Origin: Patescibacteria group bacterium | GTDB lineage: Bacteria; Patescibacteriota; Dojkabacteria; J137 | DNA length: 64,000 nt | Reading direction: 5' to 3' | NCBI GenBank assembly: GCA_016861265.1 | Contig: BOLA01000001.1 | Span: 1,023,745 to 1,087,744 of the forward strand | Shown: piece after piece, positions 1 to 64,000 of the stretch | How the letters are laid out: each line of letters begins with the position of its first letter | Numbering within the stretch: the first letter of the stretch is position 1 | Program-made: the position numbers and the translations under genes | The notes under the pieces: generated by a model | Databases searched by the model: none | Told to the model about the DNA's origin: nothing | What the model saw: the letters and a program-made list of their open reading frames with translations, nothing else

Positions 1-612
1 TTTAGACCAATCTGCATATTTTTCTTTTAAATCTTCTAAATTTGGTATTCCATATTTCATTCTCAAGTTATCTAGTCGAACTTTTCTATTAGGATCATAT
101 TTAGAAATTCTCTCTGAAATCATCTCATACGGATCAAACGCAGGATATTTAGTATGGAATTTATCGGCATAAGTAACCAGTTCTTCTTCAACTGTTACAG
201 GAACATAATCTTTAATCTCAACTTCTAAATTTTCTCTTTCAATATCCTCTTTGGTAAGACCTGTCGCTGTATGAACTTCGCAAAATCTGGCATACTCTTC
301 TCCGAAGCCTTCTGATCTAACAATATTTCCACCGACAAAAGCATGTTGTAGTGGAATGAGTTTTGATGAAGTATTAAGTTCATCATCGTAACAAGGGTAC
401 ATACCAATATCATGCAATAAAGCACCGGCTTCAAGGAGATCACGATTAACTTTAATACCTTTAGTTTCTTCTAAAGTATCTGCTAATCTGACAGCTATTT
501 GTCTAACAATATCAGAATGTGTCCAGACCAATTCCAAATACAGCTCAGGAAAATTACCTTGTTTATGCTTTTGATGTAATTCTTTAATTTTTTGTTGTAG
601 TTCAGCGTTCAT
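1..612 (-). CDS. HD/HDIG-domain metal-dependent phosphohydrolase (C-terminus runs off window edge)
   Basis: ATG at 610-612 (minus); the frame stays open to position 1; translation contains ...LEAGALLHDIGMYP..., an HDIG-type motif. Missing from the ORF track because no stop lies inside the window. The start is followed 17 nt downstream by the GT2 stop, so it is the last gene of the operon. Confidence 0.55.
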   Translation of the reverse strand, partial: MNAELQQKIKELHQKHKQGNFPELYLELVWTHSDIVRQIAVRLADTLEETKGIKVNRDLLEAGALLHDIGMYPCYDDELNTSSKLIPLQHAFVGGNIVRSEGFGEEYARFCEVHTATGLTKEDIERENLEVEIKDYVPVTVEEELVTYADKFHTKYPAFDPYEMISERISKYDPNRKVRLDNLRMKYGIPNLEDLKEKYADWSK

Positions 613-628
613 TTTTTATAAATAAAAA

Positions 629-1531
629 TTATTTAGTTGAATTAATTGAATTCCAGCTACCGCCTTGAAATTCAGGAATAGTGGATTCGCTATTTTCAGT
701 TATGATTTTACTTAATATATCTTTAAAGTAGAAAAATATTTCTTTTTCAATATTTTCATCCTTTAATTGGTCTACTACTTGGTTAATTATACTATTCTGA
801 TCAATTTTATTCTTTCTTCTACTGTTATAAACCTCCTCGAACTCAGGAAATTTTGCCATGATTTGTAAATATCCTTGATCGAATCTAGTTTCTTGTCGTA
901 AAAAGTCACCCCAACTTAGAGGTGGTTTATAAGCTACAATCGATGTTAAGAGAACTTTTACAGCCTCCCATCCAAACTTTTTAGCAACATTTAGTGTTAA
1001 CCAATTATCTTCAGAATGTATATCTTCGGGATAAATAATATTCAGATCACTTTTAAATGCTAAACATCTGCCTATAGGTATAACTCTTCCTCTTGCTAAC
1101 CTATATAATTCTTGACTTCTGAGGGTTTTATATAAAAGTGTTGTTTTATCTATGGACTCATATGTTGGGACATCTAATGCACCAATCAGTTTTATTAAAG
1201 GATTTTCTAATTCGTTAATTAATAATGCTATAGTATTTTCCTTAATTCTACAATCAGAATCAATTTGCATAATTATCTCTCCCTGGCTTTCTTTGATTCC
1301 TTTATTTAAAGCTTTTGTCTTGCCAGATGTTTTCAGTTTTATAAGTTTAAAGTTGTTTAGCTTCTCATGGATAAGATATTCTTCAACTATCTTTACTGTG
1401 TTATCAATTGATCCATTCTCTAAAATTAAAACCTCATATTCAATATCTAAAATAGAGTTTTGTATATCTTTCAGTAAATTTATGATATTTTTATGTTCAT
1501 TGTGAGCTGGGATTAGAATACTAAGTTTCAT
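629..1531 (-). CDS. family-2 glycosyltransferase (soluble, GT-A fold)
   Basis: N-terminus LSILIPAHNEHKNI...LILENGSIDNT...IDSDC carries the GT2 DxD-type motifs. No TM segments. Its start overlaps the GT9 stop (1528-1531). Confidence 0.7.
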   Translation of the reverse strand: MKLSILIPAHNEHKNIINLLKDIQNSILDIEYEVLILENGSIDNTVKIVEEYLIHEKLNNFKLIKLKTSGKTKALNKGIKESQGEIIMQIDSDCRIKENTIALLINELENPLIKLIGALDVPTYESIDKTTLLYKTLRSQELYRLARGRVIPIGRCLAFKSDLNIIYPEDIHSEDNWLTLNVAKKFGWEAVKVLLTSIVAYKPPLSWGDFLRQETRFDQGYLQIMAKFPEFEEVYNSRRKNKIDQNSIINQVVDQLKDENIEKEIFFYFKDILSKIITENSESTIPEFQGGSWNSINSTK

Positions 1532-2724
1532 TTTATAAATTTTGTAATATGTTGAATAATGATTTTTTCATTTATATTAAACACCCATTCATTTTTTCCT
1601 TTAATCTTTTCATCTATCTCATCTCTTCTAAGGGACATATTATTTTTTGTTAAATACTTAGCCAATTTAGTCGCAATTGGAATGACATTTGATTTCCCAG
1701 TGCTCCATTTCCCAAAATCATGTCTACTATACAATATGAAGACTTTAGGTAATTGATTAGTTGTTGAATTTTTACTCATAGCTGCAAGATGGGAAAACCC
1801 TGTGTCATTACCTATAACAAATTTGCATCTTGAGAAAATGTAGGACAAGATTTCAAAATCTTCAGTATCAATTAGAATAATGTCTTTGTGTTTAGTTAAT
1901 AATTTTTTTACTTTAAACCACTCTTCAGGAGATTCTTCTTTCCAATTTGCTATTAAAAAGCACCTTGATCGACTAAGCTTTCGTTTTAATGTTTTATATA
2001 AATTCAAGAACTTAAGAGTTCCGTACCTTTTTTCAATCTCGCCTGCTTGACTGATAATAGCAATAGATTCAATATTGTCCGAAAGTTTAACCTTATATTT
2101 ATTTTCAACTTTTTCTTCAATACTTTTATCATATTGTAAATTAAATATTGGAAGTGAATCATTTGGATTTGATTTTAATCTAACTCCTAATTCTCGCTCA
2201 AAAGTGAGGAAATATCTTGCTGGTCTAGAAATATATTCAATACTATGTTTTTTATTTATAAACTTGGGATATATATAATTCTCACTATTGAAAATTACTG
2301 GATAATTTTCTAAAGTAAATGGGTCATCATCAGTTACTAAAGCAACTTTTGTTCCTGAATTATGTTTATCTTTAAAATAGTCAATTGCGTTATTCACTAT
2401 TTCTGCACTTTCCAATATATCTATATGTCTTAATAAATTAGAAAATGTACTGTCAAGTATATATTTAGGCAAATTGTTTGGTCTTGTAATCAATAAAAAT
2501 TCGTGAGTAGCCTGAATTACAGATAAGAATAGAAAGGAATCACCTAATGGTTTCCAGTACATACTAAATACAACTTCTTCACATTCAAGTAATCCTTTTT
2601 TTAATGTCTCATTAATTTCATATCCAGTAATGGCCTCTCCATACTTCATTTGAGGTCTATCATAATATAGCTCTACACGAGCAGTTTCAGTTGTAATATA
2701 TTTCTTGTAGGTTAAATTTTTCAT
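1528..2724 (-). CDS. family-9 glycosyltransferase (ADP-heptose:LPS heptosyltransferase-like)
   Basis: C-terminal motif KFVIGNDTGFSHLAAMSK matches the GT9 (WaaC/WaaF/WaaQ) signature GND(S/T)GxxHLAAA. Overlaps its neighbours on both sides by 4 nt. Confidence 0.65.
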   Translation of the reverse strand: MKNLTYKKYITTETARVELYYDRPQMKYGEAITGYEINETLKKGLLECEEVVFSMYWKPLGDSFLFLSVIQATHEFLLITRPNNLPKYILDSTFSNLLRHIDILESAEIVNNAIDYFKDKHNSGTKVALVTDDDPFTLENYPVIFNSENYIYPKFINKKHSIEYISRPARYFLTFERELGVRLKSNPNDSLPIFNLQYDKSIEEKVENKYKVKLSDNIESIAIISQAGEIEKRYGTLKFLNLYKTLKRKLSRSRCFLIANWKEESPEEWFKVKKLLTKHKDIILIDTEDFEILSYIFSRCKFVIGNDTGFSHLAAMSKNSTTNQLPKVFILYSRHDFGKWSTGKSNVIPIATKLAKYLTKNNMSLRRDEIDEKIKGKNEWVFNINEKIIIQHITKFIK

Positions 2725-3323
2725 ACTCTTTTAAACCATAATAGACTTATTTTTTTCTTAGCTCCTGGCTTATAGTGTTCAGGAGGATTTACATAATTAA
2801 TCTCAATATTTGGGTGTTCCTGCCCGTAAATCCCATATTCCATCAATAACTCATTCAATTTATCCAAACCAGCTCTTGGATAAGCAACGTAAACAGAATT
2901 ACCTTCATTATATTCCCAAGTCAAAAAAGCATTAATGTTTCTTGCAACAATTGCAATATCCGTTGAAAATGGCGGATCAAATATAACAGTATTAAATTGA
3001 TGTTGAAATCTTGCAATTAATTCTTTTGTATTTGCATCACTCGCATGGCTATGAAGTCCTCTTTGCAAATCATATAGCCAAAATTGTCCCTCTGGATATA
3101 AATTGACTAATCGTCCATCTGTATCAAATACAAATACATCTCTTCTTCCACTATTTATTAATGCCTCTCCAACTGAAGGAGTACAAAGACATGCTGTACA
3201 GCCCGCAGCTAAATCGGCTAATTGCCTAATAGTATTATTATCAAAAAAATATTGTTCATTGCTCTGATTCTCTTCAATTTTATAGATATCTAAATCATCT
3301 TTTCCTGAGTTCATAATCCACAC
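2721..3323 (-). CDS. class I SAM-dependent methyltransferase with (D/N)PPF amino-methyltransferase motif
   Basis: VFDTDGRL (motif I-like) and VIFDPPFS (motif IV DPPF, as in N6-adenine, glutamine and lysine N-methyltransferases of the N6AMT/EFM5-like family). 200 aa. Confidence 0.5.
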   Translation of the reverse strand: MWIMNSGKDDLDIYKIEENQSNEQYFFDNNTIRQLADLAAGCTACLCTPSVGEALINSGRRDVFVFDTDGRLVNLYPEGQFWLYDLQRGLHSHASDANTKELIARFQHQFNTVIFDPPFSTDIAIVARNINAFLTWEYNEGNSVYVAYPRAGLDKLNELLMEYGIYGQEHPNIEINYVNPPEHYKPGAKKKISLLWFKRV

Positions 3324-5851
3324 TCTCTAATAAATTGTTTATATCTTTCTTCAAAACTTAATCCACGATTAAAGATGAAAAAAGAACTAATATCCACTCG
3401 AGAAGTCTTTAATTTCTCAAGAGTTTTTAATGATAGAAATTCGTAATCAGTGTTTAATCCATATACTCGTCTTAAGTATAGTTCTTGATCTAATTTTGAT
3501 ACAAAATATAATATTGCCCTTACTTCAGAAGTTCGCTCAGGGGAAGAAGCTATAAGACGAGTTAATTCAGCTTCTTTATCCTCATCCCAATAATCTGAGA
3601 TAAATCTCCCAAGTTGGTGTCCTAATATTGCTACTCCTTTGTAAATATCTCTTTTTTCAAAATCTAAAGCATATTGAAAAATTCTGGCATACTCTTCTAA
3701 TGTAATTTCTGTATCTTCGGATTGAAGAAACCTTTTTTCAAAGTTTCCAGTTCTGACCATAACTTTACTTTTATCTGGAATATCAAACTGGTGAAACATC
3801 CTTTGAATTATATCTGTATTAAAAATATCTGCGAACCATGCAAGCCTATTCAAATTTTTCATATATATGTTAATTGCATTATCGTCATCCAATTCGATAA
3901 CATTATCAAAATCAATTACGTATACTTTTCCATCTTCTCCCCTTATCAAATTACGTGGTGCTAAATTTCTAAAGAATATACCTCTTTCAACTAAAGCATC
4001 TTCTATTGCTGTAGTTGTTCTCTGTAATTCTCTATCAAGATATCCTTTATTTTGATCTAATACAGCGGTTTCATAATCAATCCCCATATATTTAGAGATA
4101 AAATAAAAGTCTCCTTCACTCCGTACAATTGCAATCTCTGGAACAACCCCAACATTTTCAAGAGATGCATTATTCAATAATTCTGCAATTCGATAATAAT
4201 TATCTAAATATGTTCTATCATTCCTAAGACTAACTGCTACGTAAGGAACACCTTCGCAAAACATAAGTTTAGGTGAGGTCCCAGATATATCTAATACCAT
4301 TGCACTGCTTGTAATTGGAATGCTTTTTCTAAAAAATTGGGCGAAAGTTCTTCCCCTCAAATCTCTTTCTAGTCCTTTGGCTAACGGATTAGAATTTGTA
4401 TTTACTATTTCCCCTTCTTCGGGTAATTCCAATTTATCTTTATCATTAAAACTTATGGTAGTAGGTATATTTACTTTCTCAGAATCTTCTTGCACTCCGT
4501 CTGTTCCTGAAAGAATCTCATGGATATGTCTTCCTTTCTGTAATTCTTCTAGTAAGTATTCTTCACTAAAATCTCCTCTTCTTATTACATCTACAGCTAT
4601 ATCAATGTAATAATTCTTAATAGTTTCTGAAATATAAGGTGAAGTACTAAGCACCCCTTCAATTCTATTTTTCATAATAGTTATTTCATTCAGTTCTGGA
4701 TTATCTTTAATTGCCGGACCAATTTTAGGTGAAAATTTGGAGTCAACATTTTGTTGCAATTCTCTATAAAATCCGTTTAATTGGTTAGTTCTTTCCGGTG
4801 AAGATTTACCTTCATTCTCAACATACACGCCAAGAACTTCCATAGCATTGCCTCTTGAGAAAATTCTAGGAGTTACATAAATATCGGTTATTCCATACCC
4901 ATCTTGTAATACCCACGTCATTGCAGGCCCTTTGATTAATCTTAAATATGTTCTTGCTTCGTTACTCATATTAGGTTTTAATGCAACAATAAGAGTATAA
5001 AGTTGTTTATAACTTTCATCTGAAAGATGGAACTTAGATAACCATTCTCTTGCAATATTTACTCTTTCTCTTCGAGATAATAAGTTTCCATCAGTCGAAG
5101 TAATTAAATCTTCAAGTTCGGAATAAATAGAATAAGCTTTGAATTGAATTTCATTTAAAAGTATAAAAATTTCCCCACTTAAATCTTCAGGTTCAAATGC
5201 TTTTGATACTGAAATTTGAAGACCCATAGGAAAAGAATTTCCTTTAAATCTGACGGAATATCTATCATTTAAGCTATATCCGTTTATCACTTCATTAACA
5301 ACACATTCCAATATTTCAGTTGCGGCTACTCCATATGGATCATTATGGTCATAAAGATCTTGTCCTTCTAATTCTTCTAAATGTGCTAATGAATAACCAG
5401 ATCTATCTTCTACAAATATATGTGCATGTAGCTGGTCTATTGTTTGCACCTTAACTTCTGTGCCATCTGGTAGATATTTATAAGGTATTGATTGGCAATC
5501 TCTCTGTTGATTGATTGAGATTGTAGGGTATCCATAACCTAACTGCCTATGCATACTATTTGCTAGACTAAATAAAACCCTCATAAACTCTTTACCTTCT
5601 TGTAGATCAAGATCAGTGAGTTGTGAAGCTTTGCTATTTTTAAGTATTAACATACCATCAGCTGGGTTCTCGACATATTGAGTTTTTTTTCTAACAAATT
5701 CTATTTCACCAAGAATATCTGAATGAAGGTGAAGTACACTGTCGTCAAAAATAGTCCCTTCTGATGGGCTTGTAATTTCATTTTGTGGTATTACCCTTTT
5801 TATGACTGTTAAGTCATCATCAAACTTTACATCCATATTTTTTAATTCCAA
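3311..5851 (-). CDS. large protein with C-terminal eukaryotic-like/choline-aminoglycoside kinase fold (probably non-canonical catalytic loop); N-terminal ~550 aa unassigned
   Basis: C-terminal ...GIFFRNLAPRNLIRGEDGKVYVIDFDNVIELDDDN aligns to Brenner's HNDLxxxNIL plus the IDFEY/DFG region of ChoK/APH/ePK-like kinases, but with Asn in place of the catalytic Asp. Overlaps MTase and decarboxylase ORFs. Confidence 0.45.
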   Translation of the reverse strand: MELKNMDVKFDDDLTVIKRVIPQNEITSPSEGTIFDDSVLHLHSDILGEIEFVRKKTQYVENPADGMLILKNSKASQLTDLDLQEGKEFMRVLFSLANSMHRQLGYGYPTISINQQRDCQSIPYKYLPDGTEVKVQTIDQLHAHIFVEDRSGYSLAHLEELEGQDLYDHNDPYGVAATEILECVVNEVINGYSLNDRYSVRFKGNSFPMGLQISVSKAFEPEDLSGEIFILLNEIQFKAYSIYSELEDLITSTDGNLLSRRERVNIAREWLSKFHLSDESYKQLYTLIVALKPNMSNEARTYLRLIKGPAMTWVLQDGYGITDIYVTPRIFSRGNAMEVLGVYVENEGKSSPERTNQLNGFYRELQQNVDSKFSPKIGPAIKDNPELNEITIMKNRIEGVLSTSPYISETIKNYYIDIAVDVIRRGDFSEEYLLEELQKGRHIHEILSGTDGVQEDSEKVNIPTTISFNDKDKLELPEEGEIVNTNSNPLAKGLERDLRGRTFAQFFRKSIPITSSAMVLDISGTSPKLMFCEGVPYVAVSLRNDRTYLDNYYRIAELLNNASLENVGVVPEIAIVRSEGDFYFISKYMGIDYETAVLDQNKGYLDRELQRTTTAIEDALVERGIFFRNLAPRNLIRGEDGKVYVIDFDNVIELDDDNAINIYMKNLNRLAWFADIFNTDIIQRMFHQFDIPDKSKVMVRTGNFEKRFLQSEDTEITLEEYARIFQYALDFEKRDIYKGVAILGHQLGRFISDYWDEDKEAELTRLIASSPERTSEVRAILYFVSKLDQELYLRRVYGLNTDYEFLSLKTLEKLKTSRVDISSFFIFNRGLSFEERYKQFIRECGL

Positions 5852-7500
5852 CCAGCAGGTCCAGTACTTCTAATTAAGTTTTGTTGCTCTTTACCATCAA
5901 AGATAATTTCATTAATTTCTTTATGAATATCTTTGTGATAATGTTTTGCTTTTTCAAATAAATAAGATAAGGAATTGCTCAAACTCTCCTCTGTATACAA
6001 TGGATTTCCTACAGTAATACTCATTACAAAATATCTTTCTGATGAAAGATTTAATCCTATGGTATCCCCAATATCATGTAATTTGAATTCATCTAGGCAA
6101 ACATCACCTGATTCGTACAGCTCTTGATTAATTTTATGTGTATATTTATCGATACAACTTTTAATTGATAGCTTTTGTTTATCAGTTAATTCCTCTTGAT
6201 CTACAATGGACTTTACATCTTTTGGATAATATACAAATGCCATTCTATAAAAATCCATTTCGTGAAAGTTTGTGAAGTATCTGCTATCTTCGATCTTATT
6301 CCAAACAAATTGGGCATCTTCATCTCTTTTCTCAACTACTTCACCTAAATAATCCTTACCCAATGCTTTAATCATTAACCAAATCTTTAAAGATTCAAAA
6401 CCTCTTGATCCAAAGAATGGTGTTATATATCCAAGATCCCATGATTCACCATTTCTTACCTGTTCAGGATATCGAGTGAACTTTACTAAATTATCTCTTT
6501 GTTTAAACATCACATAGCTAGAAGGATAAGTTACAAACATTCCCTTATGTGGATCTAAGGCTACAGAATCCGCCATTTCAATTCCTTTCAAGTCTCTTCC
6601 CTTCAATTTATTTGAGAACAATAAGCTTCCTCCATGACAAGCATCTACATGTAGCCATGTATTATATTTCTGGCAGATTTGAGCAATCTTTTCGATATTA
6701 TCTATACACGCTGTTCTACAATTACCTGCAACTGCTACAACCATAAAAACATCATTTGATCCAACGTGTTCTTTGAGGATATTTTCTAAATCGTTCAAAT
6801 TTGTAGTAAAGTCTGCATTTGATTCTGCTGAAATTATATTGGCGTTTCCCAATCCTAAATGGTGCATTGCCGAGTTATATGAATAGTGGCTTATTTTTCC
6901 TGAGAGAACAATCTTCGGTGTAACGGATAAGGAGGTTAATCCTTTTTCCTTAATTTCGGGATATTTTTGATTTAAAGCTGACATTATTGCTATATGGTTT
7001 GACATATGACCACCTGTAGTCCACATTCCTCCAACTTCTGATAAAGATTTTATCTCACTAGTAGGTTTAAAGTCATATCCAATCAACTCTCTAAGCCATT
7101 CAATAAGTTGAATTTCTATGAAAGTAGCAATTGTTGCACTTCTATCAAAAGCAATAAGATTTTGATTAAGAAACTTTGAAAAAATCTCACCTGCCATTGC
7201 GTGCTTAGAATTTGCGGAATCTGGGAATGCAATATAATTCAAGTCAGATTGAGATATAGAATATTCACCTATCTCTTGTAGTGTGTCCAGCACCGTATCA
7301 TCATCGATTCCATTTGCTGGTAAAGTATCTTTTAATTCCTTCAGGAAAGCTTCAGGTGTTTTATACTTTAATACCTTATTATCTCGAATTTCGCCACTAA
7401 AGAACTTAAGTCCAAGATCTATTATTTTATTAAAAAATTCCTGTTCACTTTCTGATTTCCCAGATATAAAATTGTTAGTTATTTTTTTGTTGCTTTTCAT
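5842..7500 (-). CDS. PLP-dependent group II amino-acid decarboxylase
   Basis: SGGHMSNHIAIMSAL, HVDACHGGS and the PLP-lysine motif DPHKGMFV. The 552-aa size fits the DABA/tyrosine/glutamate decarboxylase family. Confidence 0.75.
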   Translation of the reverse strand: MKSNKKITNNFISGKSESEQEFFNKIIDLGLKFFSGEIRDNKVLKYKTPEAFLKELKDTLPANGIDDDTVLDTLQEIGEYSISQSDLNYIAFPDSANSKHAMAGEIFSKFLNQNLIAFDRSATIATFIEIQLIEWLRELIGYDFKPTSEIKSLSEVGGMWTTGGHMSNHIAIMSALNQKYPEIKEKGLTSLSVTPKIVLSGKISHYSYNSAMHHLGLGNANIISAESNADFTTNLNDLENILKEHVGSNDVFMVVAVAGNCRTACIDNIEKIAQICQKYNTWLHVDACHGGSLLFSNKLKGRDLKGIEMADSVALDPHKGMFVTYPSSYVMFKQRDNLVKFTRYPEQVRNGESWDLGYITPFFGSRGFESLKIWLMIKALGKDYLGEVVEKRDEDAQFVWNKIEDSRYFTNFHEMDFYRMAFVYYPKDVKSIVDQEELTDKQKLSIKSCIDKYTHKINQELYESGDVCLDEFKLHDIGDTIGLNLSSERYFVMSITVGNPLYTEESLSNSLSYLFEKAKHYHKDIHKEINEIIFDGKEQQNLIRSTGPAGWN

Positions 7501-7708
7501 TCATAATTATTTAAAATTAGTGTAAGCTTCACTTCCGACTATGTTAAATTTATCAAAGAGATACAATACTTTGATAAATTTATATAAGAACATCTGTAAG
7601 TCATTATTCACTTAGATTTCACCGATATTTTATTCTAGGGATTATAACACTAAAAGTATTGACAGCCTTTGTATTGCGATACAAATCTTATATATTTGCT
7701 AAAGAAGA

Positions 7709-8129
7709 GTTTCAACTCCATCCTCATCTACAAACTTCCATTTCTTATTACTGCTTGAAGTCTTCTTGTAATTCTTAAAGAATTTCTGATTATCTTTAAC
7801 CATGTAAACTGTAAAGTAAGTTTTGCCTTCTGAATCTTTTAATTCTCGTCCTATAAGTTCACCATTTCGTTTCATTTTGCTAACGGTAGCAGAATGTAAT
7901 CCAAATTCACTTTTAAATTGCCAACTAGCAATCCATAGATCATGATTCTTAATAATTTCAGCAGGAATTATTCCTTCTTTTACATGTCTTCTACAATCAA
8001 CACATTGAATACCATCTAAGTTCCACCAAGATTCACTACCTTTAAGACCTCTAGAACAAAGATTGCATGAATAACCAGATTCTTCAATTTGGAACTCCTG
8101 AGGAAAGATTGAAAATATTATCTGGTATT
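7709..8129 (-). pseudogene. Zn-ribbon-containing ORF (~138 codons stop-to-stop) lacking an ATG/GTG/TTG start
   Basis: Minus-strand frame reads ...SGYSCNLCSRGLKGSESWWNLDGIQCVDCRRHVKEG... (CxxC...CxxC) continuing to ...KKWKFVDEDGVETLL*. The first in-frame Met gives only about 58 aa, which is why the track omits it. Co-directional with the HEPN gene and immediately downstream of it. Confidence 0.25.
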
Positions 8130-8169
8130 CAAACTAGATTTGAATTAACTCAGAGACAACTAATGAAGG

Positions 8170-8934
8170 TCACATCCTAGGGGTATTTTCTTGATGAGTC
8201 TCGATCAAGAAAATTGACATGGAGCCACTCAAATACACAGCTAATTCGGCATGACGAGGTTTAGGTTTTATCTTTTTAATCCCTTTTCCATGAGCATCAC
8301 CGAACTTATTTCTCATTGTACCTAAACCATTCACAACCGCTGAACATCCCCCTAATATTTGCTTAAACAAATCCTCACTGTGTTGATCTGGACTAAGTTT
8401 TAGTTCGTGAGCTACATTTTTATACAAAACTGATAAGTCAGTATTATCTGTATACGGCATACTTCTTTCATCCAAGATGAACTTGCAAGTACTTTCAAGA
8501 ATTGTCCTTGCGGTTGTAATTGCACCCTCAGGATCACTAACCTTTCTTTCTAAAGCTTTCTGTATTTCTTTATGTATTGAATTTGCTCCATATTTCTTTA
8601 ATCTTTCTTCAAAAGTATCGTCTGTAAAGATGCCATTAATTCCAGGTACTTCAAGTACATTTAAGAGATCTTCAAATGATTCCCAAATATACTCCCTTCT
8701 TTCAGCATAAGTATCAAATTTTTTTTTGATAAATTGCCAGAACTGACCTAAATCTCTTTTAGTTCTAACAAAATCAGGTAGTTTTTCGGAGACTGAAGTA
8801 TTATCTAAAAAGTACTTTCTCAGATATGTGTACTCTTGTGCGTCAGATTCTATACCAGTTGCTCTAGAAACCAGTATATCCTGTAAGTATTCTGCTTTTT
8901 CGTAATCATTTTGTAAGTGACTGAGTGAAGGCAT
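8170..8934 (-). CDS. AbiJ-like abortive-infection protein with C-terminal HEPN (Abi_C) domain
   Basis: C-terminal LGTMRNKFGDAHGKG matches the HEPN Rx4-6H motif (R-NKFGDA-H). Size (254 aa) and architecture resemble AbiJ N-terminal domain plus Abi_C. Confidence 0.5.
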   Translation of the reverse strand: MPSLSHLQNDYEKAEYLQDILVSRATGIESDAQEYTYLRKYFLDNTSVSEKLPDFVRTKRDLGQFWQFIKKKFDTYAERREYIWESFEDLLNVLEVPGINGIFTDDTFEERLKKYGANSIHKEIQKALERKVSDPEGAITTARTILESTCKFILDERSMPYTDNTDLSVLYKNVAHELKLSPDQHSEDLFKQILGGCSAVVNGLGTMRNKFGDAHGKGIKKIKPKPRHAELAVYLSGSMSIFLIETHQENTPRM

Positions 8935-9183
8935 GATTAAAACTTTAATATCTCTGTAATTATAGCAATAGAAACGGAATTAGAACGAAAGTTACTAACT
9001 GAGAATCTACAACACCCACAATAAAAAAGCTTAGAACCAAGGATATGAATTTAAAAATTGAATATGGCTATTTTAGAGCAAAAACAACAATTTTAAGAGA
9101 TTTACGAATTACTGCAAGCCAATGTACAACACCATTCGAGGCTTCAAAGGTAGGTAGACGGGTCTTGCGAAACCATTTGAAAA

Positions 9184-9274
9184 TGGCGGAGAGGACAGGA
9201 TTCGAACCTGCGACCCGATTGCTCGAGTACAGTCTTTCCAGGACTGCGCACTAGACCAACTATGCGACCTCTCC
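9184..9274 (-). tRNA. tRNA-Ser (anticodon GGA), long variable arm, encoded CCA
   Basis: Reverse complement GGAGAGG...CAGTC-CTGGAAA-GACTG...long variable arm...CAGGTTCGAATCCTG...CCTCTCC-G-CCA. Anticodon stem 5 bp with a 7-nt loop, U33, anticodon GGA, discriminator G73. Confidence 0.85.
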
Positions 9275-9285
9275 AATAGGATTAA

Positions 9286-9357
9286 AGGTGTTGGCGGGAA
9301 TCGAACCCGCGAATAGCAGTTTTGCAGACTGCCGCCTTACCACTTGGCCACAACACC
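9286..9357 (-). tRNA. tRNA-Cys (anticodon GCA), no encoded CCA
   Basis: Reverse complement GGTGTTG-TGGCCAAGTGGTAAGGCG-GCAGT-CTGCAAA-ACTGC-TATTC-GCGGGTTCGATTCCCGC-CAACACC-T. Acceptor and T stems are perfect; anticodon GCA; discriminator U73, as expected for Cys. Confidence 0.85.
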
Positions 9358-9504
9358 ATAAATACGGTAGATGCAAAAGCAATTATAGCAGAATACCCAG
9401 GCTTTTAATGTTAATTGCTATTAACTTTTTATCTCCTTTACCAAGTAGATAGTTTTTTAATTACTCCCTCATTAGTGTTAGAATTTTTTGTATAACAAAT
9501 TTAT

Positions 9505-10020
9505 ATGGCTACACCAAGAATTAAAGTAATAGTAAACGACAAAATGCAGAATAACTATAGCTACTATAGAACAGAACCTATTGGAGAAAATTTTGATGAA
9601 AGGTTCAAGCCGGGTCTAACTCCAAAGCAGATGTTAGAGTTAGGAGTTTTTGGTGGAAAGTACATGACTGATTGTAAGAATGAATTCCCTGAAGATTGGT
9701 ATAAAAATGCAAAGCTATGTTCCGAAAGACACGATCCCGAACTGAATTTTTTTAAGGTAAATGCTAGCCAACCCTTAAAAGTCTGGATTCAAAAAGGCTG
9801 GATCTACCCTGAAGATCCTCGTGGCTGGTTCCAGTGGTACTGCAGATACTATATGGGAAGAAGAATTCCTATAGAAGACGATAGACAAATAAGGCGTTGG
9901 CTTGCAATTAAAAGACATATTGCACAGGTTCAAAAAAATTGTGTATCAGGAGACTTAACCTGTAGGCATAAGCAAAGACAGGCAATCCTGCATTGGGCTT
10001 ACGATAGTCGAAAAATTTAA
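9505..10020 (+). CDS. conserved hypothetical protein (Trp/Tyr/Arg-rich motif GWFQWYCRYYMGRR)
   Basis: 171-aa ORF with ATG start, coding-like composition and no recognisable family motif. Confidence 0.5.
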   Translation: MATPRIKVIVNDKMQNNYSYYRTEPIGENFDERFKPGLTPKQMLELGVFGGKYMTDCKNEFPEDWYKNAKLCSERHDPELNFFKVNASQPLKVWIQKGWIYPEDPRGWFQWYCRYYMGRRIPIEDDRQIRRWLAIKRHIAQVQKNCVSGDLTCRHKQRQAILHWAYDSRKI

Positions 10021-10067
10021 CTTAATTCTTTGTTATATAATTACCTATCAATTTAGTAAATACTTAT

Positions 10068-11072
10068 ATGGATAATATAAACGCAATTCTGGCTAATGCA
10101 AAATCAATATTAGTTACTTCTCACTTACAGCCCGACCCAGATGCGATATGTTCATCCTTAGGAATGTATGATTATATCCTTAAATCTTTTCCAAATGCTA
10201 AGACCGACATTTACTTAAATGGCGAAAAATTACAGGCATACTCTACCTTAAAAAATTACGATGATATTAAGTGGATTAAGGATGTTTCTGAAGTAGTGAA
10301 TAACTACGACACATTGGTTTTTACAGATGGAAGCCATTTATCGCGTTTTACAAACTCCGAGGAATCCATAGATTTATCAAGGTTTAAAACAATATGTATT
10401 GATCATCATAAGAACGAACAATCAAATTGGGACTCCGTAATACTGGAATCTCAGGAACCATCTGCAGCTCAAATTATATATAAATACTTTTTTAGGGGGA
10501 CTAACTTAATAGAATCCAATATTGCCGAAGTTCTTTTAACAGGAATTCTAAGCGATACGGGAATGCTTAGATTTGTAAGACCATCTGCACTTTCAACATT
10601 CGATTACGTCAAAGAACTGATCGAAATAAGCGACCTTGATTTAAAAATTATTGAAGATAAGTACTTTAATCTAACCGAATCCGATATGGATATTATTAGT
10701 GTACTAACAACCAATATTACAAAGGTTGATGATTATAAACATCCGTTTATTTATTCCTACTTACCTATGGAGTATTTAAATAAGTATTCGTTAAATCTAA
10801 CAAAGCAAGGTAAGTCAAAATTCCAAATGTTCTTTGCAACTTCAATAGGTAAGTATAAGTGGAGTTTTATTGCTACCCCAAACAGTGATTCGGTAATGAA
10901 TATATCATTAAGATCCTCACCAGGAGTGGAAAATGTTAGGTTAATTGGTCAACAATTTGGTGGCGGTGGTCACGACTTAGCCAGCGGGGGTGAATTCCCA
11001 ATCGGACCTGGGCAAGACAGTGCGCAGGTATGTTTAAAGATTGTGGAAAAAATTAAGGGGTTAAATTTATAA
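10068..11072 (+). CDS. DHH/DHHA1-family phosphoesterase (NrnA-like nanoRNase / pAp phosphatase)
   Basis: DHH motif ICIDHHKN and DHHA1 motif FGGGGHDLASGG. Confidence 0.75.
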   Translation: MDNINAILANAKSILVTSHLQPDPDAICSSLGMYDYILKSFPNAKTDIYLNGEKLQAYSTLKNYDDIKWIKDVSEVVNNYDTLVFTDGSHLSRFTNSEESIDLSRFKTICIDHHKNEQSNWDSVILESQEPSAAQIIYKYFFRGTNLIESNIAEVLLTGILSDTGMLRFVRPSALSTFDYVKELIEISDLDLKIIEDKYFNLTESDMDIISVLTTNITKVDDYKHPFIYSYLPMEYLNKYSLNLTKQGKSKFQMFFATSIGKYKWSFIATPNSDSVMNISLRSSPGVENVRLIGQQFGGGGHDLASGGEFPIGPGQDSAQVCLKIVEKIKGLNL

Positions 11073-11075
11073 ATC

Positions 11076-11828
11076 ATGACTGAAAAAGTAATTCCCAAGC
11101 ATGTAGTTTTAATACCCGATGGAAATAGGCGTTGGGCGAGATCTAAAGGTTGGTTGGCTTATGTTGGCCACAGAAAGGCTGGCAGTTTAGAACGTATTGT
11201 CGAATTATTTTATGCATCTAAGCAGTTAGGCATACAATACTTATCGGTATGGGGTTTTTCTACAGAAAACTGGGAAAGGGATTCAAAGGAAGTCGACGAA
11301 ATTTTTAAGGTACTCTTTAAAGCCTTGCATGGTTTAAAAGACTTAATGCACAAAGAGCATATAAGATTTAGACATTTAGGTAGAAAAGACCGACTGCCTA
11401 AGGATTTACTAGCTGCCATGAATAATCTTGAGGAAGATACTAAGGACTATACCGCCTTGAACTTTAATCTTCTGCTAGATTACGGAGGACGTACAAGTCT
11501 TATCGAAGCTGTTAATAGAATATTATCTAAGGGCTACACTCAAATTACCGAAAAAGAGCTAAAAGAGAACCTCGAAACAAATACTATCCCAGATCCAGAT
11601 CTAATTATTAGAACTTCTGGAGAACAACGAACAAGCGGTGTTTATGCCTTTGAAGGAACCTATGCAGAATTATATTTTACCGAAGTCTTATTCCCTGACT
11701 TTACACCTGTAGAATTTACAAAAGCTATAGATGAATTCTCTAAAAGAGTCAGAAGATTTGGTGGTACTAATAAAAAGGATCTAAAAAACATTAAAGATCA
11801 ATTAATTGATCCAGATAAATCGAGCTGA
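11076..11828 (+). CDS. uppS: undecaprenyl-diphosphate synthase (cis-prenyltransferase)
   Basis: HVVLIPDGNRRWA is the canonical UppS N-terminal motif; ...IRTSGEQRTSG... Confidence 0.85.
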   Translation: MTEKVIPKHVVLIPDGNRRWARSKGWLAYVGHRKAGSLERIVELFYASKQLGIQYLSVWGFSTENWERDSKEVDEIFKVLFKALHGLKDLMHKEHIRFRHLGRKDRLPKDLLAAMNNLEEDTKDYTALNFNLLLDYGGRTSLIEAVNRILSKGYTQITEKELKENLETNTIPDPDLIIRTSGEQRTSGVYAFEGTYAELYFTEVLFPDFTPVEFTKAIDEFSKRVRRFGGTNKKDLKNIKDQLIDPDKSS

Positions 11829-12039
11829 GATCGCCTAGAGAAGTGTCTGCAAAATTTATTTTCTTCTAAAAATTACAAATACTTGTGAAAATACTATAGG
11901 TTTTTACAATTTTGTAAGAAAATTTGTGAAAACATATTGCATTAATATTTTTTATGCTCTACAATAACCAATATTATTTTCACAGAAATATATCTGTTTA
12001 ATGACAAGAAAGATTCAAACAAAATTGAATTGCGTTATT

Positions 12040-12232
12040 TATCCGCTTATTGCGGATGGTTCTTGTCGGATAGCTTAACTTTCGTTATTTCCGACAAGCC
12101 ACTATAAGAAGTGCAAGTGTCGGAAGAATTGATTACCTAATTAAAGACGTTGATATTCCTTATGGTAGCTTGTCGGGTGTAATGCCAGTTCGGCTTCACT
12201 CAGCTCGTTGACAATTCTTAAGGAGGTGTCTT
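12040..12232 (+). promoter_or_regulatory. structured 5' leader of the ABC exporter with alternative hairpins and a 25-codon uORF (12001-12078)
   Basis: tccgc-ttatt-gcgga hairpin. cttgtcgga(12062-70)/tccgacaag(12092-12100) form a 9-bp stem, and agcttgtcggg (~12169) could alternatively pair with the second arm. The uORF ATG 12001...TAA 12076 (MTRKIQTKLNCVIYPLIADGSCRIA) ends inside the first stem arm. A perfect SD AAGGAGG lies 9 nt before the GTG start. Confidence 0.3.
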
Positions 12233-14119
12233 GTGTCTAAGCATTACCGCCGTTCCCTGTACAAGGGTCAGTTCAAGCAGAACGCTCTTAGGAGTTTTCT
12301 GGCAATCCTTTGGGAGTACAGGAGTTTTATGTACTTTCCAGCATTGATGGTGTTGCTGCTCGAAGCGGCTCAAATGGGTGCAAGGGTTTTTATTTCTGAA
12401 ATCCTAGCACGAATTGAGCTGGCCGATTGGAGTGCACTAGGCGTTTTGTTGCTGAGCATGTTTTTGTATAACATGCTTACTCTTGCAATCGATGCAAAGA
12501 TGGTTCGCGTTGTAATTGAGCGAGTCGGCTACGACTTTGCATTTGCATACGAAAACAAGGTTCTAAGGCACGTAGCAAGACTGGGACACACATTCAATTC
12601 ATCTTTTCCTATCTCTGTAACCCTGGATAGGATAGCTAAAATCGAACGTGTGTCGGATCTAGTTGAACAGGGTTTCTGGACTTTGTTCAACAATGTTTTT
12701 CAGGGCATAATCAGTTTGATTGTGCTAAGCATTTATCTGCCTGCTGCCGTACCTGTGGTGCTTGTGGTGTTCTTTCTCTTCATAAGGTTTAACAACATTA
12801 TGATTGAGAAACAGGCTATTGTACGCAAACGCCGCAAGGATCGAGGTGAAGATAAGGCTGAAATTCGAATGCGTCTAGTTGCAGCCAATACGACACTGCT
12901 GTCCAATGGCGCATTGGAACGCACTGAGCAGACAGTCTTTAAAAGCTCCTCTCACCTAAAGCGTGTTGGAATTCTGGAGCTGATGCATGTACTTCGTGGA
13001 AATGGAATTATCCGCGATGTGCTGCTCTACTTTGGCCGTTTTGCGGTACTTGCCTTTGCGGTTAGTATGGCTCAGGCTAAGGTAATCGATATTCCCCGCC
13101 TTGTGCTGGTCTACACCGTTTCCGAAACCATGTTCATTGGAATGTGGGGTGTGGTTCGCTTTGTGTACTCGTTCATGTACGAAAGTCCATCAATTCTCAA
13201 GATTGATGAACTCATGCAGATTACACCGACAGTAGTGGAACCTGTAAATCCTGTATCAATTCCTGCTGGTCCGTTAGGGTTTGCATTCAACGATGTAAAC
13301 TTCACGTATCGTGGAATTGAGATTCAAGGTAAAAAGCAGGTTGATCCATACTTTGGCGAAAATCTAGCTCGAGCAAACCATTTAAGGCAACAACTCGGTG
13401 TTCACCCCTATCAGGTAAAAAAGGCTGAAGAACAGCCTTTGCATTTGTGCGGAGTGAACTTAAACATTATGCCAGGGCAGAAGGTTGCCTTGGTAGGACA
13501 TAGTGGCGCAGGTAAGAGCACACTGTCACTGCTGCTTTCTAAGCTTCAGGTGCCTGACTGCGGTCAACTGCTTGTTAACGGAGTGCCGATCGAGCAACTC
13601 GATGGCTACGAACTGCGAAGCAGAATTGCCGTCGTGCCACAAGGTTCGAACGTAGACATATTCAATGACACCCTGTTGCATAACATTACACTTGGCGACG
13701 AGCGTTTTGAAGTGGCAGATGTTATTGAAGCCCTAAAGGTAGCGGAGCTTTGGAACACTGTTCTGGAGTGGCCGCTAATGCTCTACGAAACAATCGGTGA
13801 ACGCGGCAGAACTTTATCGGGAGGTCAGCAGCAGCGGGTTGCAATCGCAAGAGCAGCAATACGTAAGCCTGATCTCATTATTCTAGATGAAGCTACAAGC
13901 GCACTCGATACCGAAACCGAACGTCTGGTTCAGGCTTCGCTTAATCGATTGCTGCAAGGTAGAACAGCAGTGATTATCGCTCATAGACTTTCTACAATCA
14001 AAGACGCGGACATGATTGTAGTAATGCGCGATGGTTCAATCGGCGAAATGGGAACTTGGGACGAGCTTGTACATACGGAAGGAGATTTTGCAAAGCTCGT
14101 TAAGGCACAAACTCTTTAA
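12233..14119 (+). CDS. ABC exporter, fused permease + ATPase (GTG start); GC content far above surroundings
   Basis: Six-TM N-terminal half. NBD with Walker A GHSGAGKST, signature LSGGQQQRVAIARA and Walker B IILDEATSALD. A counted ~100-nt sample is about 52% GC, against about 30% in the flanks. Confidence 0.85.
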   Translation: MSKHYRRSLYKGQFKQNALRSFLAILWEYRSFMYFPALMVLLLEAAQMGARVFISEILARIELADWSALGVLLLSMFLYNMLTLAIDAKMVRVVIERVGYDFAFAYENKVLRHVARLGHTFNSSFPISVTLDRIAKIERVSDLVEQGFWTLFNNVFQGIISLIVLSIYLPAAVPVVLVVFFLFIRFNNIMIEKQAIVRKRRKDRGEDKAEIRMRLVAANTTLLSNGALERTEQTVFKSSSHLKRVGILELMHVLRGNGIIRDVLLYFGRFAVLAFAVSMAQAKVIDIPRLVLVYTVSETMFIGMWGVVRFVYSFMYESPSILKIDELMQITPTVVEPVNPVSIPAGPLGFAFNDVNFTYRGIEIQGKKQVDPYFGENLARANHLRQQLGVHPYQVKKAEEQPLHLCGVNLNIMPGQKVALVGHSGAGKSTLSLLLSKLQVPDCGQLLVNGVPIEQLDGYELRSRIAVVPQGSNVDIFNDTLLHNITLGDERFEVADVIEALKVAELWNTVLEWPLMLYETIGERGRTLSGGQQQRVAIARAAIRKPDLIILDEATSALDTETERLVQASLNRLLQGRTAVIIAHRLSTIKDADMIVVMRDGSIGEMGTWDELVHTEGDFAKLVKAQTL

Positions 14120-14135
14120 GAGTTGCAATAAGCAA

Positions 14136-14182
14136 TAAAAAAGGGGCGAATCTTAGATTAAAAACCTTTGATTCGTCCCCGT
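14136..14182 (-). terminator. hairpin with U-tract on the minus strand (terminator of the 14265-14558 gene; also sits just after the ABC stop)
   Basis: aaaaaa-ggggcgaatc...gattcgtcccc. The minus strand reads stem-loop then TTTTTT. Confidence 0.45.
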
Positions 14183-14264
14183 AACCCACAATAATTATAC
14201 CATAATAGGCGGTAATTCTACGTCTACTTGGGAATATATAAAAAGTTGCTACTTAAAATGGATG

Positions 14265-14558
14265 TTACTCAATTCCTATTTCATCAATCTCTGGGAATAC
14301 TTTTCTTACTTCATCCCAGAATTTTTCAGCGAGTTTAGAAGTATAGTTACCATAGCCCGTGCTTTCACTTCTGCCACAAAGTACACTTTCGTAGTGTCTA
14401 ATAATTTCAATTATCTTTTCACCTTCTTTATTGAATTCTGCCCTATTTGCCTTTGAATCTGCTGCAAATTTTGCATGAGTAATCATAAAATGTTCTAGTT
14501 CGGCTTTATGGTCTGTCCACATATCTTCGAATACTTTTTTAAATTGAGGTTTAGCCAT
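14265..14558 (-). CDS. small hypothetical protein (97 aa)
   Basis: ATG-start ORF, convergent with the ABC gene and followed by the hairpin/U-tract above. Confidence 0.4.
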   Translation of the reverse strand: MAKPQFKKVFEDMWTDHKAELEHFMITHAKFAADSKANRAEFNKEGEKIIEIIRHYESVLCGRSESTGYGNYTSKLAEKFWDEVRKVFPEIDEIGIE

Positions 14559-14662
14559 ACAAAATAACTAATTGAATTGATTGTTTAAAAAGACATGAAT
14601 TATTTTATCAATAAAATGTAAATTTGAATGCTAAAATTTAAAAGTAAATTTAAATAATAAAT

Positions 14663-15355
14663 ATGGACTTAAAAATCGGTGATCTTTTTTACATAAAGGC
14701 AGATGGCAAATATTACGTATATAAACTACTAAGAATAGATTCTGAAACTGGAATTCATCATGTAATTGTATATCAGCCATACGAATATTCCCCAGACGAA
14801 ATTGATTTTAAAACTCTAGAAGTTTTAACAAAACATATTCCAATAGACACGCCAAAGGAATATAAAATTATTGGACATTCAGATGTTACTGAACAAGAAT
14901 TACAAGGTTTTTACGATTATCTAAAATTAACGGATTTTGCCAGATTCTTAGAAGAGACTGGTACTACAATTGAAGAAGTTATAAATACAGCAAACGGTTA
15001 CTTCATGGAAGCCGATAATGCTTATAAATCAGAAGAGTTTAGAGAGGCAATTCAAAAATATACTCAGGCAATAGAAGTTTACCCATTATTTTTTGAAGCA
15101 ATAGATAGACGAGCGTTTACAAAAATGGCTCTAGGTGAATTTTTAGATGCAATAAAAGACTTTGAATTTTCATTAATGGTTAATCCGGATTCTGTAATCG
15201 CAGAGTTTGCAATTGGAGAGTGTTATTTTAAATTAGGTGACTTTGAGAAAGCCGTGGAGCAATTTGAACATACAGCAAAACTTTATCCAGATGATGATTT
15301 AACAATGGAGTGGCTTGAATTAAGCAAACGTGAACTTGCACAATCGCAAGACTAA
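14663..15355 (+). CDS. TPR-repeat protein
   Basis: C-terminal half has TPR-like helices (AYKSEEFREAIQKYTQAIEVYP...AIKDFEFSLMVNPDS...GECYFKLGDFEKAVEQFEHTAKLYPDD). Confidence 0.55.
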   Translation: MDLKIGDLFYIKADGKYYVYKLLRIDSETGIHHVIVYQPYEYSPDEIDFKTLEVLTKHIPIDTPKEYKIIGHSDVTEQELQGFYDYLKLTDFARFLEETGTTIEEVINTANGYFMEADNAYKSEEFREAIQKYTQAIEVYPLFFEAIDRRAFTKMALGEFLDAIKDFEFSLMVNPDSVIAEFAIGECYFKLGDFEKAVEQFEHTAKLYPDDDLTMEWLELSKRELAQSQD

Positions 15356-15359
15356 AAAT

Positions 15360-16514
15360 ATGGACCTATCAGCAGATCAGCAAAATGCAATTACCACATT
15401 GCTTATGTGGTACAAAAATCCAAATAAATCTCCTTTTATTACACTAGGTGGTTATGCTGGTACGGGTAAGACCACTGTTATTTCGCTGTTAAGGAATCAA
15501 TTAAATGAAATTAATAAGACAATTTCCGTTTCCTTTTGCAGCTATACAGGTAAGGCTACTAGGGTGTTGGCGAATAGACTAAAAGATAACTCCTCTATTT
15601 ATCCTGCGGACACCGTAACAACAATACATTCTTTAATCTACACTGCACTTTTAGACGATTCTACTCAAGAAATAATAGGTTGGGAAAGAAAAAAGACACT
15701 GAACACGAATCTAATAATTGTAGACGAGGCTTCGATGGTAGATGAACAAATATGGCGAGATTTATTATCTTATAGAACTCCAATTATTGCTGTAGGTGAC
15801 CATGGACAGTTGCCTCCAATTAATTCGAGTTTTAACTTAATGGAAAATCCTAATCTTAAACTGGAACTAATCCATAGACAGGCAGAAAATAATCCAATTA
15901 TAGAGTTGTCCATAATGGCAAGAACTACGGGAGAAATACCAACAGGAAAATATGGACAAAATATTAAAAAATTTCTAAGGAGTGATTTTGATGCCTCTGA
16001 ATCAATTACTGAATTACTACAAAACTACAGAGAAGACACAATAATTCTATGTGGATTTAACACCACAAGGGTTAAGCTTAATAAATATGTGCGATCATCT
16101 TTGGGATTTGAAAGTCCCTTACCGGAAGCAAGAGATAGAGTTATTTGTTTAAAAAATAATAGAAAGAAAAATATATTTAATGGAATGCTTGGGAAGGTCT
16201 TATATGCAAATGATATTTTTGAATTTGCGTTAGAAATAGGTATAAAGATGGACTACGAGGATGATACATACGAAGGTAAAGTACTAAAGGAGCAATTCGG
16301 CTCAAAGGAAACTCTTACTAAAATGGCTAATAAAGAGTTAGATCTGTTCGATTTTGGATATGCACTAACAGTTCATAAATCACAGGGATCACAATCTAAA
16401 AGAGTAATTTTATTCGAAGAACGTGCGCAAGCAATGGACGATGCTATGTGGAAGAAGTGGCTTTACACTGCAGTAACCAGGGCTGAAGAAGAGCTTTTTA
16501 TTATTGGAAAATAA
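15360..16514 (+). CDS. RecD/Pif1/Dda-like SF1B DNA helicase (AAA_30 + UvrD_C_2)
   Basis: Walker A GGYAGTGKTT, Walker B IIVDEASMV, and C-terminal TVHKSQGSQSKRVILF. The track starts at GTG 15330 inside the TPR gene; the ATG at 15360, directly after the TPR stop, is the more likely start. Confidence 0.7.
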   Translation: MDLSADQQNAITTLLMWYKNPNKSPFITLGGYAGTGKTTVISLLRNQLNEINKTISVSFCSYTGKATRVLANRLKDNSSIYPADTVTTIHSLIYTALLDDSTQEIIGWERKKTLNTNLIIVDEASMVDEQIWRDLLSYRTPIIAVGDHGQLPPINSSFNLMENPNLKLELIHRQAENNPIIELSIMARTTGEIPTGKYGQNIKKFLRSDFDASESITELLQNYREDTIILCGFNTTRVKLNKYVRSSLGFESPLPEARDRVICLKNNRKKNIFNGMLGKVLYANDIFEFALEIGIKMDYEDDTYEGKVLKEQFGSKETLTKMANKELDLFDFGYALTVHKSQGSQSKRVILFEERAQAMDDAMWKKWLYTAVTRAEEELFIIGK

Positions 16515-17307
16515 AATCAAGAATTGAATTTCTTTTATTTACTCCCGCTTTAATAACATCTATAAATTCAATGGTTTTTTCGTAACCCTTTTTATAGAGA
16601 CCTTCTTTGTCTGCATTAAAATCTAGCATGTTGGTATTATCATCAAACCCAATAATTTTAAAATCTACGGGATTCATTTTTTGTTCGTTAATAGAGACTG
16701 TTTGCCATGCTACACCCAGTGCATCTACAAAGTCCTTCATAATTCCGGGCATTGCAGATACATCAATCCATTTTTCCACACTTATTCCTATTACATATTT
16801 TGCGCCGGCCTTTCTAAGATGATTTCCACCGTATGCTGTGCTAAATCCCCCATCTACCAATTTGTGCCCATCTCTATAAATAGGTTTTATTACAGGTGGA
16901 ACAGCACAACTGCCTATTATCGCACTAATTAAATCCCCACTTTTAATAACAACTTGCTCTTTGCTTTCAATGTCAGAGCAAAAGATTACCATTTTTTTGT
17001 TTAGTGAATCAAAGGTAGTTGCTTTAATGTATTGTTTTAATGCATGTTCTAGTAGATCGTGGTTAATTATCTCTCCGGCAATTACCGATGTGGGTCGTAT
17101 AAGTGTAAAAAAATTGGTATTCATTGCAATTTCGAGAATTTGCTTTCCTGAGTAGCCAGAAGCGTATAAAGCACCTACAATAGCACCTCCACTTAGACCT
17201 CCAACTACGTCTACTTCTATTCCATTGTCTTCTAGAGCCTGAAGAACACCGGCATAGATTAGAGCCTTTACTCCACCACCACTTAAAGAGATTCCAACTT
17301 TTTTCAT
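16501..17307 (-). CDS. patatin-like phospholipase
   Basis: Oxyanion/GxSxG region SLSGGGVKALIYAGVLQAL...GLSGGAIVGALYASG and catalytic DGG (LVDGGFST). Its 3' end overlaps the helicase 3' end by 14 nt (convergent). Confidence 0.8.
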   Translation of the reverse strand: MKKVGISLSGGGVKALIYAGVLQALEDNGIEVDVVGGLSGGAIVGALYASGYSGKQILEIAMNTNFFTLIRPTSVIAGEIINHDLLEHALKQYIKATTFDSLNKKMVIFCSDIESKEQVVIKSGDLISAIIGSCAVPPVIKPIYRDGHKLVDGGFSTAYGGNHLRKAGAKYVIGISVEKWIDVSAMPGIMKDFVDALGVAWQTVSINEQKMNPVDFKIIGFDDNTNMLDFNADKEGLYKKGYEKTIEFIDVIKAGVNKRNSILDFIFQ

Positions 17308-17379
17308 ATGAATAACTGATTGCGTTTATTCTATAATACAACAATATAATTTATACTTATAGAAAGTTATCTGTATTAA

Positions 17380-18552
17380 GTGAAAGTTTCAAAATTCATA
17401 ATTCTAATTGTTGGATTACCCTTAATAGGTTGTGTTTTTTTACTTGTAACTTTCTTTCTTTTTCCGATTAGTAAATATCCTCTAAATGATTATCAACTAA
17501 GTGCTACAGAAGTTAACTCGTTGGGTACTGGTAATATTTTCCCGCGTGCAGCTAGCAGCTACAACGTTGATACATTCACTTTCGAAGTCCCTACAATCAC
17601 AAGCCTGGCGTTACCTGAAGGCTACGAACTAGATATGTCTTCAGCTATTCCAAATTTTATTAGCCCAGACCAGAATCAGCTTATAATTAACGCAACAAAA
17701 AACGACACAGGTAAGTATAGAATTTATTTAAAAGATCCCTTAAGTGATTTATACAACGAAGTATTCTTTATCGATATAAATCTAATCTATAAATCGATAG
17801 ATACACAAGCTCTAAATTCACAAATTCAAGATTATCTAGCTGCACAGGCTGCAAATTATGGATACTTTGTATACGATTTAAATAGAGACATCTCTTTTGG
17901 ATGGAATCAAGATATAGATTTTAGGGCAGCCAGTATGGTGAAAGTTCCTATTGCAATTACCGTATTAAGAGAAGTACAGGAAGGACGAATAAGTTTAGAT
18001 ACTGTTTACCCTTTACGAAGTGATTTAGTTTTTAACTATATGGTAGGCGCGGGGGAAAATCCTATAGGTTCTGGTTTAACTGTTAGAGATTACTTGGAAT
18101 ACATGATTATATTAAGCGATAACACTTCGCTAGCCCACCTAGACGCACTACTCAGCGATATTTATGGATCAGCATTAAATAGTAGAATTAAGCAAATTAC
18201 GGGTGTTGATTTTTATGTGTACCCTCCAGAAGTAACTCCAAGAAATGTTGCTACAGTCCTAAAGGGACTTTATAACTACAGTTTTATTGATAAGGTTAAT
18301 AGTGATTATCTTATAAACTTAATGTTTAATGCCGCTCCAGATTTAAAACAAGGAATCGGTTTAGGTATTCTATTTGCAAATAAAATTGGATTCTTAGATA
18401 CTACAGAAGATTTAAGTTATATGGATTCCGCTATTGTTTACGGTACAACAACAAACTATATCCTTGTTATCATGGATAAAAATCAGGATTGGGAAGTTGC
18501 AAAAAATAATATTAAAAATATTTCTACAATAATTTACAACAACTTAAATTGA
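17380..18552 (+). CDS. class A beta-lactamase-family serine hydrolase with N-terminal TM/signal and an extra N-terminal domain
   Basis: SxxK (RAASMVKV), SDN (ILSDNTS) and K(T/S)G-like (NKIGFLDT) motifs. Hydrophobic N-terminus. Confidence 0.6.
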   Translation: MKVSKFIILIVGLPLIGCVFLLVTFFLFPISKYPLNDYQLSATEVNSLGTGNIFPRAASSYNVDTFTFEVPTITSLALPEGYELDMSSAIPNFISPDQNQLIINATKNDTGKYRIYLKDPLSDLYNEVFFIDINLIYKSIDTQALNSQIQDYLAAQAANYGYFVYDLNRDISFGWNQDIDFRAASMVKVPIAITVLREVQEGRISLDTVYPLRSDLVFNYMVGAGENPIGSGLTVRDYLEYMIILSDNTSLAHLDALLSDIYGSALNSRIKQITGVDFYVYPPEVTPRNVATVLKGLYNYSFIDKVNSDYLINLMFNAAPDLKQGIGLGILFANKIGFLDTTEDLSYMDSAIVYGTTTNYILVIMDKNQDWEVAKNNIKNISTIIYNNLN

Positions 18553-18553
18553 T

Positions 18554-19354
18554 ATGAATATTCTAAACACAGTTATATTGGCTTTAATTCAAGGAATTAC
18601 TGAATATTTACCTGTTTCTTCTACAGCCCACCTATTAATTGCTCAGAAATTATTAAATATAGATGCCAATGTTCTATTCACTGTTGTATTGCAGTTTGGA
18701 ACAATAATGGCAAGTATATTTTATTTTAGAAAAAAGATAGCAAATATTATTAACAATTCAATACAGAACCTTAGAACAAAGAACTATAAAAATGATTTAG
18801 GATTATGGATTCTAGTAGGAATAATTCCTGTATTAGTGATCGGTTATTTTGTAAGCGGTTATTTAGATGTAATTTATTCTAATCCGCAAGTGATTGTATT
18901 TACTACAGTGTTCTTTGGAATTGTATTTTATTACGTGGAAGTATTGTATAGAAATGTAAAAATAAAAAAATCCTTTGAACAATTAACAATTAAAAATATT
19001 ATTTTTATTGGTTGTGCTCAGGTTCTTTCGTTAATTCCGGGAGTTTCAAGATCAGGTTCTACAATTACCGGTGGTTTAGCGCAGGGAATTAAATTTAAAG
19101 ATTCAATAGAAATTTCTTTTTTAATGAGTATTCCAGTTATGCTTGCAGCAACTGGCTACGAGTTAGTAAAGAATTTGAATCTATTTAACACAGATTTAGC
19201 GATTAACTTAGGAATTGGAATTGTTGTGGCATTCTTTGCTGGCTTGGTATCTATTAAATTAACTTTAGGTTTTCTGTTAAGAAAAGGTTTTCTTCCTTTC
19301 TTGATTTATAGAATTATTTTTGCCGTATTTATTTTGTTAATCCTTACAAAATAA
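18554..19354 (+). CDS. uppP: undecaprenyl-diphosphatase
   Basis: ALIQGITEYLPVSSTAHL is the canonical BacA/UppP N-terminus; the protein is polytopic. Its stop codon abuts the stop of the convergent ATPase gene. Confidence 0.85.
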   Translation: MNILNTVILALIQGITEYLPVSSTAHLLIAQKLLNIDANVLFTVVLQFGTIMASIFYFRKKIANIINNSIQNLRTKNYKNDLGLWILVGIIPVLVIGYFVSGYLDVIYSNPQVIVFTTVFFGIVFYYVEVLYRNVKIKKSFEQLTIKNIIFIGCAQVLSLIPGVSRSGSTITGGLAQGIKFKDSIEISFLMSIPVMLAATGYELVKNLNLFNTDLAINLGIGIVVAFFAGLVSIKLTLGFLLRKGFLPFLIYRIIFAVFILLILTK

Positions 19355-21715
19355 CTAGAGTTTAAAAAATCTTATTATAGGTACCTTTATTGCTTCGGTA
19401 AAATCAAAATAGACTAAACCTACAAGTAATACAAATGCAATTGAAGGCAATCCGATACTTTCAAATGTACCTGGTAAACCAAATAACGCTAACGCAAGTG
19501 CAACAATAAACGATAATGCAGATAATTGTATGAGCAACCTCGAAGGCCAGCTTGTCTTCGAAAGCAAACTCTTTCTAGTTCGTAGTGAGAATAGAATAAT
19601 TAACTCGGTTAATACCGATAACAAGAACCATTGCGTTTGAATGCTGTGGGGCAACTGATTTCTTACTAAGTAAAAGAATATAAAATCAAATAAAGAAGAT
19701 ATTAAACCAAATATTAGGGCAAACTTGAGTGTCTTTGCCATAGAATGGTGTTTAGGGCTCTTTAGTACTTCAGAATCTACATTATCACTAGCAATAGATA
19801 GTAAAGGAATATCTGTTAATAAATTTGAAATAAAAATTTGAATCGGAAGCATTGGTAAGAATTTTATAAATGCGGAAAGCACACCAATAGTAAAGAATCC
19901 TCCGAAATTGCCTGCTAAAGAATTTCTTAAATATTTATCAATGTTCTCGAATGCCAATCTTCCTTCTTTTATGCCGTTAATGATAACTTTTAAATCACCC
20001 GAAAGTAAGATAATGTCACTTTGTTCCTTTGCAATATCTGTTGCAGTATCTACAGCGATTCCAACATTTGCAAGTGCCAAAGATGGGGCGTCATTAATGC
20101 CATCTCCAAGATAGCCGACATAATGATTATTCTGAAGACATTCAATAATTTTGTATTTCTGTTCGGGATTACACCTAGTGAATACTGAATGTTTAGTAAT
20201 TTGCTCTACTAATTTGTCCGCATTATTAAAGTCTAGTTCTTCTGCGAGAACAACTTCATCGAAAGTCTTAATTAAGCCAACTTTTTGTGCAACGTATGCC
20301 GATACTTCTTTGGAATCTCCAGTGATTATTTTTATTGTAATTCCTAAATTTCTAGCTTCCTGTATTACTTTATCTGCGTCTTCTTTTATCTGATCAGAAA
20401 AAAAATAGGAACCTATATATTTTACTCGACTACCTTTTTTAAGTGCAAAAGATATTGCCCTTAATCCCTTTTGAGAATGCTCCTCAATCAATTTTCTTTC
20501 TTCTGGTTTATCGTTTTTTGTTATTCCAAATATATACTCGGGTGCTCCCTTTATAATTTCAAAGTCCTTAAACTTTCTGGCGGAAAATTTCTTTTCAGGA
20601 TCAAATGGAATTTCCTGCAACATAAATTCACTGTGATCAGCCACGTTATTTTCCTTTAGAAAAGTGAAAATGCACCTATCTAATAATTCAGTATTTTCCA
20701 CCGTTGATAAGTAGCTGTATTTAAGGAAATCGTCTTTATCAATTACTGAATGGTAAAAATCAATCGTGAGTTTATTAAGCGTTAGCGTTCCAGTTTTATC
20801 AGTACAAATTACATCAATATTTCCCAAATCTTCAATTGCTGAATTATGTTTTACAATAACTTTTTGATTACTTAGTTTTAGTGCACTTTTAGAAAGAGTA
20901 AGATTTGCCACAATTGGCAATGCTTCCGGAATAATTGCTACCGAGATTGCAATAGTAAAAAGTAGTAGACTTGTTATTCCTAATTCATGCTTAACAAACA
21001 CATTAACTGCAAAAATAATTAATATTGCAATTGCAGAAACAACCATAAACACTTTGCTTAATTTCTCAAGGTTCTTTTCGTATTCGCTTACTTTAACAGT
21101 AGATTCTGTAAGATAAGCAATCTGCCCCCATTTGCTGTCTTTGCCGGTTGCAAATACCTTTGCAGTACAGCTACCATTATTTATATAAGTTCCAGAGTAA
21201 ACTATTCCACTTTTCTGTCCTCTATGGTGTTTTAAGTTTATATGTTTATGTACTTCCTGGCTTTCTCCTGTAATTGCCGACTCGTCTACGGATAAATTAT
21301 CTTGCTCCAGAACAAAGGCATCTGCACATATAATGTCTCCCTTCTTAATATATATAATATCGCCGGGGACTACTGTAGATTTGTCTATTAGAACCTTGTG
21401 CCCATCTCTTAAAACCCAAACATGACTTCTTACAAGTTTTTCCAAATTCTTGAAAGTATTTTTTGCTCTATACTCTTGAACGAATCCGATTAAAGTATTA
21501 ATACTAACAATTAAAAGAATTATTAGTGCATCAATAATATTCCCCAATAGCAAAGAAATTATTGATGCTAATAATAGCAGTCCTATTAATGGTGACTTAA
21601 TCTGAGAAACTAATAATAAGAATAGACTCTTTTGCTTAATTGAAACTTCGTTGTGCCCGTGCAATCTTAGTGCCTTAGTAGCCTCCTTCCACGTTAGCCC
21701 TTTTATTTCGTTCAT
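19355..21715 (-). CDS. cation-transporting P-type ATPase (P2/P3-like)
   Basis: Phosphorylation motif ICTDKTGTLT, hinge GDGINDAPSL and TGES (ITGESQ). About 10 TM segments. Confidence 0.9.
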   Translation of the reverse strand: MNEIKGLTWKEATKALRLHGHNEVSIKQKSLFLLLVSQIKSPLIGLLLLASIISLLLGNIIDALIILLIVSINTLIGFVQEYRAKNTFKNLEKLVRSHVWVLRDGHKVLIDKSTVVPGDIIYIKKGDIICADAFVLEQDNLSVDESAITGESQEVHKHINLKHHRGQKSGIVYSGTYINNGSCTAKVFATGKDSKWGQIAYLTESTVKVSEYEKNLEKLSKVFMVVSAIAILIIFAVNVFVKHELGITSLLLFTIAISVAIIPEALPIVANLTLSKSALKLSNQKVIVKHNSAIEDLGNIDVICTDKTGTLTLNKLTIDFYHSVIDKDDFLKYSYLSTVENTELLDRCIFTFLKENNVADHSEFMLQEIPFDPEKKFSARKFKDFEIIKGAPEYIFGITKNDKPEERKLIEEHSQKGLRAISFALKKGSRVKYIGSYFFSDQIKEDADKVIQEARNLGITIKIITGDSKEVSAYVAQKVGLIKTFDEVVLAEELDFNNADKLVEQITKHSVFTRCNPEQKYKIIECLQNNHYVGYLGDGINDAPSLALANVGIAVDTATDIAKEQSDIILLSGDLKVIINGIKEGRLAFENIDKYLRNSLAGNFGGFFTIGVLSAFIKFLPMLPIQIFISNLLTDIPLLSIASDNVDSEVLKSPKHHSMAKTLKFALIFGLISSLFDFIFFYLVRNQLPHSIQTQWFLLSVLTELIILFSLRTRKSLLSKTSWPSRLLIQLSALSFIVALALALFGLPGTFESIGLPSIAFVLLVGLVYFDFTEAIKVPIIRFFKL

Positions 21716-21716
21716 A

Positions 21717-22751
21717 TTATCTAAGTAGTATTGATAGATAATCTCCGCTTATGGAAAGTCCAATTTGACTAATATTCTTATCTAGTATTAATGAATTTGT
21801 GCTTAGCTCATTAATTATTAGTGCCTCATTTTTATCTTTTATATTCATGTTTATTTCAGTAACACACTCTATCTGAGCCTGGGAACATCTTTCTTTGTAC
21901 GATAGTCCATTTGATTCGATAGTCGAAGCCTTTTGGTTAATGTCCATCCACACTGCGTGTCCAAGTGTTAAATTATTTAATGTGTCGTCTATTTTAAGAG
22001 TATTCAGAGTATTCTCCGCTCTGAACCTATTTAAATCACAGATAATCTGAAGATTGAGTAGTCCTGAATCACATCCGACATTAAGTTCCGGATCTTCACT
22101 GTCGTTAACTTGAATAACAGCGTTATTCACAGAAGACAAATCCAAAGAAATACTGCTTAAAGAAGATGGTGCTAAATCAATATCTTTTAGTAATTGAATA
22201 AGGTTTGTATAGTTTCTGTTAAGAACGAAATCATCTGTATTTATTTCACTGGTTTTAAAATTGTCCACAAGCCATAATGCTGTCTGATTCGCGGATGCAA
22301 TAATTGCTTCCTTATATATAGCCTTGCCACTTAGTACATAAATTTTAATTGGATTCGAATTAATAATATATTCGCCAGCCGATAGCTCTACGGAAATTAA
22401 TGGGGATAATTTAAGACTTAATGCGTCAATGTTTTTTATAAAAAAGACTCCCGATGCTGTTAAATGGGATTTACCGGTAAAGTTTGCTTTTATATCTTGA
22501 GATACCAGAGTAGTAACATCGTCTTTAATCTTTACCGATTCAGCAGTTTGAATATCCTGTGTATAACTATATGTATTTACACCGGAATTTGTAAATGCGG
22601 TGATTGGTTTACTGCCCAAGCTATTGGCCAAAAATCCATTAGGATTGCTGACTGAAAAGTATAGTGTTAAAACAAATGATATTAAGAAAACAACAAGAGC
22701 AAATGTTGTTATTGTTTTTTGTATTAAATTCAAGTTAAACATAATCAACAA
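21717..22751 (-). CDS. hypothetical membrane-anchored protein, probably co-transcribed with the P-type ATPase
   Basis: N-terminal TM helix. Its stop lies 1 nt from the ATPase start. Confidence 0.5.
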   Translation of the reverse strand: MLIMFNLNLIQKTITTFALVVFLISFVLTLYFSVSNPNGFLANSLGSKPITAFTNSGVNTYSYTQDIQTAESVKIKDDVTTLVSQDIKANFTGKSHLTASGVFFIKNIDALSLKLSPLISVELSAGEYIINSNPIKIYVLSGKAIYKEAIIASANQTALWLVDNFKTSEINTDDFVLNRNYTNLIQLLKDIDLAPSSLSSISLDLSSVNNAVIQVNDSEDPELNVGCDSGLLNLQIICDLNRFRAENTLNTLKIDDTLNNLTLGHAVWMDINQKASTIESNGLSYKERCSQAQIECVTEINMNIKDKNEALIINELSTNSLILDKNISQIGLSISGDYLSILLR

Positions 22752-22874
22752 TATAATATCAGTATTTGCTTTTAAGTTAAATTGAGATAGGCTTACTTCT
22801 TGTTTAAAAATAGCAAAAATTGTATTATCAAATCGTTTAAATGTAATACAACATTAATTTTTTATAAAATTACT

Positions 22875-23519
22875 ATGGCAAATATTGATAGAAAACCAAG
22901 CAAAATTATGCCGAATCTTCAGCATATATTACCTGCATATGCTAATAAAGAGGATGGTGTAGTTAATGCTCTTGTGGAAATAAATGCTACAAGTAGGTAC
23001 AAATTTGAATTAATCACCGAAACTGGCCACATAAAATTAGATAGAGTCGGATATTCAAGTTTGGTTTATCCTCTAGCCTATGGATTAATTCCAATGACAT
23101 GGGATCTAGACGGTGATTTGTTGGATATTGTTATTGCGGGTATTGATGAACCTTTGCCAGCTGGTTGTTTAGTTGAAGCTAGAGTAATAGGAATAATGAA
23201 GTTTATAGATGGAGGCGAAGAAGATGATAAAGTAATTGCAGTATTAAACGACGATAAAAGAATGAATCATATTAAAACAGTAGAAGATTTAGGAGAGCAC
23301 ATGCAAAAGGAATTGGCTTACTACTTTGAGCATTACAAAGATCTGAAAAAACCAGGTACAGGTGAAGTTAAAGGATTCTTAAATTCAGAAGAAGCCCACA
23401 AAACAATAGCTGAATGCGAACAAAGATATAACAGTGACTACGCACCAAAGTTATGCAATTGTGATCATTGTGAAGAATGTAAACAAGATGGAAACTGCTG
23501 TGGAAATTGTGAGTGTTAA
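22875..23519 (+). CDS. ppa: family I inorganic pyrophosphatase with a Cys-rich C-terminal tail
   Basis: ...GLIPMTWDLDGDLLDIVI... (DxDPxD-type PPase active site). The tail is CNCDHCEECKQDGNCCGNCEC. The ATG at 22875 (MANIDRK...) is preferred over the track start at 22800. Confidence 0.8.
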   Translation: MANIDRKPSKIMPNLQHILPAYANKEDGVVNALVEINATSRYKFELITETGHIKLDRVGYSSLVYPLAYGLIPMTWDLDGDLLDIVIAGIDEPLPAGCLVEARVIGIMKFIDGGEEDDKVIAVLNDDKRMNHIKTVEDLGEHMQKELAYYFEHYKDLKKPGTGEVKGFLNSEEAHKTIAECEQRYNSDYAPKLCNCDHCEECKQDGNCCGNCEC

Positions 23520-23542
23520 CTGAAGCTGACTTTTGCACTAAA

Positions 23543-23580
23543 GAAGCCCGAAGAGAATATTATTCTTCTCGGGCTTTTTA
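23543..23580 (+). terminator. rho-independent terminator of ppa
   Basis: gcccgaagagaa-tattat-ttcttctcgggc followed by ttttt. Confidence 0.65.
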
Positions 23581-23662
23581 CGTGCTTGTTAAGTTTATTC
23601 TTATTATAGACCTAAACTTGAAAATTTCCAATAGATTTTGACAGAATTTAAAATAAAGTTAA

Positions 23663-23690
23663 AAAAGCCGGCCTGGGGTCGGCTTTTAAC
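23663..23690. terminator. bidirectional hairpin terminator (serves the minus-strand ABC gene)
   Basis: aaaaaa-gccggcctggggtcggc-tttt. Confidence 0.5.
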
Positions 23691-23705
23691 CTTCGCTAAT
23701 TTATC

Positions 23706-25520
23706 TTAAATATATCCTTTTGCCTGGGTGTTAAAGGCTTCGGCATATTTGCCATTAATATCAAGTAACTCTGAATGGGTACCCTGCTCCACAATTTGAC
23801 CTTTGTCCAACACGTATATTTTGTCTGCCTTACGAACGGTTGAAAACCTATGCGAAACAATTATTACTGATTTTCCAATAGAAAACTCATAAAGTCTTTC
23901 AAATATTTCAAATTCAGCTTTTGCATCTATTGCGCTTGTTGGTTCATCTAATATAAGAATAGGTGCGTCTCTAAAGAATGCTCTAGCTAATGCAATTCTC
24001 TGCCATTGTCCGCCTGAAGGATTAATTCCTCCCTCAATTGATTTATCTAAAATCTGCTCGATTCCTTTTGAATAAGCTTCTACAAAGTTTTGTGCGTCTG
24101 CCTTAAAAATGGCTTCTTCGACTTTTTGTTTATCTCCAATATTTTTTAAATCCCCAAGTTCCACATTAGTTTTTACATCGAATTGAGAGTATCTAATAAA
24201 GTCTTGGAACAATACTCCAATTTTTGTATATAAACTTTCAAATGTTAAGTCCTTAATATTTGTACCATCAATAAGAATTTCCCCCTCTGTTACATCGTAA
24301 AATCTGCAAAGTAACTTTATTAATGTTGTTTTTCCTGCTCCATTAACTCCTACAAGGGCTATTCTCTCACCTGGATTTATTGTTAAGTTAAAATTCTTTA
24401 AAATATAAACATCAGCATTCGTATATTTAAACCAAACATCTTTAAATTCTATTAATGGTGCTCTGCCTGTAGCCTGAGCATTAACTGAACCTTCCTTTAT
24501 TGTATTTTCCAAATTTAAGAATTTAAAGAAATCTACCAAGTACAAACTATCTTCGTATTGGGAACTTAAATACCTAAAGAAACTGGCTAGTGAATTAGAA
24601 AAACTATTAGTGGACGCTACATAAAATGTCAGTAAGCCCAATGTTATTTCTCCATTCAGGGTTGCAACAATTGCAATAATCCAGAAACCTAAAGAACCAA
24701 GTGTGCTTAAGTTACCAAATATAGATTCAAGAAATGCACGTTTTACCTGGTTTTTCTTTTCCTTATCTGTAAAACTGCTATAAATATTCTTGACTAGATT
24801 TAGCAAGTATTGCTGAGTTCTGAATATTCTTAATTCCATTATAGAATCTTCCCTGCTTAGTACATCTTTTGCCCACCAATACTTTCTTCTATCAAGAGAG
24901 CTACCGTCCCAGATATCCCAAGATTCGCTGCCTAGTTTAATATTAGCTATTAACCCTGGAATTGTAGTGGCAAGAACTAGTAAAAACGCCGGTAGTGAGA
25001 AGGTCAAAACAATAACTATACTCGAAATTATCTTTACAAAGTCACCCAGCATCCATACAAATCTATTAGCTACATTTGAAGGTTTATAGTCGTACATGTC
25101 TTTGACTTTTTGAATAAGATTATTGGTCTTATTGTCTTCAAAATGGTACATGTCTAGTTCAGATATCTTTTTTAGGAATATACCTTCTATGTGTTTTCTA
25201 ACTGAAAAATAGTGACTTTTTTCTGCCAAGGCAAAACAAGCCCAGCAAATCTTATCGATTACGGTTATAACTATAATAGCAATTAAAAACGTAATTAAAG
25301 TGCTGAAAACCCTATCCTGCTGTGCAACTGTAAGTAGGTAGACTATCTCGTCAATAACCTTACTATCCAGGAAGTTAATTGCAAATGGCGTTAATGAGAC
25401 TATTAAAAGGCATACTAATAAACCAATAAACGACAGTTTATCGGCCATAAAGGTAAGCTTTATAATCTTTATAAATGCTTTTAGAATTTCTTTTTTACTT
25501 TTTGTAGTTTGTTTTTCCAT
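23706..25520 (-). CDS. ABC exporter, fused permease + ATPase
   Basis: Walker A GVNGAGKTTL, signature PSGGQWQRIALARA, Walker B ILILDEPTSAID. N-terminal six-TM domain. Confidence 0.85.
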   Translation of the reverse strand: MEKQTTKSKKEILKAFIKIIKLTFMADKLSFIGLLVCLLIVSLTPFAINFLDSKVIDEIVYLLTVAQQDRVFSTLITFLIAIIVITVIDKICWACFALAEKSHYFSVRKHIEGIFLKKISELDMYHFEDNKTNNLIQKVKDMYDYKPSNVANRFVWMLGDFVKIISSIVIVLTFSLPAFLLVLATTIPGLIANIKLGSESWDIWDGSSLDRRKYWWAKDVLSREDSIMELRIFRTQQYLLNLVKNIYSSFTDKEKKNQVKRAFLESIFGNLSTLGSLGFWIIAIVATLNGEITLGLLTFYVASTNSFSNSLASFFRYLSSQYEDSLYLVDFFKFLNLENTIKEGSVNAQATGRAPLIEFKDVWFKYTNADVYILKNFNLTINPGERIALVGVNGAGKTTLIKLLCRFYDVTEGEILIDGTNIKDLTFESLYTKIGVLFQDFIRYSQFDVKTNVELGDLKNIGDKQKVEEAIFKADAQNFVEAYSKGIEQILDKSIEGGINPSGGQWQRIALARAFFRDAPILILDEPTSAIDAKAEFEIFERLYEFSIGKSVIIVSHRFSTVRKADKIYVLDKGQIVEQGTHSELLDINGKYAEAFNTQAKGYI

Positions 25521-25625
25521 CTCGGCATTATAACTCCAATTATTAATTTCAGTCTATATCTTTATTATATATACATTTAATTTAGATAAACGATTAAAAT
25601 AGGAAATAAACTAAAAATAATAACA

Positions 25626-26579
25626 ATGAAAAATTTAGTTAAAATTCTACTGATACTTATAATAATAGTTTCTATAGTATGTATTCCACCACTAGTTATA
25701 CAGCTTCCTAGTGCCGAATTCAATTCTTCGCAGGACTCAGTTACATCTTCAGATATAGGTGAATTCATTAATATAGATGGTATTTTAGTTTATGTTGAAG
25801 ATCTTAACTCAAACTCAGATAAGGTAATAACTTTTATCCACGGTTTTGGAGGATCGACCTATTCATGGCGTAACAATAAGCAGTACTTTGCAGAAAATGG
25901 CTTTAGGGTAATATTAATGGATCTTAAAGGCTTTGGATTATCGCAAAAAGGAATAAATCTTGACTATTCACATGGTTCTCAAGCAGATCTTGTAAAAGGC
26001 CTATTAGATTACCTTCAAGTTAGTAATACTATTCTGGTTGGTCATAGCATGGGAGGCAACATTGCAACAGCTCTTACTCAAAAATACCCAGAAATTGTAA
26101 CTAAACTTGTGCTTGTGGATGCTGCAGTTAATGATTCTGCGTACCCCGGAATAAGTAAGATTCTAGGTGTTTTTCCGTTTCAGAACTGGGCGGAAATAAT
26201 CGCTAATGCATATTTTACAAAAGACAGGTTCAAGTCGTTGCTGCAATCAGCTTATCTTAAATCGGACTTTGTAACAGAAGATATACTAGATAATTATTAT
26301 CGACCGTTAAAAATTGAAGGGTGGCAAGGAACCCTGGTAGGCATAATACGAGACAGTAGTCAGAACACTCTTCCAGGTAGTTTATCCACACTTACAAAAC
26401 CCACACTAATTCTTTGGGGCGATAAAGACCCGTGGATAAACATATCTAAAGGTACAGATTTAAATGCAAAAATTGTAAATTCTGCCTTTATTAAGATAGA
26501 AAATTCCGGTCATTTACCAATGGAGGAAAACCCTGATAGTTTTAATAGTATTCTTCTTGATTATGCCAATGGTATATAG
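25626..26579 (+). CDS. alpha/beta-fold hydrolase, secreted or membrane-anchored
   Basis: Nucleophile elbow VGHSMGGN, an HGFGG-like oxyanion region and an N-terminal signal anchor. Confidence 0.7.
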   Translation: MKNLVKILLILIIIVSIVCIPPLVIQLPSAEFNSSQDSVTSSDIGEFINIDGILVYVEDLNSNSDKVITFIHGFGGSTYSWRNNKQYFAENGFRVILMDLKGFGLSQKGINLDYSHGSQADLVKGLLDYLQVSNTILVGHSMGGNIATALTQKYPEIVTKLVLVDAAVNDSAYPGISKILGVFPFQNWAEIIANAYFTKDRFKSLLQSAYLKSDFVTEDILDNYYRPLKIEGWQGTLVGIIRDSSQNTLPGSLSTLTKPTLILWGDKDPWINISKGTDLNAKIVNSAFIKIENSGHLPMEENPDSFNSILLDYANGI

Positions 26580-26644
26580 ATAAGTGTTATACTATGCAAA
26601 TATCAATTTATTAGAGGATTAATCACAAAGATTTGACTTAAATT

Positions 26645-27814
26645 ATGAACCAAGGAATTATTCTACAAAGAGGAAAAGAAAGACCAATTAAAGACAAACA
26701 CCACTGGATATTTTCAGGAGCAATAGCTAAGGCTCCGAACTATAGCAATGGAGATATTCTACCTGTTTATTCCGCATCAGGAGAGCTGCTAGGTCACGCG
26801 ATGATGAATAAAGATACATCTATTGCTGCAAGAATGATTAACTTTGATTCAACAGATCCCGTATCCTCTATAAAATTAAATATAAAAAGAGCTATTAAAT
26901 ATAGACAGGAACTTTTTAGAGATCAGAATACAAACGCCTATAGATTGATTAATGGTGAGGGAGATAATTTGTCTGGCCTAGTAATTGATAAGTATAACAA
27001 TGTATTAGTAGTTCAAATTGTGAGTACAGGAATGGATAAACTAATTAACGAAATAGTATCGGTCCTTACTAATGAGTTGAATGTAGATTGTATTTACGAG
27101 AAATCAACTATTGGAGCAAGGAAGAAAGAAGGCTTACCAGATGTGGAAAGAATATTATTCGGGAAGCTGCCAGAAAAGGTTGAAATACTCGAAAATGGTG
27201 TGAAATTTTTAGTTGATATAAAGAACTCTCAAAAGACCGGTCTGTTTCTTGATCAAAGGGAAATGAGAAAGCTTGTGGGAGAATTTGCAAAGGATAGAAC
27301 TGTACTGAATTGTTTTAGTTATACTGGTGGTTTTAGCTTATACGCGGCAATTAATGGAGCAAGGAAAGTTGTTAGCGTAGATATTGCACAAGATGCTGTA
27401 AACCTATCTAAGGACAATTTTGTTGCAAATAAAATAAGCACTGATAATCACGAATTTAGAGCAGTAGATGCATTCGATTACCTACATAATCAGGAACTAA
27501 ATTTTGATTTTATAATCTTAGATCCTCCAGCATTCGCAAAGAAACGTGAGGATATTCCTAATGCTCGAAGAGGTTATTTAGATATTAATAAGACCGCCTT
27601 AAGAAAAATGCCTTCCAATTCTTTTCTTCTAACTTGTTCATGTTCGTACCATATGGATCAAAGAATGTTCGAAGATATAATAAAACAAGCAGCACTTGAA
27701 ACCGGTAGAAAGGTTAAAATCATTGCTAAGCATAGGTTAGCGAGCGATCATCCTCTCAATATTTTTCACAACGAAATGGACTATTTAAAGAGTCTTCTTT
27801 TGTATATTGATTAA
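26645..27814 (+). CDS. RlmI/RlmK-like SAM-dependent rRNA (m5C) methyltransferase
   Basis: PUA-like N-terminus followed by an MTase core with motif IV ILDPPAF. 389 aa is typical for RlmI. Confidence 0.65.
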   Translation: MNQGIILQRGKERPIKDKHHWIFSGAIAKAPNYSNGDILPVYSASGELLGHAMMNKDTSIAARMINFDSTDPVSSIKLNIKRAIKYRQELFRDQNTNAYRLINGEGDNLSGLVIDKYNNVLVVQIVSTGMDKLINEIVSVLTNELNVDCIYEKSTIGARKKEGLPDVERILFGKLPEKVEILENGVKFLVDIKNSQKTGLFLDQREMRKLVGEFAKDRTVLNCFSYTGGFSLYAAINGARKVVSVDIAQDAVNLSKDNFVANKISTDNHEFRAVDAFDYLHNQELNFDFIILDPPAFAKKREDIPNARRGYLDINKTALRKMPSNSFLLTCSCSYHMDQRMFEDIIKQAALETGRKVKIIAKHRLASDHPLNIFHNEMDYLKSLLLYID

Positions 27815-27917
27815 TCCTGAATTTATTAGGTAACAATTATATAAAAATTACTATAGGCCAAATATCCCTTGCTATACTTGTATAAAACAATACAACATAT
27901 TTTATTTATATCTTTTT

Positions 27918-29225
27918 ATGAGAGAACGTAAAAGTATTTTCAGAAAAGCAATTTATGCCTTTCTGAGCGCTATTTTACTTACCCTCGTAACTACTCCATT
28001 CCTGTTAAAAGCAGATGATGGTGTAGATACGACGCCCCCTGAGATTGGTTATGGATATCAAACTCCTGTCGATGGTTCTATAGTTCAAGGTACTATTGTA
28101 CTTGATGCTAATTTCAATGACGAACAAGGTCTTGCTTATGCAGGAATTGGTTTAGGAAACTCCGAAACCTACTACCTTTACTGTTTCTTTGGAACAGATG
28201 AAGGAATTCTTGAGAGCGGTTATCAGTCATGTTCTGTAGATACAACTGTAATTCCAAACGGATATTACGAAGTAGTTTACTGGGCAATGAATTCAGCTGG
28301 ACTAGAATCTACAACTATTGTAGGTGGAGTTAGAATTTTAAATGTGGACAACCCTGTACTAGATACAGAAGCTCCAGAGTTTTCCTTAAAGGATGTAACT
28401 AGAGATGAAAACGAACAAGTTCCTGGTTACAGTGAATTTATTCAATCAAACCCAGAAGGATTAACTCCTGTATGTTCTGGATTAGATAATTCAACATACT
28501 ATGTGGCTCAACCTCACGGAAATATTTTAGTACCTGTAAGTTGTACAGTAACTGATGCGGCAGGTAATTCAACAACTGCAACAGCCAACTTGATAGTAAA
28601 TAATGTACAACCTCAAGTTGTAATTATTGCAATGCCATCAACAAATGTAACAGCAGGCAATTCAATAACATTAACTGCAAATATTTTGCATGGAAATGGA
28701 AGCTTTAACTATTACTGGACCGGAGCCTGCAGTGGCAATGGGAGTCAGATTAATACAGGCTTAACATCTTCTGTAGTTGCAAATTATTCAGCAGGATCTT
28801 ACCTATGTGGAATTGTAGTTACTGATTCTGATGGAGATGTTGTTGGAGCATCCGTACAATTAGATTTCCTAAATGGAACAGTAAATTCAACAGACAATAA
28901 TTCAACAAACAATACGAATACAGATACTACTTCAGAAAATAATGAAGCTGAAGATACTAATTCTAGCGAATCCACAGAGACCGAAACAGAATCTACTGAT
29001 GGACAAGTAGAAGGTGTTAATACAGATTCACCTGCAAGTAGTTCACAAGACGAAGCACAGCCTGTAAATACAACTAATGCAACAGACTCTACGAACTCAA
29101 CTTCTGGTACATCACCTGTTGTAATTATTTGCTTAGTGGCTGGAGGAATATTAATTATCGGTTTGCTTTTATTCTTATTCTTTAGAGGAGAAGATGACGA
29201 AGAAACTGAGGCTGCAGCTAGCTAA
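27918..29225 (+). CDS. cell-surface protein: signal peptide, Ig-like beta domains, acidic Ser/Thr/Asn-rich stalk, C-terminal TM anchor
   Basis: N-terminal AFLSAILLTLVTTPFLL. Low-complexity stalk NSTDNNSTNNTNTDTTSENNEAEDTNSSESTETETESTDG... C-terminus VVIICLVAGGILIIGLLLFLFFRGEDDEETEAAAS. Confidence 0.55.
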   Translation: MRERKSIFRKAIYAFLSAILLTLVTTPFLLKADDGVDTTPPEIGYGYQTPVDGSIVQGTIVLDANFNDEQGLAYAGIGLGNSETYYLYCFFGTDEGILESGYQSCSVDTTVIPNGYYEVVYWAMNSAGLESTTIVGGVRILNVDNPVLDTEAPEFSLKDVTRDENEQVPGYSEFIQSNPEGLTPVCSGLDNSTYYVAQPHGNILVPVSCTVTDAAGNSTTATANLIVNNVQPQVVIIAMPSTNVTAGNSITLTANILHGNGSFNYYWTGACSGNGSQINTGLTSSVVANYSAGSYLCGIVVTDSDGDVVGASVQLDFLNGTVNSTDNNSTNNTNTDTTSENNEAEDTNSSESTETETESTDGQVEGVNTDSPASSSQDEAQPVNTTNATDSTNSTSGTSPVVIICLVAGGILIIGLLLFLFFRGEDDEETEAAAS

Positions 29226-29249
29226 TTAATAGTAAATAGAAATTATTAC

Positions 29250-29275
29250 AAGGCTCCGAAAGGAGCCTTTTTTAT
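29250..29275 (+). terminator. rho-independent terminator
   Basis: aaggctcc-gaa-aggagcctt followed by tttttt. Confidence 0.7.
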
Positions 29276-29461
29276 TGACCTTCTTGAAAACTTTGCTTGT
29301 TAACGCCTCATGAAGAAGTATTTAGAACTTTGCTATTCCATTATAGTGTCAAAATATTCTACTATAGATTTTCTTTCTACTTCTTTCAAAATTAAAACTA
29401 CGCTTGCTATGTGGGTATATATCTGTGCTAAAATCTCATGTCCAGTTGTTAATTCAGAAGC

Positions 29462-29638
29462 ATGTACGATACAAATAATTCTCAAATCTTAGGTACTAGT
29501 GCAGTATCAGTTCCCGCACTAATTGCTCTGGGAGTTGAGCCAACCTTTGCGATACTAATTTGCGTTGCCATTTTCATTGTACTATTCATCTTTTTTATTG
29601 CATATAAATATAGAAATAGAAATAAGACAAGATGAATA
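29462..29638 (+). CDS. unannotated small single-TM protein (58 aa), translationally coupled to the GT2 synthase
   Basis: ATG 29462 ... MYDTNNSQILGTSAVSVPALIALGVEPTFAILICVAIFIVLFIFFIAYKYRNRNKTR. Its stop TGA overlaps the downstream ATG (ATGA at 29632). Below the 60-aa cutoff of the track. Confidence 0.35.
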
Positions 29639-30825
29639 TTAATCAAATAATTAGCATGTATTTGCTCTTTTCACTCATTAGGTGTGTTTATACTATATGT
29701 GTTGGATTCTTATATGTGCATAGACCACTTAAGCAATCAAGTAATTATTCCCCATTCGTAAGCATTGTAGTACCTGCTTGGAACGAGTCGGTAGGGCTTG
29801 GAAAAACTATCGAATCTATTATAAATAGCAATTATAAGAATTTGGAAGTTATTATAGTTAATGATGGCTCAACAGATAATACTAATGAAGTTGCCTTAGG
29901 TTACACTCAGAATTTCTCGAATGTTAGGTTAATTGATAAGGAAAATGGTGGAAAGTCATCTGCCCTTAACTTAGGTATTAAAAATTCATACGGCGAGATT
30001 ATTATTACGATAGATGCAGATTCATATATTTACCCAGATGCAATAAGCTACTTGATTTCTTCCCTTGAAAATCAGGAAATTGATGGAGCAATTGGTAAAA
30101 TAGTTGTAGGTAATAGAAACAATTTTATCGGAGTGATCCAATATTTTGAATATCTTTTCGGATTTCACAGTAAGAAAAGTCAAGAAATTCTTAATTCGAT
30201 TTATATTTTACCCGGAGCCCTTACAGCATTAAGGAAGAATGCAATAGAATCAGTTGGTTATTTTGAAGATTATTCAAAGACAGAAGATTTTGATATCTCT
30301 ATTAAGCTGAAAAGTGAAGGACATAAAATAACTTATGTTGATGATGCCATTTGTATAACTGAGGGTGCTTCGGACTTTAAAGGATTGCTAAATCAGAGAA
30401 CTAGATGGAGACATGGTTTTCTACAATGCATTATCCATAGAAAGGAGTTTTTGGTTCAAACAAAAAAGGGGTACTATCTCACATTTGTAGAACTACCTTT
30501 TGCACTTCTAGGAATAATTGATATTCTGCTATATCCTTTATTACTAGGGTTTATTATTTTCAGTATTCTAACTATTTCAAGTTCAGCCATATTTGTTCTT
30601 TCATACCTCGTACTTCCATATAGTTATTTACTTTTAATGGATAAGGATTTATTAAAGAATCTTAGACTGCTTAAATATTTTGCCTTAATCCCAATATTAT
30701 TTAGTATTGTCAATGCGATCGAGTTTGTTGCACTTATCAAATCACTTTATAGAATAGTTACAAAGAAGCAAACAAATTGGACTAATTGGGTAAGAACTGG
30801 AATCGACCTGAAACCTGAAAGATAA
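29632..30825 (+). CDS. processive membrane GT2 synthase (NodC/HasA/IcaA/cellulose-synthase-like)
   Basis: N-terminal TM. GT-A core VVPAWNE...VNDGSTDNT...IDADS. Processivity motif QRTRWRHG (QxxRW) followed by C-terminal TM helices. Confidence 0.75.
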   Translation: MNINQIISMYLLFSLIRCVYTICVGFLYVHRPLKQSSNYSPFVSIVVPAWNESVGLGKTIESIINSNYKNLEVIIVNDGSTDNTNEVALGYTQNFSNVRLIDKENGGKSSALNLGIKNSYGEIIITIDADSYIYPDAISYLISSLENQEIDGAIGKIVVGNRNNFIGVIQYFEYLFGFHSKKSQEILNSIYILPGALTALRKNAIESVGYFEDYSKTEDFDISIKLKSEGHKITYVDDAICITEGASDFKGLLNQRTRWRHGFLQCIIHRKEFLVQTKKGYYLTFVELPFALLGIIDILLYPLLLGFIIFSILTISSSAIFVLSYLVLPYSYLLLMDKDLLKNLRLLKYFALIPILFSIVNAIEFVALIKSLYRIVTKKQTNWTNWVRTGIDLKPER

Positions 30826-30858
30826 TTGAAAGTTCATTTATCATTGGGTTGAGTTAGG

Positions 30859-31341
30859 TTAATCTAATCCTTCATTCACTCTAACCACAAACTCCCTCTG
30901 CGTCTCGTTAATTTTTTCCAAAGCTTCTCCCACACTAAAAAATACACCCTTATCTATTTCTGGAGCCTGGAATTGTTTAATGCCTAGGTTAATTGTAATC
31001 TTATTAGACTTCTCTTTCAGGTCTGCAAACCCATTTGAGTCTACAATTTCTGGTAATTCATATTCTAATGCCCACGCAAATACTTGTTTCCCATTCTTTT
31101 GAATAACACTTCCGAGTTCAATCATTTTATTTCTATAATTTGAAATATCAACTGAAGTCTCTTCATTGAACTCTCTAATGGCACAATCAACCTTCTCTTC
31201 GTTTTTATTTAATTCACCCTTTGGAATACTCCAGTATCCATTATCTTTTTTTGCAAAAAAAGGGCCTCCCGGATGCACCAAGAATACTTGCAATTCATTG
31301 TTTTGTACCCTATAAACTAATACACCACAGCTAATTTTCAT
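30859..31341 (-). CDS. NUDIX hydrolase
   Basis: Nudix box GELNKNEEKVDCAIREFNEETSV (Gx5Ex7REUxEExGU). Confidence 0.75.
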   Translation of the reverse strand: MKISCGVLVYRVQNNELQVFLVHPGGPFFAKKDNGYWSIPKGELNKNEEKVDCAIREFNEETSVDISNYRNKMIELGSVIQKNGKQVFAWALEYELPEIVDSNGFADLKEKSNKITINLGIKQFQAPEIDKGVFFSVGEALEKINETQREFVVRVNEGLD

Positions 31342-31578
31342 AAAATTATTCTTGCCTAAAGAAATATATACGTCTATACTTTAATTTGTTTCTACAGTTA
31401 TGGCAAATCAAGTACTCTTGGCTAAGCGAGAGTTGGCTTATGGCCGTCTATTTGGTAAATACTTTTTATGGGTAAATGCATTTGAAAATCCTAAGTAAGC
31501 TACTTAGGAATTCTGCCCCATCTTCACCCCAATTCGTTTTTGAAATTAAACACACCCTACTTCTTATAAATTATTTAT

Positions 31579-33219
31579 ATGAGTAGACGTAATAAGATTT
31601 CTCCAAATCAAAGGCGCTTGTTCAGCATAGATGATAGCGATAATGTTACATATTTTTTGAACGGTTATCCTCAAACTCTGGAGCAACTTCAGCAAGGTGG
31701 GGATTTTGAAGATATTGATATATTTCTACAAGATACTTCATTAGATTTATTAGGCTATACGGATCAAATAGAAGCCATCCACGAAATTGCAAACCCTGAA
31801 AAAAAAGACGATAACACAGTGCAGTTGTCAATTTCGGATCTGGAAAAAATTAGGCGTATATTAACTGCAATTCCGCAGTTTAGAGATTTGGCAGCAGAAA
31901 AAAACGACGATATAGAATCAATTGAATTCCTAGCCGAAGCTGTGCAAACTATAGACTTTATGAGTCTGCCTCATTTTGATATCGATATGTCAATTTTCGA
32001 TGTGTTGGTTAAGAATAATCCTGAATATAGGGAATTTGTATTCGGAACACTAATGAGCCTTGTTAATGATATAGGCAGAAGTAATAAATTCCCTACCAGA
32101 AGGTATTTATCCAGGGTGTTTATTGACTTTACTGATAGTGAACTTGAAAAAGTTTATCAATTACTTAAAAGATTTTTAAGTATGTTAAATGCATGGGGGG
32201 GTATTCAAATACATTATTTTGAACAAACCGTAAGAGATTGGATGTATATAGTTTATGAACGCGGCGGGAATATGGATGTTGAGCAAATCTACAAATACTT
32301 GCAAACAAGGTATGCATGCAAGCCAGATTTTGAATTAAAGTATGTAGCAAATATGATTGCTAATTCAATATCATTTAATACAAACTTAGATGAGTTTGTG
32401 GATGAATTTATAAGATATATACATTGTTTTTCACCAGAAAAAAATATTTTCTTAACCCAAGAAGAAGTTTTCAGGTTGTGGACAAGTGAATTTCTAGTGC
32501 AAAGAATTAAGGATGCTGCACAAAAATGGAAGCATCGTATGTATGAATCAAGAGTTACAAGTCCAGAAGACGATTTAGAGGCGTATTTCGGAATTAGTAG
32601 AAGATTGTCTACAAGAGTTATGCAGAATCAACTGCCGCCAGAGGTCTGTTCAGAAGATTGCTTGAATGAATCGGTTATTAAACTAAAGATGTACTTTCCG
32701 GAGGGACATAGAACGCTTATCGAGGCAAGGCTCGATAGATTTATTAGAGTGAATGGTAGGGCTGAAATTTATGATTGGAAAACTAGGAAAAAGCAGATAG
32801 ATGAAATGAATGATTTTGAGAAGCTTCAAATTGTTTTGCAATGTATAGCACTACAAAATGTATTGGTGAGAACCTCGGAAGGTTCTATTTATACTCCTAT
32901 GGTTAATCAAGATTACAAGTTTTTTATTCAATCCACAAATCTAGAGTGGGTAAATTTACAAAGCCTGCCCAGTTTTTCACACATACCTGAGCAATCTGAA
33001 GGTCTATATGATTATGTTCAATTAAATATTGGTGAACAAGAGGCTCTTAGACTATTACAGAGTTTTTCTAGAATAGTTCATTTTTTAATTTGTAATAAAA
33101 AACAATTTGCAAGAATACGCCGTCACTTGAAAAATGTTGATAGTTACATTCCTGCTCCAAGGATCTTGGCACCGATATATGTTGAACAGAAAAATGTATT
33201 GGAACCGGTCGAAGCTTAA
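31579..33219 (+). CDS. hypothetical protein (546 aa), no recognisable motif
   Basis: Long ATG-start ORF with coding-like composition. By eye its GC looks slightly higher than the local average. Confidence 0.5.
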   Translation: MSRRNKISPNQRRLFSIDDSDNVTYFLNGYPQTLEQLQQGGDFEDIDIFLQDTSLDLLGYTDQIEAIHEIANPEKKDDNTVQLSISDLEKIRRILTAIPQFRDLAAEKNDDIESIEFLAEAVQTIDFMSLPHFDIDMSIFDVLVKNNPEYREFVFGTLMSLVNDIGRSNKFPTRRYLSRVFIDFTDSELEKVYQLLKRFLSMLNAWGGIQIHYFEQTVRDWMYIVYERGGNMDVEQIYKYLQTRYACKPDFELKYVANMIANSISFNTNLDEFVDEFIRYIHCFSPEKNIFLTQEEVFRLWTSEFLVQRIKDAAQKWKHRMYESRVTSPEDDLEAYFGISRRLSTRVMQNQLPPEVCSEDCLNESVIKLKMYFPEGHRTLIEARLDRFIRVNGRAEIYDWKTRKKQIDEMNDFEKLQIVLQCIALQNVLVRTSEGSIYTPMVNQDYKFFIQSTNLEWVNLQSLPSFSHIPEQSEGLYDYVQLNIGEQEALRLLQSFSRIVHFLICNKKQFARIRRHLKNVDSYIPAPRILAPIYVEQKNVLEPVEA

Positions 33220-33240
33220 TATAATTTTAATATATGCAAT

Positions 33241-33627
33241 ATGTCTTACTCCATTCTAAGTAGAAGAAGATTACATGAATTTGCTGAAGAGAGATCACAA
33301 CTTAGTGAGCTTGATACAAGACCACTACGATGCTCACATAACACTCATCTAAAGGGCTTAAAAGAATACGATGACACTGCATTCGGGCTACTGGTAACCG
33401 ATATTGAACACTATGCTTATCACTTAATCTTTAGAAAGGAACCTTACGTTATTGAGGTCCTAGGCTTAACTTATGAACAAAATTTATGGAGTCTAAACGA
33501 GATGTGGAAACAAATTATGTGGATCTCAGATAGTTTATGTTTAACTAAGGAGCAGGTACTGGAACAGGTAGAGAAAGCTAAGTTATATTGGTATGCAATG
33601 TTAGCAATTGATCCTATTGAGGCTTAA
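33241..33627 (+). CDS. hypothetical protein (128 aa)
   Basis: ATG-start ORF 21 nt after the 546-aa gene. Its 3' end overlaps the 3' end of the convergent helicase-nuclease by 14 nt. Confidence 0.45.
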   Translation: MSYSILSRRRLHEFAEERSQLSELDTRPLRCSHNTHLKGLKEYDDTAFGLLVTDIEHYAYHLIFRKEPYVIEVLGLTYEQNLWSLNEMWKQIMWISDSLCLTKEQVLEQVEKAKLYWYAMLAIDPIEA

Positions 33628-36600
33628 TTTCCTCCTCAATTTCGTTGAAGGTCTTACAGTATAGACATTCCTTACATGTTGGGTATTGCTCACTTCCAAA
33701 ATCCAAATTTCTTATTCTTGTTATAACATCTTTTATTTTCTCTTTTAAATCTGCAATATCTTCCGGAGTAATCTTAAATGATACACTTTTAAATTCTCCA
33801 TTGACTGCCGGCTTTAAATACTGAACAGTACTTTCAATTACTTTATAGTTGAGCATTGAATTAAATGGTTTAAAATTCTTATCCAAATCGGCAATTAATT
33901 TATAAAAAACTAATTGTCTAAATGTATCTCCCGTTGCGTTCTTATTCTCTCCCATTATTTCTTTCACTGATTTTGGTTTTGAAGTTTTATAGTCCACAAC
34001 TCTAACTTCGCCCCGAGTCTTATCTATCCACTCTATTCTATCTATCTTCCCACTTAATTTTAGTGGTTTAGTATTTTCATCCTCAAAATCCAATATTACA
34101 TTTTTGTTATTAAAACTATACTCAACATCCGCAGGTATACTAAACTCACCGTTGTAAAATTTATAATAGTCTTCAAGAATTTCTATGCCTTCCTCAAGTA
34201 TTACCTTATAATCATCAGGATCAATAATTTGTCTTTCTAAATTTGATATAAACATTTGAGTTAGGAACTCTAGATCTTTAGTCGTACCTTTAATTTGATT
34301 TCTTGCATATTGTTCTAAAGCATAGTGAATTGCAGTTCCTAATATTAAACTATTGTTTTTAGAATGGGGGGCATTTAGTAAATCCTCGAATTTAAATCTT
34401 AATGGGCAGTCAATGTACTTATTTAGTGAGGTAGCACTCAAGGAAAATCTATCTATCACCGAATTTAGGTACTCCTGCTCGGTGACTGAATACGGAGAAA
34501 AGCTATTGAATTTAAGCTTATTTAAGGCCTTTTGTTTATCAAATATATTTTCAGTTACCGCATTGACTTCTAGTAATTTATCTTGAAGTTCATTTATGAA
34601 CAAACTCGGTACTGTGGTCTTAACATTGTTGCCTTGAGGGTATTCTTTGGCATAGGTAATAAATAACTTTTCCTTTGCTCTTGTTAAGGCTACAAAGAAT
34701 AAACGTCTTTCGTCTTCGAGCTTATCCATTTTCAGACTTTCCGTGTCCTGTTCTCCCGTAAGATTATATATTTCGTCGGGCAGCGTGATTAATGAGCTAA
34801 CTTTTTTATTTCCCCACTTCTTATCCACACACTTTATTATGAATACATACTTATATTCTAATCCCTTTGACTTATGGGCCGTCATTAGGTTAACACCTTC
34901 TTTGTTTACCGAAACTTCAGTTTCTTGAATAGAAATAAAGTTATCTTCGAGTAATTTTAAATCTAATAGAAACTCCTCTAGCGATAGTTCTTTATTTGTT
35001 TGATTTATGCTTTTAACATACTCAAAAAAGGATTGAATCGAATTTATATTTTCAACATTATTTTGGATAAAGTAATGGTCCAAATAACCTGTTAAATCCA
35101 TTACCTTTTTAATAAAGTTGAGGAACATGTGATTAACTGAATCGCCCTTGAACTCCAATAACATTTCAGCAATATTATTAATTTTTTCTATTTCGGTAAT
35201 TCCGTTTAGTTGCAATTGCTCTTTATCCAGCATTAACTCAAATATACTTAGTCTTTTGTCATGGGCTATTTTTGTTAATTTAAAGCAATCGAGTCTTGAA
35301 ATCTTGAAAAATGGGTAGAAAATAATCTTAAAAATAATAGAGTCTCTATCTTTATCGGTGTAGCTAATTGCTTTTAGCAAGTTTATAAGCTGGATTACTG
35401 GTAATTGATTTAAAGAATTCTTCCCGGCAGCTAGTCTTACAGGTATATTGTTGTTTATTAAATCTAAGGCTATGTCCTCTCCATCCGAATGTTCTTTATA
35501 GAATATTGCAATATCAGAGTATTTAACTCCATTTGTTTCTAATTCTTTTATCTTATTAACTACGAAATTATTTTCTGCATCCTGGTTATTAAACTCAAAG
35601 ACTTCAGTTGGATGGTTAGGTATATTTAGACCCGCTTTTAGGTTCTTATTCAGACCCTCTATAAGTTTATTTAATCTTGCCTGATTATGGTCTACCAGTT
35701 TAGAAGATAAGTCTAAAATGTGTTGTGAAGATCGATAATTAATTGTGAGGCTAATAGTCTTTACGTCTTCAAATTGTTTTTTAAAGAAAAGTAAATTTTC
35801 GACGTTAGCTCCTTGAAATCTAAATATTGCTTGGTCGTCATCACCTACAGCAAATATATTGGGTCTTGTATCAAAGGAACCAAGAACCTTTAGAATTTCG
35901 TTTTGGGCACCATTAGTATCTTGATATTCATCTACAAGTATATATAAGTATTTTTCTTGAAGGCTAGCTAATAATTCGTCATCGGATTTTAGCTTGTCTA
36001 TTACAAATAGAATCATATCCTCGTAATCATAGAAGCCTTCCTCTGAAAGTGCATCGGTATACAACTGATATATTTCTGCCAACTCAAGATTCTTTGTGTA
36101 TTTATTTACTTTATCGGTATATTTACCTAACGGTTTACCGGTTTTCTTATTTAGTTCCGGATTTGCCTTTAACTCTTCTAGGACTTCTTCACAGATAGCT
36201 TTTAGTTCACTGGCTTTCTTGCCTTCTCTTTTGAGTGTTTGTATGCTGTCCAGAATGCTTTTTTGGTAGTAATACTTATCTCCGAAGGTAACTAACGAAG
36301 ACTTTCCGGTTTCTGCAACCTTATCAATAATTGATCGTATAATTTTAATTTTATTTAAATCGTCCAGTTGCTTAAGTTCTTTTTTGAATACAAATTTTTC
36401 GGGATTACTTTGAATTACATCGTTACAGAAGCTATGGAAAGTAAAGATTTTTACATACAGAGCGTCGTTACCTATAAGACCTAATAGTCTATTTCGCATA
36501 GCGTTTACACCAGAATCGGTGAAGGTTAGGCACAATATATTCTGTGATGATGCGTCTGTTTTGCTAAGTATATTGGCTATTCTATAGCTTAGAACCTGAG

Positions 36601-36712
36601 TCTTACCTGTTCCAGGCCCTGCTATAACTAAAACTGGTCCATCTATAGTGTTTACAGCTTCCTGCTGAGAAGGGTTCAGTCCTTTAATTTGTTCGTCAAG
36701 ATTAATCTTCAT
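33614..36712 (-). CDS. UvrD/PcrA-like SF1A helicase fused to a C-terminal RecB-family PD-(D/E)xK nuclease with Cas4/AddB-type Cys cluster
   Basis: N-terminus LNPSQQEAVNTIDGPVLVIAGPGTGKTQVLSYRIANIL (Walker A) and VDEYQDTN (motif II). C-terminus GKIDRIEWIDKTRGEVRVVDYKTSK (RecB nuclease motif), an upstream Cys (YIDCPLRF) and a terminal TCKECLYCKTF. Confidence 0.75.
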   Translation of the reverse strand: MKINLDEQIKGLNPSQQEAVNTIDGPVLVIAGPGTGKTQVLSYRIANILSKTDASSQNILCLTFTDSGVNAMRNRLLGLIGNDALYVKIFTFHSFCNDVIQSNPEKFVFKKELKQLDDLNKIKIIRSIIDKVAETGKSSLVTFGDKYYYQKSILDSIQTLKREGKKASELKAICEEVLEELKANPELNKKTGKPLGKYTDKVNKYTKNLELAEIYQLYTDALSEEGFYDYEDMILFVIDKLKSDDELLASLQEKYLYILVDEYQDTNGAQNEILKVLGSFDTRPNIFAVGDDDQAIFRFQGANVENLLFFKKQFEDVKTISLTINYRSSQHILDLSSKLVDHNQARLNKLIEGLNKNLKAGLNIPNHPTEVFEFNNQDAENNFVVNKIKELETNGVKYSDIAIFYKEHSDGEDIALDLINNNIPVRLAAGKNSLNQLPVIQLINLLKAISYTDKDRDSIIFKIIFYPFFKISRLDCFKLTKIAHDKRLSIFELMLDKEQLQLNGITEIEKINNIAEMLLEFKGDSVNHMFLNFIKKVMDLTGYLDHYFIQNNVENINSIQSFFEYVKSINQTNKELSLEEFLLDLKLLEDNFISIQETEVSVNKEGVNLMTAHKSKGLEYKYVFIIKCVDKKWGNKKVSSLITLPDEIYNLTGEQDTESLKMDKLEDERRLFFVALTRAKEKLFITYAKEYPQGNNVKTTVPSLFINELQDKLLEVNAVTENIFDKQKALNKLKFNSFSPYSVTEQEYLNSVIDRFSLSATSLNKYIDCPLRFKFEDLLNAPHSKNNSLILGTAIHYALEQYARNQIKGTTKDLEFLTQMFISNLERQIIDPDDYKVILEEGIEILEDYYKFYNGEFSIPADVEYSFNNKNVILDFEDENTKPLKLSGKIDRIEWIDKTRGEVRVVDYKTSKPKSVKEIMGENKNATGDTFRQLVFYKLIADLDKNFKPFNSMLNYKVIESTVQYLKPAVNGEFKSVSFKITPEDIADLKEKIKDVITRIRNLDFGSEQYPTCKECLYCKTFNEIEEEIKPQ

Positions 36713-36760
36713 ACACTAAGAGGTTACCACTAGTATACCCTTTATTTGAAGCAAAATTTT

Positions 36761-36783
36761 TGGTGGAGTTGTTTACTCCACCA
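36761..36783 (-). terminator. perfect 9-bp hairpin between the 75-aa ORF and the helicase-nuclease start (weak U-tract)
   Basis: tggtggagt-tgttt-actccacca. The flanks are AAAATTTT rather than a clean U-run. Confidence 0.3.
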
Positions 36784-36800
36784 CTAGGGATATGTAGGAC

Positions 36801-37028
36801 CTATTCCAAGTCTTCTTCCGTTTTGGTTGATGACTTGGGTGTTTCTGATCTATCCATAACATGAGTAATGAATTGCTCTTGCAGGTATCGATTATCGCGT
36901 TTAATATCTTCCTTTAGTATTTCTAGCTCTAACCATCTTTGGAAGGGAGCTAGTAATACATCGAAGATAAAATCAATAAACTTAGCCCACAAGTACCCAG
37001 GTATCTTGAGCATCATTATACCTTTCAT
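36801..37028 (-). CDS. small hypothetical protein (75 aa)
   Basis: ATG-start ORF upstream of the helicase-nuclease on the same strand. Confidence 0.35.
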   Translation of the reverse strand: MKGIMMLKIPGYLWAKFIDFIFDVLLAPFQRWLELEILKEDIKRDNRYLQEQFITHVMDRSETPKSSTKTEEDLE

Positions 37029-37135
37029 ATCTCGCTATATATTTTGATTATATATCTCTTTGTCATTTTCTGTCAAAGCTTAAACTGTGATTGAATTACT
37101 AGCAACTTGATTAATCAATTGATACAATATTTATT

Positions 37136-38863
37136 ATGAGATTTAATGCATCGGCAAAAGAGGTTAAGGCATTTATTCTACTATTAATATTAATGATTGT
37201 AGTTGGATTTATTAATGGCGTACCCTTTGTTTTCGGCGATGCTTACGGTTACTTTCATGTCGCAAAATCTTCAATTGACAATGGCTATTACCCCTCATCT
37301 CAACAACCGGAATACTTTGATTATACGGGACATGCAGTAGTTGAATCCAATGAGAAATACATAACTCCATATAGTGTTGGGCAAACAATTTTATATTTCC
37401 CCTTCTTAACAACGTCGATGTTATTTAGTAAGGGAACAATATATACAGATTATTACAAGGCATTTAATGGTCATTCATTTGCTGATGGCATGGCAATTCT
37501 TGCAGCTGCAATGTTCTTTGCATATCTAGGAATAATTTTCTGTTATTTATTTCTTAAACAGTTGGGTTTTACAAAAAAGGTATCATTTTATTCCTCACTA
37601 GCAATGTTTATTGGAGTTTACTTAACATCGTATACCTTTGAACAACCTGGTTATAGTCATGTCTATGAGTTCTTTTCTTATTCAGCATTCTTGTATTTCT
37701 TTATAAAATTTTTCTTTGAGAGAAGTTCTAAATATTTATATATTGCTACAATTTTTGCGGGACTTTTAGTGTTAATTAGAATAGTCGATTCTGTGTTGTT
37801 AATCCCTCCATTTTTATTTGTGCTTTATAAAATGCGTAGCAAGAAGCTTCTACTGACTACTAGTCTTATTGTGGCTGTATTTGGAATCTTCTTTTTACTG
37901 TACAACTATATATCTTATGAAAATCCGTTAACTGTTGGTTATTCTACAAATGGGCAGAATGGGTTTAATTTTGGACTAAATATTATAAATTTGCTATTTA
38001 GTGATACACGAGGCTTGCTTGTCTGGTCGCCAATAGTATTTGTTGCACTAATTGGCATAGCGCTGTATGCAAGAAAATCAAAAATTGCGTTAGTCTTCTT
38101 CCTTATACCAGCACTTTTTCTAATGGTTGTTTATAACTTTTGGGGAAACTGGTGGGGAGGAGTTTCTACTGGACAAAGATTTTTAACTGTACTAGCACCA
38201 ATTTTTGCTCTAGGAATTGCATATTTCTACAATCAGATTAAATTTAAGAGACTTACCAAGTTTGGTCTTCTCGTACTTGTTCTATTTTCAACTGTTACAG
38301 CAATATTTTACAGATTAACTCCAGTATTAAGAGTTAGTTCAGAGTTTAGAAATGACCAGTATGCGTTAACGACACCCGTAACGGAAGACTACAGACTAAC
38401 CGATTTATTTAAATACCACATTAACTTAATTTCGAATAAAAAAAGTCTTAGTGGTTATTTAAATCAGCTTAAAGATAGCTTTAATGGAGGTAGAAGTATT
38501 CTTTTGCTTGCCTTGGGGCAAACCGATCCACTTGTTAGGATTAACCAGGTTGAGGATTTAAAATACAAGGTTTACTTTATACCAAATAATATCAATAAGA
38601 ATATAAAGGCTAATTTAATATTAAGCATAAATTACAAGGATTTATACAAGTCATTTTTAGTATCTGGGGTTGATATGCATAAGGCTGAAAGTGCATTCAT
38701 TACCTGCACCAAATCATTAGACTGCAGCTCCACTGAAATTAATCTAATTCCAATTCTCGCGGATAAATCAAAAGAAAACTTTGCCAGAGTAAGCAATAAT
38801 TCAAAAATCTCTGTGTATGGTGAAAATGTAAGGGTTAACTATGTAAATCTTAAACTTAAATAA
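37136..38863 (+). CDS. polytopic membrane protein (many TM helices plus C-terminal soluble domain); possible GT-C-type glycosyltransferase
   Basis: More than 10 hydrophobic segments in residues 1-400 followed by a roughly 170-aa hydrophilic tail. No diagnostic motif. Confidence 0.5.
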   Translation: MRFNASAKEVKAFILLLILMIVVGFINGVPFVFGDAYGYFHVAKSSIDNGYYPSSQQPEYFDYTGHAVVESNEKYITPYSVGQTILYFPFLTTSMLFSKGTIYTDYYKAFNGHSFADGMAILAAAMFFAYLGIIFCYLFLKQLGFTKKVSFYSSLAMFIGVYLTSYTFEQPGYSHVYEFFSYSAFLYFFIKFFFERSSKYLYIATIFAGLLVLIRIVDSVLLIPPFLFVLYKMRSKKLLLTTSLIVAVFGIFFLLYNYISYENPLTVGYSTNGQNGFNFGLNIINLLFSDTRGLLVWSPIVFVALIGIALYARKSKIALVFFLIPALFLMVVYNFWGNWWGGVSTGQRFLTVLAPIFALGIAYFYNQIKFKRLTKFGLLVLVLFSTVTAIFYRLTPVLRVSSEFRNDQYALTTPVTEDYRLTDLFKYHINLISNKKSLSGYLNQLKDSFNGGRSILLLALGQTDPLVRINQVEDLKYKVYFIPNNINKNIKANLILSINYKDLYKSFLVSGVDMHKAESAFITCTKSLDCSSTEINLIPILADKSKENFARVSNNSKISVYGENVRVNYVNLKLK

Positions 38864-38935
38864 GCCGACAACAGGAATCGAACCTGCAACCTACGGTTTA
38901 CGATACCGTTGCTCTACCAATTGAGCTACATCGGC
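38863..38935 (-). tRNA. tRNA-Thr (anticodon CGT), no encoded CCA
   Basis: Reverse complement GCCGATG-TA-GCTC-AATTGGTA-GAGC-A-ACGGT-ATCGTAA-ACCGT-AGGTT-GCAGGTTCGATTCCTGT-TGTCGGC-T. Anticodon stem perfect; loop A-U-CGU-A-A. Confidence 0.8.
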
Positions 38936-39084
38936 GTACCAGAATCATACCACTTTTTAAAAATTTTTAAGATAGGTATACTAAGCTAATCACAAGATTG
39001 TATAAATTATTTCTTTGACAATATTGTTATAAAGACTGTATTATTTTCGTATCAACTATGCAAAAATTTTAAAAAATTTCACTT

Positions 39085-40128
39085 ATGTTCAGACCAAATT
39101 TCAACTACACAGATAAACTTGTTACCTCTTTAGTAAAACTCGAAAATCTAAAGGCACAATTGGCATCAATGGATTTTTCTTATCCAGTAAAGCATAAGCT
39201 TTCAATGAATGCCAAAACTCAAGACATATTTCATCTAGGTCATATTCTTGGCTTAGACATGACACTAAAGGATGCCGAAAAAATTGCTGGTGGCTTAAGA
39301 CTAGATGGTTTCAAGGATCAAAACGCATACATTTTGGGTAATTTCAGAAATGCTTTGGAATTCAATAGATCTAATATTGCCGATACATATTCAGAAATTG
39401 ACTTTACAGTTTTATTACATGTAAATAAATTAATTACTTCTTCCTGGAGAGAATCATGGGATTCAAGATTCCGAAACGAAAATGATGAATTCGTAGACAA
39501 AGATGAATGGTCAGGTTTAAGAGATATTTCAGTAACTGGTGACCAGGTTCAAAACTCTATGATTGAACTGGTTGAATGGTATAAATCTGCAGCACCATCA
39601 ATTACTCCAATTATAAGAATAGGAATTACTCTATTTAGAATTACGGAAGTAGCACCATATTACACGGCTAATATGCTTAGTGTAATTGGTTTAGCTGATT
39701 ATCTATTTGTAAAAAACGGATTTGCGGGTAAAATCTACTCATCTTTTGTTCGAAACTTTGATTTAAACAAAGCAGCATACAAGGAAGCCTTTGAAGTTTC
39801 AAAAAAAGCTAACGATATTACTTATTGGCTAGAAGTTCTTTCTGATAATTTAATAAAAGAGTTATCCGAAACACGGGAAGACATGAGTAAATTAAATGAA
39901 GATGATGAGAAGGCTAAGAATCAACCTTTCTTAGATCTAAACAAAAGGCAGTTAAAAGTATTAAGGTACCTACAAACTGTACCTATGATTAAAAGAGAAG
40001 ATTATTGTCATATGATGGAAGTTTCTACTATGACTGCATTCAGAGACCTAAATGATTTAGTAAGGAAAAAGCTTATTAAAGTCGAAGGCAAAGGAAGAGG
40101 GACTAAATATAGATTATCAAGCATGTAA
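39085..40128 (+). CDS. Fic/DOC-family-like protein with degenerate active-site motif and C-terminal winged HTH
   Basis: APYYTANMLSVIGLADYLFVKNGF aligns to HPFx(D/E)GNGRxxRLLxxLxLxxxGY, but His, Asp/Glu and Gly-Arg are replaced. C-terminus ...AFRDLNDLVRKKLIKVEGKGRGTKYRL is wHTH-like. Confidence 0.4.
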   Translation: MFRPNFNYTDKLVTSLVKLENLKAQLASMDFSYPVKHKLSMNAKTQDIFHLGHILGLDMTLKDAEKIAGGLRLDGFKDQNAYILGNFRNALEFNRSNIADTYSEIDFTVLLHVNKLITSSWRESWDSRFRNENDEFVDKDEWSGLRDISVTGDQVQNSMIELVEWYKSAAPSITPIIRIGITLFRITEVAPYYTANMLSVIGLADYLFVKNGFAGKIYSSFVRNFDLNKAAYKEAFEVSKKANDITYWLEVLSDNLIKELSETREDMSKLNEDDEKAKNQPFLDLNKRQLKVLRYLQTVPMIKREDYCHMMEVSTMTAFRDLNDLVRKKLIKVEGKGRGTKYRLSSM

Positions 40129-40142
40129 TTAACAATTAATTT

Positions 40143-41438
40143 ATGAAAAGACTAAAACAGATTTATATCTTTGTTTTTATTATAGTTTTAGGTTTATTGA
40201 TACTTCCTCAATTTAATCTAAAGATTGGTGAAAACGAATTTCAATACCCTAACATTGATTTTAGCTCTGTTAATTCAAGTGCTACTTTGGGTAACTTTAG
40301 TAGAGGCTATGACTTATACGATTCCAAAATGTATACAGCTACAGTGAATGTAGATTCAACTCTAACTATAGAAGAAAGAGAAAGGCAATTAAGAGATTTA
40401 GTAGAAGTTATCAGAAATAGAATTAATTATTCTAATTTACACGACATTTATGTAAATGGTGCAATTGAAAACGACACTTATAAATTAAATCTTTCATTCC
40501 CAGACTATATTCAGGAAAGTGATATTATTGCAAAATACTTGGTCGGTAAGGGAGAAATCTTCTTTGAGAATGATCCTCAGGTGTCCCAAACGGGTGTTGC
40601 ATTAAAAGATACAGACATTGTGGGACAAATTAAGAGCATCTACGATGAACAGTATGGAAATGTTTTATCGTTTAAGTTTGCTAATACTGCTTTAACAAAC
40701 TTTTACTTTGCACTGCAAAATACTAATAACTACTTTTTAATGCGAGTAGATTCTACTTACTTTGCAGTTATTCAAGACCCAAATTATACCAACACACAGA
40801 GCCTTGATCTTCAGACTTCTGCAATTGCAGTCCCGTTCGCCGAAGTAAAACTTAGTCCAAATGTAGCAATGTATACAAATATTGTTAGGTCTTACTTTTT
40901 AACTTCTCCTTTAGTAGTTGATGTAAATCTTGATCCAAACTTTAAAACCATTAAAAGAGACTTTGTAGCAGATAAAATCAGCTACATTGCTATATTTATT
41001 GTAGCGGCTGTTGCACTATTAATGTTAATGTACGCTTCTAAAAAAGGCATGACAAAAACAATTAAATTTGTCTTAATGTTAGGTAGTTACATGGTTCTAT
41101 TAACCTTCCTATTAAAGCTTTTATCAGCAACTTTATCGGTAAATTTATTATTAGGCTTTATTCTCGGTTTAATAATAGTTGTATATGCTATAGAAAAGTT
41201 ATTATCGACTGAAGAGGATCAACAAAGGACTTTCTTAAATGTAATAAATTATTATTGCATCTTTATTGCACTAGTAATATTTACAATATATAGATTCTTG
41301 CTTGCGGGAAATACAATGACAGATGCGTTTGGTACATTATTAGCATCGGTAATTTCCTTGCTGTTTCTTTCATATGTTAACTTTAAATTCATACTTGACT
41401 TAGAACCAAATTTTAAACCTTTTAGAAAAAGATTATGA
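40143..41438 (+). CDS. membrane protein: N-terminal anchor, large extracytoplasmic domain, C-terminal 4-5 TM bundle
   Basis: Hydropathy pattern. Its stop overlaps the next start (ATGA at 41435). Confidence 0.5.
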   Translation: MKRLKQIYIFVFIIVLGLLILPQFNLKIGENEFQYPNIDFSSVNSSATLGNFSRGYDLYDSKMYTATVNVDSTLTIEERERQLRDLVEVIRNRINYSNLHDIYVNGAIENDTYKLNLSFPDYIQESDIIAKYLVGKGEIFFENDPQVSQTGVALKDTDIVGQIKSIYDEQYGNVLSFKFANTALTNFYFALQNTNNYFLMRVDSTYFAVIQDPNYTNTQSLDLQTSAIAVPFAEVKLSPNVAMYTNIVRSYFLTSPLVVDVNLDPNFKTIKRDFVADKISYIAIFIVAAVALLMLMYASKKGMTKTIKFVLMLGSYMVLLTFLLKLLSATLSVNLLLGFILGLIIVVYAIEKLLSTEEDQQRTFLNVINYYCIFIALVIFTIYRFLLAGNTMTDAFGTLLASVISLLFLSYVNFKFILDLEPNFKPFRKRL

Positions 41439-42364
41439 ACAGACTTAAATTAGCATTACCTTACATTACAGTAATATTATTTGTAGCTTCGCTTGGTTTA
41501 TTTGTATTTAACCATGGATTTAAATACGATGACTACGAGAATTATATTAGGGTTCAGATTAATGGAACCGAAAATGTAGATTTATTTATAGAAAGACTTA
41601 GAGATACAAGTGGATTAATAGAATTAGATAAGGCAAATAACTTTGCCTACTATCAACAAGTAGATAAGACAGTTGTAGAAGAAAATCTCAATAATGTTAA
41701 AGAGGATTATCCTGAAATTGAGACTACTGTTGAAACTATTTATCCATCAGTTTCAAAAAAACAAAGAATCATTGATTTAGCTTTAACTACAACTTTGATT
41801 ATTGTATTGTTTGCGGCATTCAGTTATGTAACCAAAACACGTGCCTTTAACTGGAACCTAAAAGAATATGCTAAGTATTATGGTCTATATTTTGCAGATA
41901 ATATATTATCTTTAGGAATATTGGCTGGACTTGTTAGTTTATTATCATTGGTATATAAAATAAACGATTATGTACTATTCTCATTCTTTGTGTTGGTAAT
42001 TGTAAAAACATCAATTTATTGGTTTAAATTACTTCAAGAAGACATTAACCAAATGAAGACTCATTTTGTGGAAAATTTTGTTAATGACTCAAGAAAAATC
42101 TTTGTAGTCGCATTAATACTTTGCGTGTTATTGGCTGTAGGTATGGGAGTAAGAAGTGTTATTCCACTAGCCTTTATTTTAGTAGCTATTATTGTTAATT
42201 TCTTGACTAACTACTCGATATTAACGTTTCAAGTTCCTAAATTCAGAAGGGCCCTTGAGCATCAGGTGGAAAATAGAGAAAAGACTCAAACCAAACCAGA
42301 AAAAACAGAGAAAAAGTATGTTCCAAACCCTAAATTAAAGAAAAAGAATAAAAAGAAGAAATAA
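41435..42364 (+). CDS. membrane protein with similar topology and a Lys-rich C-terminal tail (KKKNKKKK)
   Basis: Translationally coupled to the upstream gene. Followed by a strong terminator. Confidence 0.5.
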   Translation: MNRLKLALPYITVILFVASLGLFVFNHGFKYDDYENYIRVQINGTENVDLFIERLRDTSGLIELDKANNFAYYQQVDKTVVEENLNNVKEDYPEIETTVETIYPSVSKKQRIIDLALTTTLIIVLFAAFSYVTKTRAFNWNLKEYAKYYGLYFADNILSLGILAGLVSLLSLVYKINDYVLFSFFVLVIVKTSIYWFKLLQEDINQMKTHFVENFVNDSRKIFVVALILCVLLAVGMGVRSVIPLAFILVAIIVNFLTNYSILTFQVPKFRRALEHQVENREKTQTKPEKTEKKYVPNPKLKKKNKKKK

Positions 42365-42367
42365 ACT

Positions 42368-42391
42368 AAGCCCTCGAAAGAGGGTTTTTTT
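42368..42391 (+). terminator. rho-independent terminator
   Basis: aagccctc-gaaa-gagggtt followed by ttttttt. Confidence 0.75.
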
Positions 42392-42421
42392 ATGCTAAAA
42401 TAAATCGTTTAAAAACCATAT

Positions 42422-43504
42422 ATGAACTTATCTTTAGGCATTGTAGGGCTACCGAATGTGGGAAAATCCACTCTTTTTAATGCATTAACAAAACAGAATG
42501 TATTAGCTGCGAATTATCCATTTGCTACTATTGATCCAAATGTTGGTATTGTACCAGTAAGTGATGAACGACTATATAAAATAGCTGAGATTGCAAAACC
42601 TGCAAAAATTACACCCGCGGTAGTAGAATTCGTAGACATTGCCGGCTTGGTTAAGGGTGCTGCAAGTGGTGAAGGTCTAGGAAATAAGTTTCTAAGTAAT
42701 ATTAAGGAAGTTTCTGCAATTGTACACCTAGTAAGAGTATTCAAGAATGCAAATATAACCCATGTGGAAAATAGTGTTGACCCAACGAGAGATATTGAGC
42801 TTATTAATACTGAACTAATATTAAAGGATGCAGACACCGTAGAAAATAGAATTAATACAATAAAAAGAAACGCAAGATTTGATAAAGATGCGGCTGAGCA
42901 ACTTGATCATTTAACAAGACTAGCGGCACATCTAAATGCAGGCTTTCTTGCAATTGACTTTAATGAACCAGTCTCTGATGTAGTTGCAACCGAAAGAAAA
43001 TCCTTATTTTTATTAACTGACAAACCTGTAATTTATCTAGCAAATTCAGACGATGCAACTTCTGCAGAGGCTATAGAAGCCGTAAAAAAGGTAGTAGGTA
43101 ATAAAACCGTATTGGCTCTAGATGTTAAAACCGAAAGCGAGCTTGCATCTATGGATGAGGATGAACGAAAAATGTTTATGGATGAACTTGGCATTGTTGA
43201 AACAGGAATTAACAGGTTAACCAAGGAAGCCTACGACTTATTAGGACTAATTTCGTTCTTTACTGAGGGACCTGAAGAAGTTAGGGCTTGGACAATTAGA
43301 AAAGGCTCAACTGCTCCCGAGGCTGCCTCAGCAATTCACACAGATTTTCAGAAAAGATTTATTGCTGCGGAAGTATGTCTTTATAGTGACTACTTAACAG
43401 CTGGAAGCTGGGTAAAAGCTAAAGAAAACGGGAAAGTAAGACTAGAGGGTAAGACTTACATCGTTAAGGATGGAGATATAATGATTATCAAGCACAACGC
43501 TTAA
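42422..43504 (+). CDS. ychF: ribosome-binding ATPase YchF (Obg-family GTPase/ATPase)
   Basis: N-terminal LGIVGLPNVGKSTLFNALT (G1 motif) and a C-terminal TGS domain. Confidence 0.9.
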   Translation: MNLSLGIVGLPNVGKSTLFNALTKQNVLAANYPFATIDPNVGIVPVSDERLYKIAEIAKPAKITPAVVEFVDIAGLVKGAASGEGLGNKFLSNIKEVSAIVHLVRVFKNANITHVENSVDPTRDIELINTELILKDADTVENRINTIKRNARFDKDAAEQLDHLTRLAAHLNAGFLAIDFNEPVSDVVATERKSLFLLTDKPVIYLANSDDATSAEAIEAVKKVVGNKTVLALDVKTESELASMDEDERKMFMDELGIVETGINRLTKEAYDLLGLISFFTEGPEEVRAWTIRKGSTAPEAASAIHTDFQKRFIAAEVCLYSDYLTAGSWVKAKENGKVRLEGKTYIVKDGDIMIIKHNA

Positions 43505-43743
43505 CTCTTCCTTTTTAAAAGATACATTAAGCAATCTTTTAGGCTGAATAGTCCCCATACTGCATTTACAATTATAAATGGCAGAGAATTTGTATATATT
43601 GCATAAATAAGTAAAAAAACACTTCCTAGAAAGTTTGCGAAGTCATAAATAAACGAATTGTTCTTTAGTTTATTTAATTGATTTAACAAAAAAGCCACCA
43701 GAACTAAGGCCGAACCGGCAATTCCAACTATAGTTAAGTCCAT
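43501..43743 (-). CDS. small two-TM membrane protein (80 aa)
   Basis: Hydrophobic ORF convergent with ychF (the 3' ends overlap by 4 nt). Confidence 0.4.
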   Translation of the reverse strand: MDLTIVGIAGSALVLVAFLLNQLNKLKNNSFIYDFANFLGSVFLLIYAIYTNSLPFIIVNAVWGLFSLKDCLMYLLKRKS

Positions 43744-43808
43744 ATTTAATTGAATAGATAAGTAAAGGTGTATACAATATAAGTATAAAATAAATTTATA
43801 CTTTTACA

Positions 43809-44612
43809 ATGGAATCAATAATTATAGATAATGTAAAAATTACTCATCCAAATAAGGTATTGTTTCCTGAGTCAGGTATTACTAAGCTTGACCTGATAAA
43901 TTATTATAAAAGTGTATCAGATAAATTTATAAAGGAAGTAATGAATAGGCCAATAAGCATGGTAAGAAGTCCTAATGGAATTAAAGGTCCCAAATTCTAC
44001 CAGAAACACCCTACCGAATCCTTTCCCGAATACGTAGAAAGAGTCAAGATAAAAGAAAAAGATGAATACGATGCTTATATAACTATAGATCAATTGAACG
44101 ATATTTTATATTTAGTAAATATTGGTGTATTAGAATTTCACATCTGGGGTAGCAAAATTCAAGATATTGAAACCCCAGACAGAATTATCTTTGACTTAGA
44201 TCCATCAAATCAAGACGACTCAAAATTAAGGGAGCTAGCATTACTCATAAAAAAAATACTTGAAGATAATGGCTATAAGCCGCTCCTAAAGACTTCCGGT
44301 TCTAAAGGCTTTCATGTTTACGCCGATGTTAGCGAAAGAAGATTCTCCTGGGACGATATTAAACTTATTTCTAAGACAATTGCAGAATCTATTGTAAGAA
44401 TAAATCCCAAGGAATATACAATTGAATTTAGAAAGGAAAAGAGACAAGAAAAAATATTTATTGATTATTTAAGAAATGAACGAGGGTCGACTATGGTCGC
44501 ACCCTACTCCATTAGAATTAAGGAACACGCTCCCATTTCAATGCCTATAAGCTGGAGTGAACTAAAAAATATAAGTCCACAAAGCTATAACATAAATAAC
44601 TATAAAAAATAG
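43809..44612 (+). CDS. stand-alone LigD-type polymerase domain (archaeo-eukaryotic primase, NHEJ PolDom)
   Basis: All three AEP motifs are present: I IIFDLDPS, II LKTSGSKGFHVY, III IFIDYLRNERGSTMVAPYSIR. The N-terminus ...THPNKVLFPESGITKLDLINYY... matches LigD Pol. Confidence 0.8.
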   Translation: MESIIIDNVKITHPNKVLFPESGITKLDLINYYKSVSDKFIKEVMNRPISMVRSPNGIKGPKFYQKHPTESFPEYVERVKIKEKDEYDAYITIDQLNDILYLVNIGVLEFHIWGSKIQDIETPDRIIFDLDPSNQDDSKLRELALLIKKILEDNGYKPLLKTSGSKGFHVYADVSERRFSWDDIKLISKTIAESIVRINPKEYTIEFRKEKRQEKIFIDYLRNERGSTMVAPYSIRIKEHAPISMPISWSELKNISPQSYNINNYKK

Positions 44613-44774
44613 ATGTTTAAACCCTCTTAAAAAGTGACTTAAACTATTATAGAATGTCTTAAATTAAGAAAATAAAATGCCAGAAGTATCTATATTACGT
44701 GTAAAAGTTAACTATACCGATCTACAGACATTCGCACTCCTATTTCTTGAATTAACACACTTTCACCGTTTCTG

Positions 44775-45713
44775 TTGATTTGTGCAGTATATTTTATAAG
44801 AGAAGTTATATTCTGGTTTATTTCCATGGTTAATGGAAATAAGTACTGGAAGTTCATTTATCTATTGAATAACTATGTATTTAGAAAAAGGTATTGGGGT
44901 TTAGTAATTAATGATAAGACCTTCAAACCCGTTAGTTATGCAAAAGTGAAGCTAATAAGGTTTGAAAAGAATAAAGAATCTGTAAGTAAAAAAGTTCTTG
45001 CATCCACTCTATCCGATTTTAACGGTAGATATAATTTTAACTACAAAGGACCATATAAAAATCTATTCTTGGAAGTGCATGGTATTGGTTATAAAGATTT
45101 CTATAAAGAAATTGATACTCTGGAACACTTGTCCAAAAATTCGGAAATGGTTTATGACATATATTTAACTCCTGGCAAGAAGGCATTAACGTTACAAATG
45201 CCTATAATAATCATCAATAAAATTACGAATTTATTAATTTTTACAGCAGCAGCAATTGGTCTAGTAGTGAGCATTTATTCACAATTAACCTACGGATTAT
45301 TTACTGACTTTGTTCTTTCCGCTATATATATTTTTATTCTTTACTACTCATTAAGTCATTTGTTTAGAAGATACACATTAAAAAAATTAGAAGTAATAGA
45401 ATCTTTATTAATGCAAAAAATTCCCGGTGCTGTAGTAAGACTGTATGATAGAAAACATCAACTGCATTTAGCTGTTACCAACTCAAAAGGCTACGTATTG
45501 CTGGATTGGATTCCTGGTGAACATCAAATTTTAGTTACAAAGAAAGGTTATGAACTAATAGATGATAATACAGGAGTTACGAATAGTAAGGCTTATTTAA
45601 CAAATAATAAACATATAAAACTAAAGAAAAGATTTAAGTCCTCGCAGAGTCTTACAACCACACCTAAAGATATTAAAATTAGAACATCTCTTCAAAACCC
45701 CTTTGCTAAGTAG
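44775..45713 (+). CDS. membrane protein with two carboxypeptidase-regulatory-like beta-sandwich domains
   Basis: VINDKTFKPVSYAKVKLIRFEKN...NGRYNF and GAVVRLYDRKHQ...NSKGYVLLDWIPGEHQILVTKKGYE are CarboxypepD_reg-like. Central TM helices. Confidence 0.45.
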   Translation: MICAVYFIREVIFWFISMVNGNKYWKFIYLLNNYVFRKRYWGLVINDKTFKPVSYAKVKLIRFEKNKESVSKKVLASTLSDFNGRYNFNYKGPYKNLFLEVHGIGYKDFYKEIDTLEHLSKNSEMVYDIYLTPGKKALTLQMPIIIINKITNLLIFTAAAIGLVVSIYSQLTYGLFTDFVLSAIYIFILYYSLSHLFRRYTLKKLEVIESLLMQKIPGAVVRLYDRKHQLHLAVTNSKGYVLLDWIPGEHQILVTKKGYELIDDNTGVTNSKAYLTNNKHIKLKKRFKSSQSLTTTPKDIKIRTSLQNPFAK

Positions 45714-45781
45714 AATTAGTAACAATATTTACTATAATAGGTATACAAGTATTATAATAAAGTAATTGTTAATATAATATT

Positions 45782-47014
45782 TTGTTCGAACCCATACCCT
45801 CAAAATTTAGACCGGAGACTCTAGATGAATTTATTGGACAACAGCATTTGGTGGGGAAAGGCATGCCTATTCGTAATTTTATTGAATCAGGTAATATTCC
45901 ATCAATGATATTTTGGGGACCTCCTGGAACAGGTAAGACTACGCTTGCAAATATTATTTCTAAAAGTGTTAATGCGAATATCCATAAATTATCCGCGGTC
46001 ATGGCAGGAAAAACTCAGTTAATGGAAATTGTTGATCAGGCTATTCACGAAAATAAAGATAATAAACTATTTGAACCTAAAAAAACAATTTTATTCCTAG
46101 ATGAAATTCACAGATGGAATAAATCTCAACAAGACTCGCTATTGCCTTATGTGGAAAAAGGAATAATTATATTGATTGGAGCAACAACAGAAAATCCATC
46201 ATTCTCATTAAATCCTGCTTTACTATCAAGAGCCAGAGTATTTACATTTAAAAAACATACATCAGAAGATGTAAAAAAATATCTGCTTTATTTAATAGAG
46301 AAGGTAAAACTAGAAACACCAACCCTGGATTACGATCCCGATGTTATTGAACTAATTGCAAAGTCTTCTGATGGAGACTTAAGAACATCGGGCAATATTT
46401 TAGAAACTGCAATTTATTTATCTAATGGCAATAAGATAAATAAAGACACCTTAAAGAATGCATTGGAAAACTTTCTTCAATACGAAAAAACCGGTGAGGA
46501 TCACTACAATATAATATCTGCAGTTCATAAATCACTGCGAGACTCCGATGCCACCGCTGCAGTTTACTGGGTAGTGCGAATGTTGCAGGCTGGAGACGAT
46601 CCTCTTTATATCTGCAGAAGGTTACTAAGGTTTGCTTCCGAGGATATAGGTAACGCTATGCCAAATGCGGTAGTGCTTGCCAACTCTGTGTTTGAATCAT
46701 GTCAAAAACTGGGTCGACCTGAGTGTGATATTTTTATTGTACAGCTAGTAGAATATTTAGCTAAGGCGCCCAAAAGTAATGCGGCTTATCTAGCATTGGC
46801 ACAAGCTCAATCCGATGTTTCGGAATTTGGTTCATTGCCGGTACCATTAAATATTCGCAATGGTGTTACAAAGTTAATGAAGGATTTAGGTTACGGCAAG
46901 GGGTATAAATACGCTCATGACTTTAAAAATGCCAAAGTGAACCAACAGCACCTACCCGATGAACTTAAAAATAGAAATTACTTTAAGCAGGAAATAAAAA
47001 AGGAAGACAATTAA
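45782..47014 (+). CDS. rarA: replication-associated recombination protein A (AAA+ ATPase)
   Basis: Walker A MIFWGPPGTGKTTLA, Walker B ILFLDEIHRWNKSQQD and a MgsA C-terminal domain. The track start is TTG. Confidence 0.85.
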   Translation: MFEPIPSKFRPETLDEFIGQQHLVGKGMPIRNFIESGNIPSMIFWGPPGTGKTTLANIISKSVNANIHKLSAVMAGKTQLMEIVDQAIHENKDNKLFEPKKTILFLDEIHRWNKSQQDSLLPYVEKGIIILIGATTENPSFSLNPALLSRARVFTFKKHTSEDVKKYLLYLIEKVKLETPTLDYDPDVIELIAKSSDGDLRTSGNILETAIYLSNGNKINKDTLKNALENFLQYEKTGEDHYNIISAVHKSLRDSDATAAVYWVVRMLQAGDDPLYICRRLLRFASEDIGNAMPNAVVLANSVFESCQKLGRPECDIFIVQLVEYLAKAPKSNAAYLALAQAQSDVSEFGSLPVPLNIRNGVTKLMKDLGYGKGYKYAHDFKNAKVNQQHLPDELKNRNYFKQEIKKEDN

Positions 47015-47388
47015 AATCTTAAAGTCTTAATTTGCTCTACTATTTCTATGGAGTAACTAGTGCCGCACTCTGTAATAAAACCATCTACATAACTGTTATG
47101 CACATTTGTATAAGCTTCCCTGACTTTTGCTTCAGGTATCGTGCTTCTAAAATAACTCTGAAATAGTTCTGGATTATCAGCATGCTTCTTCAACTCTTCA
47201 ATTACCTGTTTATCAGCAATTTTAAGAATATCGTTAAAAGACTTTAAACAAATATATCTCAGTGCATCTTTTACAAATTTTTCATCCTGATTTGTTAATT
47301 CCGCTAATCTAAGTAAATACTCTCTACTTTTCTCAGTGAATTCGTAGTTTCCTATATTATTCATATTAAAATAGAATACCTGCTCCAA
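47011..47388 (-). CDS. hypothetical protein (125 aa; TTG start in track, internal ATG at 47364 also possible)
   Basis: ORF only; no motif recognised. Confidence 0.35.
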   Translation of the reverse strand: MEQVFYFNMNNIGNYEFTEKSREYLLRLAELTNQDEKFVKDALRYICLKSFNDILKIADKQVIEELKKHADNPELFQSYFRSTIPEAKVREAYTNVHNSYVDGFITECGTSYSIEIVEQIKTLRF

Positions 47389-47530
47389 TTACGCTAAAGA
47401 AAATACTGCCAACTACAGATGCAGATATATTACCAATTTCACTTGCAGCATCGGGTAAAGTGTTGATTAATCCTGCATTGTATTCAGATCCAGATTTAAC
47501 ATTTTTAGTCTCGAGGTTTTCAGTTGACAT
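47366..47530 (-). CDS. possible small membrane protein (54 aa), unannotated
   Basis: ATG 47530 ... MSTENLETKNVKSGSEYNAGLINTLPDAASEIGNISASVVGSIFFSVIGAGILF with a hydrophobic C-terminal half. Its stop overlaps the start region of the downstream 125-aa ORF. Confidence 0.25.
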   Translation of the reverse strand: MSTENLETKNVKSGSEYNAGLINTLPDAASEIGNISASVVGSIFFSVIGAGILF

Positions 47531-47596
47531 AGTAAGTTGATAATATATTTAAGACATTTTAAAATTATGTTATGAAAATTACAATAAAACCACTTC

Positions 47597-48361
47597 ATGA
47601 ATGAATTCCAATCCAAACAAATAATTGTCAATAATCATTTAGTTAATTACTATAGTTCAATTGTCCCTAATTCAGACTACAATATAATCTTTATACACGG
47701 ATGGCTTTCAAACTCAAAAGTCTGGTTTCATTTAATGCATGCACTAAATAAAATAGGATTAACCTCTTATGCTTTAGACTTACCCGGATTTGGTGATTCA
47801 CAAATTCCCAATATTTCTGTAGATAATAATTTTTACGCAAGAACTGTTGAAGAATTTATTAATAAGTTAAATTTAAGGAATGTAATTTTAGTTGGGCACT
47901 CAAATGGAGGAGCTATTGCTGTTAAGCTTCAAGTACAAAGCAATGTTTGTAAAAAGATAGCATTAATTGATTCTGCTGGTATAAGAAGACGTACTTTTTC
48001 GAAGATAGCTAAAAATACTCTAGCTAAGGTGCTAAAGCCCGTATTTAAATTACCCTTACTAAAAAATCTAAGGAAAAAGATTTACACCGAAATGGGTGCG
48101 GAAGATTATATAAATTCTGAATATCTGCAAAAGACTTACAATAATGTTATAAGTGAAGATATTAGCGGACTTTATAAATATATCGAAATACCTACTCTAA
48201 TAATTTGGGGTAATCAAGATAAAGCAACTCCTGTAAGCTATGCACATTTTATTAACGAAAATATTAAAAATTCCGAATTAAAGCTAATAGATGCAGGCCA
48301 CTTTCCTTTTGTAGATAAACCGGATTTGGTAATAAATTATTTAATAAATTTTATAAAATGA
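47597..48361 (+). CDS. alpha/beta-fold hydrolase
   Basis: IIFIHGWLSN... and the nucleophile elbow VGHSNGGA. Confidence 0.7.
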   Translation: MNEFQSKQIIVNNHLVNYYSSIVPNSDYNIIFIHGWLSNSKVWFHLMHALNKIGLTSYALDLPGFGDSQIPNISVDNNFYARTVEEFINKLNLRNVILVGHSNGGAIAVKLQVQSNVCKKIALIDSAGIRRRTFSKIAKNTLAKVLKPVFKLPLLKNLRKKIYTEMGAEDYINSEYLQKTYNNVISEDISGLYKYIEIPTLIIWGNQDKATPVSYAHFINENIKNSELKLIDAGHFPFVDKPDLVINYLINFIK

Positions 48362-49107
48362 ATATATTCGAAGACAGCATTAATTTATTAAAGGGAGCTG
48401 CCTTTAGTAATATTCAGGTGGAAGATTCCTTTATTTTTCTTGAAAGCCCCGCGATCTTTAGTGAGTACATTGTACCTCTAACTTTTCTAGATAAATTTGA
48501 CACTGCCTATGCAGATGATATTTTTAACATTGAGCTAGAGAAGGAAAAGAATATTTCATACTATATTAGACAAACTCTTGTAGACGATTATTATGAATAC
48601 CTTAAAGGCTTAAAATTAAGTCAGGATTACATTGATTCCTATATGGTCTTAACTCCAGTGGACCTCCTTGATTTTGATGATAAGAACACCTCATTAATTG
48701 AAGTTACTGAGGAAAATTTTGATGCGTTTAAAGCGACTGCTCTTGAAATATTTGCTAGTTGGAGCAACGAGGAAGACTATGTAGACTACTTTAGTAATTT
48801 AAGTAAAACGAATACAGAAACCAGAATGTTTAAGGATTATATATTGGAATATAACGGTGCGATTGTAAGTATTGCTTCTGTAATCTTAGATAAAGATCTT
48901 AATATAGCTTATATACATAACGCGGGTACTGTAGAAGAATTCAGGCGTAACGGATACTTTAATATAATAAACAGCTTTATAATTAATAAATCATTGCAGC
49001 AAGGTGTCTCAAGAATATACTCTATTACAGAAAAGGATGGGGAATCTTATAATGCATATAAGAATTTGGGCTTTAAAGAACAGGATTCATATTACTCCTT
49101 TAGTTAA
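48358..49107 (+). CDS. hypothetical protein with GNAT-like C-terminal half
   Basis: ...YIHNAGTVEEFRRNGYFNIINSFII... resembles the acetyl-CoA-binding Q/RxxGxG/A region. Its start overlaps the upstream stop. Confidence 0.4.
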   Translation: MNIFEDSINLLKGAAFSNIQVEDSFIFLESPAIFSEYIVPLTFLDKFDTAYADDIFNIELEKEKNISYYIRQTLVDDYYEYLKGLKLSQDYIDSYMVLTPVDLLDFDDKNTSLIEVTEENFDAFKATALEIFASWSNEEDYVDYFSNLSKTNTETRMFKDYILEYNGAIVSIASVILDKDLNIAYIHNAGTVEEFRRNGYFNIINSFIINKSLQQGVSRIYSITEKDGESYNAYKNLGFKEQDSYYSFS

Positions 49108-49115
49108 ATTAAATT

Positions 49116-50579
49116 ATGAAATTTTTACCTCACAAAATTGTCTTTTACCAGTTATATATTTTTCAATTAGAAGAATACGATTCCAAAAGGTTTATAACGG
49201 CATTATCTAAAAAAGGTCTTTTCCCAAGCAATAGTTTAAGAAAAAAAGCAATCTTTACGAAAAAAGCAATTTTACTGGTTGCCTTAAATTTTATTCAAAA
49301 ACTAATCGTTCTTTTTGCTCTTGGTTTTTTACTTCACACAGTTTTCAATAATATATTCATATTAGCTATTACTCTATTAATTATATTTTATATTTTTGAT
49401 ATATTTTCCTTCGTTTTTCTAATACAAGCGAAAGATTTACTTTCTCCGATTGACTACTACACAAAAAAGCAGATGATTAAAAAAGCAAAGGCCAAGCTTT
49501 TATTATTACCTGATTTAAAGATTATCGGTATTACAGGTAGCTATGGTAAGACCACAATGAAGGAAACCTTATACGATTTTCTTAAGGAAGAATATAATGT
49601 GGTTAAAACCGAAGGTAATAATAATACTCCTTTAGGTATTTCCCGTACAATCCTAAACAAGCTTACAAAGAATACAGATATATTTATAGTAGAAATGGGT
49701 GAATACGTAAAAGGTGATGTAAAAGCACTATGCGAGATCGCACAACCCGATATCTCAGTAATAACCGGAATTAATGAAGCACACTTAGAACGTTACCTTA
49801 CAATGGAAAATGCAATTTCTACTAAATTTGAAATTGTAGAGTATGCAAAACCCGAAGCGTTTGTATTACTAAATGCCGATGATCAACTAACAATCGATAA
49901 CTATAAAAAATATATTAAAGGTAATAAGGTTGGGTTCTTTTCATCACATAATAATTCAATGAGCGATTATAAAATCTCAAACTATGAATTTGATCAGAAT
50001 GGAAACGGACAATCCTTCAAATTGAGTTTGGGTCAAGAAGAATTGGGAACCATAAAAACTACAATTTTGGGGGAATACATAATTGGCAACATTATTGCAG
50101 GCTACATCCTTGGTAAGCATTTTAATATCTCGGATAGTAAACTAAAATACGCTGCAAACAATCTAAAGGGTGTAGAACATAGACTCCAGCCAATATATAA
50201 CAATCAAAGCAATATACTTGTTATTGATGATACTTATAACGGGAACTCGGATGGCTTTAAAGAAGGAATAAATATGTTGAATAAATTTAAACAGCGAAGA
50301 AAGGTCTATGTTACACCAGGTCTTGTAGAAACGGGAGATCTGGCTGAACAATTACATCTAGAAATTGGAAAAAACTTATCTAATGTTGCAGACTTAGTAA
50401 TTCTAGTTAAGAATAGTGTTACAGGATTTATTGCAAAAGGTTTGATTGATAATGGTTTCAGCGAAGATAAAATTGTGTGGTATGATAATTCTAAGAACGT
50501 CTGGGAAGAATTAAATAATAATATAAAAAGCGGAGACGTTGTCATGCTTCAAAACGATTGGAGCGATAATTACTATTAA
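49116..50579 (+). CDS. murF: UDP-N-acetylmuramoyl-tripeptide--D-alanyl-D-alanine ligase
   Basis: Mur-ligase P-loop IGITGSYGKTTMKE and overall Mur-ligase length and architecture. Confidence 0.8.
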   Translation: MKFLPHKIVFYQLYIFQLEEYDSKRFITALSKKGLFPSNSLRKKAIFTKKAILLVALNFIQKLIVLFALGFLLHTVFNNIFILAITLLIIFYIFDIFSFVFLIQAKDLLSPIDYYTKKQMIKKAKAKLLLLPDLKIIGITGSYGKTTMKETLYDFLKEEYNVVKTEGNNNTPLGISRTILNKLTKNTDIFIVEMGEYVKGDVKALCEIAQPDISVITGINEAHLERYLTMENAISTKFEIVEYAKPEAFVLLNADDQLTIDNYKKYIKGNKVGFFSSHNNSMSDYKISNYEFDQNGNGQSFKLSLGQEELGTIKTTILGEYIIGNIIAGYILGKHFNISDSKLKYAANNLKGVEHRLQPIYNNQSNILVIDDTYNGNSDGFKEGINMLNKFKQRRKVYVTPGLVETGDLAEQLHLEIGKNLSNVADLVILVKNSVTGFIAKGLIDNGFSEDKIVWYDNSKNVWEELNNNIKSGDVVMLQNDWSDNYY

Positions 50580-50586
50580 TAAATTT

Positions 50587-51753
50587 ATGAATATAGCAGT
50601 TTTTTTTGGAGGAAGAAATACAGAACACGATGTTTCAATCATTACGGGAGAGCTAGTAATATCCGGACTAAAAGGCCTGGGACATACAGTCTATCCTGTT
50701 TACATATCCAAGGAGGGTAAGTGGTATATCTCCGAGAAAATGGATAATGTAGAATTCTTTAAGAATCCAAATCTAAAACTTGAAGGCGAAGTAAATTTAA
50801 ATTTATCGCAAAATCTAAATGGATCAGTTGTTCTTAAGACAGGGGGATTATTTAATTCAAAGCAATATGTAATAGATTTAGCTTTCCCCGCACTTCACGG
50901 TAAAAATGGTGAAGATGGTACAATTCAAGGTTTGTTTGAATTGTTGAATATTCCCTATGTTGGTTGTGATGTTGTTTCCAGTGCAATTTCAATGGATAAG
51001 GCTTTAACAAAACTGTTCTATCAAAGATTTAACTTTCCAACAACTAAATTTGTTACTCTAGACACAAATATCTGGGAAAAAGAAAAAGATTTAGTCCTAA
51101 AAGATATTAAAACAAATTTAACATGGCCAGTATTTGTTAAACCAGCTAGACTGGGTTCTTCTATAGGCATGACAAAAGTTAAGTCAGAGGACGATCTTGA
51201 ATTTGCTATAGAAGTCGCTCTTCATTACGATACAAAAGTATTAGTTGAAGAAAGCGTTGAGGATTTAATGGATATTACAGTTGCCTTAATAGGTAACGAA
51301 GAACCTACATATTCACTTATACAGGAATCTGCTTATTCAAAGGACTTCTTTTCCTATGAGGATAAATATTTGAACGAAGGTGGTGCTCAATTAGGAAATG
51401 CAGAAAAAAGCATTGTAATTCCCGCTAGGTTAGACGAAAAGACAACAAAGGAGATACAAGAAATGGCTAAGGAAATTTATAAGTTATTAGGGCTGTCTGG
51501 AATTGCAAGAGTTGATTTTCTCTACAGCAAAACCTATAAAAAGTTCTATGCCAACGAGGTTAATACCATGCCAGGAACAATATATCATCACTTATGGAAG
51601 AAAAGTGGAGTTGAACTTCCAGAGCTATTAAAAACATTAGTAGACTTAGCAATTTCAAAAAAACAAAAGGAAAATAAGCTCACTTTCACATTTGAATCTG
51701 CTATTCTAAAGAAGGCTAATTCAAACAAACTACAGCTAAAAGGACAAAATTAA
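50587..51753 (+). CDS. ddl: D-alanine--D-alanine ligase
   Basis: MNIAVFFGGRNTEHDVS...LHGKNGEDGTIQGLFELLNIPYVGCDV... and an ATP-grasp C-terminus. The ATG at 50587 is preferred over the track start at 50539, which overlaps murF by 41 nt. Confidence 0.85.
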   Translation: MNIAVFFGGRNTEHDVSIITGELVISGLKGLGHTVYPVYISKEGKWYISEKMDNVEFFKNPNLKLEGEVNLNLSQNLNGSVVLKTGGLFNSKQYVIDLAFPALHGKNGEDGTIQGLFELLNIPYVGCDVVSSAISMDKALTKLFYQRFNFPTTKFVTLDTNIWEKEKDLVLKDIKTNLTWPVFVKPARLGSSIGMTKVKSEDDLEFAIEVALHYDTKVLVEESVEDLMDITVALIGNEEPTYSLIQESAYSKDFFSYEDKYLNEGGAQLGNAEKSIVIPARLDEKTTKEIQEMAKEIYKLLGLSGIARVDFLYSKTYKKFYANEVNTMPGTIYHHLWKKSGVELPELLKTLVDLAISKKQKENKLTFTFESAILKKANSNKLQLKGQN

Positions 51754-51819
51754 TCTAAATCCTTGCATTCTTTGTACACTTAAATATACTAGATATTAGT
51801 ATTATTTATTTATATACCT

Positions 51820-53610
51820 ATGCAAAGATTGTTAGAAAAGATTAATGCCCATCCAAGGGCTACACTTATTGCGGTCGGAACAACTGTTTTCGGAGCCGCC
51901 GCATTAGTTATTTTACTTATGTTCCTTTCGTTAAGAGAGAGTGTTGTTAACCCCACTGTAACTCCAGAAGAGGAAAAAATGGTTTTATCCGAGGTTATAA
52001 AGAACAATCCAAGTGGAGTTATTAATAATCCAGGTAATTCAAGCACACCGATGCCTTCACCTAACCCTACACCTGTGCCAACACCAAACCCTACACCAGG
52101 TGTAGTGAATCCGAATCCTGAGACTCCTCAGCCAGAACAACCAGTGGCCCCAAATATAAATGAGTATAACTATAGAGTTACTAGGGTTACTAACCAAAGA
52201 GGTCCATCCTTTGATGCATGCCAAATGTATTATGGCGGAGGTTATGGTTATGGACCGGATGTAACAGAAAGCGATTCAGTATCTGAATATTATGAATATT
52301 TTGAAAGATACGTGAGCATTTATAAGAATCAAACAAAAGAAGATAATAAATTATCCTCTTACTACTTAAGCAAGTATGGAAGAAATGTTAATTCAACAAC
52401 ATATTACCTAGGAGGTAGTTATGCTGTAGAGAATTCTTATAAACCGTATGATCAATTTGATAATCAGCAAGACACTCAAGTTGTCTCTTACCCTACTTAT
52501 ACTGCTGACGAATATATTAAGTTATATTTTGGTTCCAATGCATCTGTTACAGGTGTTGAAACTGATTCAAATGGAGTTAAACACTATACAATAAGAAGCA
52601 GTTATACTTCTTATTGTGATCCGTCTTACGAGCAATACCTAGTTAGTGATGTAGTTCCACCGGCTTTAAGAACTATTTATTCAGTTTATAGAGTTAACGG
52701 TCAAACCTTCTCAATAGAACAAATAAAGACTTACATTGATGAAGTAAAAGATGCGAATTTAATTAAGGTATCAACTACAGAATCAACAAGATCTAAGGTA
52801 ACTTACACTCAAGTAGAGGCTCAGTTTAGGATTGCTTCTAATGTTCCGATAACAAAAAATGATTATAGTCATATTACATATAACTACGATCCTCTAAAAT
52901 CAATTAGGGATAATCTAACGTATCTTGCCATGATAAATGACGATATTTTATTACCATCTTCTACAGAAGGCCTTACAAATTTATGGGTAGATGGTTATGT
53001 GGATGCTAATTATGTAAATTCCACAGAATTCTATCAGGATAGAGACTTTTTCCCTGACTCTGACTGGGGAGATGAATTATATGCAAGATATAATACATCT
53101 GCTAATTATGTTAATAAGACATTGTATTCGATATCAATAACTCCTGAGTATGGTAAATACTACTCTATTTCTGCATATAAAGATGATCAACTATTTGATG
53201 ATATTATTTCAGAATTAATGAAGGGTACTGCTACTTCTAAGAGTATTGAAGATATTACAATAAATGTATCGGGTTTACCTGTAGAAGGTAAGAAGATTTC
53301 TAAAGTATTTACATATAAATTCCCAACATCCTACGGTGTATCTTACCCTGTATCTTATAGCTCAGATTCAAATACTAATTATTTTACTAACTATGTATTT
53401 GAGTACAATGGGAGAGTTTATGGCGTAAGCTACTATAGTTACAACCAACAAATGGATTTAGATATGAATGAATATAGTATTTATCCACTAACAACAGAAC
53501 TTGAAGCAGAAACAATGAGGAATTTGTTAACAGATATGTGGTCTAGGTATTTACAAATAGTAAATCCTGTTAGCTACCCTACGAGTTTTCCAGTAAGTTA
53601 TTCTTACTAA
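51820..53610 (+). CDS. secreted or membrane-anchored Pro/Thr-rich, Tyr-rich protein with C-terminal (V)SYP(V/T)S(Y/F) repeats
   Basis: Signal anchor AVGTTVFGAAALVILLMFLSL. Linker PSPNPTPVPTPNPTPGVVNPNPETPQPEQPVAPN. Repeats SYGVSYPVSYSS and VSYPTSFPVSYSY near the C-terminus. Confidence 0.55.
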   Translation: MQRLLEKINAHPRATLIAVGTTVFGAAALVILLMFLSLRESVVNPTVTPEEEKMVLSEVIKNNPSGVINNPGNSSTPMPSPNPTPVPTPNPTPGVVNPNPETPQPEQPVAPNINEYNYRVTRVTNQRGPSFDACQMYYGGGYGYGPDVTESDSVSEYYEYFERYVSIYKNQTKEDNKLSSYYLSKYGRNVNSTTYYLGGSYAVENSYKPYDQFDNQQDTQVVSYPTYTADEYIKLYFGSNASVTGVETDSNGVKHYTIRSSYTSYCDPSYEQYLVSDVVPPALRTIYSVYRVNGQTFSIEQIKTYIDEVKDANLIKVSTTESTRSKVTYTQVEAQFRIASNVPITKNDYSHITYNYDPLKSIRDNLTYLAMINDDILLPSSTEGLTNLWVDGYVDANYVNSTEFYQDRDFFPDSDWGDELYARYNTSANYVNKTLYSISITPEYGKYYSISAYKDDQLFDDIISELMKGTATSKSIEDITINVSGLPVEGKKISKVFTYKFPTSYGVSYPVSYSSDSNTNYFTNYVFEYNGRVYGVSYYSYNQQMDLDMNEYSIYPLTTELEAETMRNLLTDMWSRYLQIVNPVSYPTSFPVSYSY

Positions 53611-53617
53611 TTAAATA

Positions 53618-53652
53618 GCACGTAATACAGCGGGCCTCGTAAAGAGGCCCGC
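53618..53652. terminator. bidirectional rho-independent terminator between convergent genes
   Basis: gcgggcctc-gtaaa-gaggcccgc followed by tttgtttgtt; an A-run lies upstream. Confidence 0.7.
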
Positions 53653-53673
53653 TTTGTTTGTTATATTATTTTA

Positions 53674-54588
53674 TTATCTTTCTAGTTCTGTAACTATATC
53701 TCTTAATTCTGCAGCCTTCTCAAATTCCAGCATATCTGCAAATAGCTGCATTTGGAATTTTATTTCTTTTAAGAGCTTCTTCTGATCCGATTTACTCATT
53801 GCTCTAAATCCTTCAGCTTTTTTAACAATATCTTGTTCTTTTTCCTCATCGGACATATTTTCATTAGATTGTTCTGAGAATGCCGAAAGCTGATCTTTTA
53901 TTTCTTTGACTATAGTTCTAGGAGTTATTCCATGAGCCTTATTAAACTCATCTTGTATTTTTCGTCTTCTACGTGTCTCTTCAATCGCGAATTGCATCGA
54001 ATCTGTGATCTTATCGGCATACATTATTACTCGACCTTCCTGGTGCCTTGCAGCTCTACCAATAACCTGAATTAAGCTGGTCCTTGACCTTAGAAAACCT
54101 TCTTTGTCTGCATCTAAAATTGCTACTAAGGATACCTCCGGTAAGTCTAATCCTTCCCTTAATAAGTTTATGCCAACTAATACATCGTAAACTCCTAGTC
54201 TTAAGTCTTTTAGAATTCGCACTCTTTCCATTGAATCGATGTCGGAGTGTAGGTACTTAGCCTTAATTCCCTTCTCAGTTAAGTAATCGGAAAGCTCCTC
54301 GGACATTCTTTTTGTTAGTGTTGTAACTAGTACTCTTTGTTTCTTTTCTACTGTTTTATCAATTTCATCTATTAGATTAGGTACTTGAGGTTGTGACCAA
54401 GAAGATTCATTCAATATTGGCATCTCAGTAAAACCCTTTTCTATAAGGTTTTTCTTTAGGTTCTCGAAGGTTTCAGGTAACGATGGTCTTACTTCTACTA
54501 TAGGATCCAAAAGACCTGTCGGTCTAATTATTTGGTAGACAATTCCATTGTAGTCTTTTGGTAGTGTACTCATGCCTAATTTTAACAT
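53674..54588 (-). CDS. uvrB: UvrB C-terminal half only (helicase domain 3 + UvrC-interacting UVR domain); N-terminal ~410 aa absent
   Basis: [17 protein letters not shown]...[27 protein letters not shown]...VIGRAARH... and the C-terminal UVR helix-hairpin ...[24 protein letters not shown]. The dcd stop is only 27 nt upstream, so there is no room for the Walker-A N-terminal half. Confidence 0.7.
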
Positions 54589-54615
54589 TAAATGTCTACC
54601 CTAATAGGTATACTG

Positions 54616-55179
54616 TTAACGTTTTTTGTTAGATTTTTTACTTTCAATATCTTTAAATACTCTGCTGCCAACAGTATCTTTTTGTCCTTGATATTTACCT
54701 ACATAAGGACTCTCGGCATGGTCATCCATAAAACAGAATACAAACTGACAAATTCGTCTATTTTTCTCTAAGATTATTGGAAGAGAATTAGCATTGTAAA
54801 GTTCCAATGTAACCTTTCCCTTAAAACCTGGATCTACCCAACCTGCATTTTGAATAAACAGGCCCATTCTACCTATTGAACTTCTTCCTTCAACAAATGC
54901 GGTAATGTTATCCGGTAATTCAATATACTCTACTGTTGTAGCTAGTATAAAACTATGAGCGGGTATTGTTATGGAGTCCTTAACTACTTTTCTGTAAATA
55001 ATTTCATCACTCATACTAATTGCACTCATAGCAGAGCTGTCAATTTCTAAGAATGTATCTCCTAACCTACAATCAATAGATGCTGGTTGAATTGATTGTT
55101 CGTTTATTGGATCTACAACTAAGTCACCTGATTTTATGAGTTTCTTTAAAGTTTTATCTGAAATAATCATACTAAACAA
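54616..55179 (-). CDS. dcd: dCTP deaminase
   Basis: ...SIQPASIDCRLGDTF...GRSSIGRMGLFIQNAGWVDPGFKGKVTLELYN... matches the Dcd/dUTPase-fold signature. Confidence 0.85.
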   Translation of the reverse strand: MFSMIISDKTLKKLIKSGDLVVDPINEQSIQPASIDCRLGDTFLEIDSSAMSAISMSDEIIYRKVVKDSITIPAHSFILATTVEYIELPDNITAFVEGRSSIGRMGLFIQNAGWVDPGFKGKVTLELYNANSLPIILEKNRRICQFVFCFMDDHAESPYVGKYQGQKDTVGSRVFKDIESKKSNKKR

Positions 55180-55186
55180 ATAATAA

Positions 55187-57013
55187 TTATGTTCTATCCC
55201 TGAATGCTACCGGATCGTTGTAATCGAATTCAGCAATTTGAGCATACAGTCCTGCCAAGGAAGGATCGGTTTCTAGGGTATCAATCATTTTTGCAACAAT
55301 GTCGGCGTTTGATTGATCGTTGCCCGGTGTGCTTCTCTGATCAAGAAAATAATCTAAATGTGCAGGTGAAGCACTTAGGTGCATTCGGGTATTATGCCCT
55401 AAAGGCAGTAATTTTCGTATTAAATGCAAATCGGTATTAGGAAATCTCTGTCTTAGGAAGTTATAAAAATCCATGACTCTTGTATAGTAAATATTGGCAT
55501 CTGCGGCCCATTCTGCCCTAAGATGCTGTAATCCTGTAGTTTCAACTATCTTAGAACTCATATTAAATCCTTCACTAATCATAGCTTCGTAGTCTACCTG
55601 ACCGTCGTGTGCATAATCAATTTGAGAAAGGAATGCTATATCTTGTCTTCCAAATGTTCTATGTCTGTTTAAATCTCTTAATTGTGCAATAGCTGTATTC
55701 AAAACAAATATTCTATCGCCTCTAATATCACCTAGATTCCCCATTTTCTCGTGTCTAGTGTGGCCTTTAAATACAATAATACTAAGAGCTCTAATTTGAT
55801 TAGCGTCCAGACAACCTAACCATTCCAAAACTACTTCTTCAGTTAGTCTAGGGTATGCTACTAGTATATATTGCATTATGGTTAATATTCCTACCGAAGT
55901 TTTATCTATTACGCTTACTTGAGTTTCTCTTACATAGTATGCAGGACCCATTTTGGTACTTTCAAGTAGATCGCTAAAGCCAGGCATTTCAATTATGGCA
56001 GTCTTTAGTTCAGCGATATTTTCCCTGATCCTAAAGGTAGGTTCGGTGTGCTTAATTAGTGGTTCAAGATTAGCATTTACATCTTTTCCTTCTTCGGTGT
56101 TGCTTAGAGATAGTGCTGCTTTTATTTGTTTTGCTAATTCAATGTACTCTTCTTCTCCAGTTTCTTGAAGAATCTTAATATAGTTATTCCATATTCTTAA
56201 ATTACCAAGTAAACACATTGAAGTTGTTGCCCCCATAGGAATCCAGCTTCGAACAACATCAAGTATTCTTGCTTTTAAAGTGCTATCTTCAATTGGACTA
56301 TCACCTTCCTCGAATTGAGCTTTGTAACCTTCTTCAATTAGTGCATACCACTTCTTATAATTATTTTCGGCTAATTGAAGAATGTCTAACCATTCCTGTT
56401 GAATATGCTCTAAGTCTTCTCTTGCCTCTTGGGGAATTGCAGATAAATCTAAAAAGCCTTCAATTTTAGGGAAATTCATTCTGGAAAACTTTACATATCT
56501 ACTTGAGCTTTCCTGGCCGTCTCCATACCATAATCTATTAAATATCCAGTATGCCTGTTCCAAGGGAATATTATTAAAGAACAGGAATACAGGAATCATT
56601 CCTAGTATTGACTGATGTCCGTAATTTAATCCAAATTCCTTAATCTTTTCAGCAGCAGCTGCAGGATCCATTTTTACAAGCTCTAAAACTTCATCAAATA
56701 TTTCTTCGTATGATTTTCTAGTTCTAGAAGTTCTAGCACCCGACCAAGCGGAGAAAATATGTTTATCTATACCTCCTTCGGACTTAGGTTCGCTAAAAGG
56801 GAAAAAAGATACAATCGGTTTTGTGTCGTCTGGTTCACCATCTTGATCTATTCGTTTGACTTGATATAAAAGGTTTCTTTCTTCGCCATCTATATTTCGT
56901 GTTACAACATCAATTGCATAAGGGTACTCTTGTGGAGTTTGTTCATCGAGAGTTAAGACCTTGTCGGCCATAGCTTGGAAGAATAAAAGGTATCTGACTA
57001 TTCTAAAGCTCAA
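55187..57013 (-). CDS. hypothetical 608-aa protein; C-terminal ~200 aa weakly resembles flavin-dependent thymidylate synthase (ThyX)
   Basis: NRHRTFGRQD... (RHR motif region) and LLPLGHNTRMHLSASPAHLDYFLDQR aligned to ThyX ...LPLxxxTRxxxxxNARSLxxFLxLR.... Its start is 8 nt upstream of the dcd stop, so co-transcription is likely. The ThyX assignment is tentative. Confidence 0.3.
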   Translation of the reverse strand: MSFRIVRYLLFFQAMADKVLTLDEQTPQEYPYAIDVVTRNIDGEERNLLYQVKRIDQDGEPDDTKPIVSFFPFSEPKSEGGIDKHIFSAWSGARTSRTRKSYEEIFDEVLELVKMDPAAAAEKIKEFGLNYGHQSILGMIPVFLFFNNIPLEQAYWIFNRLWYGDGQESSSRYVKFSRMNFPKIEGFLDLSAIPQEAREDLEHIQQEWLDILQLAENNYKKWYALIEEGYKAQFEEGDSPIEDSTLKARILDVVRSWIPMGATTSMCLLGNLRIWNNYIKILQETGEEEYIELAKQIKAALSLSNTEEGKDVNANLEPLIKHTEPTFRIRENIAELKTAIIEMPGFSDLLESTKMGPAYYVRETQVSVIDKTSVGILTIMQYILVAYPRLTEEVVLEWLGCLDANQIRALSIIVFKGHTRHEKMGNLGDIRGDRIFVLNTAIAQLRDLNRHRTFGRQDIAFLSQIDYAHDGQVDYEAMISEGFNMSSKIVETTGLQHLRAEWAADANIYYTRVMDFYNFLRQRFPNTDLHLIRKLLPLGHNTRMHLSASPAHLDYFLDQRSTPGNDQSNADIVAKMIDTLETDPSLAGLYAQIAEFDYNDPVAFRDRT

Positions 57014-57110
57014 ATTTAAAAACTGTCAAATTATTCCGGAATGTTTTTACAAAATGCTTGCTTGTAAAGTAAAATGAATATGTAGGTATTTTACTTGTTA
57101 GTTTCTTACT

Positions 57111-57461
57111 ATGAAGTACCTGTTTGTAGCTCCATCGTTAACTCCACCAACATACGAAACCTTCGAGCAGCAAGTTTATAAATCATTCTCTAAAGTTGAT
57201 AAACTCATGTCAAATGAGGAAGCCACACTTAGAGTATCTGTTTCTAAAGAAGGGGAAGAATTTTGCGTTACTGCCGAATTATGGAATTCTGAGAATCTAT
57301 TGTCAAAAGAAAAGAACCGGGATTTAAGGGCAGCGGTAGATGTTGTTTCTAAGGAAATTAAAAATCAACTCTTAAAAAAGAAAGATAAAAAAGGTCTTAG
57401 AAAAATGAATGAAAAAATAAAAGATTTAAGAAACAAGCTGCTTAGTAGAAATGTGGAATAA
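57111..57461 (+). CDS. hpf: ribosome hibernation-promoting factor / RaiA family (short form)
   Basis: ...ATLRVSVSKEGEEFCVTAELW...RDLRAAVDVVSKEIKNQLLKKKDK matches the YfiA/HPF beta-alpha-beta-beta-beta-alpha pattern and C-terminal basic tail. Confidence 0.6.
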   Translation: MKYLFVAPSLTPPTYETFEQQVYKSFSKVDKLMSNEEATLRVSVSKEGEEFCVTAELWNSENLLSKEKNRDLRAAVDVVSKEIKNQLLKKKDKKGLRKMNEKIKDLRNKLLSRNVE

Positions 57462-57532
57462 ACTCTTGTGTAGCCAAGGGAATTCTATTAAAATCAGTGT
57501 AGTCTAAATAATTTACATTTTAAAAAGATACC

Positions 57533-57952
57533 ATGAAAAGACTAGCAAGCAAGGCTATTGCAGCTGGAGCGACTATTGTAGGTTCCTCTATTGCATTTGC
57601 AACAACAGTTGCAGCACAAACTTACTCATATGACTACACACCATACACAACATACAGTGCAGGTGATGCAGCAGCCGGTGGATTATTCGCCACATTCGGA
57701 ATTGCTCTGTATTGCTGTATTGCATGCGTACCACTAGTTATATTAGTTGCCTTGGCTTACTATGTATACAAAGATGCTCAGAAGAACAATGTTGAAAACG
57801 CAGCACTGTGGGCTGTATTAACATTCTTTACAGGATTAATCGGATTATTAATCTACTTCTTAGCAATTAGACCAGATGCTATTAAGAAAATGGAATCAAA
57901 AGGTGTAACACACTCTGAACCAGTAAAAGTAGAAGAACCAAAAGCTGAATAA
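57533..57952 (+). CDS. small membrane protein (signal peptide + 2 TM, CCIAC motif)
   Basis: Hydropathy. Followed by a strong terminator. Confidence 0.5.
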   Translation: MKRLASKAIAAGATIVGSSIAFATTVAAQTYSYDYTPYTTYSAGDAAAGGLFATFGIALYCCIACVPLVILVALAYYVYKDAQKNNVENAALWAVLTFFTGLIGLLIYFLAIRPDAIKKMESKGVTHSEPVKVEEPKAE

Positions 57953-57966
57953 TTTTTCAGATATTA

Positions 57967-57998
57967 AAAAGCCCCTCTTAGGAGGGGCTTTTTGTTTT
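57967..57998. terminator. bidirectional rho-independent terminator
   Basis: aaaaa-gcccctc-ttag-gaggggc-tttttgtttt. Confidence 0.75.
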
Positions 57999-58004
57999 CT
58001 TATA

Positions 58005-58550
58005 TTAGTAACCCGCCTGTTTAAAAAATTCAATTAAATTACTAATATGCTCGTTTATAGGAATGTTTATCATTTGTGTACCATTTGTAATATCTTCCCT
58101 ACTTACATTCGCAGCAAACCGCTTATCCTTTAATCTTTTACTTACAGAGCTGGCTTGCATATCGCTTAGTCCATTTGGTCGAATTAGGCTTACTGCATTA
58201 ATAAAACCAGATAGCTCGTCGCAGGCAAATAAGAATTTTTCGATTTGGCTTTCAGGGGTTTTTCCCGTTCTGCTGGTTGCATGAGCTTTGACAGCTTCGA
58301 TTACAGCATTTGAATAGTTCTTTTGAGGTAGAATATTAGTTACCGCATAATTTGGATGTTCGTCAGGATATTTTTCCCAGTCAATATCATGAACCATGCC
58401 TGCTGACCACCATTCCTCAATTTCATCGGCTGGTAAATTCAACTTTCTGGCATATCCTTCCATTGCTACTGCAACCATTTCGCAATGTCTATATAATGCT
58501 TCGTTTTTAATATATTCCTTTACTAGATCAATTGTTTCCTGTCTTGTCAT
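58005..58550 (-). CDS. HD-domain phosphohydrolase
   Basis: ...HCEMVAVAMEGYARKL...SAGMVHDIDWEKYPDEH... gives an H...HD...D metal-binding pattern. Confidence 0.55.
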   Translation of the reverse strand: MTRQETIDLVKEYIKNEALYRHCEMVAVAMEGYARKLNLPADEIEEWWSAGMVHDIDWEKYPDEHPNYAVTNILPQKNYSNAVIEAVKAHATSRTGKTPESQIEKFLFACDELSGFINAVSLIRPNGLSDMQASSVSKRLKDKRFAANVSREDITNGTQMINIPINEHISNLIEFFKQAGY

Positions 58551-58566
58551 ATTTTTATTATAAAAT

Positions 58567-59649
58567 TTAGAAAGGTTCAGAATATAAAATAAATCCGTTT
58601 AATCCGTAGCTTTTTGCTAGGTCTTTTAAACTAGATATTTGTGTTAGGCTTGGGTAAACAAGGTAGTTGATATTACCATTTAATAGCAATTGTCCCAAAT
58701 TTTCTCCATTGTCTAAGTTTCTAACAAGTTTAAAATCAGTACTGCTTAAATATTGATTGAGTTCATTTTCCCCAATAATAATTACTTGTTGCGAGTCTAA
58801 TACATAGTTATACAAGTACTGAGAAGCAAATGATCTGTTAGCCCACATATATGCCCTATTATTTATTACCAAGTCTATTTTTAATCTGCTTAAACCTTTA
58901 GAAATATAATACTTAATTGAGTCTCTAGTAAGTTCTGGGATTGTTATAGGACCAGCACTAGATGAATTTACAGAAGTATAGCCATATGCACTAATTCTAA
59001 CTTTATTGCATAGATTATTAAGAATTTCTATTGATGCACTAGATTTATAAAATCTTGAAACTGAGTCTAAATATGTATAATCCATATTATCCGACCATTT
59101 TAGTGGTAATCCAATATTAATTCTAAGATTTGTAGGGTTTAGATTCGATAGAATAGTTTTCACTACATCTTCAATATTTTTTACTTTATTTACAATACTT
59201 ACATCTATGTCAATTTCGGTAAGATTTTCCTGTTTTACCTTTGAAGTTATTAGACTAATTATTGCTGAGTCTTCAAGATCCGCAGAATTAATATCGGTGT
59301 AGAACATTGGTACAATAACTGGCTTTGCATCTTGGGTATAATTTTCAAGAATTGTATTATCGGTAATTTTGTATGCAGGTTGAATTATGACTTGTGATTG
59401 GGTATCTGAATTACTATTAAAAGTACTCTCACTAAAGTTGGGGTTATCCTGAGGTTTTATTAATGAATCCAGCGTTAGACTTTCAGCTTGAATTTTGCTT
59501 ATCGAGTTGTCGTTAACATCTACTCTTACATCAACATAATTAATCTCTTCTTTAAATCGAAGGTTATAAAGGTAGTAAATTAATACTCCTAAAGCAGTTA
59601 TGGTGAGTAGTTGAAATAGTATTATTGTTGTTAAGGCCTTTTTAAGCAT
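58567..59649 (-). CDS. hypothetical membrane-anchored extracytoplasmic protein (360 aa)
   Basis: N-terminal TM TTIILFQLLTITALGVLIYYLY. No motif recognised. Confidence 0.45.
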   Translation of the reverse strand: MLKKALTTIILFQLLTITALGVLIYYLYNLRFKEEINYVDVRVDVNDNSISKIQAESLTLDSLIKPQDNPNFSESTFNSNSDTQSQVIIQPAYKITDNTILENYTQDAKPVIVPMFYTDINSADLEDSAIISLITSKVKQENLTEIDIDVSIVNKVKNIEDVVKTILSNLNPTNLRINIGLPLKWSDNMDYTYLDSVSRFYKSSASIEILNNLCNKVRISAYGYTSVNSSSAGPITIPELTRDSIKYYISKGLSRLKIDLVINNRAYMWANRSFASQYLYNYVLDSQQVIIIGENELNQYLSSTDFKLVRNLDNGENLGQLLLNGNINYLVYPSLTQISSLKDLAKSYGLNGFILYSEPF

Positions 59650-60091
59650 TTAATGCTTCTTGTGTATCTAAAATAATATTTACCATCTTATCGGCTATCT
59701 TATTTTGTGCCCTTGGAACATGGGTAAATGTTATTTGCTTAAATTCTTTTTTCAATTCAACAATTTTATTGAATAAAGGCTTTATGTCTGGACTAGATAT
59801 TTTATATTGTCCTGTAACCTGTTTTACAACTAACTCACTATCAAGATAACATTCAAGCTCTTGGGTATGTTTTTTTGCGAGTTTTAGACCATCTATTAAA
59901 GCGTTATATTCTGCATAATTATTTGTAGCAGTACCTATGAATTTTGCACCAATATCAACTAATTCACTTTCACTGTACAAAACAAAAGCTATTGCACTGT
60001 TGCCGGGATTTCCTCTTGAACCCCCATCTGTAAATAATTTAAATGACATATCTATAATTGATTTATAAAATAAGTTACGTTTCTTATCCAT
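59642..60091 (-). CDS. rnhA: ribonuclease HI
   Basis: LFTDGGSRGNPGNSAIAFVL... plus a C-terminal DEDD-type arrangement (...ADKMVN...). Confidence 0.8.
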   Translation of the reverse strand: MDKKRNLFYKSIIDMSFKLFTDGGSRGNPGNSAIAFVLYSESELVDIGAKFIGTATNNYAEYNALIDGLKLAKKHTQELECYLDSELVVKQVTGQYKISSPDIKPLFNKIVELKKEFKQITFTHVPRAQNKIADKMVNIILDTQEALNA

Positions 60092-60672
60092 TGTGATTTA
60101 TCGTCACTTGGTCCCGCATATTTATTGATTATACAGGTTAAGTCGTTATTGCATGGAACAATAAATCTCTGAGTAATTACACAAGATAAGAATGTGAGTG
60201 AATCGTTCCAATCTGCATACTGTTTACCATCAAGGTAACCATATGGATTGTACAGTTTGTAAGGCACTCTTCCTAGTCCTGATTCATTACCGGCAATACC
60301 TATTAGTACTCTATAATCTGCATCTCCATTACTGCAATCTTCAACTCTTCTAAGTATTAGTTCAGCATATCCTTGCATAGGTGAATTATATCTAGCGAAT
60401 AAATCTTCAATTCGATTAATTTTGTCTTGTCTTTCTTTTTCCGCAATCTTTTGCTTTTGTTCAATCTTTAGTCTTCCTATACTGTCAACAACTGGATCTG
60501 CAGCAATAAACTCTTCTGTCGGTTTATAAGACAATGAACTTATATAAGAAACATTTGGGTTATATGTTATTCTTTGGGGTTCGCTATATCTATAGAATAG
60601 ATCTGTGATTACTAACAGCGAAACTAAGCAAATAGAAATGTAAAACCATTTTTTGATAAATTTTGTCTTCAC
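60052..60672 (-). CDS. hypothetical N-terminally anchored protein (206 aa)
   Basis: TM helix FYISICLVSLLVITDLFY. No motif recognised. Confidence 0.45.
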   Translation of the reverse strand: MKTKFIKKWFYISICLVSLLVITDLFYRYSEPQRITYNPNVSYISSLSYKPTEEFIAADPVVDSIGRLKIEQKQKIAEKERQDKINRIEDLFARYNSPMQGYAELILRRVEDCSNGDADYRVLIGIAGNESGLGRVPYKLYNPYGYLDGKQYADWNDSLTFLSCVITQRFIVPCNNDLTCIINKYAGPSDDKSQWIRNVTYFINQL

Positions 60673-60692
60673 CTGTATTGTATTACTAACTT

Positions 60693-61898
60693 TTAATCTC
60701 TTTTCTTAGACAGTAAAGTCAGTATATCAGATTCTTGATTTTGCATAAAATCTGCAAGAAGACTGGAATCAAGTGATACAAAGTTAAATCTTTTTGGTTT
60801 TATTTTTAATATATTCATTGCATAGCTAACTTGGGAGCCAAATGCAATCTTATAGCAATCTTTTGAAGTCGACAAAGCAATATATTCTCCAATAGCTTCT
60901 GTTCCTTTATTGAACTGCTCATTTGTAAATAGACCCATTGTTCCTTGCCATATTACTAAATTCGAAGCCTCTATTATTTCCCTATAACTTACTAGAGTCT
61001 TAGGACCAATATCTAGACTTATTAGGTCTTTATTTATTTGCTGTGTAGGAACTTCAATTACTTTCTTGCTTTCGTCTTTTGAATTTGCACACAAATGATC
61101 TACTGGCATTATTATTTCGCATCCTGATTTTTTTGCAGATTTAATTATCTTATTAACCTTTGTTAATACTTTTGATTCAGGGCTAAAAGTTCCCGTTTTA
61201 ACTCCATTAGCATTCAAGAAATATAGTGATGGTTGTCCGCCAAGTAATATTTTATTTTTACCCGCAGAGGCGATCTCTAATAGTGAGATACTCTTATTTA
61301 TATTTTCATCACCAATAATTAATGTATAAGGATTTCTTGCCTTTTTTAAGACTTCTTTTGCTATCTCAATTTCTTGCTCTAAGTGTAGCCCCATGTAGGT
61401 AGGTAGCTTTGTGGCAATCGCTGATACAGAAGCGACATTGTAGTCCATTCCATAGCCTTCGAATATGTATAGGTCAGCCAATCTTACCAATGTTTGCATA
61501 TACTCGGTTCTGTCAGCCTCTTTTTTACTTGTCTCGAATGGTGAAAACTTTAAATTTTCCAACATAAGAACCTCACCAAAGTCCATGAATTTTATAGAAT
61601 TTTCGCAGGCTGAAATATTTGCAAATTTAATCTGCTTTTCAAGGATTCTGCCTAATGCAAATCTAACATCCATTAGAGATAAACTATCCTCAGTTTTACC
61701 TTTAGGTTCACCAATGTGGGAAAGAAGAATTACCTTACAGTTGTTCTTAAGCAAATGCTCAATGGTAGCTACTGAAGATCTAATTTTAGAGTCGTCAATA
61801 ATAGTTCCATCTATTACAGGAACATCATAATCTACTCTAACCAAAACAGTTTTATTAACTAAGTTCGCATTTTTTAGCGATTTTGGTAAATTTTTCAT
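60693..61898 (-). CDS. pgk: phosphoglycerate kinase
   Basis: N-terminal ...LVNKTVLVRVDYDVPV...KVILLSHIGEPKG and overall PGK length. Confidence 0.85.
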   Translation of the reverse strand: MKNLPKSLKNANLVNKTVLVRVDYDVPVIDGTIIDDSKIRSSVATIEHLLKNNCKVILLSHIGEPKGKTEDSLSLMDVRFALGRILEKQIKFANISACENSIKFMDFGEVLMLENLKFSPFETSKKEADRTEYMQTLVRLADLYIFEGYGMDYNVASVSAIATKLPTYMGLHLEQEIEIAKEVLKKARNPYTLIIGDENINKSISLLEIASAGKNKILLGGQPSLYFLNANGVKTGTFSPESKVLTKVNKIIKSAKKSGCEIIMPVDHLCANSKDESKKVIEVPTQQINKDLISLDIGPKTLVSYREIIEASNLVIWQGTMGLFTNEQFNKGTEAIGEYIALSTSKDCYKIAFGSQVSYAMNILKIKPKRFNFVSLDSSLLADFMQNQESDILTLLSKKRD

Positions 61899-61979
61899 AC
61901 CAATGATTATAACACCAATGGGTAATTAAATCCACGTTTTTAGACCATTTATGATATGTTTTTGATATATCTTTGCTGC

Positions 61980-62009
61980 CTAAAAAGGGCATCTTAATTG
62001 ATGCCCTTA
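61980..62009 (-). terminator. rho-independent terminator of serS (minus strand)
   Basis: Minus strand reads agggcatc-aattaa-gatgccct followed by ttttta. Confidence 0.65.
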
Positions 62010-62033
62010 TATATACATTTGTATACAATACTT

Positions 62034-63389
62034 TTAGCCGATAACCGACTTCCCAACAAAATCTTGTAGAGCCTCTGGAACCAATAGCTTACCATCTTGA
62101 GTCTGGTAATGCTCGATAATTGCTATTAAAAGCCTGTGTGTTGCTCCAGTATCGTTTAAAGTGTAAGCATATTTTAGGTTGTTTTCTGAATCCTTATACC
62201 GAATATTTAGTCTTCTTGTTTGATAGTCGGTAGTAATACTATCCGACATTACTTCCATATATTCTCCTGCCGATGGCAACCAGACTTCTACATCGTATTT
62301 CTTAGCTGCAGCAAAGTAGCCTAAGTCGCCGGTACACATATTAATTACATGATAAGGAAGTTTTAGGGTCTGTAATAACCATTCATTTAACGATAACAAA
62401 TACTCGTGCATTTCTCTTGCCTTATCTATATTTGCCTCCGTTATCACATTCATTTCTAATTTATCGAATTGATGGGTTCTTTTTATTCCTCTTACATCCT
62501 TACCCCATGAACCTACTTCCGATCTAAAACATGGTGTTTGAGCCATTACCTTAACTGGTAAGTCTTTTTCAATTAGAACAGAATCAGCAAAGTAAGCAAA
62601 ATTACTTGGCTCAGAAGAGCCTATTAAGTATAGTTGATTATTATCTTCAAGATATTTGCTTTCAATTTTGTATATTTGATCTGCATCTCCAGGTATTTGG
62701 CTGGAACCGTATAGTGCTCTTTCCTTAACTAGAACAGGAACTATCATTGGGTCAAATCCATCTTGTATTAGTTTCCGCATTAAAAGATTAAATACTCCCA
62801 TTATTAAAAGAGCGCCCTCTTTTTTTATATAATAGAATCTGCTACCAGACACCTTTGCACCTGCCTCTAGGTCAATAATATCTAAAGCTTTACCAAGTTC
62901 CCAATGAGGTTTTACTGCAAAATCTGCCCCTCCATTAGCTGCAAATTTGGACATATGTTCACCACTTCCTTCTGCCGCACTAAGTTTCTCAATCGGCAGG
63001 TAGCCATTTACAGGTTCCCACGCCTTAAACTCAATATTATCGTCGGCTCCTTTACCTATAGGTACTTCCGTAAATGGGATATTCGGAATCCAGTCCATTA
63101 TTGTTTGCCACTGTGTAGTAATGTCGGCTAATTGTTCGTTTAGCTTGTTGCTTTCTTCTTTTAATCTTTTTCCATCCTCACGTAAACCTTCCACATCTCC
63201 CGATTTTCCTCTTTCTGCAAGTTTGTTCTTTTCTCTATTAATTTGATCTAGTTGTAATAAAACTTCCTTTCTTTGTGAATCAAGTTTTAGCCATAAATCT
63301 ACATCCACTTTTTCGGAGGAAGCTCTGCCTATGTTTACAAGTTCTTTTATTTTCTCTGCATTCTGCCTTATATAGTTAGGATCCAACAT
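62034..63389 (-). CDS. serS: seryl-tRNA synthetase
   Basis: N-terminal coiled-coil MLDPNYIRQNAEKIKE... and a class II core (...FRSEVGSWGKDVRGIKRTHQFDKLEM...). Confidence 0.9.
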   Translation of the reverse strand: MLDPNYIRQNAEKIKELVNIGRASSEKVDVDLWLKLDSQRKEVLLQLDQINREKNKLAERGKSGDVEGLREDGKRLKEESNKLNEQLADITTQWQTIMDWIPNIPFTEVPIGKGADDNIEFKAWEPVNGYLPIEKLSAAEGSGEHMSKFAANGGADFAVKPHWELGKALDIIDLEAGAKVSGSRFYYIKKEGALLIMGVFNLLMRKLIQDGFDPMIVPVLVKERALYGSSQIPGDADQIYKIESKYLEDNNQLYLIGSSEPSNFAYFADSVLIEKDLPVKVMAQTPCFRSEVGSWGKDVRGIKRTHQFDKLEMNVITEANIDKAREMHEYLLSLNEWLLQTLKLPYHVINMCTGDLGYFAAAKKYDVEVWLPSAGEYMEVMSDSITTDYQTRRLNIRYKDSENNLKYAYTLNDTGATHRLLIAIIEHYQTQDGKLLVPEALQDFVGKSVIG

Positions 63390-63559
63390 TCTGGCTAAAA
63401 TAATATGTAATAAGCGAATTATACAATATTTTGAGTAATTTACATTCTAATCACATGTATCAAAAAATGACTTTCTAATTATAATAAAAACTAATTTTTA
63501 CAATGTGCTTACATTTGTGTATTTTCGTGGCTAAATGCCTAAAATTAGACATTAATTAA

Positions 63560-63728
63560 TTGATTAGCTATAATTACTTATATTTACGTTGATTGCTAGT
63601 GGCGCAGCAGGAGTAAATTAAACAATTTAAAGGTGCCTGAATTAAATTCAGGAATTTGGGTGGAACCGCGGTAAAAACCGTCCCTTGTATTTAAGCAATA
63701 GCTTGGAATACAGAGGACGGTTTTTTTA
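63560..63728 (+). promoter_or_regulatory. T-box riboswitch leader (antiterminator/terminator resolved; Stem I boundaries approximate)
   Basis: T-box sequence AATTTGGGTGGAACCGCGG at 63652-63671 (consensus AANNNGGGUGGNACCGCGG). The antiterminator is GGG[UGGAACC]GCGG-UAAAAA-CCGU-CCC. The competing terminator ccgtccc...gaggacgg plus TTTTTTT lies at 63678-63727. A hairpin cctgaat-taaa-attcagg sits upstream. Confidence 0.7.
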
Positions 63729-63735
63729 TTTGTTT

Positions 63736-64000
63736 ATGGTAAGTTTCGCTAAAAGATTATCCGAATTGCAGAATGTGCAATGGGATAACGAAGATTGTGC
63801 TGAACAAATTGACAATAGCCTAAAGGATTTTTTAATTTATCCGGACTATTTTGCCGGTTTTCTGGTTGAGGCTTTTACAAAAAATAATACAGAAATAATT
63901 GAACAACTCAGAGGTATTTTGTTTTTTATTGTGCATAGATACCCAGAAATATTTATACTGATAAGAATATCTGTTGATTGTTTTGGGGAAACAGTAGATA
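63736..64000 (+). CDS. hypothetical protein, 5' part (runs off window)
   Basis: ATG at 63736, 8 nt after the T-box terminator U-tract. The 88 codons to the window end are open and carry no aaRS signature. Confidence 0.4.
   Translation, partial: MVSFAKRLSELQNVQWDNEDCAEQIDNSLKDFLIYPDYFAGFLVEAFTKNNTEIIEQLRGILFFIVHRYPEIFILIRISVDCFGETVD

Follow-up and report, generated by a model that had tools for sequence, protein, structure and literature searches.

A gene in a stretch of Patescibacteria DNA encodes a 1032-aa protein in which, as we conclude with high confidence, a UvrD/PcrA-type helicase and a Cas4/AddB-type nuclease with four cysteines are combined in one chain. The protein is a member of a large and already described family, the "UvrD-Cas4-like fusions", the largest branch of pfam12705 in the survey of Hudaiberdiev et al. 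2017 (PMC5704561), and the novelty implied by a preliminary description of this DNA is thereby not supported. The proposal as a whole, that this is a stand-alone helicase-nuclease of that family which processes DNA ends, is considered probable. A stand-alone role in DNA-end processing is the most likely one judging from sequence, fold and context, while the end-resection or housekeeping role taken by itself is more tentative, its prospects falling a little short of even.

The gene lies within the window, which is the whole 64-kb stretch of DNA that was analyzed, and has the following immediate upstream features:

33614..36712, minus strand: helicase-nuclease gene, complete, 1032 aa, stop codon included (ORF list and translation)
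36801..37028, minus strand: small ORF of 75 aa upstream of the helicase-nuclease gene (ORF scan)
37047..37076, minus strand: promoter-like site, TTGACA-18 nt-TATAAT (consensus scan, 12/12 matches)

The single 1032-aa reading frame is as previously described, with the addition that it is on the minus strand, where it is open throughout; translation of the same interval on the plus strand is riddled with stops. Its start is unambiguous, as an in-frame stop immediately precedes the ATG at 36712. Given a size of 3.1 kb in DNA of 33% G+C and >7800 homologues at E<=1e-10, the ORF is far beyond chance. Among the matches listed, the protein shares 99% identity with P0001 and 81-37% with 119 further homologues of ~1000 aa, and at E<=1e-30 there are 1562 clusters (50% identity), mostly of ~1000 aa with the nuclease domain at the C-terminus. 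The host is a small-genome, Dojkabacteria-like member of the Patescibacteria. The 75-aa ORF is on the same strand and possibly co-transcribed with the helicase-nuclease gene, and the promoter-like site upstream of both is the sole perfect match in the 4-kb region. A counterpart of this small ORF is annotated as a 70-aa gene in the related loci L004 and L005 (93 and 40% identity, respectively, by tblastn), and tblastn gave no match to it in the other loci.

The N-terminal part of the protein contains the helicase:

34646..36679, minus strand: SF1A UvrD/PcrA-type helicase core, aa 12-689, domains 1A/1B/2A/2B (Pfam, PDB sequence relatives, Foldseek)
36599..36622, minus strand: Walker A / motif I, AGPGTGKT, aa 31-38 (sequence)
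35918..35932, minus strand: Walker B / motif II, DEYQD, aa 261-265 (sequence)
35807..35848, minus strand: helicase motif III, VGDDDQAIFRFQGA, aa 289-302 (sequence)
34676..34882, minus strand: helicase motifs V (TAHKSKGLE, aa 611-619) and VI (DERRLFFVALTRA, aa 667-679) (sequence)

Pfam divides this module into UvrD-helicase (PF00580, aa 12-314, 220 bits) and UvrD_C (PF13361, aa 320-689, 127 bits). Helicase motifs Q and I-VI are all present, and the Walker motifs are intact, as had been stated (GPGTGKTQV at aa 32-40 and DEYQD at aa 261-265), with G32, P33, G34, G36, K37 and T38 of Walker A and D261, E262, Q264 and D265 of Walker B invariant in an alignment of 72 sequences. Also invariant among the aligned homologues are F299, Q300 and G301 in motif III and T611, K616, G617, R669, R670, T677 and R678 in motifs V and VI. 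With all of its motifs intact, the motor is apparently active. The best solved relatives of the helicase by PDB sequence comparison are PcrA (258 bits), UvrD and Rep, with lower scores for AddA (65 bits), AdnB (57), RecB (43) and AdnA (26). Foldseek with the full-length AF2 model also places PcrA/UvrD/Rep on top (PcrA/UvrD, E ~4e-41), followed by whole-chain alignments to AddA, RecB, AdnA/B and AddB. Hence AddAB, with which the protein had been compared, is not its best reference frame, since its helicase has closer relatives in PcrA/UvrD/Rep than in AddA.

This relationship would also fit a reading that we regard as rather doubtful, in which the protein is the housekeeping UvrD/PcrA of the organism (nucleotide excision repair, mismatch repair, replication-fork clearing) with an added nuclease that degrades the displaced strand, replacing exonucleases lost from the reduced genome. 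JGI labels relatives "DNA helicase II / PcrA", the 64-kb window contains no other UvrD-like gene, and a uvrB fragment there points to the presence of excision repair. The protein, however, scores far under the cut-offs of the NCBIfam PcrA, UvrD and Rep equivalog models (341 vs 911, 280 vs 1144), and its motif III has Phe299 at the position of the base-stacking Trp of PcrA/UvrD/Rep and AdnB, Phe being the pattern of AddA and RecB. The nuclease here takes the place of the C-terminal region with which PcrA binds RNA polymerase. Moreover, canonical UvrD and the fusion are both present, 5 kb apart, in a Shapirobacteria genome, and the fusion is therefore not simply the UvrD of that organism. At locus L026 motif III of the canonical UvrD reads ...IYGWRGA, and the corresponding Trp325 of AdnB is described as a ratchet pawl (PMC13000450).

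The C-terminal part of the protein contains the nuclease and the four Cys:

33659..34444, minus strand: PD-(D/E)XK (RecB/Cas4-type) nuclease domain, C-terminal, aa 757-1018 (Pfam, AF2 model, Foldseek)
34406..34408, minus strand: Cys769 (YIDCP), first putative cluster ligand, near the N-terminal end of the nuclease domain (sequence)
33977..34051, minus strand: RecB nuclease motifs II and III, GKIDRIEWID...VVDYKTSK (D891, D907, K909) (sequence)
33902..33916, minus strand: QxxxY motif of Cas4/RecB-family nucleases, Q933...Y937 (sequence)
33656..33676, minus strand: C-terminal Cys triad CKECLYC (C1013, C1016, C1019) (sequence)

Pfam assigns the domain to PDDEXK_1 (PF12705, aa 757-1018, 100 bits), and the previously noted union of helicase (aa 12-689) and four-Cys nuclease in a single 1032-aa chain is thus confirmed. 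A weak Pfam match to Dna2 lies near the first Cys (aa 758-822, 20.3 bits vs a cut-off of 22.4), and AddB is the only PDB sequence match of the domain, a weak one. The RecB motif that had been recognized earlier occupies aa 888-897 and 905-912; its residues D891, D907 and K909, like the complete RecB-type catalytic set (H796, E864, D891, D907, K909, Q933, Y937), are kept in 73/73 sequences and in 134/135 representatives at <=50% identity, and Q933, F936 and Y937 are invariant among the aligned homologues. In Foldseek comparisons the AF2 model of the domain (pLDDT 94.7) matches AdnA (2e-7), AddB (3.4e-7) and ACE1 (5e-7), then Cas4 SSO0001 (1.5e-4), AddA (1.9e-3) and RecB (1e-2), the last two being 10^4-fold weaker than AdnA, AddB and ACE1/Cas4. 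The predicted nuclease fold is therefore nearest to the Fe-S-bearing AdnA, AddB and the Cas4-family ACE1 and much further from AddA and RecB, in agreement with the Cas4/AddB type proposed for it.

These comparisons make it very unlikely that the protein is the AddA of a canonical AddAB, or the RecB of a RecBCD, with AddB or RecC/RecD encoded elsewhere. The layout, a helicase followed by a C-terminal RecB-type nuclease, is shared with these subunits, whole-chain Foldseek alignments to AddA and RecB have E values of 1e-36 to 1e-27, and there are weak NCBIfam matches to the addA and recB models. However, these matches are far under the curated cut-offs (addA_Gpos 134 vs 708; addA_alphas 142 vs 861; recB 132 vs 696), which disposes of the suggestion that the protein might simply be AddA, and it falls below the NCBIfam cut-offs for AddA, AddB, RecB, PcrA and Cas4 (31 bits vs 486 for addB). 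In addition, the helicase is much nearer to PcrA/UvrD, and the nuclease domain resembles those of AddB and AdnA and carries four Cys that are, to our knowledge, absent from AddA and RecB. The genes of addAB, adnAB and recBCD are normally adjacent, and an adjacent partner is missing in the window and in 34 related loci.

The preliminary description gave the Cys arrangement as C-Xn-C-X2-C-X3-5-C. The four Cys (769, 1013, 1016 and 1019, the last three within CKECLYC at aa 1013-1019) are indeed present, but the last gap is two residues rather than three to five, so that the spacing is C769-X243-C-X2-C-X2-C, compared with the canonical CX2CX5C of Cas4/AddB/Dna2, which does occur in more distant relatives. 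Conservation of the Cys among homologues, the lack of which had been named earlier as a refutation, was found: Cys is at the 769 position in 65/73 aligned homologues, with S or D only in those that also lack the C-terminal Cys. The set is complete in 206/252 sequences with a complete domain, Cys1 and the C-terminal Cys are lost together in 33/252, and only 4/252 are discordant (Fisher p ~1e-36, uncorrected for phylogeny). The Cys-less forms are two separate clades in a tree from the helicase part alone, that is, the set was lost in at least two separate clades. Hence the four Cys are conserved and vary together as one set, and, with ~13% of relatives lacking them, the family can do without the cluster. 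Spacings among the complete sets are X2/X5 (86), X2/X2 (80), X4/X2 (14) and X6/X5 (11), the Dojkabacteria clade carrying CX2CX2C. By likeness to AddB, AdnA, Cas4 and Dna2 the site is most probably an Fe-S cluster; CX2CX2C is unlike every characterized Cas4/AddB/Dna2 cluster and the metal could therefore differ (e.g., Zn).

Two further ORFs adjoin the 3′ end of the gene:

31579..33219, plus strand: 546-aa PD-(D/E)XK-like ORF, motifs RLDRF and YDWK, convergent with the helicase-nuclease gene (Pfam)
33241..33627, plus strand: 128-aa ORF, its 3′ end overlapping that of the helicase-nuclease gene by 14 nt (ORF list)

There is no paralogue or partner of the helicase-nuclease within the 64-kb window and no conserved adjacent gene family across 34 loci, the best family being in 9 loci, all of close relatives; an AddB-like partner, the existence of which had been raised as a counter-argument, is accordingly not conserved beside the gene in this set. 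No locus has a paralogue within +/-10 kb except for a nuclease-less UvrD in L026 and L032, and there is one fusion locus per genome among 29 genome loci in a scan that finds close relatives only. These counts argue against an AdnAB-like dimer of motor-nucleases, either a homodimer or a pair with a diverged paralogue encoded elsewhere, in which one protomer would be the leading motor and the two nucleases would cut the two strands. Such an oligomeric state seems improbable, although the nuclease domain matches AdnA best in structure and both AdnA and AdnB are chains of a UvrD-like motor and a RecB-like nuclease (PMC13000450). The full-length AF2 model (pLDDT 86.9, pTM 0.71) also superimposes better on AdnA and AddB (rmsd ~14-15 A, >1000 columns) than on AddA and RecB (~30 A), with a domain arrangement that is uncertain and a linker of pLDDT <50. 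In contrast, the activity of the related ZomB was reported for a single purified protein (PMC9453066).

It is quite unlikely that the 546-aa protein provides a two-component machine with its second nuclease, serving this sub-lineage as a minimal functional analogue of AddB. It exceeds the Pfam PDDEXK_1 (PF12705) cut-off (24.5 bits vs 22), has an invariant D386...D399-W-K401 motif, and in the window/L004, L006 and L007 its gene follows immediately downstream of the fusion and runs towards it; it also seems to share contigs with P0005 and P0008. Yet a search of 5.8 billion clusters gave no more than 9 homologues of it, which makes a family of about ten members, compared with thousands for the fusion, it is absent at the locus from the 81%-identical relative L005 as well as from L001 and L002, and its convergent orientation means that the two genes are not co-transcribed. 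It lacks both a helicase-like domain and a Cys cluster, matches neither AddB nor any other NCBIfam model nor PADLOC, and shows negligible profile similarity to the fusion nuclease domain (hhalign probability 2.7%). The 546-aa ORF is possibly a lineage-specific associate of the fusion and not an AddB. The 128-aa ORF is found only in L004 and L007 and has no family match in Pfam, NCBIfam or PADLOC.

The family has also been proposed to act in anti-phage or anti-plasmid defence, beside Type III restriction-modification, Dcm/Vsr or BREX genes. Hudaiberdiev et al. described neighborhoods of this kind and favored an ancillary or defence role (PMC5704561), the relative on a Hymenobacter plasmid adjoins brxL/pglZ/pglX, that of Methanomethylovorans is near csa3 and other helicase genes, and PADLOC gives strong generic matches to GajB helicase models. 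The occurrence of full-length relatives outside the CPR in defence-like contexts, e.g., beside BREX-1, counts against the housekeeping reading. For the Patescibacteria protein, however, defence appears unlikely. The PADLOC matches are confined to the UvrD helicase core, the neighboring ORFs of 546, 128 and 575 aa match no PADLOC defence model, and the 64-kb window contains no CRISPR array. The gene is spread over many Patescibacteria lineages as a single locus, in housekeeping and partly syntenic contexts (glycosyltransferases, NUDIX, YchF, tRNA-Thr).

Our preferred reading is thus a stand-alone helicase-nuclease, for which we infer an enzymatic activity, a choice of strand and a cellular role as follows. 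The N-terminal SF1A motor (UvrD/PcrA/Rep clade) would bind ssDNA or a DNA end, translocate 3′->5′ on ATP and unwind the duplex, and a flexible linker (aa ~726-745) would connect it to the PD-(D/E)XK nuclease, which would cut the single strands produced by the motor using H796, E864, D891, D907 and K909 with Mg2+/Mn2+. C769 from the beginning of the domain and C1013, C1016 and C1019 from its end would hold a metal cluster that fastens the two ends to each other; to judge from AddB, AdnA, Cas4 and Dna2 this is most probably an Fe-S "staple", either structural or guiding the DNA. In Patescibacteria, CPR bacteria having been reported to lack RecBCD (PMC6509639), the enzyme may carry out ATP-dependent processing of DNA ends, resecting double-strand breaks to feed RecA and/or degrading unwound strands during repair.

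Among known systems, the UvrD-Cas4-like fusions have the same N-terminal UvrD-like SF1 3′-5′ helicase and C-terminal Cas4-like pfam12705 PD-(D/E)XK domain with a Cys cluster, occur in bacteria and mesophilic archaea, and are often stand-alone or in non-conserved contexts; the full-length Hymenobacter and Methanomethylovorans plasmid relatives share all catalytic and Cys positions. The 2017 study stressed Type III restriction-modification and Dcm/Vsr contexts and RecB-encoding genomes, whereas the contexts here are housekeeping ones in Patescibacteria reported to lack RecBCD, and the Dojkabacteria clade, assigned by architecture, has CX2CX2C instead of CX2CX5C. ZomB, a UvrD-like helicase with Cas4-like domains from ICESp23FST81 of Streptococcus pneumoniae, is when purified an ssDNA-stimulated ATPase and an ATP-dependent nuclease on linear dsDNA (PMC9453066). 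The likeness is one of description: ZomB has two Cas4-like domains where the Dojkabacteria protein has one, and it belongs to an integrative conjugative element and is linked to regulation of pneumolysin expression, while the gene here is chromosomal.

AdnA and Dna2 likewise have a helicase or helicase-like module and an Fe-S nuclease within one chain. In AdnA, structurally the best match to the nuclease domain, a UvrD-like module that retains its Walker motifs precedes a RecB-type nuclease with an Fe-S subdomain. However, AdnA does not lead: it is the "motor-like" subunit of an obligate heterodimer and is encoded beside adnB, whereas here the motor motifs are invariant, there is no adjacent paralogue and helicase similarity is low (AdnA 26, AdnB 57 bits). 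The Fe-S subdomain of AdnA is positioned at the DNA fork (PMC13000450). AddB, the second-best structural match, shares the RecB-motif nuclease with one N-terminal and three C-terminal Cys but works only with AddA, and its helicase-like region is inactivated and recognizes Chi (PMC3321194), in contrast to the intact motifs here. PcrA/UvrD/Rep have the closest helicase core in sequence and fold, with motifs Q and I-VI, but lack a nuclease domain and have Trp rather than Phe in motif III. Dna2 and the bacterial Dna2-like enzymes also join an Fe-S PD-(D/E)XK nuclease and an SF1 helicase in one chain for end resection, but in Dna2 the order is reversed, the nuclease being N-terminal, and the helicase is SF1B with 5′-3′ polarity. 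If the proposed role is correct, the helicase-nuclease would be the equivalent, in a single chain, of AddAB, AdnAB or RecBCD.

The helicase-nuclease is encoded on the minus strand in a frame whose ATG, at 36712, comes directly after an in-frame stop, and the plus-strand translation of 33614..36712 is full of stops.

Features of the helicase-nuclease gene and of its product (aa, residues of the fusion)
33614..36712, minus strand: helicase-nuclease ORF, 1032 codons, one uninterrupted reading frame
aa 12-314: UvrD-helicase, PF00580 (Pfam, 220.5 bits versus a gathering threshold of 23)
aa 31-38: Walker A, AGPGTGKT
aa 261-265: Walker B, DEYQD
aa 320-689: UvrD_C, PF13361 (Pfam, 127 bits versus a gathering threshold of 25.6)
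aa 757-1018: PDDEXK_1 (Pfam, far over threshold)
Cys769: within YIDCP
aa 888-912: RecB motifs, GKIDRIEWID...VVDYKTSK
aa 1013-1019: Cys triad, CKECLYC

The Walker A and B sequences that the preliminary description had placed intact in the N-terminus, as well as the RecB motifs, upstream Cys and terminal CKECLYC that it had read towards the C-terminus, are all found in the fusion. With PF00580 and PF13361 both over their gathering thresholds, the protein falls within the SF1A helicases of the UvrD/Rep type, and its motifs Q, I (Walker A), II (DEYQD), III, IV, V and VI are all intact. The residues that define these motifs are invariant in 72 aligned homologues (37-81% identity), from which an active motor is predicted. 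By sequence matches the helicase is much nearer to PcrA (258 bits), with UvrD and Rep near, than to AddA (65), AdnB (57) or RecB (43), and a fold search with the full-length model (pLDDT 86.9) agrees, PcrA/UvrD/Rep being nearest. The fusion does not reach the NCBIfam equivalog cut-offs for pcrA (341 versus 911), uvrD (280 versus 1144 and 287 versus 965), rep (299 versus 951) or AddA (addA_Gpos, 134 versus 708; addA_alphas, 142 versus 861), and since every such cut-off is missed (PcrA, UvrD, Rep, AddA and RecB) it makes up a separate subfamily. In motif III, FRFQGA, the Phe is invariant in the 72 homologues and stands at the place where PcrA/UvrD and AdnB carry a base-stacking Trp; the canonical UvrD of a related Shapirobacteria locus (L026) reads YGWRGA.

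In the nuclease half, H796, E864, D891, D907, K909, Q933 and Y937 are invariant in 73/73 homologues and are kept in 134 of 135 further representatives. The fusion fits the broad Cas4/AddB/Dna2-type class, which combines E, D, D-x-K and QxxxY with one N-terminal and three C-terminal Cys. A search of PDB sequences with the single nuclease-domain sequence gave a marginal AddB match only (E 0.16), and nothing relevant matched a 26-sequence profile of the domain. Such searches are thus nearly blind to this domain and a comparison of folds was needed instead, for which the nuclease-domain model (pLDDT 94.7) was searched against solved structures with Foldseek.

Foldseek matches of the nuclease-domain model
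AdnA nuclease (9np6_A): E 2e-7, best match, 258 columns
AddB nuclease: E 3.4e-7
ACE1 (Cas4 family): E 5e-7
Cas4 SSO0001: E 1.5e-4
AddA: E 1.9e-3
RecB: E 1e-2

This order, in which AdnA, AddB and ACE1 come ahead of AddA and RecB, places the modelled domain in the Fe-S-bearing branch of RecB-like nucleases, in agreement with the preliminary description, which had called it a nuclease of the Cas4/AddB Fe-S type. The full-length model superposes on AdnA and AddB at ∼14-15 Å rmsd over more than 1000 columns and on AddA and RecB at ∼30 Å, and the closer superposition is no more than a hint, the linker being modelled with low confidence, that the nuclease may be positioned close to the fork, like that of AddB and AdnA. 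Of the two AdnAB subunits it is AdnA that has the Fe-S subdomain, which is located at the fork (PMC13000450).

The preliminary description had also proposed a C-Xn-C-X2-C-X3-5-C arrangement. The four Cys are indeed there, but the last gap is X2, and the spacing is C-X243-C-X2-C-X2-C (Cys769, C1013, C1016 and C1019), compared with the canonical CX2CX5C of Cas4, AddB and Dna2. The Fe-S "staple" of AddB and Cas4 takes its first ligand from the beginning of the domain and the other three from the end, and the topology of the Cys in the fusion is alike, which suggests a metal site. Conservation of the Cys among homologues, on which the preliminary description had made its reading depend, was followed in 252 members of the family whose nuclease domain is complete. 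Of these, 206 have the first Cys (Cys1, Cys769 in the fusion) together with at least three C-terminal Cys, while in 33 Cys1 is missing and no more than one C-terminal Cys is present. Cys1 and the C-terminal Cys are strongly associated (Fisher p ∼1e-36, uncorrected for phylogeny), with four proteins discordant under this split, in which Cys1 accompanies fewer than two C-terminal Cys or the opposite holds, and nine that have Cys1 and just two C-terminal Cys scored as concordant. Among the complete sets the C-terminal gaps are X2/X5 (86), X2/X2 (80), X4/X2 (14) and X6/X5 (11). When a neighbour-joining tree is made from the helicase part alone, the proteins without the Cys fall into two distinct clades, both nested within Cys-bearing groups; the whole module was therefore lost on at least two occasions, and the catalytic residues remained. 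The census shows that the Cys are conserved and that they behave as one unit with which the family can dispense. An AddA/RecB-type nuclease lacking an Fe-S site does not account for these data, given the four co-varying Cys and Foldseek E-values of ∼1e-7 for AddB/AdnA versus 1.9e-3 for AddA. The natural variants (CX2CX5C, CX2CX2C, CX4CX2C and two Cys-free clades with an active site) are ready-made material with which one can ask what the metal cluster does in nucleases of the Cas4/AddB/Dna2 type.

The fusion is not a one-off and belongs to a large, established family. More than 7800 proteins match it at E ≤ 1e-10, and a profile of the nuclease domain alone retrieves 17,376 cluster representatives (50% identity) with the cut-off set to E ≤ 1e-3; when it is tightened to E ≤ 1e-30, there are still 1,562. 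The typical member is ∼1000 aa long and has the nuclease domain C-terminal. The window has ∼33% G+C, and the named homologues come from metagenome-assembled genomes (MAGs) of Patescibacteria (CPR), Candidatus Dojkabacteria among them. Beyond the CPR, full-length relatives include one on a Hymenobacter plasmid, beside BREX-1 genes, and one on a Methanomethylovorans plasmid, both with 25-31% identity and the same catalytic and Cys positions. Four full-length relatives are located on plasmids and none was found in the phage records searched. Databases already label such proteins as ATP-dependent helicases or PD-(D/E)XK nucleases. In one close relative (L007, 90% identical; contig CAYUKX010000031.1, 4314..7573) the frame is split into 4314..7085 and 6962..7573, which suggests that this MAG has a frameshift there, due either to faulty assembly or to the gene being a pseudogene.

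A separate partner for the fusion was sought with HMMs of both halves. No paralogue of either half is present in the 64-kb window, nor in the flanks of 34 related loci (up to 10 kb each) except for a nuclease-less UvrD in L026 and in a second locus, L032. Across the 34 loci no neighbouring gene family stays conserved outside the nearest Dojkabacteria, and the one that recurs most often, in nine loci, encodes a divergent membrane protein of ∼585 aa. A genome scan, which detects close relatives only, gave one fusion locus per genome. An AddA with an adjacent addB is therefore rejected, since the window has neither a helicase nor a nuclease paralogue and the 34 loci share no conserved neighbour; and with the addA cut-offs missed and four co-varying Cys as well, the fusion is not simply AddA, the alternative that the preliminary description had named. 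A pair of adjacent paralogues of the AdnAB type is likewise rejected, as only one such gene is present and neither the window nor the flanks at related loci contain a paralogue. The surroundings of the gene contain the following.

Neighbouring features of the window
31579..33219, plus strand: 546-aa ORF, two genes downstream of the fusion and convergent with it
33241..33627, plus strand: 128-aa ORF, no family match
36801..37028, minus strand: 75-aa ORF
37076..37047, minus strand: perfect TTGACA-18-TATAAT match to the sigma-70 consensus, upstream of the helicase-nuclease gene
3311..5851 (minus), 51820..53610 (plus), 37136..38863 (plus) and 39085..42364 (plus): regions of long ORFs lacking a Pfam match

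The 546-aa ORF was considered as a candidate AddB. It barely passes Pfam PDDEXK_1 (24.5 bits versus 22), and D386...D399-W-K401 is invariant in its family, which has just nine homologues in the whole protein collection. Its N-terminal ∼290 aa have no recognisable domain, its profile is essentially unrelated to that of the fusion nuclease, and no helicase-like region, Cys cluster or AddB model match was found in it. It adjoins the fusion in three Dojkabacteria relatives (L004, L006 and L007) and is missing in L005, whose fusion is 81% identical, and in L001 and L002. The candidate was rejected on its tiny family, patchy presence, convergent orientation and lack of a helicase-like region or Cys cluster, and the ORF may be a lineage-specific associate of the fusion. 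The 128-aa ORF is paired with it in L004 and L007, the 546-aa ORF standing alone in L006. The two lie between a NUDIX gene and the helicase-nuclease, are both absent in L005, L002 and L001, and look like a cassette that was gained or lost.

The 75-aa ORF sits between the TTGACA-18-TATAAT match and the helicase-nuclease gene; its conservation does not extend past the closest relatives (40% identity in L005), and it was not detected in more distant loci. Long ORFs of the window with no Pfam match at E ≤ 1e-3 have 846, 596, 575, 347, 431 and 309 aa. The 575-aa ORF, a multi-pass membrane protein with a weak match to the LA_3751/2 glycosyltransferase family, is the sole neighbour of the fusion conserved across Dojkabacteria.

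Other repair genes occur in the window and in related loci. The 304-aa ORF at 53674..54588 (minus) corresponds to the C-terminal half of UvrB only (Pfam Helicase_C, UvrB and UVR); an E. coli UvrB query matches it by tblastn over residues 397-665 only, and the same query did not find the N-terminal half in the 64-kb window. The uvrB gene here may be split, truncated or interrupted. A dCTP deaminase gene (54616..55179) and a 608-aa ORF (55187..57013) come directly before it on that strand, the latter with ThyX (aa 95-300) as its only Pfam match and no PDB sequence match. A stand-alone LigD-type primase-polymerase domain protein of 267 aa (PF21686, 270 bits) is encoded at 43809..44612 (plus), near a RarA/MgsA gene (45782..47014), in a position conserved in L006; the two ORFs scanned beside it contain no ligase or Ku domain, and it may be relevant to the handling of DNA breaks in these bacteria. 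L001, a 1.1-Mb Dojkabacteria-like contig, carries a single-strand-annealing gene of the Rad52/Rad22 family (PF04098; 4114..4704) ∼3 kb from its helicase-nuclease.

The fusion gene is widespread in Patescibacteria, where its surroundings are of the housekeeping kind (glycosyltransferases, NUDIX, YchF and tRNA-Thr). CPR bacteria (Roizmanbacteria) were reported to lack RecBCD (PMC6509639), beyond which our literature search on DNA repair in Patescibacteria returned nothing. Two loci carry a canonical UvrD/PcrA without a nuclease (about 620-640 aa) some 5 kb upstream of the fusion, namely the Shapirobacteria MAG L026 (a 623-aa UvrD at 3317..5188) and L032 (∼2937..4856), whose contig is labelled Methanoperedens and is probably a mis-binned CPR contig. 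The presence of a canonical UvrD together with the fusion in a Shapirobacteria genome suggests that the fusion does something there other than the job of UvrD/PcrA. The best 120 matches to the Shapirobacteria UvrD are all from the Microgenomates group.

The best reading is that of a stand-alone, ATP-driven helicase-nuclease that would process DNA ends and possibly serves its lineage as a resection enzyme. The activity, the choice of strand, the oligomeric state and the metal are what we infer. It is a doubtful further step to regard the fusion as the sole machine for double-strand-break resection in Patescibacteria, whose genomes are reduced, a one-chain minimal equivalent of AddAB/AdnAB with natural Fe-S-free variants. 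On that view the 3'-5' motor of the fusion would draw in the tracking strand, and the displaced 5' strand would be cut by the Fe-S nuclease, sited as it is in AddB and AdnA. If the one-chain reading is true, losses of the Cys module would be a natural experiment in which the "staple" is dispensable for the function of a RecB-family nuclease, and if the housekeeping reading is true, the family would provide a very large, poorly studied bacterial branch with its minimal enzyme for end resection, and would be a simple one-chain model of helicase/Fe-S nuclease coupling.

Several known systems can be compared with the fusion. The AddB class has an inactivated helicase-like N-terminal region, whereas the helicase motifs of the fusion are intact and invariant, its addB_alphas score is 31 versus a cut-off of 486, and its likeness to AddB by Foldseek is confined to the nuclease part. 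With AdnA (9np6_A) the nuclease domain shares the Fe-S fold, its own putative cluster being suggested by the Cys pattern. Cas4 proper is rejected, as TIGR00372 gives 31.5 versus a cut-off of 65 over aa 761-808 only and PF01930 does not match the fusion, though it is precomputed for some relatives; no CRISPR-typical tandem array is present in the window, whose structured RNAs are three tRNAs only, and no cas domain was found by Pfam in 40 other ORFs, a scan that leaves aside 14 more of at least 100 aa. A reading as a defence protein was considered and set aside: PADLOC gives generic GajB and DRT-helicase matches only, the Gabija GajB models matching just the helicase core, and no PADLOC match was obtained in three neighbouring ORFs scanned, so that GajB is also rejected. 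In Dna2 the Fe-S nuclease is N-terminal and precedes an SF1B 5'-3' helicase; the fusion has the opposite order, with an SF1A helicase before the nuclease, and Pfam Dna2 scores 20.3 bits, below the cut-off of 22.4.

What the fusion does match is the description of UvrD-Cas4-like fusions, in which a UvrD-like SF1 helicase is N-terminal to a pfam12705 Cas4-like nuclease (Pfam). Such proteins were reported as a monophyletic group, the largest branch of the pfam12705 family, that occurs in many bacteria and in mesophilic archaea, often stand-alone and sometimes beside Type III restriction-modification or Dcm/Vsr genes, with a suggested ancillary or defence role (Hudaiberdiev et al., 2017; PMC5704561). 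A related protein, ZomB, which combines a UvrD-like helicase with two Cas4-like domains, was purified and is an ssDNA-stimulated ATPase and a potent ATP-dependent nuclease on linear DNA (Stevens et al., 2022; PMC9453066). Given the UvrD-Cas4 fusions, ZomB, AdnA and the non-CPR relatives, the architecture is not new; the comparison with AddAB in the preliminary description overstated its novelty (PMC5704561), and with the architecture published and a related protein biochemically characterised the fusion adds little as a discovery. The observation itself is real and its structural interpretation is right, and the fusion belongs with the UvrD-Cas4-like proteins as a member of a family that is known already but uncharacterised in CPR.

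Follow-up and report, generated by a model that had tools for sequence, protein, structure and literature searches.

Introduction

The LigD Pol domain (Prim-PolD) of Mycobacterium tuberculosis (Mtb) and Pseudomonas aeruginosa (2iru, 2fao) is one part of a Pol-PE-Lig fusion, PE being a phosphoesterase, that is encoded together with Ku. A stand-alone Pol domain as such is already known as well. The NHEJ polymerase of Methanocella paludicola (Mpa Pol, 5dmu) is a separate protein of about 300 aa and belongs to a working NHEJ system of an archaeon (PMC7719229), in which Ku, Lig and PE are each encoded by a gene of their own. The mycobacterial proteins PolD1 and PolD2 are stand-alone LigD-POL paralogues whose deletion produces no NHEJ phenotype and which have been proposed to act in "ribo-patch" repair (PMC4176160). 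Mycobacteria that have them also encode Ku, LigD and LigC, and the role of PolD1 and PolD2 is masked because of this redundancy. Prim-PolC of M. smegmatis (5op0, 6sa0), a further stand-alone LigD-like Prim-Pol, works with LigC to fill 5'-phosphorylated gaps of 1-3 nt in excision repair, and its subfamily is defined by a C-terminal Loop 3 (residues 313-333) that bridges Loops 1 and 2 (PMC7442782).

Eukaryotic PrimPol lies on a different branch of the AEP superfamily and has a zinc-finger domain. It acts in damage tolerance and is functionally linked to TLS polymerases and to the RarA-family ATPase WRNIP1, a homologue of RarA/Mgs1 (PMC13558859).

The gene described here bears on the functions that LigD-like polymerases may have apart from Ku-dependent end joining. 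Genomes with NHEJ tend to be large (a median of 5.4 Mb versus 2.9 Mb), and genome surveys have counted "POL but no LIG, no Ku" genomes as NHEJ-minus and did not look at them more closely (PMC7719229). A search of the literature on NHEJ or LigD in Patescibacteria and Dojkabacteria returned nothing relevant. The gene was found in a 64-kb stretch of DNA (the window) from one strain with a low-GC CPR/Patescibacteria genome. Its relatives were read with at most 10 kb of flanking DNA per side, which gave 11 CPR-type loci including the window (236 kb in total) and a comparison set of 157 non-CPR loci, 80 of them large (at least 15 kb). The features of the window are collected in Table 1.

Table 1. 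Positions of the features in the window that are referred to in the text
Feature	Position	Strand	Basis
AddA-like helicase-nuclease gene	33614-36712	-	UvrD + PD-(D/E)XK domains
Operator-like site of lower score (GGGTATACT...GGTAAC), 8 nt 5' of the AddA-like gene	36717..36743	-	PWM score 11.0; conserved counterpart in L007 (9.8)
CBU_0592-family small membrane protein, 80 aa, divergent neighbour of PolDom	43501..43743	-	NF047864, 47.5 bits (cutoff 25)
Divergent intergenic region, 65 bp, with putative PolDom promoter	43744..43808	.	Promoter-like TTGAAT-17-TACAAT at 43750-43778
Stand-alone LigD-type primase-polymerase (PolDom / Prim-PolD-like AEP), 267 aa	43809..44612	+	PF21686, TIGR02778, PDB 5dmu, functional residues
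Membrane protein with CarboxypepD_reg/SdrD-like beta-sandwich domains	44677..45713	+	Domain matches
Candidate operator-promoter GGTATACAAGTATTATAAT, 5' of rarA	45740..45758	+	Instance of the clade-wide GGTAYACA-N5-TAWAAT
RarA/MgsA replication-associated recombination ATPase, conserved downstream neighbour	45782..47014	+	PF12002 MgsA_C E=4.9e-58 + AAA domains

Results

Identity of the protein and its functional residues

The preliminary description of this DNA had reported a LigD-type AEP domain with all three catalytic motifs intact, and both statements hold. The open reading frame is complete from its ATG start, and its product matches PF21686 (LigD_Prim-Pol) with E=2e-80 and 270.5 bits (cutoff 27.4) over positions 1-242 of the 254 in the profile, and TIGR02778 (NCBIfam ligD_pol) with 281.7 bits (cutoff 214.7) over the full profile (1-245/245). 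The motifs FDLDP (residues 128-132), SGSKGFHVY (163-171), DYLRN (219-223) and APYS (231-234) are present and are invariant in 24 relatives with identities down to 43%. The stop-to-stop frame opens at 43794, only 15 nt 5' of the ATG, and hence an N- or C-terminal fusion is impossible. The frame carries no additional domain, and there are no pseudogene remnants in its surroundings. Judged by its sequence, the gene is confirmed as a genuine, intact, stand-alone LigD-type PolDom.

The protein matches five solved PolDom structures with E-values from 4e-58 to 7e-35. The best of them is Mpa Pol (5dmu, E=3.8e-58), which aligns over residues 8-265. The alignment with the Mtb and Pseudomonas domains covers the metal ligands, the NTP triad, the 5'-phosphate pocket, the Phe wedge and Loops 1 and 2, the two loops being free of gaps relative to Mtb. 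With the functional residues of Mtb PolDom (PMC8656161) as a reference, D137/D139 correspond to D129/D131, S172/H178 to S163/H169, D227 to D219 and R244 to R236, and none of the six changes in any of the 24 CPR-clade or 83 Ku-linked sequences. AEP motifs I (DxD), II (SGxKGxH) and III (D) and the Arg that binds the NTP phosphate are thus all present. In the 5'-phosphate pocket (Mtb N13/K16/K26), K26 is invariant, K16 is K or R across the clade, and the position of N13 is occupied by H13, as in Pseudomonas. F63, the equivalent of the wedge residue Phe64 of Mtb, is invariant and is followed by Y64. Overall, the catalytic and DNA-binding residues known from Mtb PolDom show no change other than K/R, whether in the CPR clade or in the Ku-linked PolDoms. 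There are 44 invariant columns across the 24 relatives, which indicates that the gene is under purifying selection.

The CPR clade was also compared with the Ku-linked PolDoms. After a 70% redundancy filter, ten of the 12 positions whose conservation is confined to the CPR clade fall in residues 66-104. We considered this patch as a signature of Ku independence and rejected it: a part of the patch, the "FP-x-[YW]" segment, is also found in the Ku-dependent Mpa Pol. A loss of the Ku-binding surface was considered as well: the CPR clade varies more at the positions equivalent to Mtb D162, V194 and R198 and next to them. The protein from the window keeps an Asp at the position of D162, a Ku-contact residue, and the V194 and R198 positions are not conserved even among the Ku-linked PolDoms. 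Among the positions that vary in the CPR clade and are conserved in the Ku-linked set are R141, L154, P173, F187 and the D162 equivalent. The excess of variability around the Ku-contact helices, a segment picked post hoc, is not robust, with a Fisher p of 0.016 with the 70% filter and 0.12 with a 60% filter, and a relaxed constraint at these helices is only suggested by the alignment.

NHEJ partners near the gene

The absence of Ku and ligase from the vicinity of PolDom, as originally described, was upheld for the 64-kb window and for every CPR-type relative examined. A profile search of the ORFs of at least 90 aa in the window found neither Ku nor an ATP-dependent DNA-ligase domain, and purpose-built HMMs of Ku, ligase and phosphoesterase gave no match in its six frames (best E > 0.4). 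Likewise, there is no Ku, ATP-ligase or PE in any of the six frames of the 11 CPR-type loci. In the large non-CPR loci, Ku, Lig and PE are found within 10 kb of PolDom in 54/80, 72/80 and 72/80, respectively.

At the same time, stand-alone PolDoms are less unusual than the preliminary description implied. Among the best 120 database matches, about 100 are proteins of at most 340 aa that consist of the Pol domain alone. In 5/80 large non-CPR loci, no Ku and no ligase lies within 10 kb of PolDom. Such orphans by location occur in Mesorhizobium and Clostridia, where most of the other sampled loci carry Ku and ligase beside PolDom.

Inheritance of the locus

The GC and GC3 of PolDom are those of its neighbouring genes. 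The housekeeping synteny around it is common to relatives with identities down to 48% and is shared with the window by L007 and L008 at 63-73% identity. In a neighbor-joining (NJ) tree, a rough topology rooted at its midpoint, the CPR proteins form one clade. Its sister group, which includes an Actinomycetota MAG, has a stand-alone Pol with a separate ligase and no Ku, a layout that resembles LigC/Prim-PolC.

Neighbouring genes

The immediate flanks are, as reported before, a small membrane ORF and a beta-sandwich membrane protein, and they could be assigned to the CBU_0592 family and to CarboxypepD_reg-like domains. The CBU_0592 gene adjoins PolDom on the opposite strand in seven loci (the window, L007, L087, L090, L091, L173 and L174), with one gene separating the two in L090. 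It was not found near PolDom in L088 and L089, and it lies beside PolDom in 0/157 non-CPR loci. The beta-sandwich protein has no functional tie to PolDom. The gene between PolDom and rarA was considered as a partner of PolDom and rejected: L087 has an unrelated gene in this place (no Pfam match even at E<=1). In L090, the homologue of the beta-sandwich protein adjoins rarA and not PolDom.

The rarA gene lies within 1-8 kb of PolDom in seven loci (the window, L007, L008, L087, L090, L173 and L174), the distance being 8 kb in L090, and in 0/157 non-CPR loci. It was not found near PolDom in L088, L089 and L175. Genes for UmuD (NF007621, 151-166 bits) and a UmuC-like protein (NF002955, 391-433 bits) are found near PolDom in L088, L090, L173 and L174, and L087 has umuD without umuC, with rarA also beside PolDom. 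In L090, L173 and L174, PolDom sits between umuC/umuD and rarA. The lineage of the window retains the linkage of PolDom to rarA, and the association of PolDom with umuDC and rarA is absent from the 157 non-CPR loci. The conserved synteny is seen inside one clade, and it may reflect inheritance rather than functional linkage.

A motif shared by these genes, GGTAYACA-N5-TAWAAT, has ten strict matches in the 236 kb of CPR-type loci, and all ten are located 5-41 nt upstream of rarA, umuD or umuC-like genes. By this motif, rarA, umuD and umuC belong to one small regulon under a common predicted operator. PolDom was also considered as a member of this regulon, and this was rejected, as the operator is missing upstream of PolDom in every lineage. 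In the 120 nt upstream of PolDom in 11 loci, the best scores of an operator PWM were -8 to +10, compared to 20-26 at the ten defining sites, the latter being inflated by the training of the PWM on these very sites, and to a 99th percentile of 7.9 in the null set. The scores in the PolDom intergenic region of the window were -3.5 and 7.2 on the + and - strands, respectively. Co-regulation of PolDom with the damage-tolerance genes is therefore not supported.

Discussion

PolDom is a known type of enzyme in an unusual setting, beside damage-tolerance genes rather than end-joining genes. In the reading that we prefer, and to which we would give about an even chance, it is an active stand-alone NHEJ-type (Prim-PolD-like) AEP, vertically inherited in a small CPR clade with genomes of about 0.7-1.1 Mb and uncoupled from Ku, ligase D and phosphoesterase, and it would serve as a Ku-independent, 5'-phosphate-directed gap-filling repair polymerase. 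A role as a minimal repair primase, put forward in the preliminary description, or as a minimal repair polymerase appears plausible. If PolDom works like the Mtb, Pseudomonas and Methanocella enzymes of known structure, its K16/K26 pocket would hold the 5'-phosphate at the opposite edge of a short gap or a recessed end, F63/Y64 would splay the template strand, and Loops 1 and 2 would place the template and the 3'-OH of the primer. NTPs would be added by the D129/D131/D219 metal centre and S163/H169/R236, and ribonucleotides would probably be preferred, as they are in every characterised member. The remaining nick would be sealed by a separate ligase, presumably the housekeeping NAD+-dependent LigA. 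The fixed place of PolDom between umuDC (Pol V) and rarA in the deeper relatives suggests that its substrates may not be Ku-bound double-strand breaks but gaps and ends that arise in the course of damage tolerance. For a PolDom that acts outside Ku/LigD, PolD1 and PolD2 are the nearest functional precedent. However, unlike the mycobacteria, the CPR host has a minimal genome and may have PolDom only.

Several properties of the protein speak against our preferred reading: it has lost none of the features of the Ku-dependent NHEJ polymerases, Loops 1 and 2 among them, it has the Asp at the D162 position, and its best structural relative, Mpa Pol, works with Ku. The missing operator and a synteny that may simply be inherited speak against it too. 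The retained features and the match to Mpa Pol favour a dispersed conventional NHEJ system. There, the same genome would have Ku and a stand-alone ATP-dependent ligase at other loci, possibly together with a phosphoesterase, as Methanocella or Streptomyces do, and PolDom would be an ordinary end-processing polymerase. The orphans by location in Mesorhizobium and Clostridia point the same way. We nevertheless consider a dispersed system unlikely, since the three partners that are adjacent to PolDom in 68-90% of other bacteria are missing from all the CPR-type loci, and the genomes of the clade, at most 1.1 Mb in size, are far from the large ones to which NHEJ is tied. The variable Ku-contact positions add a weak argument to the same effect. 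The layout of the NJ sister group and a score against Prim-PolC (140 bits) slightly above that against Mtb LigD-Pol (124 bits) would instead agree with a gap filler for base or nucleotide excision repair that, like Prim-PolC, relies on a LigC-type ATP-dependent ligase, here an unlinked one. PolDom does share the core fold and the pocket with Prim-PolC. However, it ends at residue 267, which is aligned to residue 271 (5op0) or 276 (6sa0) of the Prim-PolC chain, and so lacks the defining Loop 3. No LigC-type or other ligase is found within 10 kb at any CPR-type locus, and the tree that favours this explanation is a rough one, which together make it improbable.

A more specific proposal starts from the gene neighbourhood. 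A LigD-type AEP fully uncoupled from Ku and ligase D could have been recruited into a Pol V (UmuDC)/RarA damage-tolerance module, where it would restart synthesis past lesions as a primase or fill daughter-strand gaps with ribonucleotides, as a bacterial analogue of PrimPol/WRNIP1. This would account for the position of PolDom between umuC/umuD and rarA, or beside umuD and rarA in L087, for the linkage kept in the window lineage and for its absence from the 157 non-CPR loci, and rarA, umuD and umuC have a predicted operator in common. In eukaryotes, the RarA homologue WRNIP1 restrains PrimPol-dependent UV bypass (PMC13558859). Yet the likeness to that pair is known here from the gene neighbourhood alone, PolDom does not share the operator in any lineage, no one gene is conserved between PolDom and rarA, rarA is distant in L090 and absent nearby in three other loci, and the synteny is limited to one clade. 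Moreover, we know of no demonstration of in vivo repriming by a LigD-type Pol. Recruitment into such a module is thus a rather doubtful proposal. The two remaining explanations are far less credible. The "mobile or defence context" that was initially entertained would fit AEP primases in general, which many mobile elements and some defence systems carry, and the window has AbiJ-like, SoFic-like and RecD-like genes. These genes are however 3.7 to 35 kb away from PolDom, there is no integrase, tRNA-flanked island or repeat adjoining it, and neither PolDom nor its immediate flanks have a PADLOC match. Its relatives in phage records are only 31% identical, plasmids carry only conventional ligD with at most 40% identity, and two of the 2.9 million viral contigs of IMG/VR have a relative, with at most 43% identity and fused to Lig or PE. 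Together with the host-like GC and GC3 and a chromosomal synteny that is steady across 48-100% identity, these findings effectively refute a mobile or anti-phage context. A decaying relic of a lost NHEJ operon, without a current function, would explain why the partners are missing locally. It is just as improbable, and is effectively refuted by conservation, as judged from the alignments: the frame is intact and of full length, every catalytic residue is among the invariant columns, the clade has conserved positions of its own in residues 66-104, and the gene has been kept in streamlined genomes.

If neither Ku nor an ATP-dependent ligase is encoded in the CPR genomes that carry PolDom, these genomes would provide a natural minimal system in which the Ku-independent role is the sole role, and would reveal how a repair polymerase that uses ribonucleotides is retained by bacteria whose genomes are tiny. 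The umuDC/rarA neighbourhood gives PolDom a specific, testable context. Were the recruitment into damage tolerance true, bacteria would have their own counterpart of the PrimPol-WRNIP1 axis, and a Ku-independent function would for the first time be the only function of a family member. Should Ku and ligase be encoded elsewhere in the genome, the locus would merely be part of a dispersed and ordinary NHEJ gene set.

Additional observations at the locus

The promoter-like sequence upstream of PolDom belongs to a type whose count is not above that in shuffled sequences. An inverted repeat in the same region, GTATAAA-N5-TTTATAC at 43782-43801, is found in near-identical strains only and is not conserved in L007, L008, L087, L090, L173 and L174; it is probably a chance occurrence in AT-rich DNA. 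The gene of the beta-sandwich membrane protein is frameshifted in the window, where AA is found instead of AAA at about 44750.

The nucleotide divergence of PolDom is zero between strains whose flanks differ by a pS of 0.07-0.35. A selective sweep at PolDom was considered and rejected, because the zero divergence results from ascertainment, the contigs having been retrieved by an exact protein match, on a recombination mosaic. The PolDom clade was found mainly in Logan assemblies, and a metagenome scan for relatives of PolDom added one further close relative, L091, with 57% identity.

Integrity and active-site residues of PolDom

The gene of the LigD-type primase-polymerase (PolDom) was found where it had been placed before, with an ATG start and a product of 267 aa. 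The protein matches Pfam LigD_Prim-Pol (PF21686) with E=2e-80 over profile positions 1-242 of 254 and covers the entire NCBIfam model TIGR02778 (ligD_pol) at 281.7 bits (cutoff 214.7), and it aligns only to the polymerase portions of the full-length LigD models, far under their cutoffs. The preliminary description had also stated that neither Ku nor a ligase lies nearby, and this holds: searching the window in all six frames with our own HMMs detected no Ku, ATP-ligase domain or LigD phosphoesterase (PE) (best E > 0.4), and a Pfam scan of all window ORFs of at least 90 aa returned no Ku or ATP-dependent DNA ligase. As the stop-to-stop frame opens 15 nt upstream of the ATG and the six-frame searches are empty of partner domains, PolDom is a genuine stand-alone gene, and a fragment of a decayed fusion is ruled out.

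Sequence comparison with five solved PolDom structures gave matches to Methanocella NHEJ Pol (5dmu, E=3.8e-58), Pseudomonas LigD-Pol (2fao, E=4.2e-46), Prim-PolC (5op0/6sa0, E about 1e-39) and the Mycobacterium tuberculosis (Mtb) PolDom (2iru, E=6.8e-35). Residues 7-109 align gaplessly with the Mtb protein, in register with its native numbering, and the functional residues listed in a structural review of LigD (PMC8656161) therefore map directly onto PolDom. They comprise the 5'-phosphate pocket (K16 and K26, with H13 replacing N13 as in Pseudomonas), the Phe wedge (F63/Y64), the metal ligands D129/D131 (Mtb D137/D139) and D219, and the NTP-phosphate triad S163/H169/R236 (Mtb S172/H178/R244). 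Across 24 members of the CPR clade, down to 43% identity, and across 83 Ku-linked PolDoms, every mapped position is either invariant or K/R. The alignment is also ungapped through Loops 1 and 2, the elements responsible for template positioning and break synapsis. That the gene is a decayed relic without function is extremely improbable.

Ten of the 12 positions that are conserved in the CPR clade but variable in Ku-linked PolDoms (counted at a 70% redundancy filter) fall within residues 66-104, namely E70, F72, P73, Y75, V76, R78, Y90, D94, Y101 and L102 (Fisher p<=0.0004); N104 stands where Ku-linked PolDoms have an invariant Gln. This patch borders Loop 1 as well as the template wedge, and Methanocella Pol has part of it too.

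Inheritance

The window (GC 33%) carries housekeeping genes (YchF, Mur ligase, Ddl, PGK, SerRS, AddA-like helicase-nuclease, tRNAs), and an identical PolDom protein occurs on six Logan metagenome contigs with unchanged gene order. Among 185,579 species genomes, close relatives were found in two CPR MAGs only, Ca. Dojkabacteria BIN12 (63%) and one labelled Ca. Saccharibacteria (73%), both with the synteny of the window; remoter stand-alone relatives (43-53% identity) lie on contigs of 0.66-1.14 Mb. The suggested mobile or defence context finds no support, because PADLOC gave no match for PolDom or its flanks, its GC (0.318) and GC3 (0.28) are those of the neighbouring genes, and the close relatives among species genomes are syntenic CPR MAGs; what phage, plasmid and IMG/VR collections contain is distantly related and either fused or conventional ligD. 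We regard such a context as very improbable. PolDom is an old chromosomal gene, vertically inherited in a narrow CPR clade.

Neighbourhood and a shared operator

In the window lineage the order is YchF, the small membrane protein gene CBU_0592(-), PolDom(+), a membrane protein and the RarA/MgsA ATPase gene rarA(+). Four deeper relatives (L087, L090, L173 and L174; 48-53% identity) show umuC-like(-), umuD(-), CBU_0592(-), PolDom(+) and rarA(+) with varying intervening genes, except in L087, where umuD is present and the 10-kb surroundings contain no umuC-like gene. The gene separating PolDom from rarA is not conserved. The S24 proteins of these loci are UmuD (NF007621, 151-166 bits, cutoff 110) and the Y-family polymerases are UmuC-like (NF002955, 391-433 bits, cutoff 431). 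L088 and L089 (43-44% identity) have a different context, with umuDC 9 kb away in L088. Neither rarA nor CBU_0592 was found near PolDom in any of 157 non-CPR loci.

A 19-nt composite of fixed layout, GGTAYACA-N5-TAWAAT, recurs in front of rarA, umuD and umuC. All ten strict matches in the 236 kb of CPR-type loci are located 5-41 nt upstream of these three families, and a PWM adds sites at rarA (L174), umuC (L173) and the AddA-like gene (window and L007). The motif thus points to a small regulon of SOS-like type across CPR lineages. Since the -10 box often ends just 5-8 nt before the start codon, leaderless mRNAs are suggested for umuD, umuC, some rarA genes and addA. The motif is absent upstream of PolDom in every lineage examined. 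PolDom is physically among damage-response genes, yet unmarked by their operator.

Coordinates of features in the window and in loci of PolDom relatives
Locus	Feature	Coordinates	Strand	Remark
Window	PolDom	43809-44612	+	
Window	CPR-specific patch	about 44004-44120		residues 66-104
Window	Membrane beta-sandwich gene	44677-45713		1-bp deletion about 44750
Window	Strict site	45740-45758	+	
L007	Strict site	11918-11936		
L008	Strict site	8168-8186		
L087	Strict site	11603-11621		
L087	Strict site	8220-8202	-	
L090	Strict site	18725-18743		
L090	Strict site	7529-7511	-	
L173	Strict site	11779-11797		
L174	Strict site	3155-3137	-	
L174	Strict site	2196-2178	-	
Window	Weaker site before AddA-like gene	36717-36743	-	PWM
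L087	Starts near -10 box	8195, 11628		5-8 nt
L174	Starts near -10 box	3131, 2171		5-8 nt
L090	Start near -10 box	7504		5-8 nt
L007	Start near -10 box	11944		5-8 nt
Window	Start near -10 box	36712		5-8 nt
L087	ABC2 pair + MscL	14656-16340		
L174	ABC2 pair + MscL	8400-10878		
L173	ABC2 pair + MscL	14001-16407		
L175	ABC2 pair + MscL	7176-9787		abuts PolDom
Window	AbiJ-like (Abi_C)	8170-8934	-	beside tRNA-Ser and tRNA-Cys
Window	ABC-transporter ATPase	12233-14119	+	GC 0.46, GC3 0.45
Window	RecD-like helicase	15330-16514	+	matches PADLOC PDC-M16A/typeIV_RecD
Window	SoFic-like Fic/HTH protein	39085-40128	+	defence-like
Window	Divergence mosaic	39085-53610		against L001, L002
Window	UvrB C-terminal half	53674-54588	-	304 aa
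Window	ThyX-domain protein	55187-57013	-	608 aa

Possible function

Stand-alone PolDoms are already known and common among database matches, and POL-only genomes were seen by Sharda et al. (PMC7719229); what is unusual here is the host and the neighbourhood. The likeliest reading, made by analogy and given about even credence, is that PolDom fills gaps and ends as a 5'-phosphate-directed polymerase independent of Ku, probably working with rNTPs. Another ligase, presumably LigA, would close the nicks it leaves. Among functional precedents, mycobacterial PolD1/PolD2, stand-alone like PolDom, and the 'ribo-patch' idea (PMC4176160) come closest.

Conventional NHEJ dispersed over the genome is an unlikely alternative. 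The control was 157 non-CPR PolDom loci from genome and metagenome scans, in which fused PolDoms predominate (91 Pol+Lig+PE, 19 Pol+Lig and 4 Pol+PE, against 43 alone); in those of at least 15 kb, Ku (54/80), ligase (72/80) and PE (72/80) were present within 10 kb, and none of the three occurs in the 236 kb of 11 non-redundant CPR-type loci. Orphan PolDoms, judged by location, do exist outside the CPR clade, Mesorhizobium and Clostridia MAGs included, with 5 of the 80 large loci having no Ku or ligase within 10 kb. Against dispersal stand two indirect points: NHEJ goes with large genomes (median 5.4 vs 2.9 Mb; PMC7719229), and the equivalent of the Mtb Ku-contact D162 is variable with its neighbours in the CPR clade, an enrichment that is not robust. 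In a rough NJ tree the CPR PolDoms form a single clade, whose sister group consists of stand-alone Pols beside a separate ligase, with Ku absent. It seems to us quite doubtful that PolDom acts with RarA and Pol V in repriming or gap filling, a coupling that would resemble PrimPol-WRNIP1 (PMC13558859). Excision repair in the manner of Prim-PolC, with an unlinked ligase, is improbable; PolDom itself is not a Prim-PolC, as it stops about 40-55 residues short of the defining C-terminal Loop 3 (residues 313-333; PMC7442782).

Other features of the window and its relatives

An ABC2 transporter pair and MscL follow rarA in several relatives. In L175 they directly abut PolDom, a layout suggesting that an inversion or deletion took rarA out of the neighbourhood. 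The 1-bp deletion in the membrane protein gene after PolDom (AA vs AAA in L001-L003) breaks up a 345-aa ORF; because the independent assembly L004 (DRR258780) carries the same allele, the deletion probably reflects genuine strain variation and not an error of sequencing. Compared with L001 and L002, blocks of 100% identity alternate with blocks of synonymous divergence 0.07-0.35 (pN/pS 0.01-0.16), and this juxtaposition indicates that strains co-occurring in this CPR population frequently undergo homologous recombination.

Defence-like genes lie elsewhere in the window, and none adjoins PolDom. The ABC-transporter ATPase gene, whose GC and GC3 exceed the genome GC of 0.33, was probably acquired horizontally in recent times. 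The 304-aa UvrB ORF encodes the C-terminal half alone (Helicase_C and UvrB domain), with no N-terminal half adjacent; both domains also occur in similarly short ORFs of L001 and L002 (304 and 299 aa), and L007 has a 267-aa ORF in the matching position. The ThyX (Thy1) domain, at residues 95-300, is the sole Pfam match of a protein that is unusually long for ThyX and adjoins dCTP deaminase.

Follow-up and report, generated by a model that had tools for sequence, protein, structure and literature searches.

Does a gene that encodes only half of the DNA-repair helicase UvrB mark the loss of a repair pathway, or is it one part of an enzyme now made in two pieces? UvrB is normally one chain, and its ATP site is formed between its own two RecA-like domains. 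The question arose from a 304-aa ORF, here termed uvrB-C, in a 64,000-nucleotide stretch of DNA (hereafter the window, meaning the whole stretch analysed) from the Dojkabacteria, which are ultra-small CPR bacteria. An initial annotation made from the letters and ORF translations proposed either a split uvrB with its N-terminal half elsewhere or nucleotide-excision repair in the course of being lost. Here, we report that uvrB-C is the C-terminal half of UvrB, intact and under strong conservation, and that in a large Dojkabacteria clade the N-half that matches it has a gene of its own, at a distance of tens to hundreds of kilobases. In our judgment, uvrB-C is very probably the C-terminal subunit of a two-gene UvrB that was split in the ancestor of this clade and whose halves would reassemble non-covalently.

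The uvrB-C gene and its surroundings

Pfam assigned residues 72–182 of uvrB-C to Helicase_C (E=1e-21) and residues 189–231 to UvrB (PF12344, E=5e-24), followed by a UVR domain (Table 1) whose two helices are predicted at residues 266–285 and 289–303. With E. coli UvrB as query (b0779, taken from NC_000913), tblastn of the 64-kb window matched residues 397–665 to positions 54576–53683 with 47% identity (E=1e-71), and residues 1–396 had no match anywhere in the window. UvrB chains in the PDB matched uvrB-C at E=4e-81. The AlphaFold model of uvrB-C (pLDDT 79) superposed on UvrB crystal structures at 2–2.6 Å over approximately 215 columns, and the top Foldseek matches of the model were all UvrB. 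Pfam and tblastn thus bear out the first reading of the ORF as a C-terminal UvrB half with helicase motifs IV–VI and the UvrC-binding domain. Consistent with that reading, the N-terminal domains are missing: Walker A/B domain 1a, the beta-hairpin and the UvrA-binding domain 2 are found neither in the ORF nor in the window. In relatives they reside on a separate protein of 405–434 aa. The accompanying statement that domain 1a is missing needs qualification, since its Walker part is gone but its last strand is kept within residues 9–23. An alternative in-frame ATG (M6) at 54573 would yield a protein of 299 aa with a more family-typical N-terminus.

Residues 15–35 of uvrB-C align to residues 406–426 of Bacillus subtilis UvrB, and residues 67–303 align to 429–658. 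Between them lies a helical insertion that is missing from E. coli and Bacillus UvrB. The same insertion is carried by full-length Dojkabacteria UvrBs and therefore predates the split. In the model of isolated uvrB-C, the insertion region (residues 31–70) has block-mean pLDDT values of 94–97, with helices at 38–50 and 57–60.

Table 1. Features of the uvrB-C locus, in window positions
Feature	Position	Strand	Basis
GC-rich hairpin between uvrB-C and convergent 596-aa ORF, likely terminator	53629..53653	.	10 pairs, 8 G-C
uvrB-C, C-terminal subunit (very probable) of split UvrB, 304 aa	53674..54588	-	ORF, Pfam, tblastn, PDB, Foldseek
UVR domain (PF02151), domain 4, UvrC-binding helical hairpin, residues 270–303	53680..53781	-	Pfam E=3.8e-5
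Domain 3 (second RecA-like domain, helicase motifs IV–VI) and UvrB C-terminal region, residues 67–231	53896..54390	-	
Dojkabacteria-specific helical insertion of 31 aa, start of domain 3, residues 36–66	54391..54483	-	
New N-terminus, proposed docking strand, residues 9–23	54520..54564	-	conservation and models
dcd/uvrB-C spacer, 27 nt	54589..54615	-	AGGG at 54602–54599, 10 nt before ATG
dcd (dCTP deaminase), directly upstream of uvrB-C	54616..55179	-	Pfam DCD E=5e-43
Long ThyX-like gene, head of putative thyX-dcd-uvrB-C unit	55187..57013	-	Pfam Thy1 E=1e-9

The position of the dcd stop 27 nt upstream of the uvrB-C ATG, as initially annotated, can be read directly off the sequence. The annotated start also stands, with AGGG upstream of the ATG. 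The terminator assigned to uvrB-C is less straightforward: the hairpin starts 20 nt past the uvrB-C stop, but its T-run lies on the plus side, so that formally it terminates the convergent 596-aa ORF. It may work in both directions. Gene order from dcd to uvrB-C is identical in five assemblies, and the two genes are probably co-transcribed. Gaps of 7–27 nt, together with a promoter-like TTGACA-18-TAGAAT motif at 57029–57000 ahead of the ThyX-like gene (11/12 matches in a promoter scan), suggest that thyX-like, dcd and uvrB-C form one transcription unit. At 594–608 aa, the ThyX-like protein is over double the normal length of a ThyX, and its weak Thy1 match is confined to residues 95–300. This linkage of three genes is confined to close relatives of the window. 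Across species, the neighbourhoods of the C-half vary, and the N-half does not adjoin it in those examined. Rfam and tRNA scans at the uvrB-C locus found nothing.

Several neighbours were recorded in their own right. The convergent ORF (51820–53610, plus strand) has a Pro/Thr-rich N-terminal tract and a Tyr/Ser/Asn-rich body; it has no Pfam match and is kept beside uvrB-C in close relatives L002 and L004. Within 10 kb of uvrB-C, Pfam identified a protein with a LigD-type primase-polymerase domain (43809–44612) and a MgsA/RarA-type AAA+ ATPase (45782–47014). An AddA-like UvrD helicase with a PD-(D/E)XK nuclease (1032 aa, 33614–36712, minus strand) lies near a 546-aa PD-(D/E)XK protein (31579–33219, plus strand), and the region 31579–36712 thus places a recombinational-repair helicase-nuclease in the same window as uvrB-C. 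A short RecD/PIF1-like SF1 helicase (394 aa, 15330–16514, plus strand) overlaps a 230-aa TPR protein (14663–15355) by 26 nt. Finally, a tRNA-Ser(GGA)/tRNA-Cys pair at 9184–9357 has as its neighbour a 254-aa protein whose C-terminal domain is of the Abi_C (abortive infection) type (region 8170–9357, minus strand).

C-half and N-half genes across the Dojkabacteria

Homologues of uvrB-C were sought among 5.8 billion proteins, and the best 120 matches were considered. These were 259–329 aa long and 62–100% identical, with 115 of the 120 falling within 290–310 aa, and those bearing a source name came from Candidatus Dojkabacteria or Patescibacteria. At least 115 clusters of C-half homologues of about 298 aa are distributed across Candidatus Dojkabacteria. 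All begin alike, with M, then 1–16 residues, then a conserved LPxxYxG segment. A protein at least 90% identical to uvrB-C, P0479, is carried by a 1,114,243-bp chromosome. In an exhaustive search of 1.84 billion representatives at 50% identity, the whole C-half family was one representative, P0114 (408 bits), and the next real match scored 276 bits, a drop that indicates the absence of any full-length protein with a C-half of the P0114 type. The top-ranked representative in this search, P0121 (763 aa, four matched stretches), was rejected as a repeated-contig artefact carrying the same C-terminal sequence twice. Because most short matches among the representatives were metagenomic fragments, we make no claim of split UvrB outside the Dojkabacteria. 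A locus search with the full C-half alignment caught universal UvrB motifs and returned unrelated full-length UvrBs on IMG/VR contigs (L013–L048), which were left out. One genome per GTDB species was also scanned with the motif E[VI]RPSLPET, specific to the domain-3 insertion of this lineage, giving 14 loci.

One of these 14 loci, L060, has an unsplit 711-aa UvrB (P0270) with the same insertion and a long linker, YVSATPSEYELNISRQSASKTETKTESGLAADYPGIVEQIIRPTG. L060 is one of several Dojkabacteria-type contigs (with L049, L051–L053, L057 and L058) titled 'uncultured Candidatus Saccharibacteria bacterium', labels that look generic or wrong. The N-terminal 416 aa of the L060 protein, and then an alignment of its stand-alone matches, served as queries for N-halves. 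At least 107 clusters of stand-alone N-halves were recovered, 395–445 aa long, with ResIII, UvrB_inter (domain 2) and UvrB_3rd domains and without Helicase_C. They stop within the linker, 14–39 aa past the SATP motif, and show no variation in Walker A (GATGTGKT), DESH or the hairpin motif YYDYYQPEAY. Among the N-half loci of the main split clade (L063, L067–L083), every one that reaches far enough upstream has an HhH-GPD glycosylase 1–4 kb from the N-half. Alanyl-tRNA synthetase and a staphylococcal-type nuclease are close by in most of these loci, and a P-type ATPase in some.

Both halves occur together in single genomes. On contig CAYMSO010000002.1 (151,094 bp, GCA_964393185.1), N-half P0386 (137,523–138,761) and C-half P0050 (78,225–79,118) are encoded on the same strand 58.4 kb apart. 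On a 1,140,724-bp chromosome, N-half P0390 lies at 805,379–806,617 and C-half P0031 near 1,086,122–1,086,994 on the opposite strand, a separation of about 280 kb provided that sequence and orientation agree between the ENA and NCBI records. Six further N/C pairs were recognized, five by longest contigs of identical size (1,193,217 for P0399/P0019, both in run SRR12762303; 1,149,470; 202,872; 169,298; and 98,125) and one by a common locus-tag prefix (Kow0081_3620 and Kow0081_0250). Pairwise identities within the two sets of halves run in parallel, for example 99.8/90/87.5/86% for N-halves versus 99.7/88/87/86% for C-halves. Both halves of the split pair are under purifying selection and co-diverging.

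Neither the Dojkabacteria N-half nor its usual neighbours had a tblastn match in the 64-kb window. Four N-half clusters (P0417, P0418, P0376 and P0412) belong to a clade mirroring the C-half clade of the window, and all come from other sequencing runs. The proposal of a split uvrB with its N-half elsewhere is strongly supported for the lineage, in which both halves share contigs or chromosomes; for the genome of the window, its 64 kb contain none, and we infer that this genome also holds an N-half.

Selection on the C-half and alternative explanations

A first alternative is that the C-half has taken on a new role in which the N-half plays no part, perhaps that of a UvrC-binding adaptor or of the motor subunit in another complex. 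The halves are indeed unlinked and belong to different transcription units, with thyX-like and dcd on one side and HhH-GPD glycosylase, nuclease and alanyl-tRNA synthetase on the other. The residues that are kept argue otherwise. R506, D510, R540 and R543 are essential in Bacillus UvrB, and F527 is a DNA-stacking residue (PMC3458569); their counterparts in uvrB-C (R144, D148, R178, R181 and F165, respectively) are all invariant in the family alignment. The invariant motif VI arginines and the R506-D510-R540-R543 network need a facing Walker A/B domain. Moreover, the divergence of the two halves is tightly correlated, and the former linker end has gained conservation rather than losing it. The L, P, Y, G, V and Q of this segment are 95–100% conserved in 115 C-halves, versus 41–91% in 92 full-length relatives, and mean conservation of the segment is 0.80 in split versus 0.56 in full-length proteins, compared with 0.90 versus 0.84 for a core block. 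A role apart from the N-half therefore appears improbable.

Alternatively, a full-length uvrB could reside elsewhere in the genome, leaving uvrB-C as an extra C-terminal copy with an accessory role, a possibility that the initial annotation had named as its own refutation. Other Dojkabacteria do have full-length UvrBs, and the window covers 64 kb of the genome. The phylogenies speak against such a duplicate. Neighbour-joining trees were built from simple, and hence crude, distances (88 taxa, 394 columns and 100 bootstraps for the N part), and the N-part and C-part trees alike place full-length and split proteins in distinct clades. Monophyly of the main split clade is recovered in 100/100 bootstraps for the N part and in 73/100 for the C part, and its sister group in the N-part tree consists of mostly full-length Dojkabacteria UvrBs. 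Among the matches listed, no full-length protein has a longest contig of the same size as that of a split half, whereas seven N/C pairs agree in this way, five by size alone and two also by location. The N-halves of the clade themselves end at the matching point. Given the separate clades and the lack of a matching full-length contig among the matches listed, we regard a duplicated fragment as decidedly unlikely.

Could uvrB-C instead be a decaying remnant, the leftover 3' half of a disrupted uvrB in a lineage losing nucleotide-excision repair? CPR genomes are reduced, and no N-half, uvrA or uvrC was found in the window or in the relatives' flanks searched, a small sample; tblastn for UvrA and UvrC in the 64-kb window and 44 relatives' loci (0.5 Mb, small and redundant) gave only generic ABC ATPase matches. 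Selection on the gene tells a different story. In a codon-level comparison with the closest DNA, that of L049, uvrB-C has dN=0.064, dS=2.0 and dN/dS=0.032; against L051, dN/dS is 0.036, and against more distant relatives synonymous sites are saturated. The gene is under strong purifying selection. At least 115 intact homologues with a common start point, at 62–100% identity, arginine fingers and DNA-contact residues that do not vary, and intact N-halves in relatives likewise contradict decay. Relaxed selection, a disrupted frame and a patchy distribution, by which a pseudogene would be recognized, were not seen in uvrB-C. With dN/dS of about 0.03 against saturated synonymous sites, essential domain-3 residues kept and conservation throughout the clade, the earlier suggestion that repair is being lost finds no support and is very unlikely.

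An assembly or sequencing artefact, such as a frameshift or chimeric join at 54588–54620, would be conceivable in a window that stems from a metagenomic assembly, and misassembly had been named as a further refutation. An identical 304-aa protein, with dcd and the long ThyX-like gene upstream, is nevertheless present on five contigs from five different sequencing runs, and the same architecture recurs in dozens of species, closed chromosomes included. Agreement of five independent assemblies excludes misassembly. A frameshift or read-through origin of uvrB-C was also considered; end lengths and the 27-nt spacer after dcd rule it out. Split-intein trans-splicing, a known route to reassembling split replication and repair proteins, has a negligible chance of restoring a covalent full-length UvrB here, since the ends of the two halves together merely sum to the native linker, which spans 21–92 aa after SATP in full-length relatives, and leave no room for an N-intein of about 100 aa and a C-intein of about 35 aa.

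Probable fission, proposed reassembly and comparison with known systems

We propose that the variable linker past helicase motif III (SATP) is where uvrB broke, in an ancestor shared by a large clade of Dojkabacteria. One resulting gene, of about 412 aa, would have kept Walker A, the DESH box, the beta-hairpin, domain 1b and the UvrA-binding domain 2. The other, of about 298 aa, would have kept the last domain-1a strand, the helical insertion, the second RecA-like domain with its arginine fingers, and the UvrC-binding UVR domain. Later dispersal would have carried the pair to distant parts of the genome. Living Dojkabacteria include full-length, adjacent-split and dispersed-split forms. The adjacent state is seen in L084 (NPID01000250.1, a 507,870-bp contig; 10001–12344), where a 419-aa N-half and a 296-aa C-half sit side by side on one strand, and in a second assembly, L085. 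The L084 halves occupy different frames, and the 193-nt spacer between them is AT-rich and begins with the hairpin GTGGCGtagtCGCCAC. The L084 C-half begins MKNKLPKNYNGIVEQ and falls among full-length sequences in the C-part tree (93/100). The second group of stand-alone N-halves to which this lineage belongs (P0338, P0359, P0364 and P0365) likewise sits among full-length lineages and joins the main clade in 0/100 bootstraps; the same linker thus seems to have been broken at least twice. Three more N-halves (P0353, P0325 and P0306) are singletons. These placements suggest an independent second fission at the same linker in the L084 lineage. In P0124, a UvrB of 829 aa that is full-length and belongs to a different AT-rich lineage, about 150 aa are inserted between SATPQEYELINS and GITQQIIRPTG, at the very point where Dojkabacteria uvrB is split. 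The post-SATP linker is intrinsically permissive.

How the halves might meet is suggested by the new N-terminus. In the model of a full-length relative (pLDDT 85), SATP is followed by a helix (397–409), an ordered linker, the strand IVEQ (425–428; block-mean pLDDT about 92) and IIRPTG. In the isolated uvrB-C model, residues 15–23 are without secondary structure, with block-mean pLDDT of 64–77. The conserved Glu of VEQ has become Tyr in 92% of the split clade. We take domain 3 of Bacillus caldotenax UvrB to start at about residue 415, past the strand equivalent to IVEQ. The beta-strand ahead of domain 3 places the break inside the last structural unit of domain 1a rather than cleanly between domains. 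Raised constraint on the new N-terminus, together with a strand that forms only in the full-length model, leads us to propose beta-strand complementation as the mode of N/C association. This predicted association draws on differences in secondary structure and pLDDT and on the domain boundaries of B. caldotenax UvrB. By docking into the N-half, the conserved strand at the start of the C-half would complete the RecA-like sheet there and restore the composite ATP site that the two RecA-like domains form between them. The older helical insertion, modelled with block-mean pLDDT above 94, may add surface to the N/C contact. The heterodimer would then act as a normal UvrB, loaded by UvrA, verifying damage with its hairpin and recruiting UvrC through its UVR domain; repair activity of the assembled halves would be expected on this scheme.

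A more speculative extension holds that fission was recurrent and adaptive, with at least two breaks in the linker, one leaving the genes adjacent and one ending in their dispersal. With uvrB-C, the motor and UvrC-binding subunit, in a dTMP-synthesis unit and the N-half, the damage-sensing subunit, beside a base-excision glycosylase, repair might be gated through subunit stoichiometry and nucleotide supply. We consider this doubtful. Were it correct, the split would serve regulation and would not be a neutral accident, and it would be a natural demonstration of an SF2 helicase core rebuilt by beta-strand complementation.

Returning to the reading that we favour, a two-gene UvrB would show that this motor can withstand being severed after motif III and ahead of the final strand in its first RecA-like domain, and the docking element could serve an engineered split or conditionally assembled UvrB. 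There are also consequences for annotation. C-halves are currently labelled 'UvrB/UvrC motif-containing protein' and N-halves 'DEAD/DEAH box helicase family protein [Candidatus Dojkabacteria]', and CPR pathway surveys will consequently miscount nucleotide-excision repair as absent or degraded. Few essential genes of ultra-small bacteria are catalogued as split, and Dojkabacteria uvrB would add a clean, datable fission to them.

To our knowledge, no case of a naturally split UvrB has been described, and a search of the literature on split or fissioned UvrB, and on UvrB in Patescibacteria or Dojkabacteria, yielded no description of such an arrangement. As far as the literature searched extends, a naturally split UvrB is previously unreported; the gene itself is real and ordinary-looking, and its architecture is unusual. 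Relative to canonical single-chain UvrB (E. coli b0779; 1D9X, 2D7D, 2FDC and 3UWX), identity is 47–61% over domains 3 and 4. The C-half keeps motifs IV–VI, the equivalents of F527, R506, D510, R540 and R543, and the UVR hairpin, while the N-halves of relatives keep Walker A, DESH, the hairpin and domain 2. The split form differs in consisting of two polypeptides from unlinked genes, in the 31-aa helical insertion that opens domain 3, and in its LPKNYxGIVYQ N-terminus with the Glu-to-Tyr switch. Closer still are the full-length UvrBs of sister Dojkabacteria (P0270 in L060; P0331 of WS6 OLB20), which have the same insertion and a long, variable post-SATP linker and are 60–70% identical to the split halves in both parts; in contrast, they are one chain of 700–720 aa, and the segment before IIRPTG is far less constrained. 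The adjacent split uvrB of L084 breaks in the same linker as that of the main clade, yet keeps VEQ where the main split clade has VYQ, and its halves are adjacent rather than dispersed. Beyond UvrB, the nearest parallel is the split reverse gyrase of Nanoarchaeum equitans, an essential multi-domain nucleic-acid enzyme made from two dispersed genes and presumed to reassemble non-covalently. Dispersed genes and an ultra-small episymbiont-type genome are common to both cases, although the protein and the domain of life are different.
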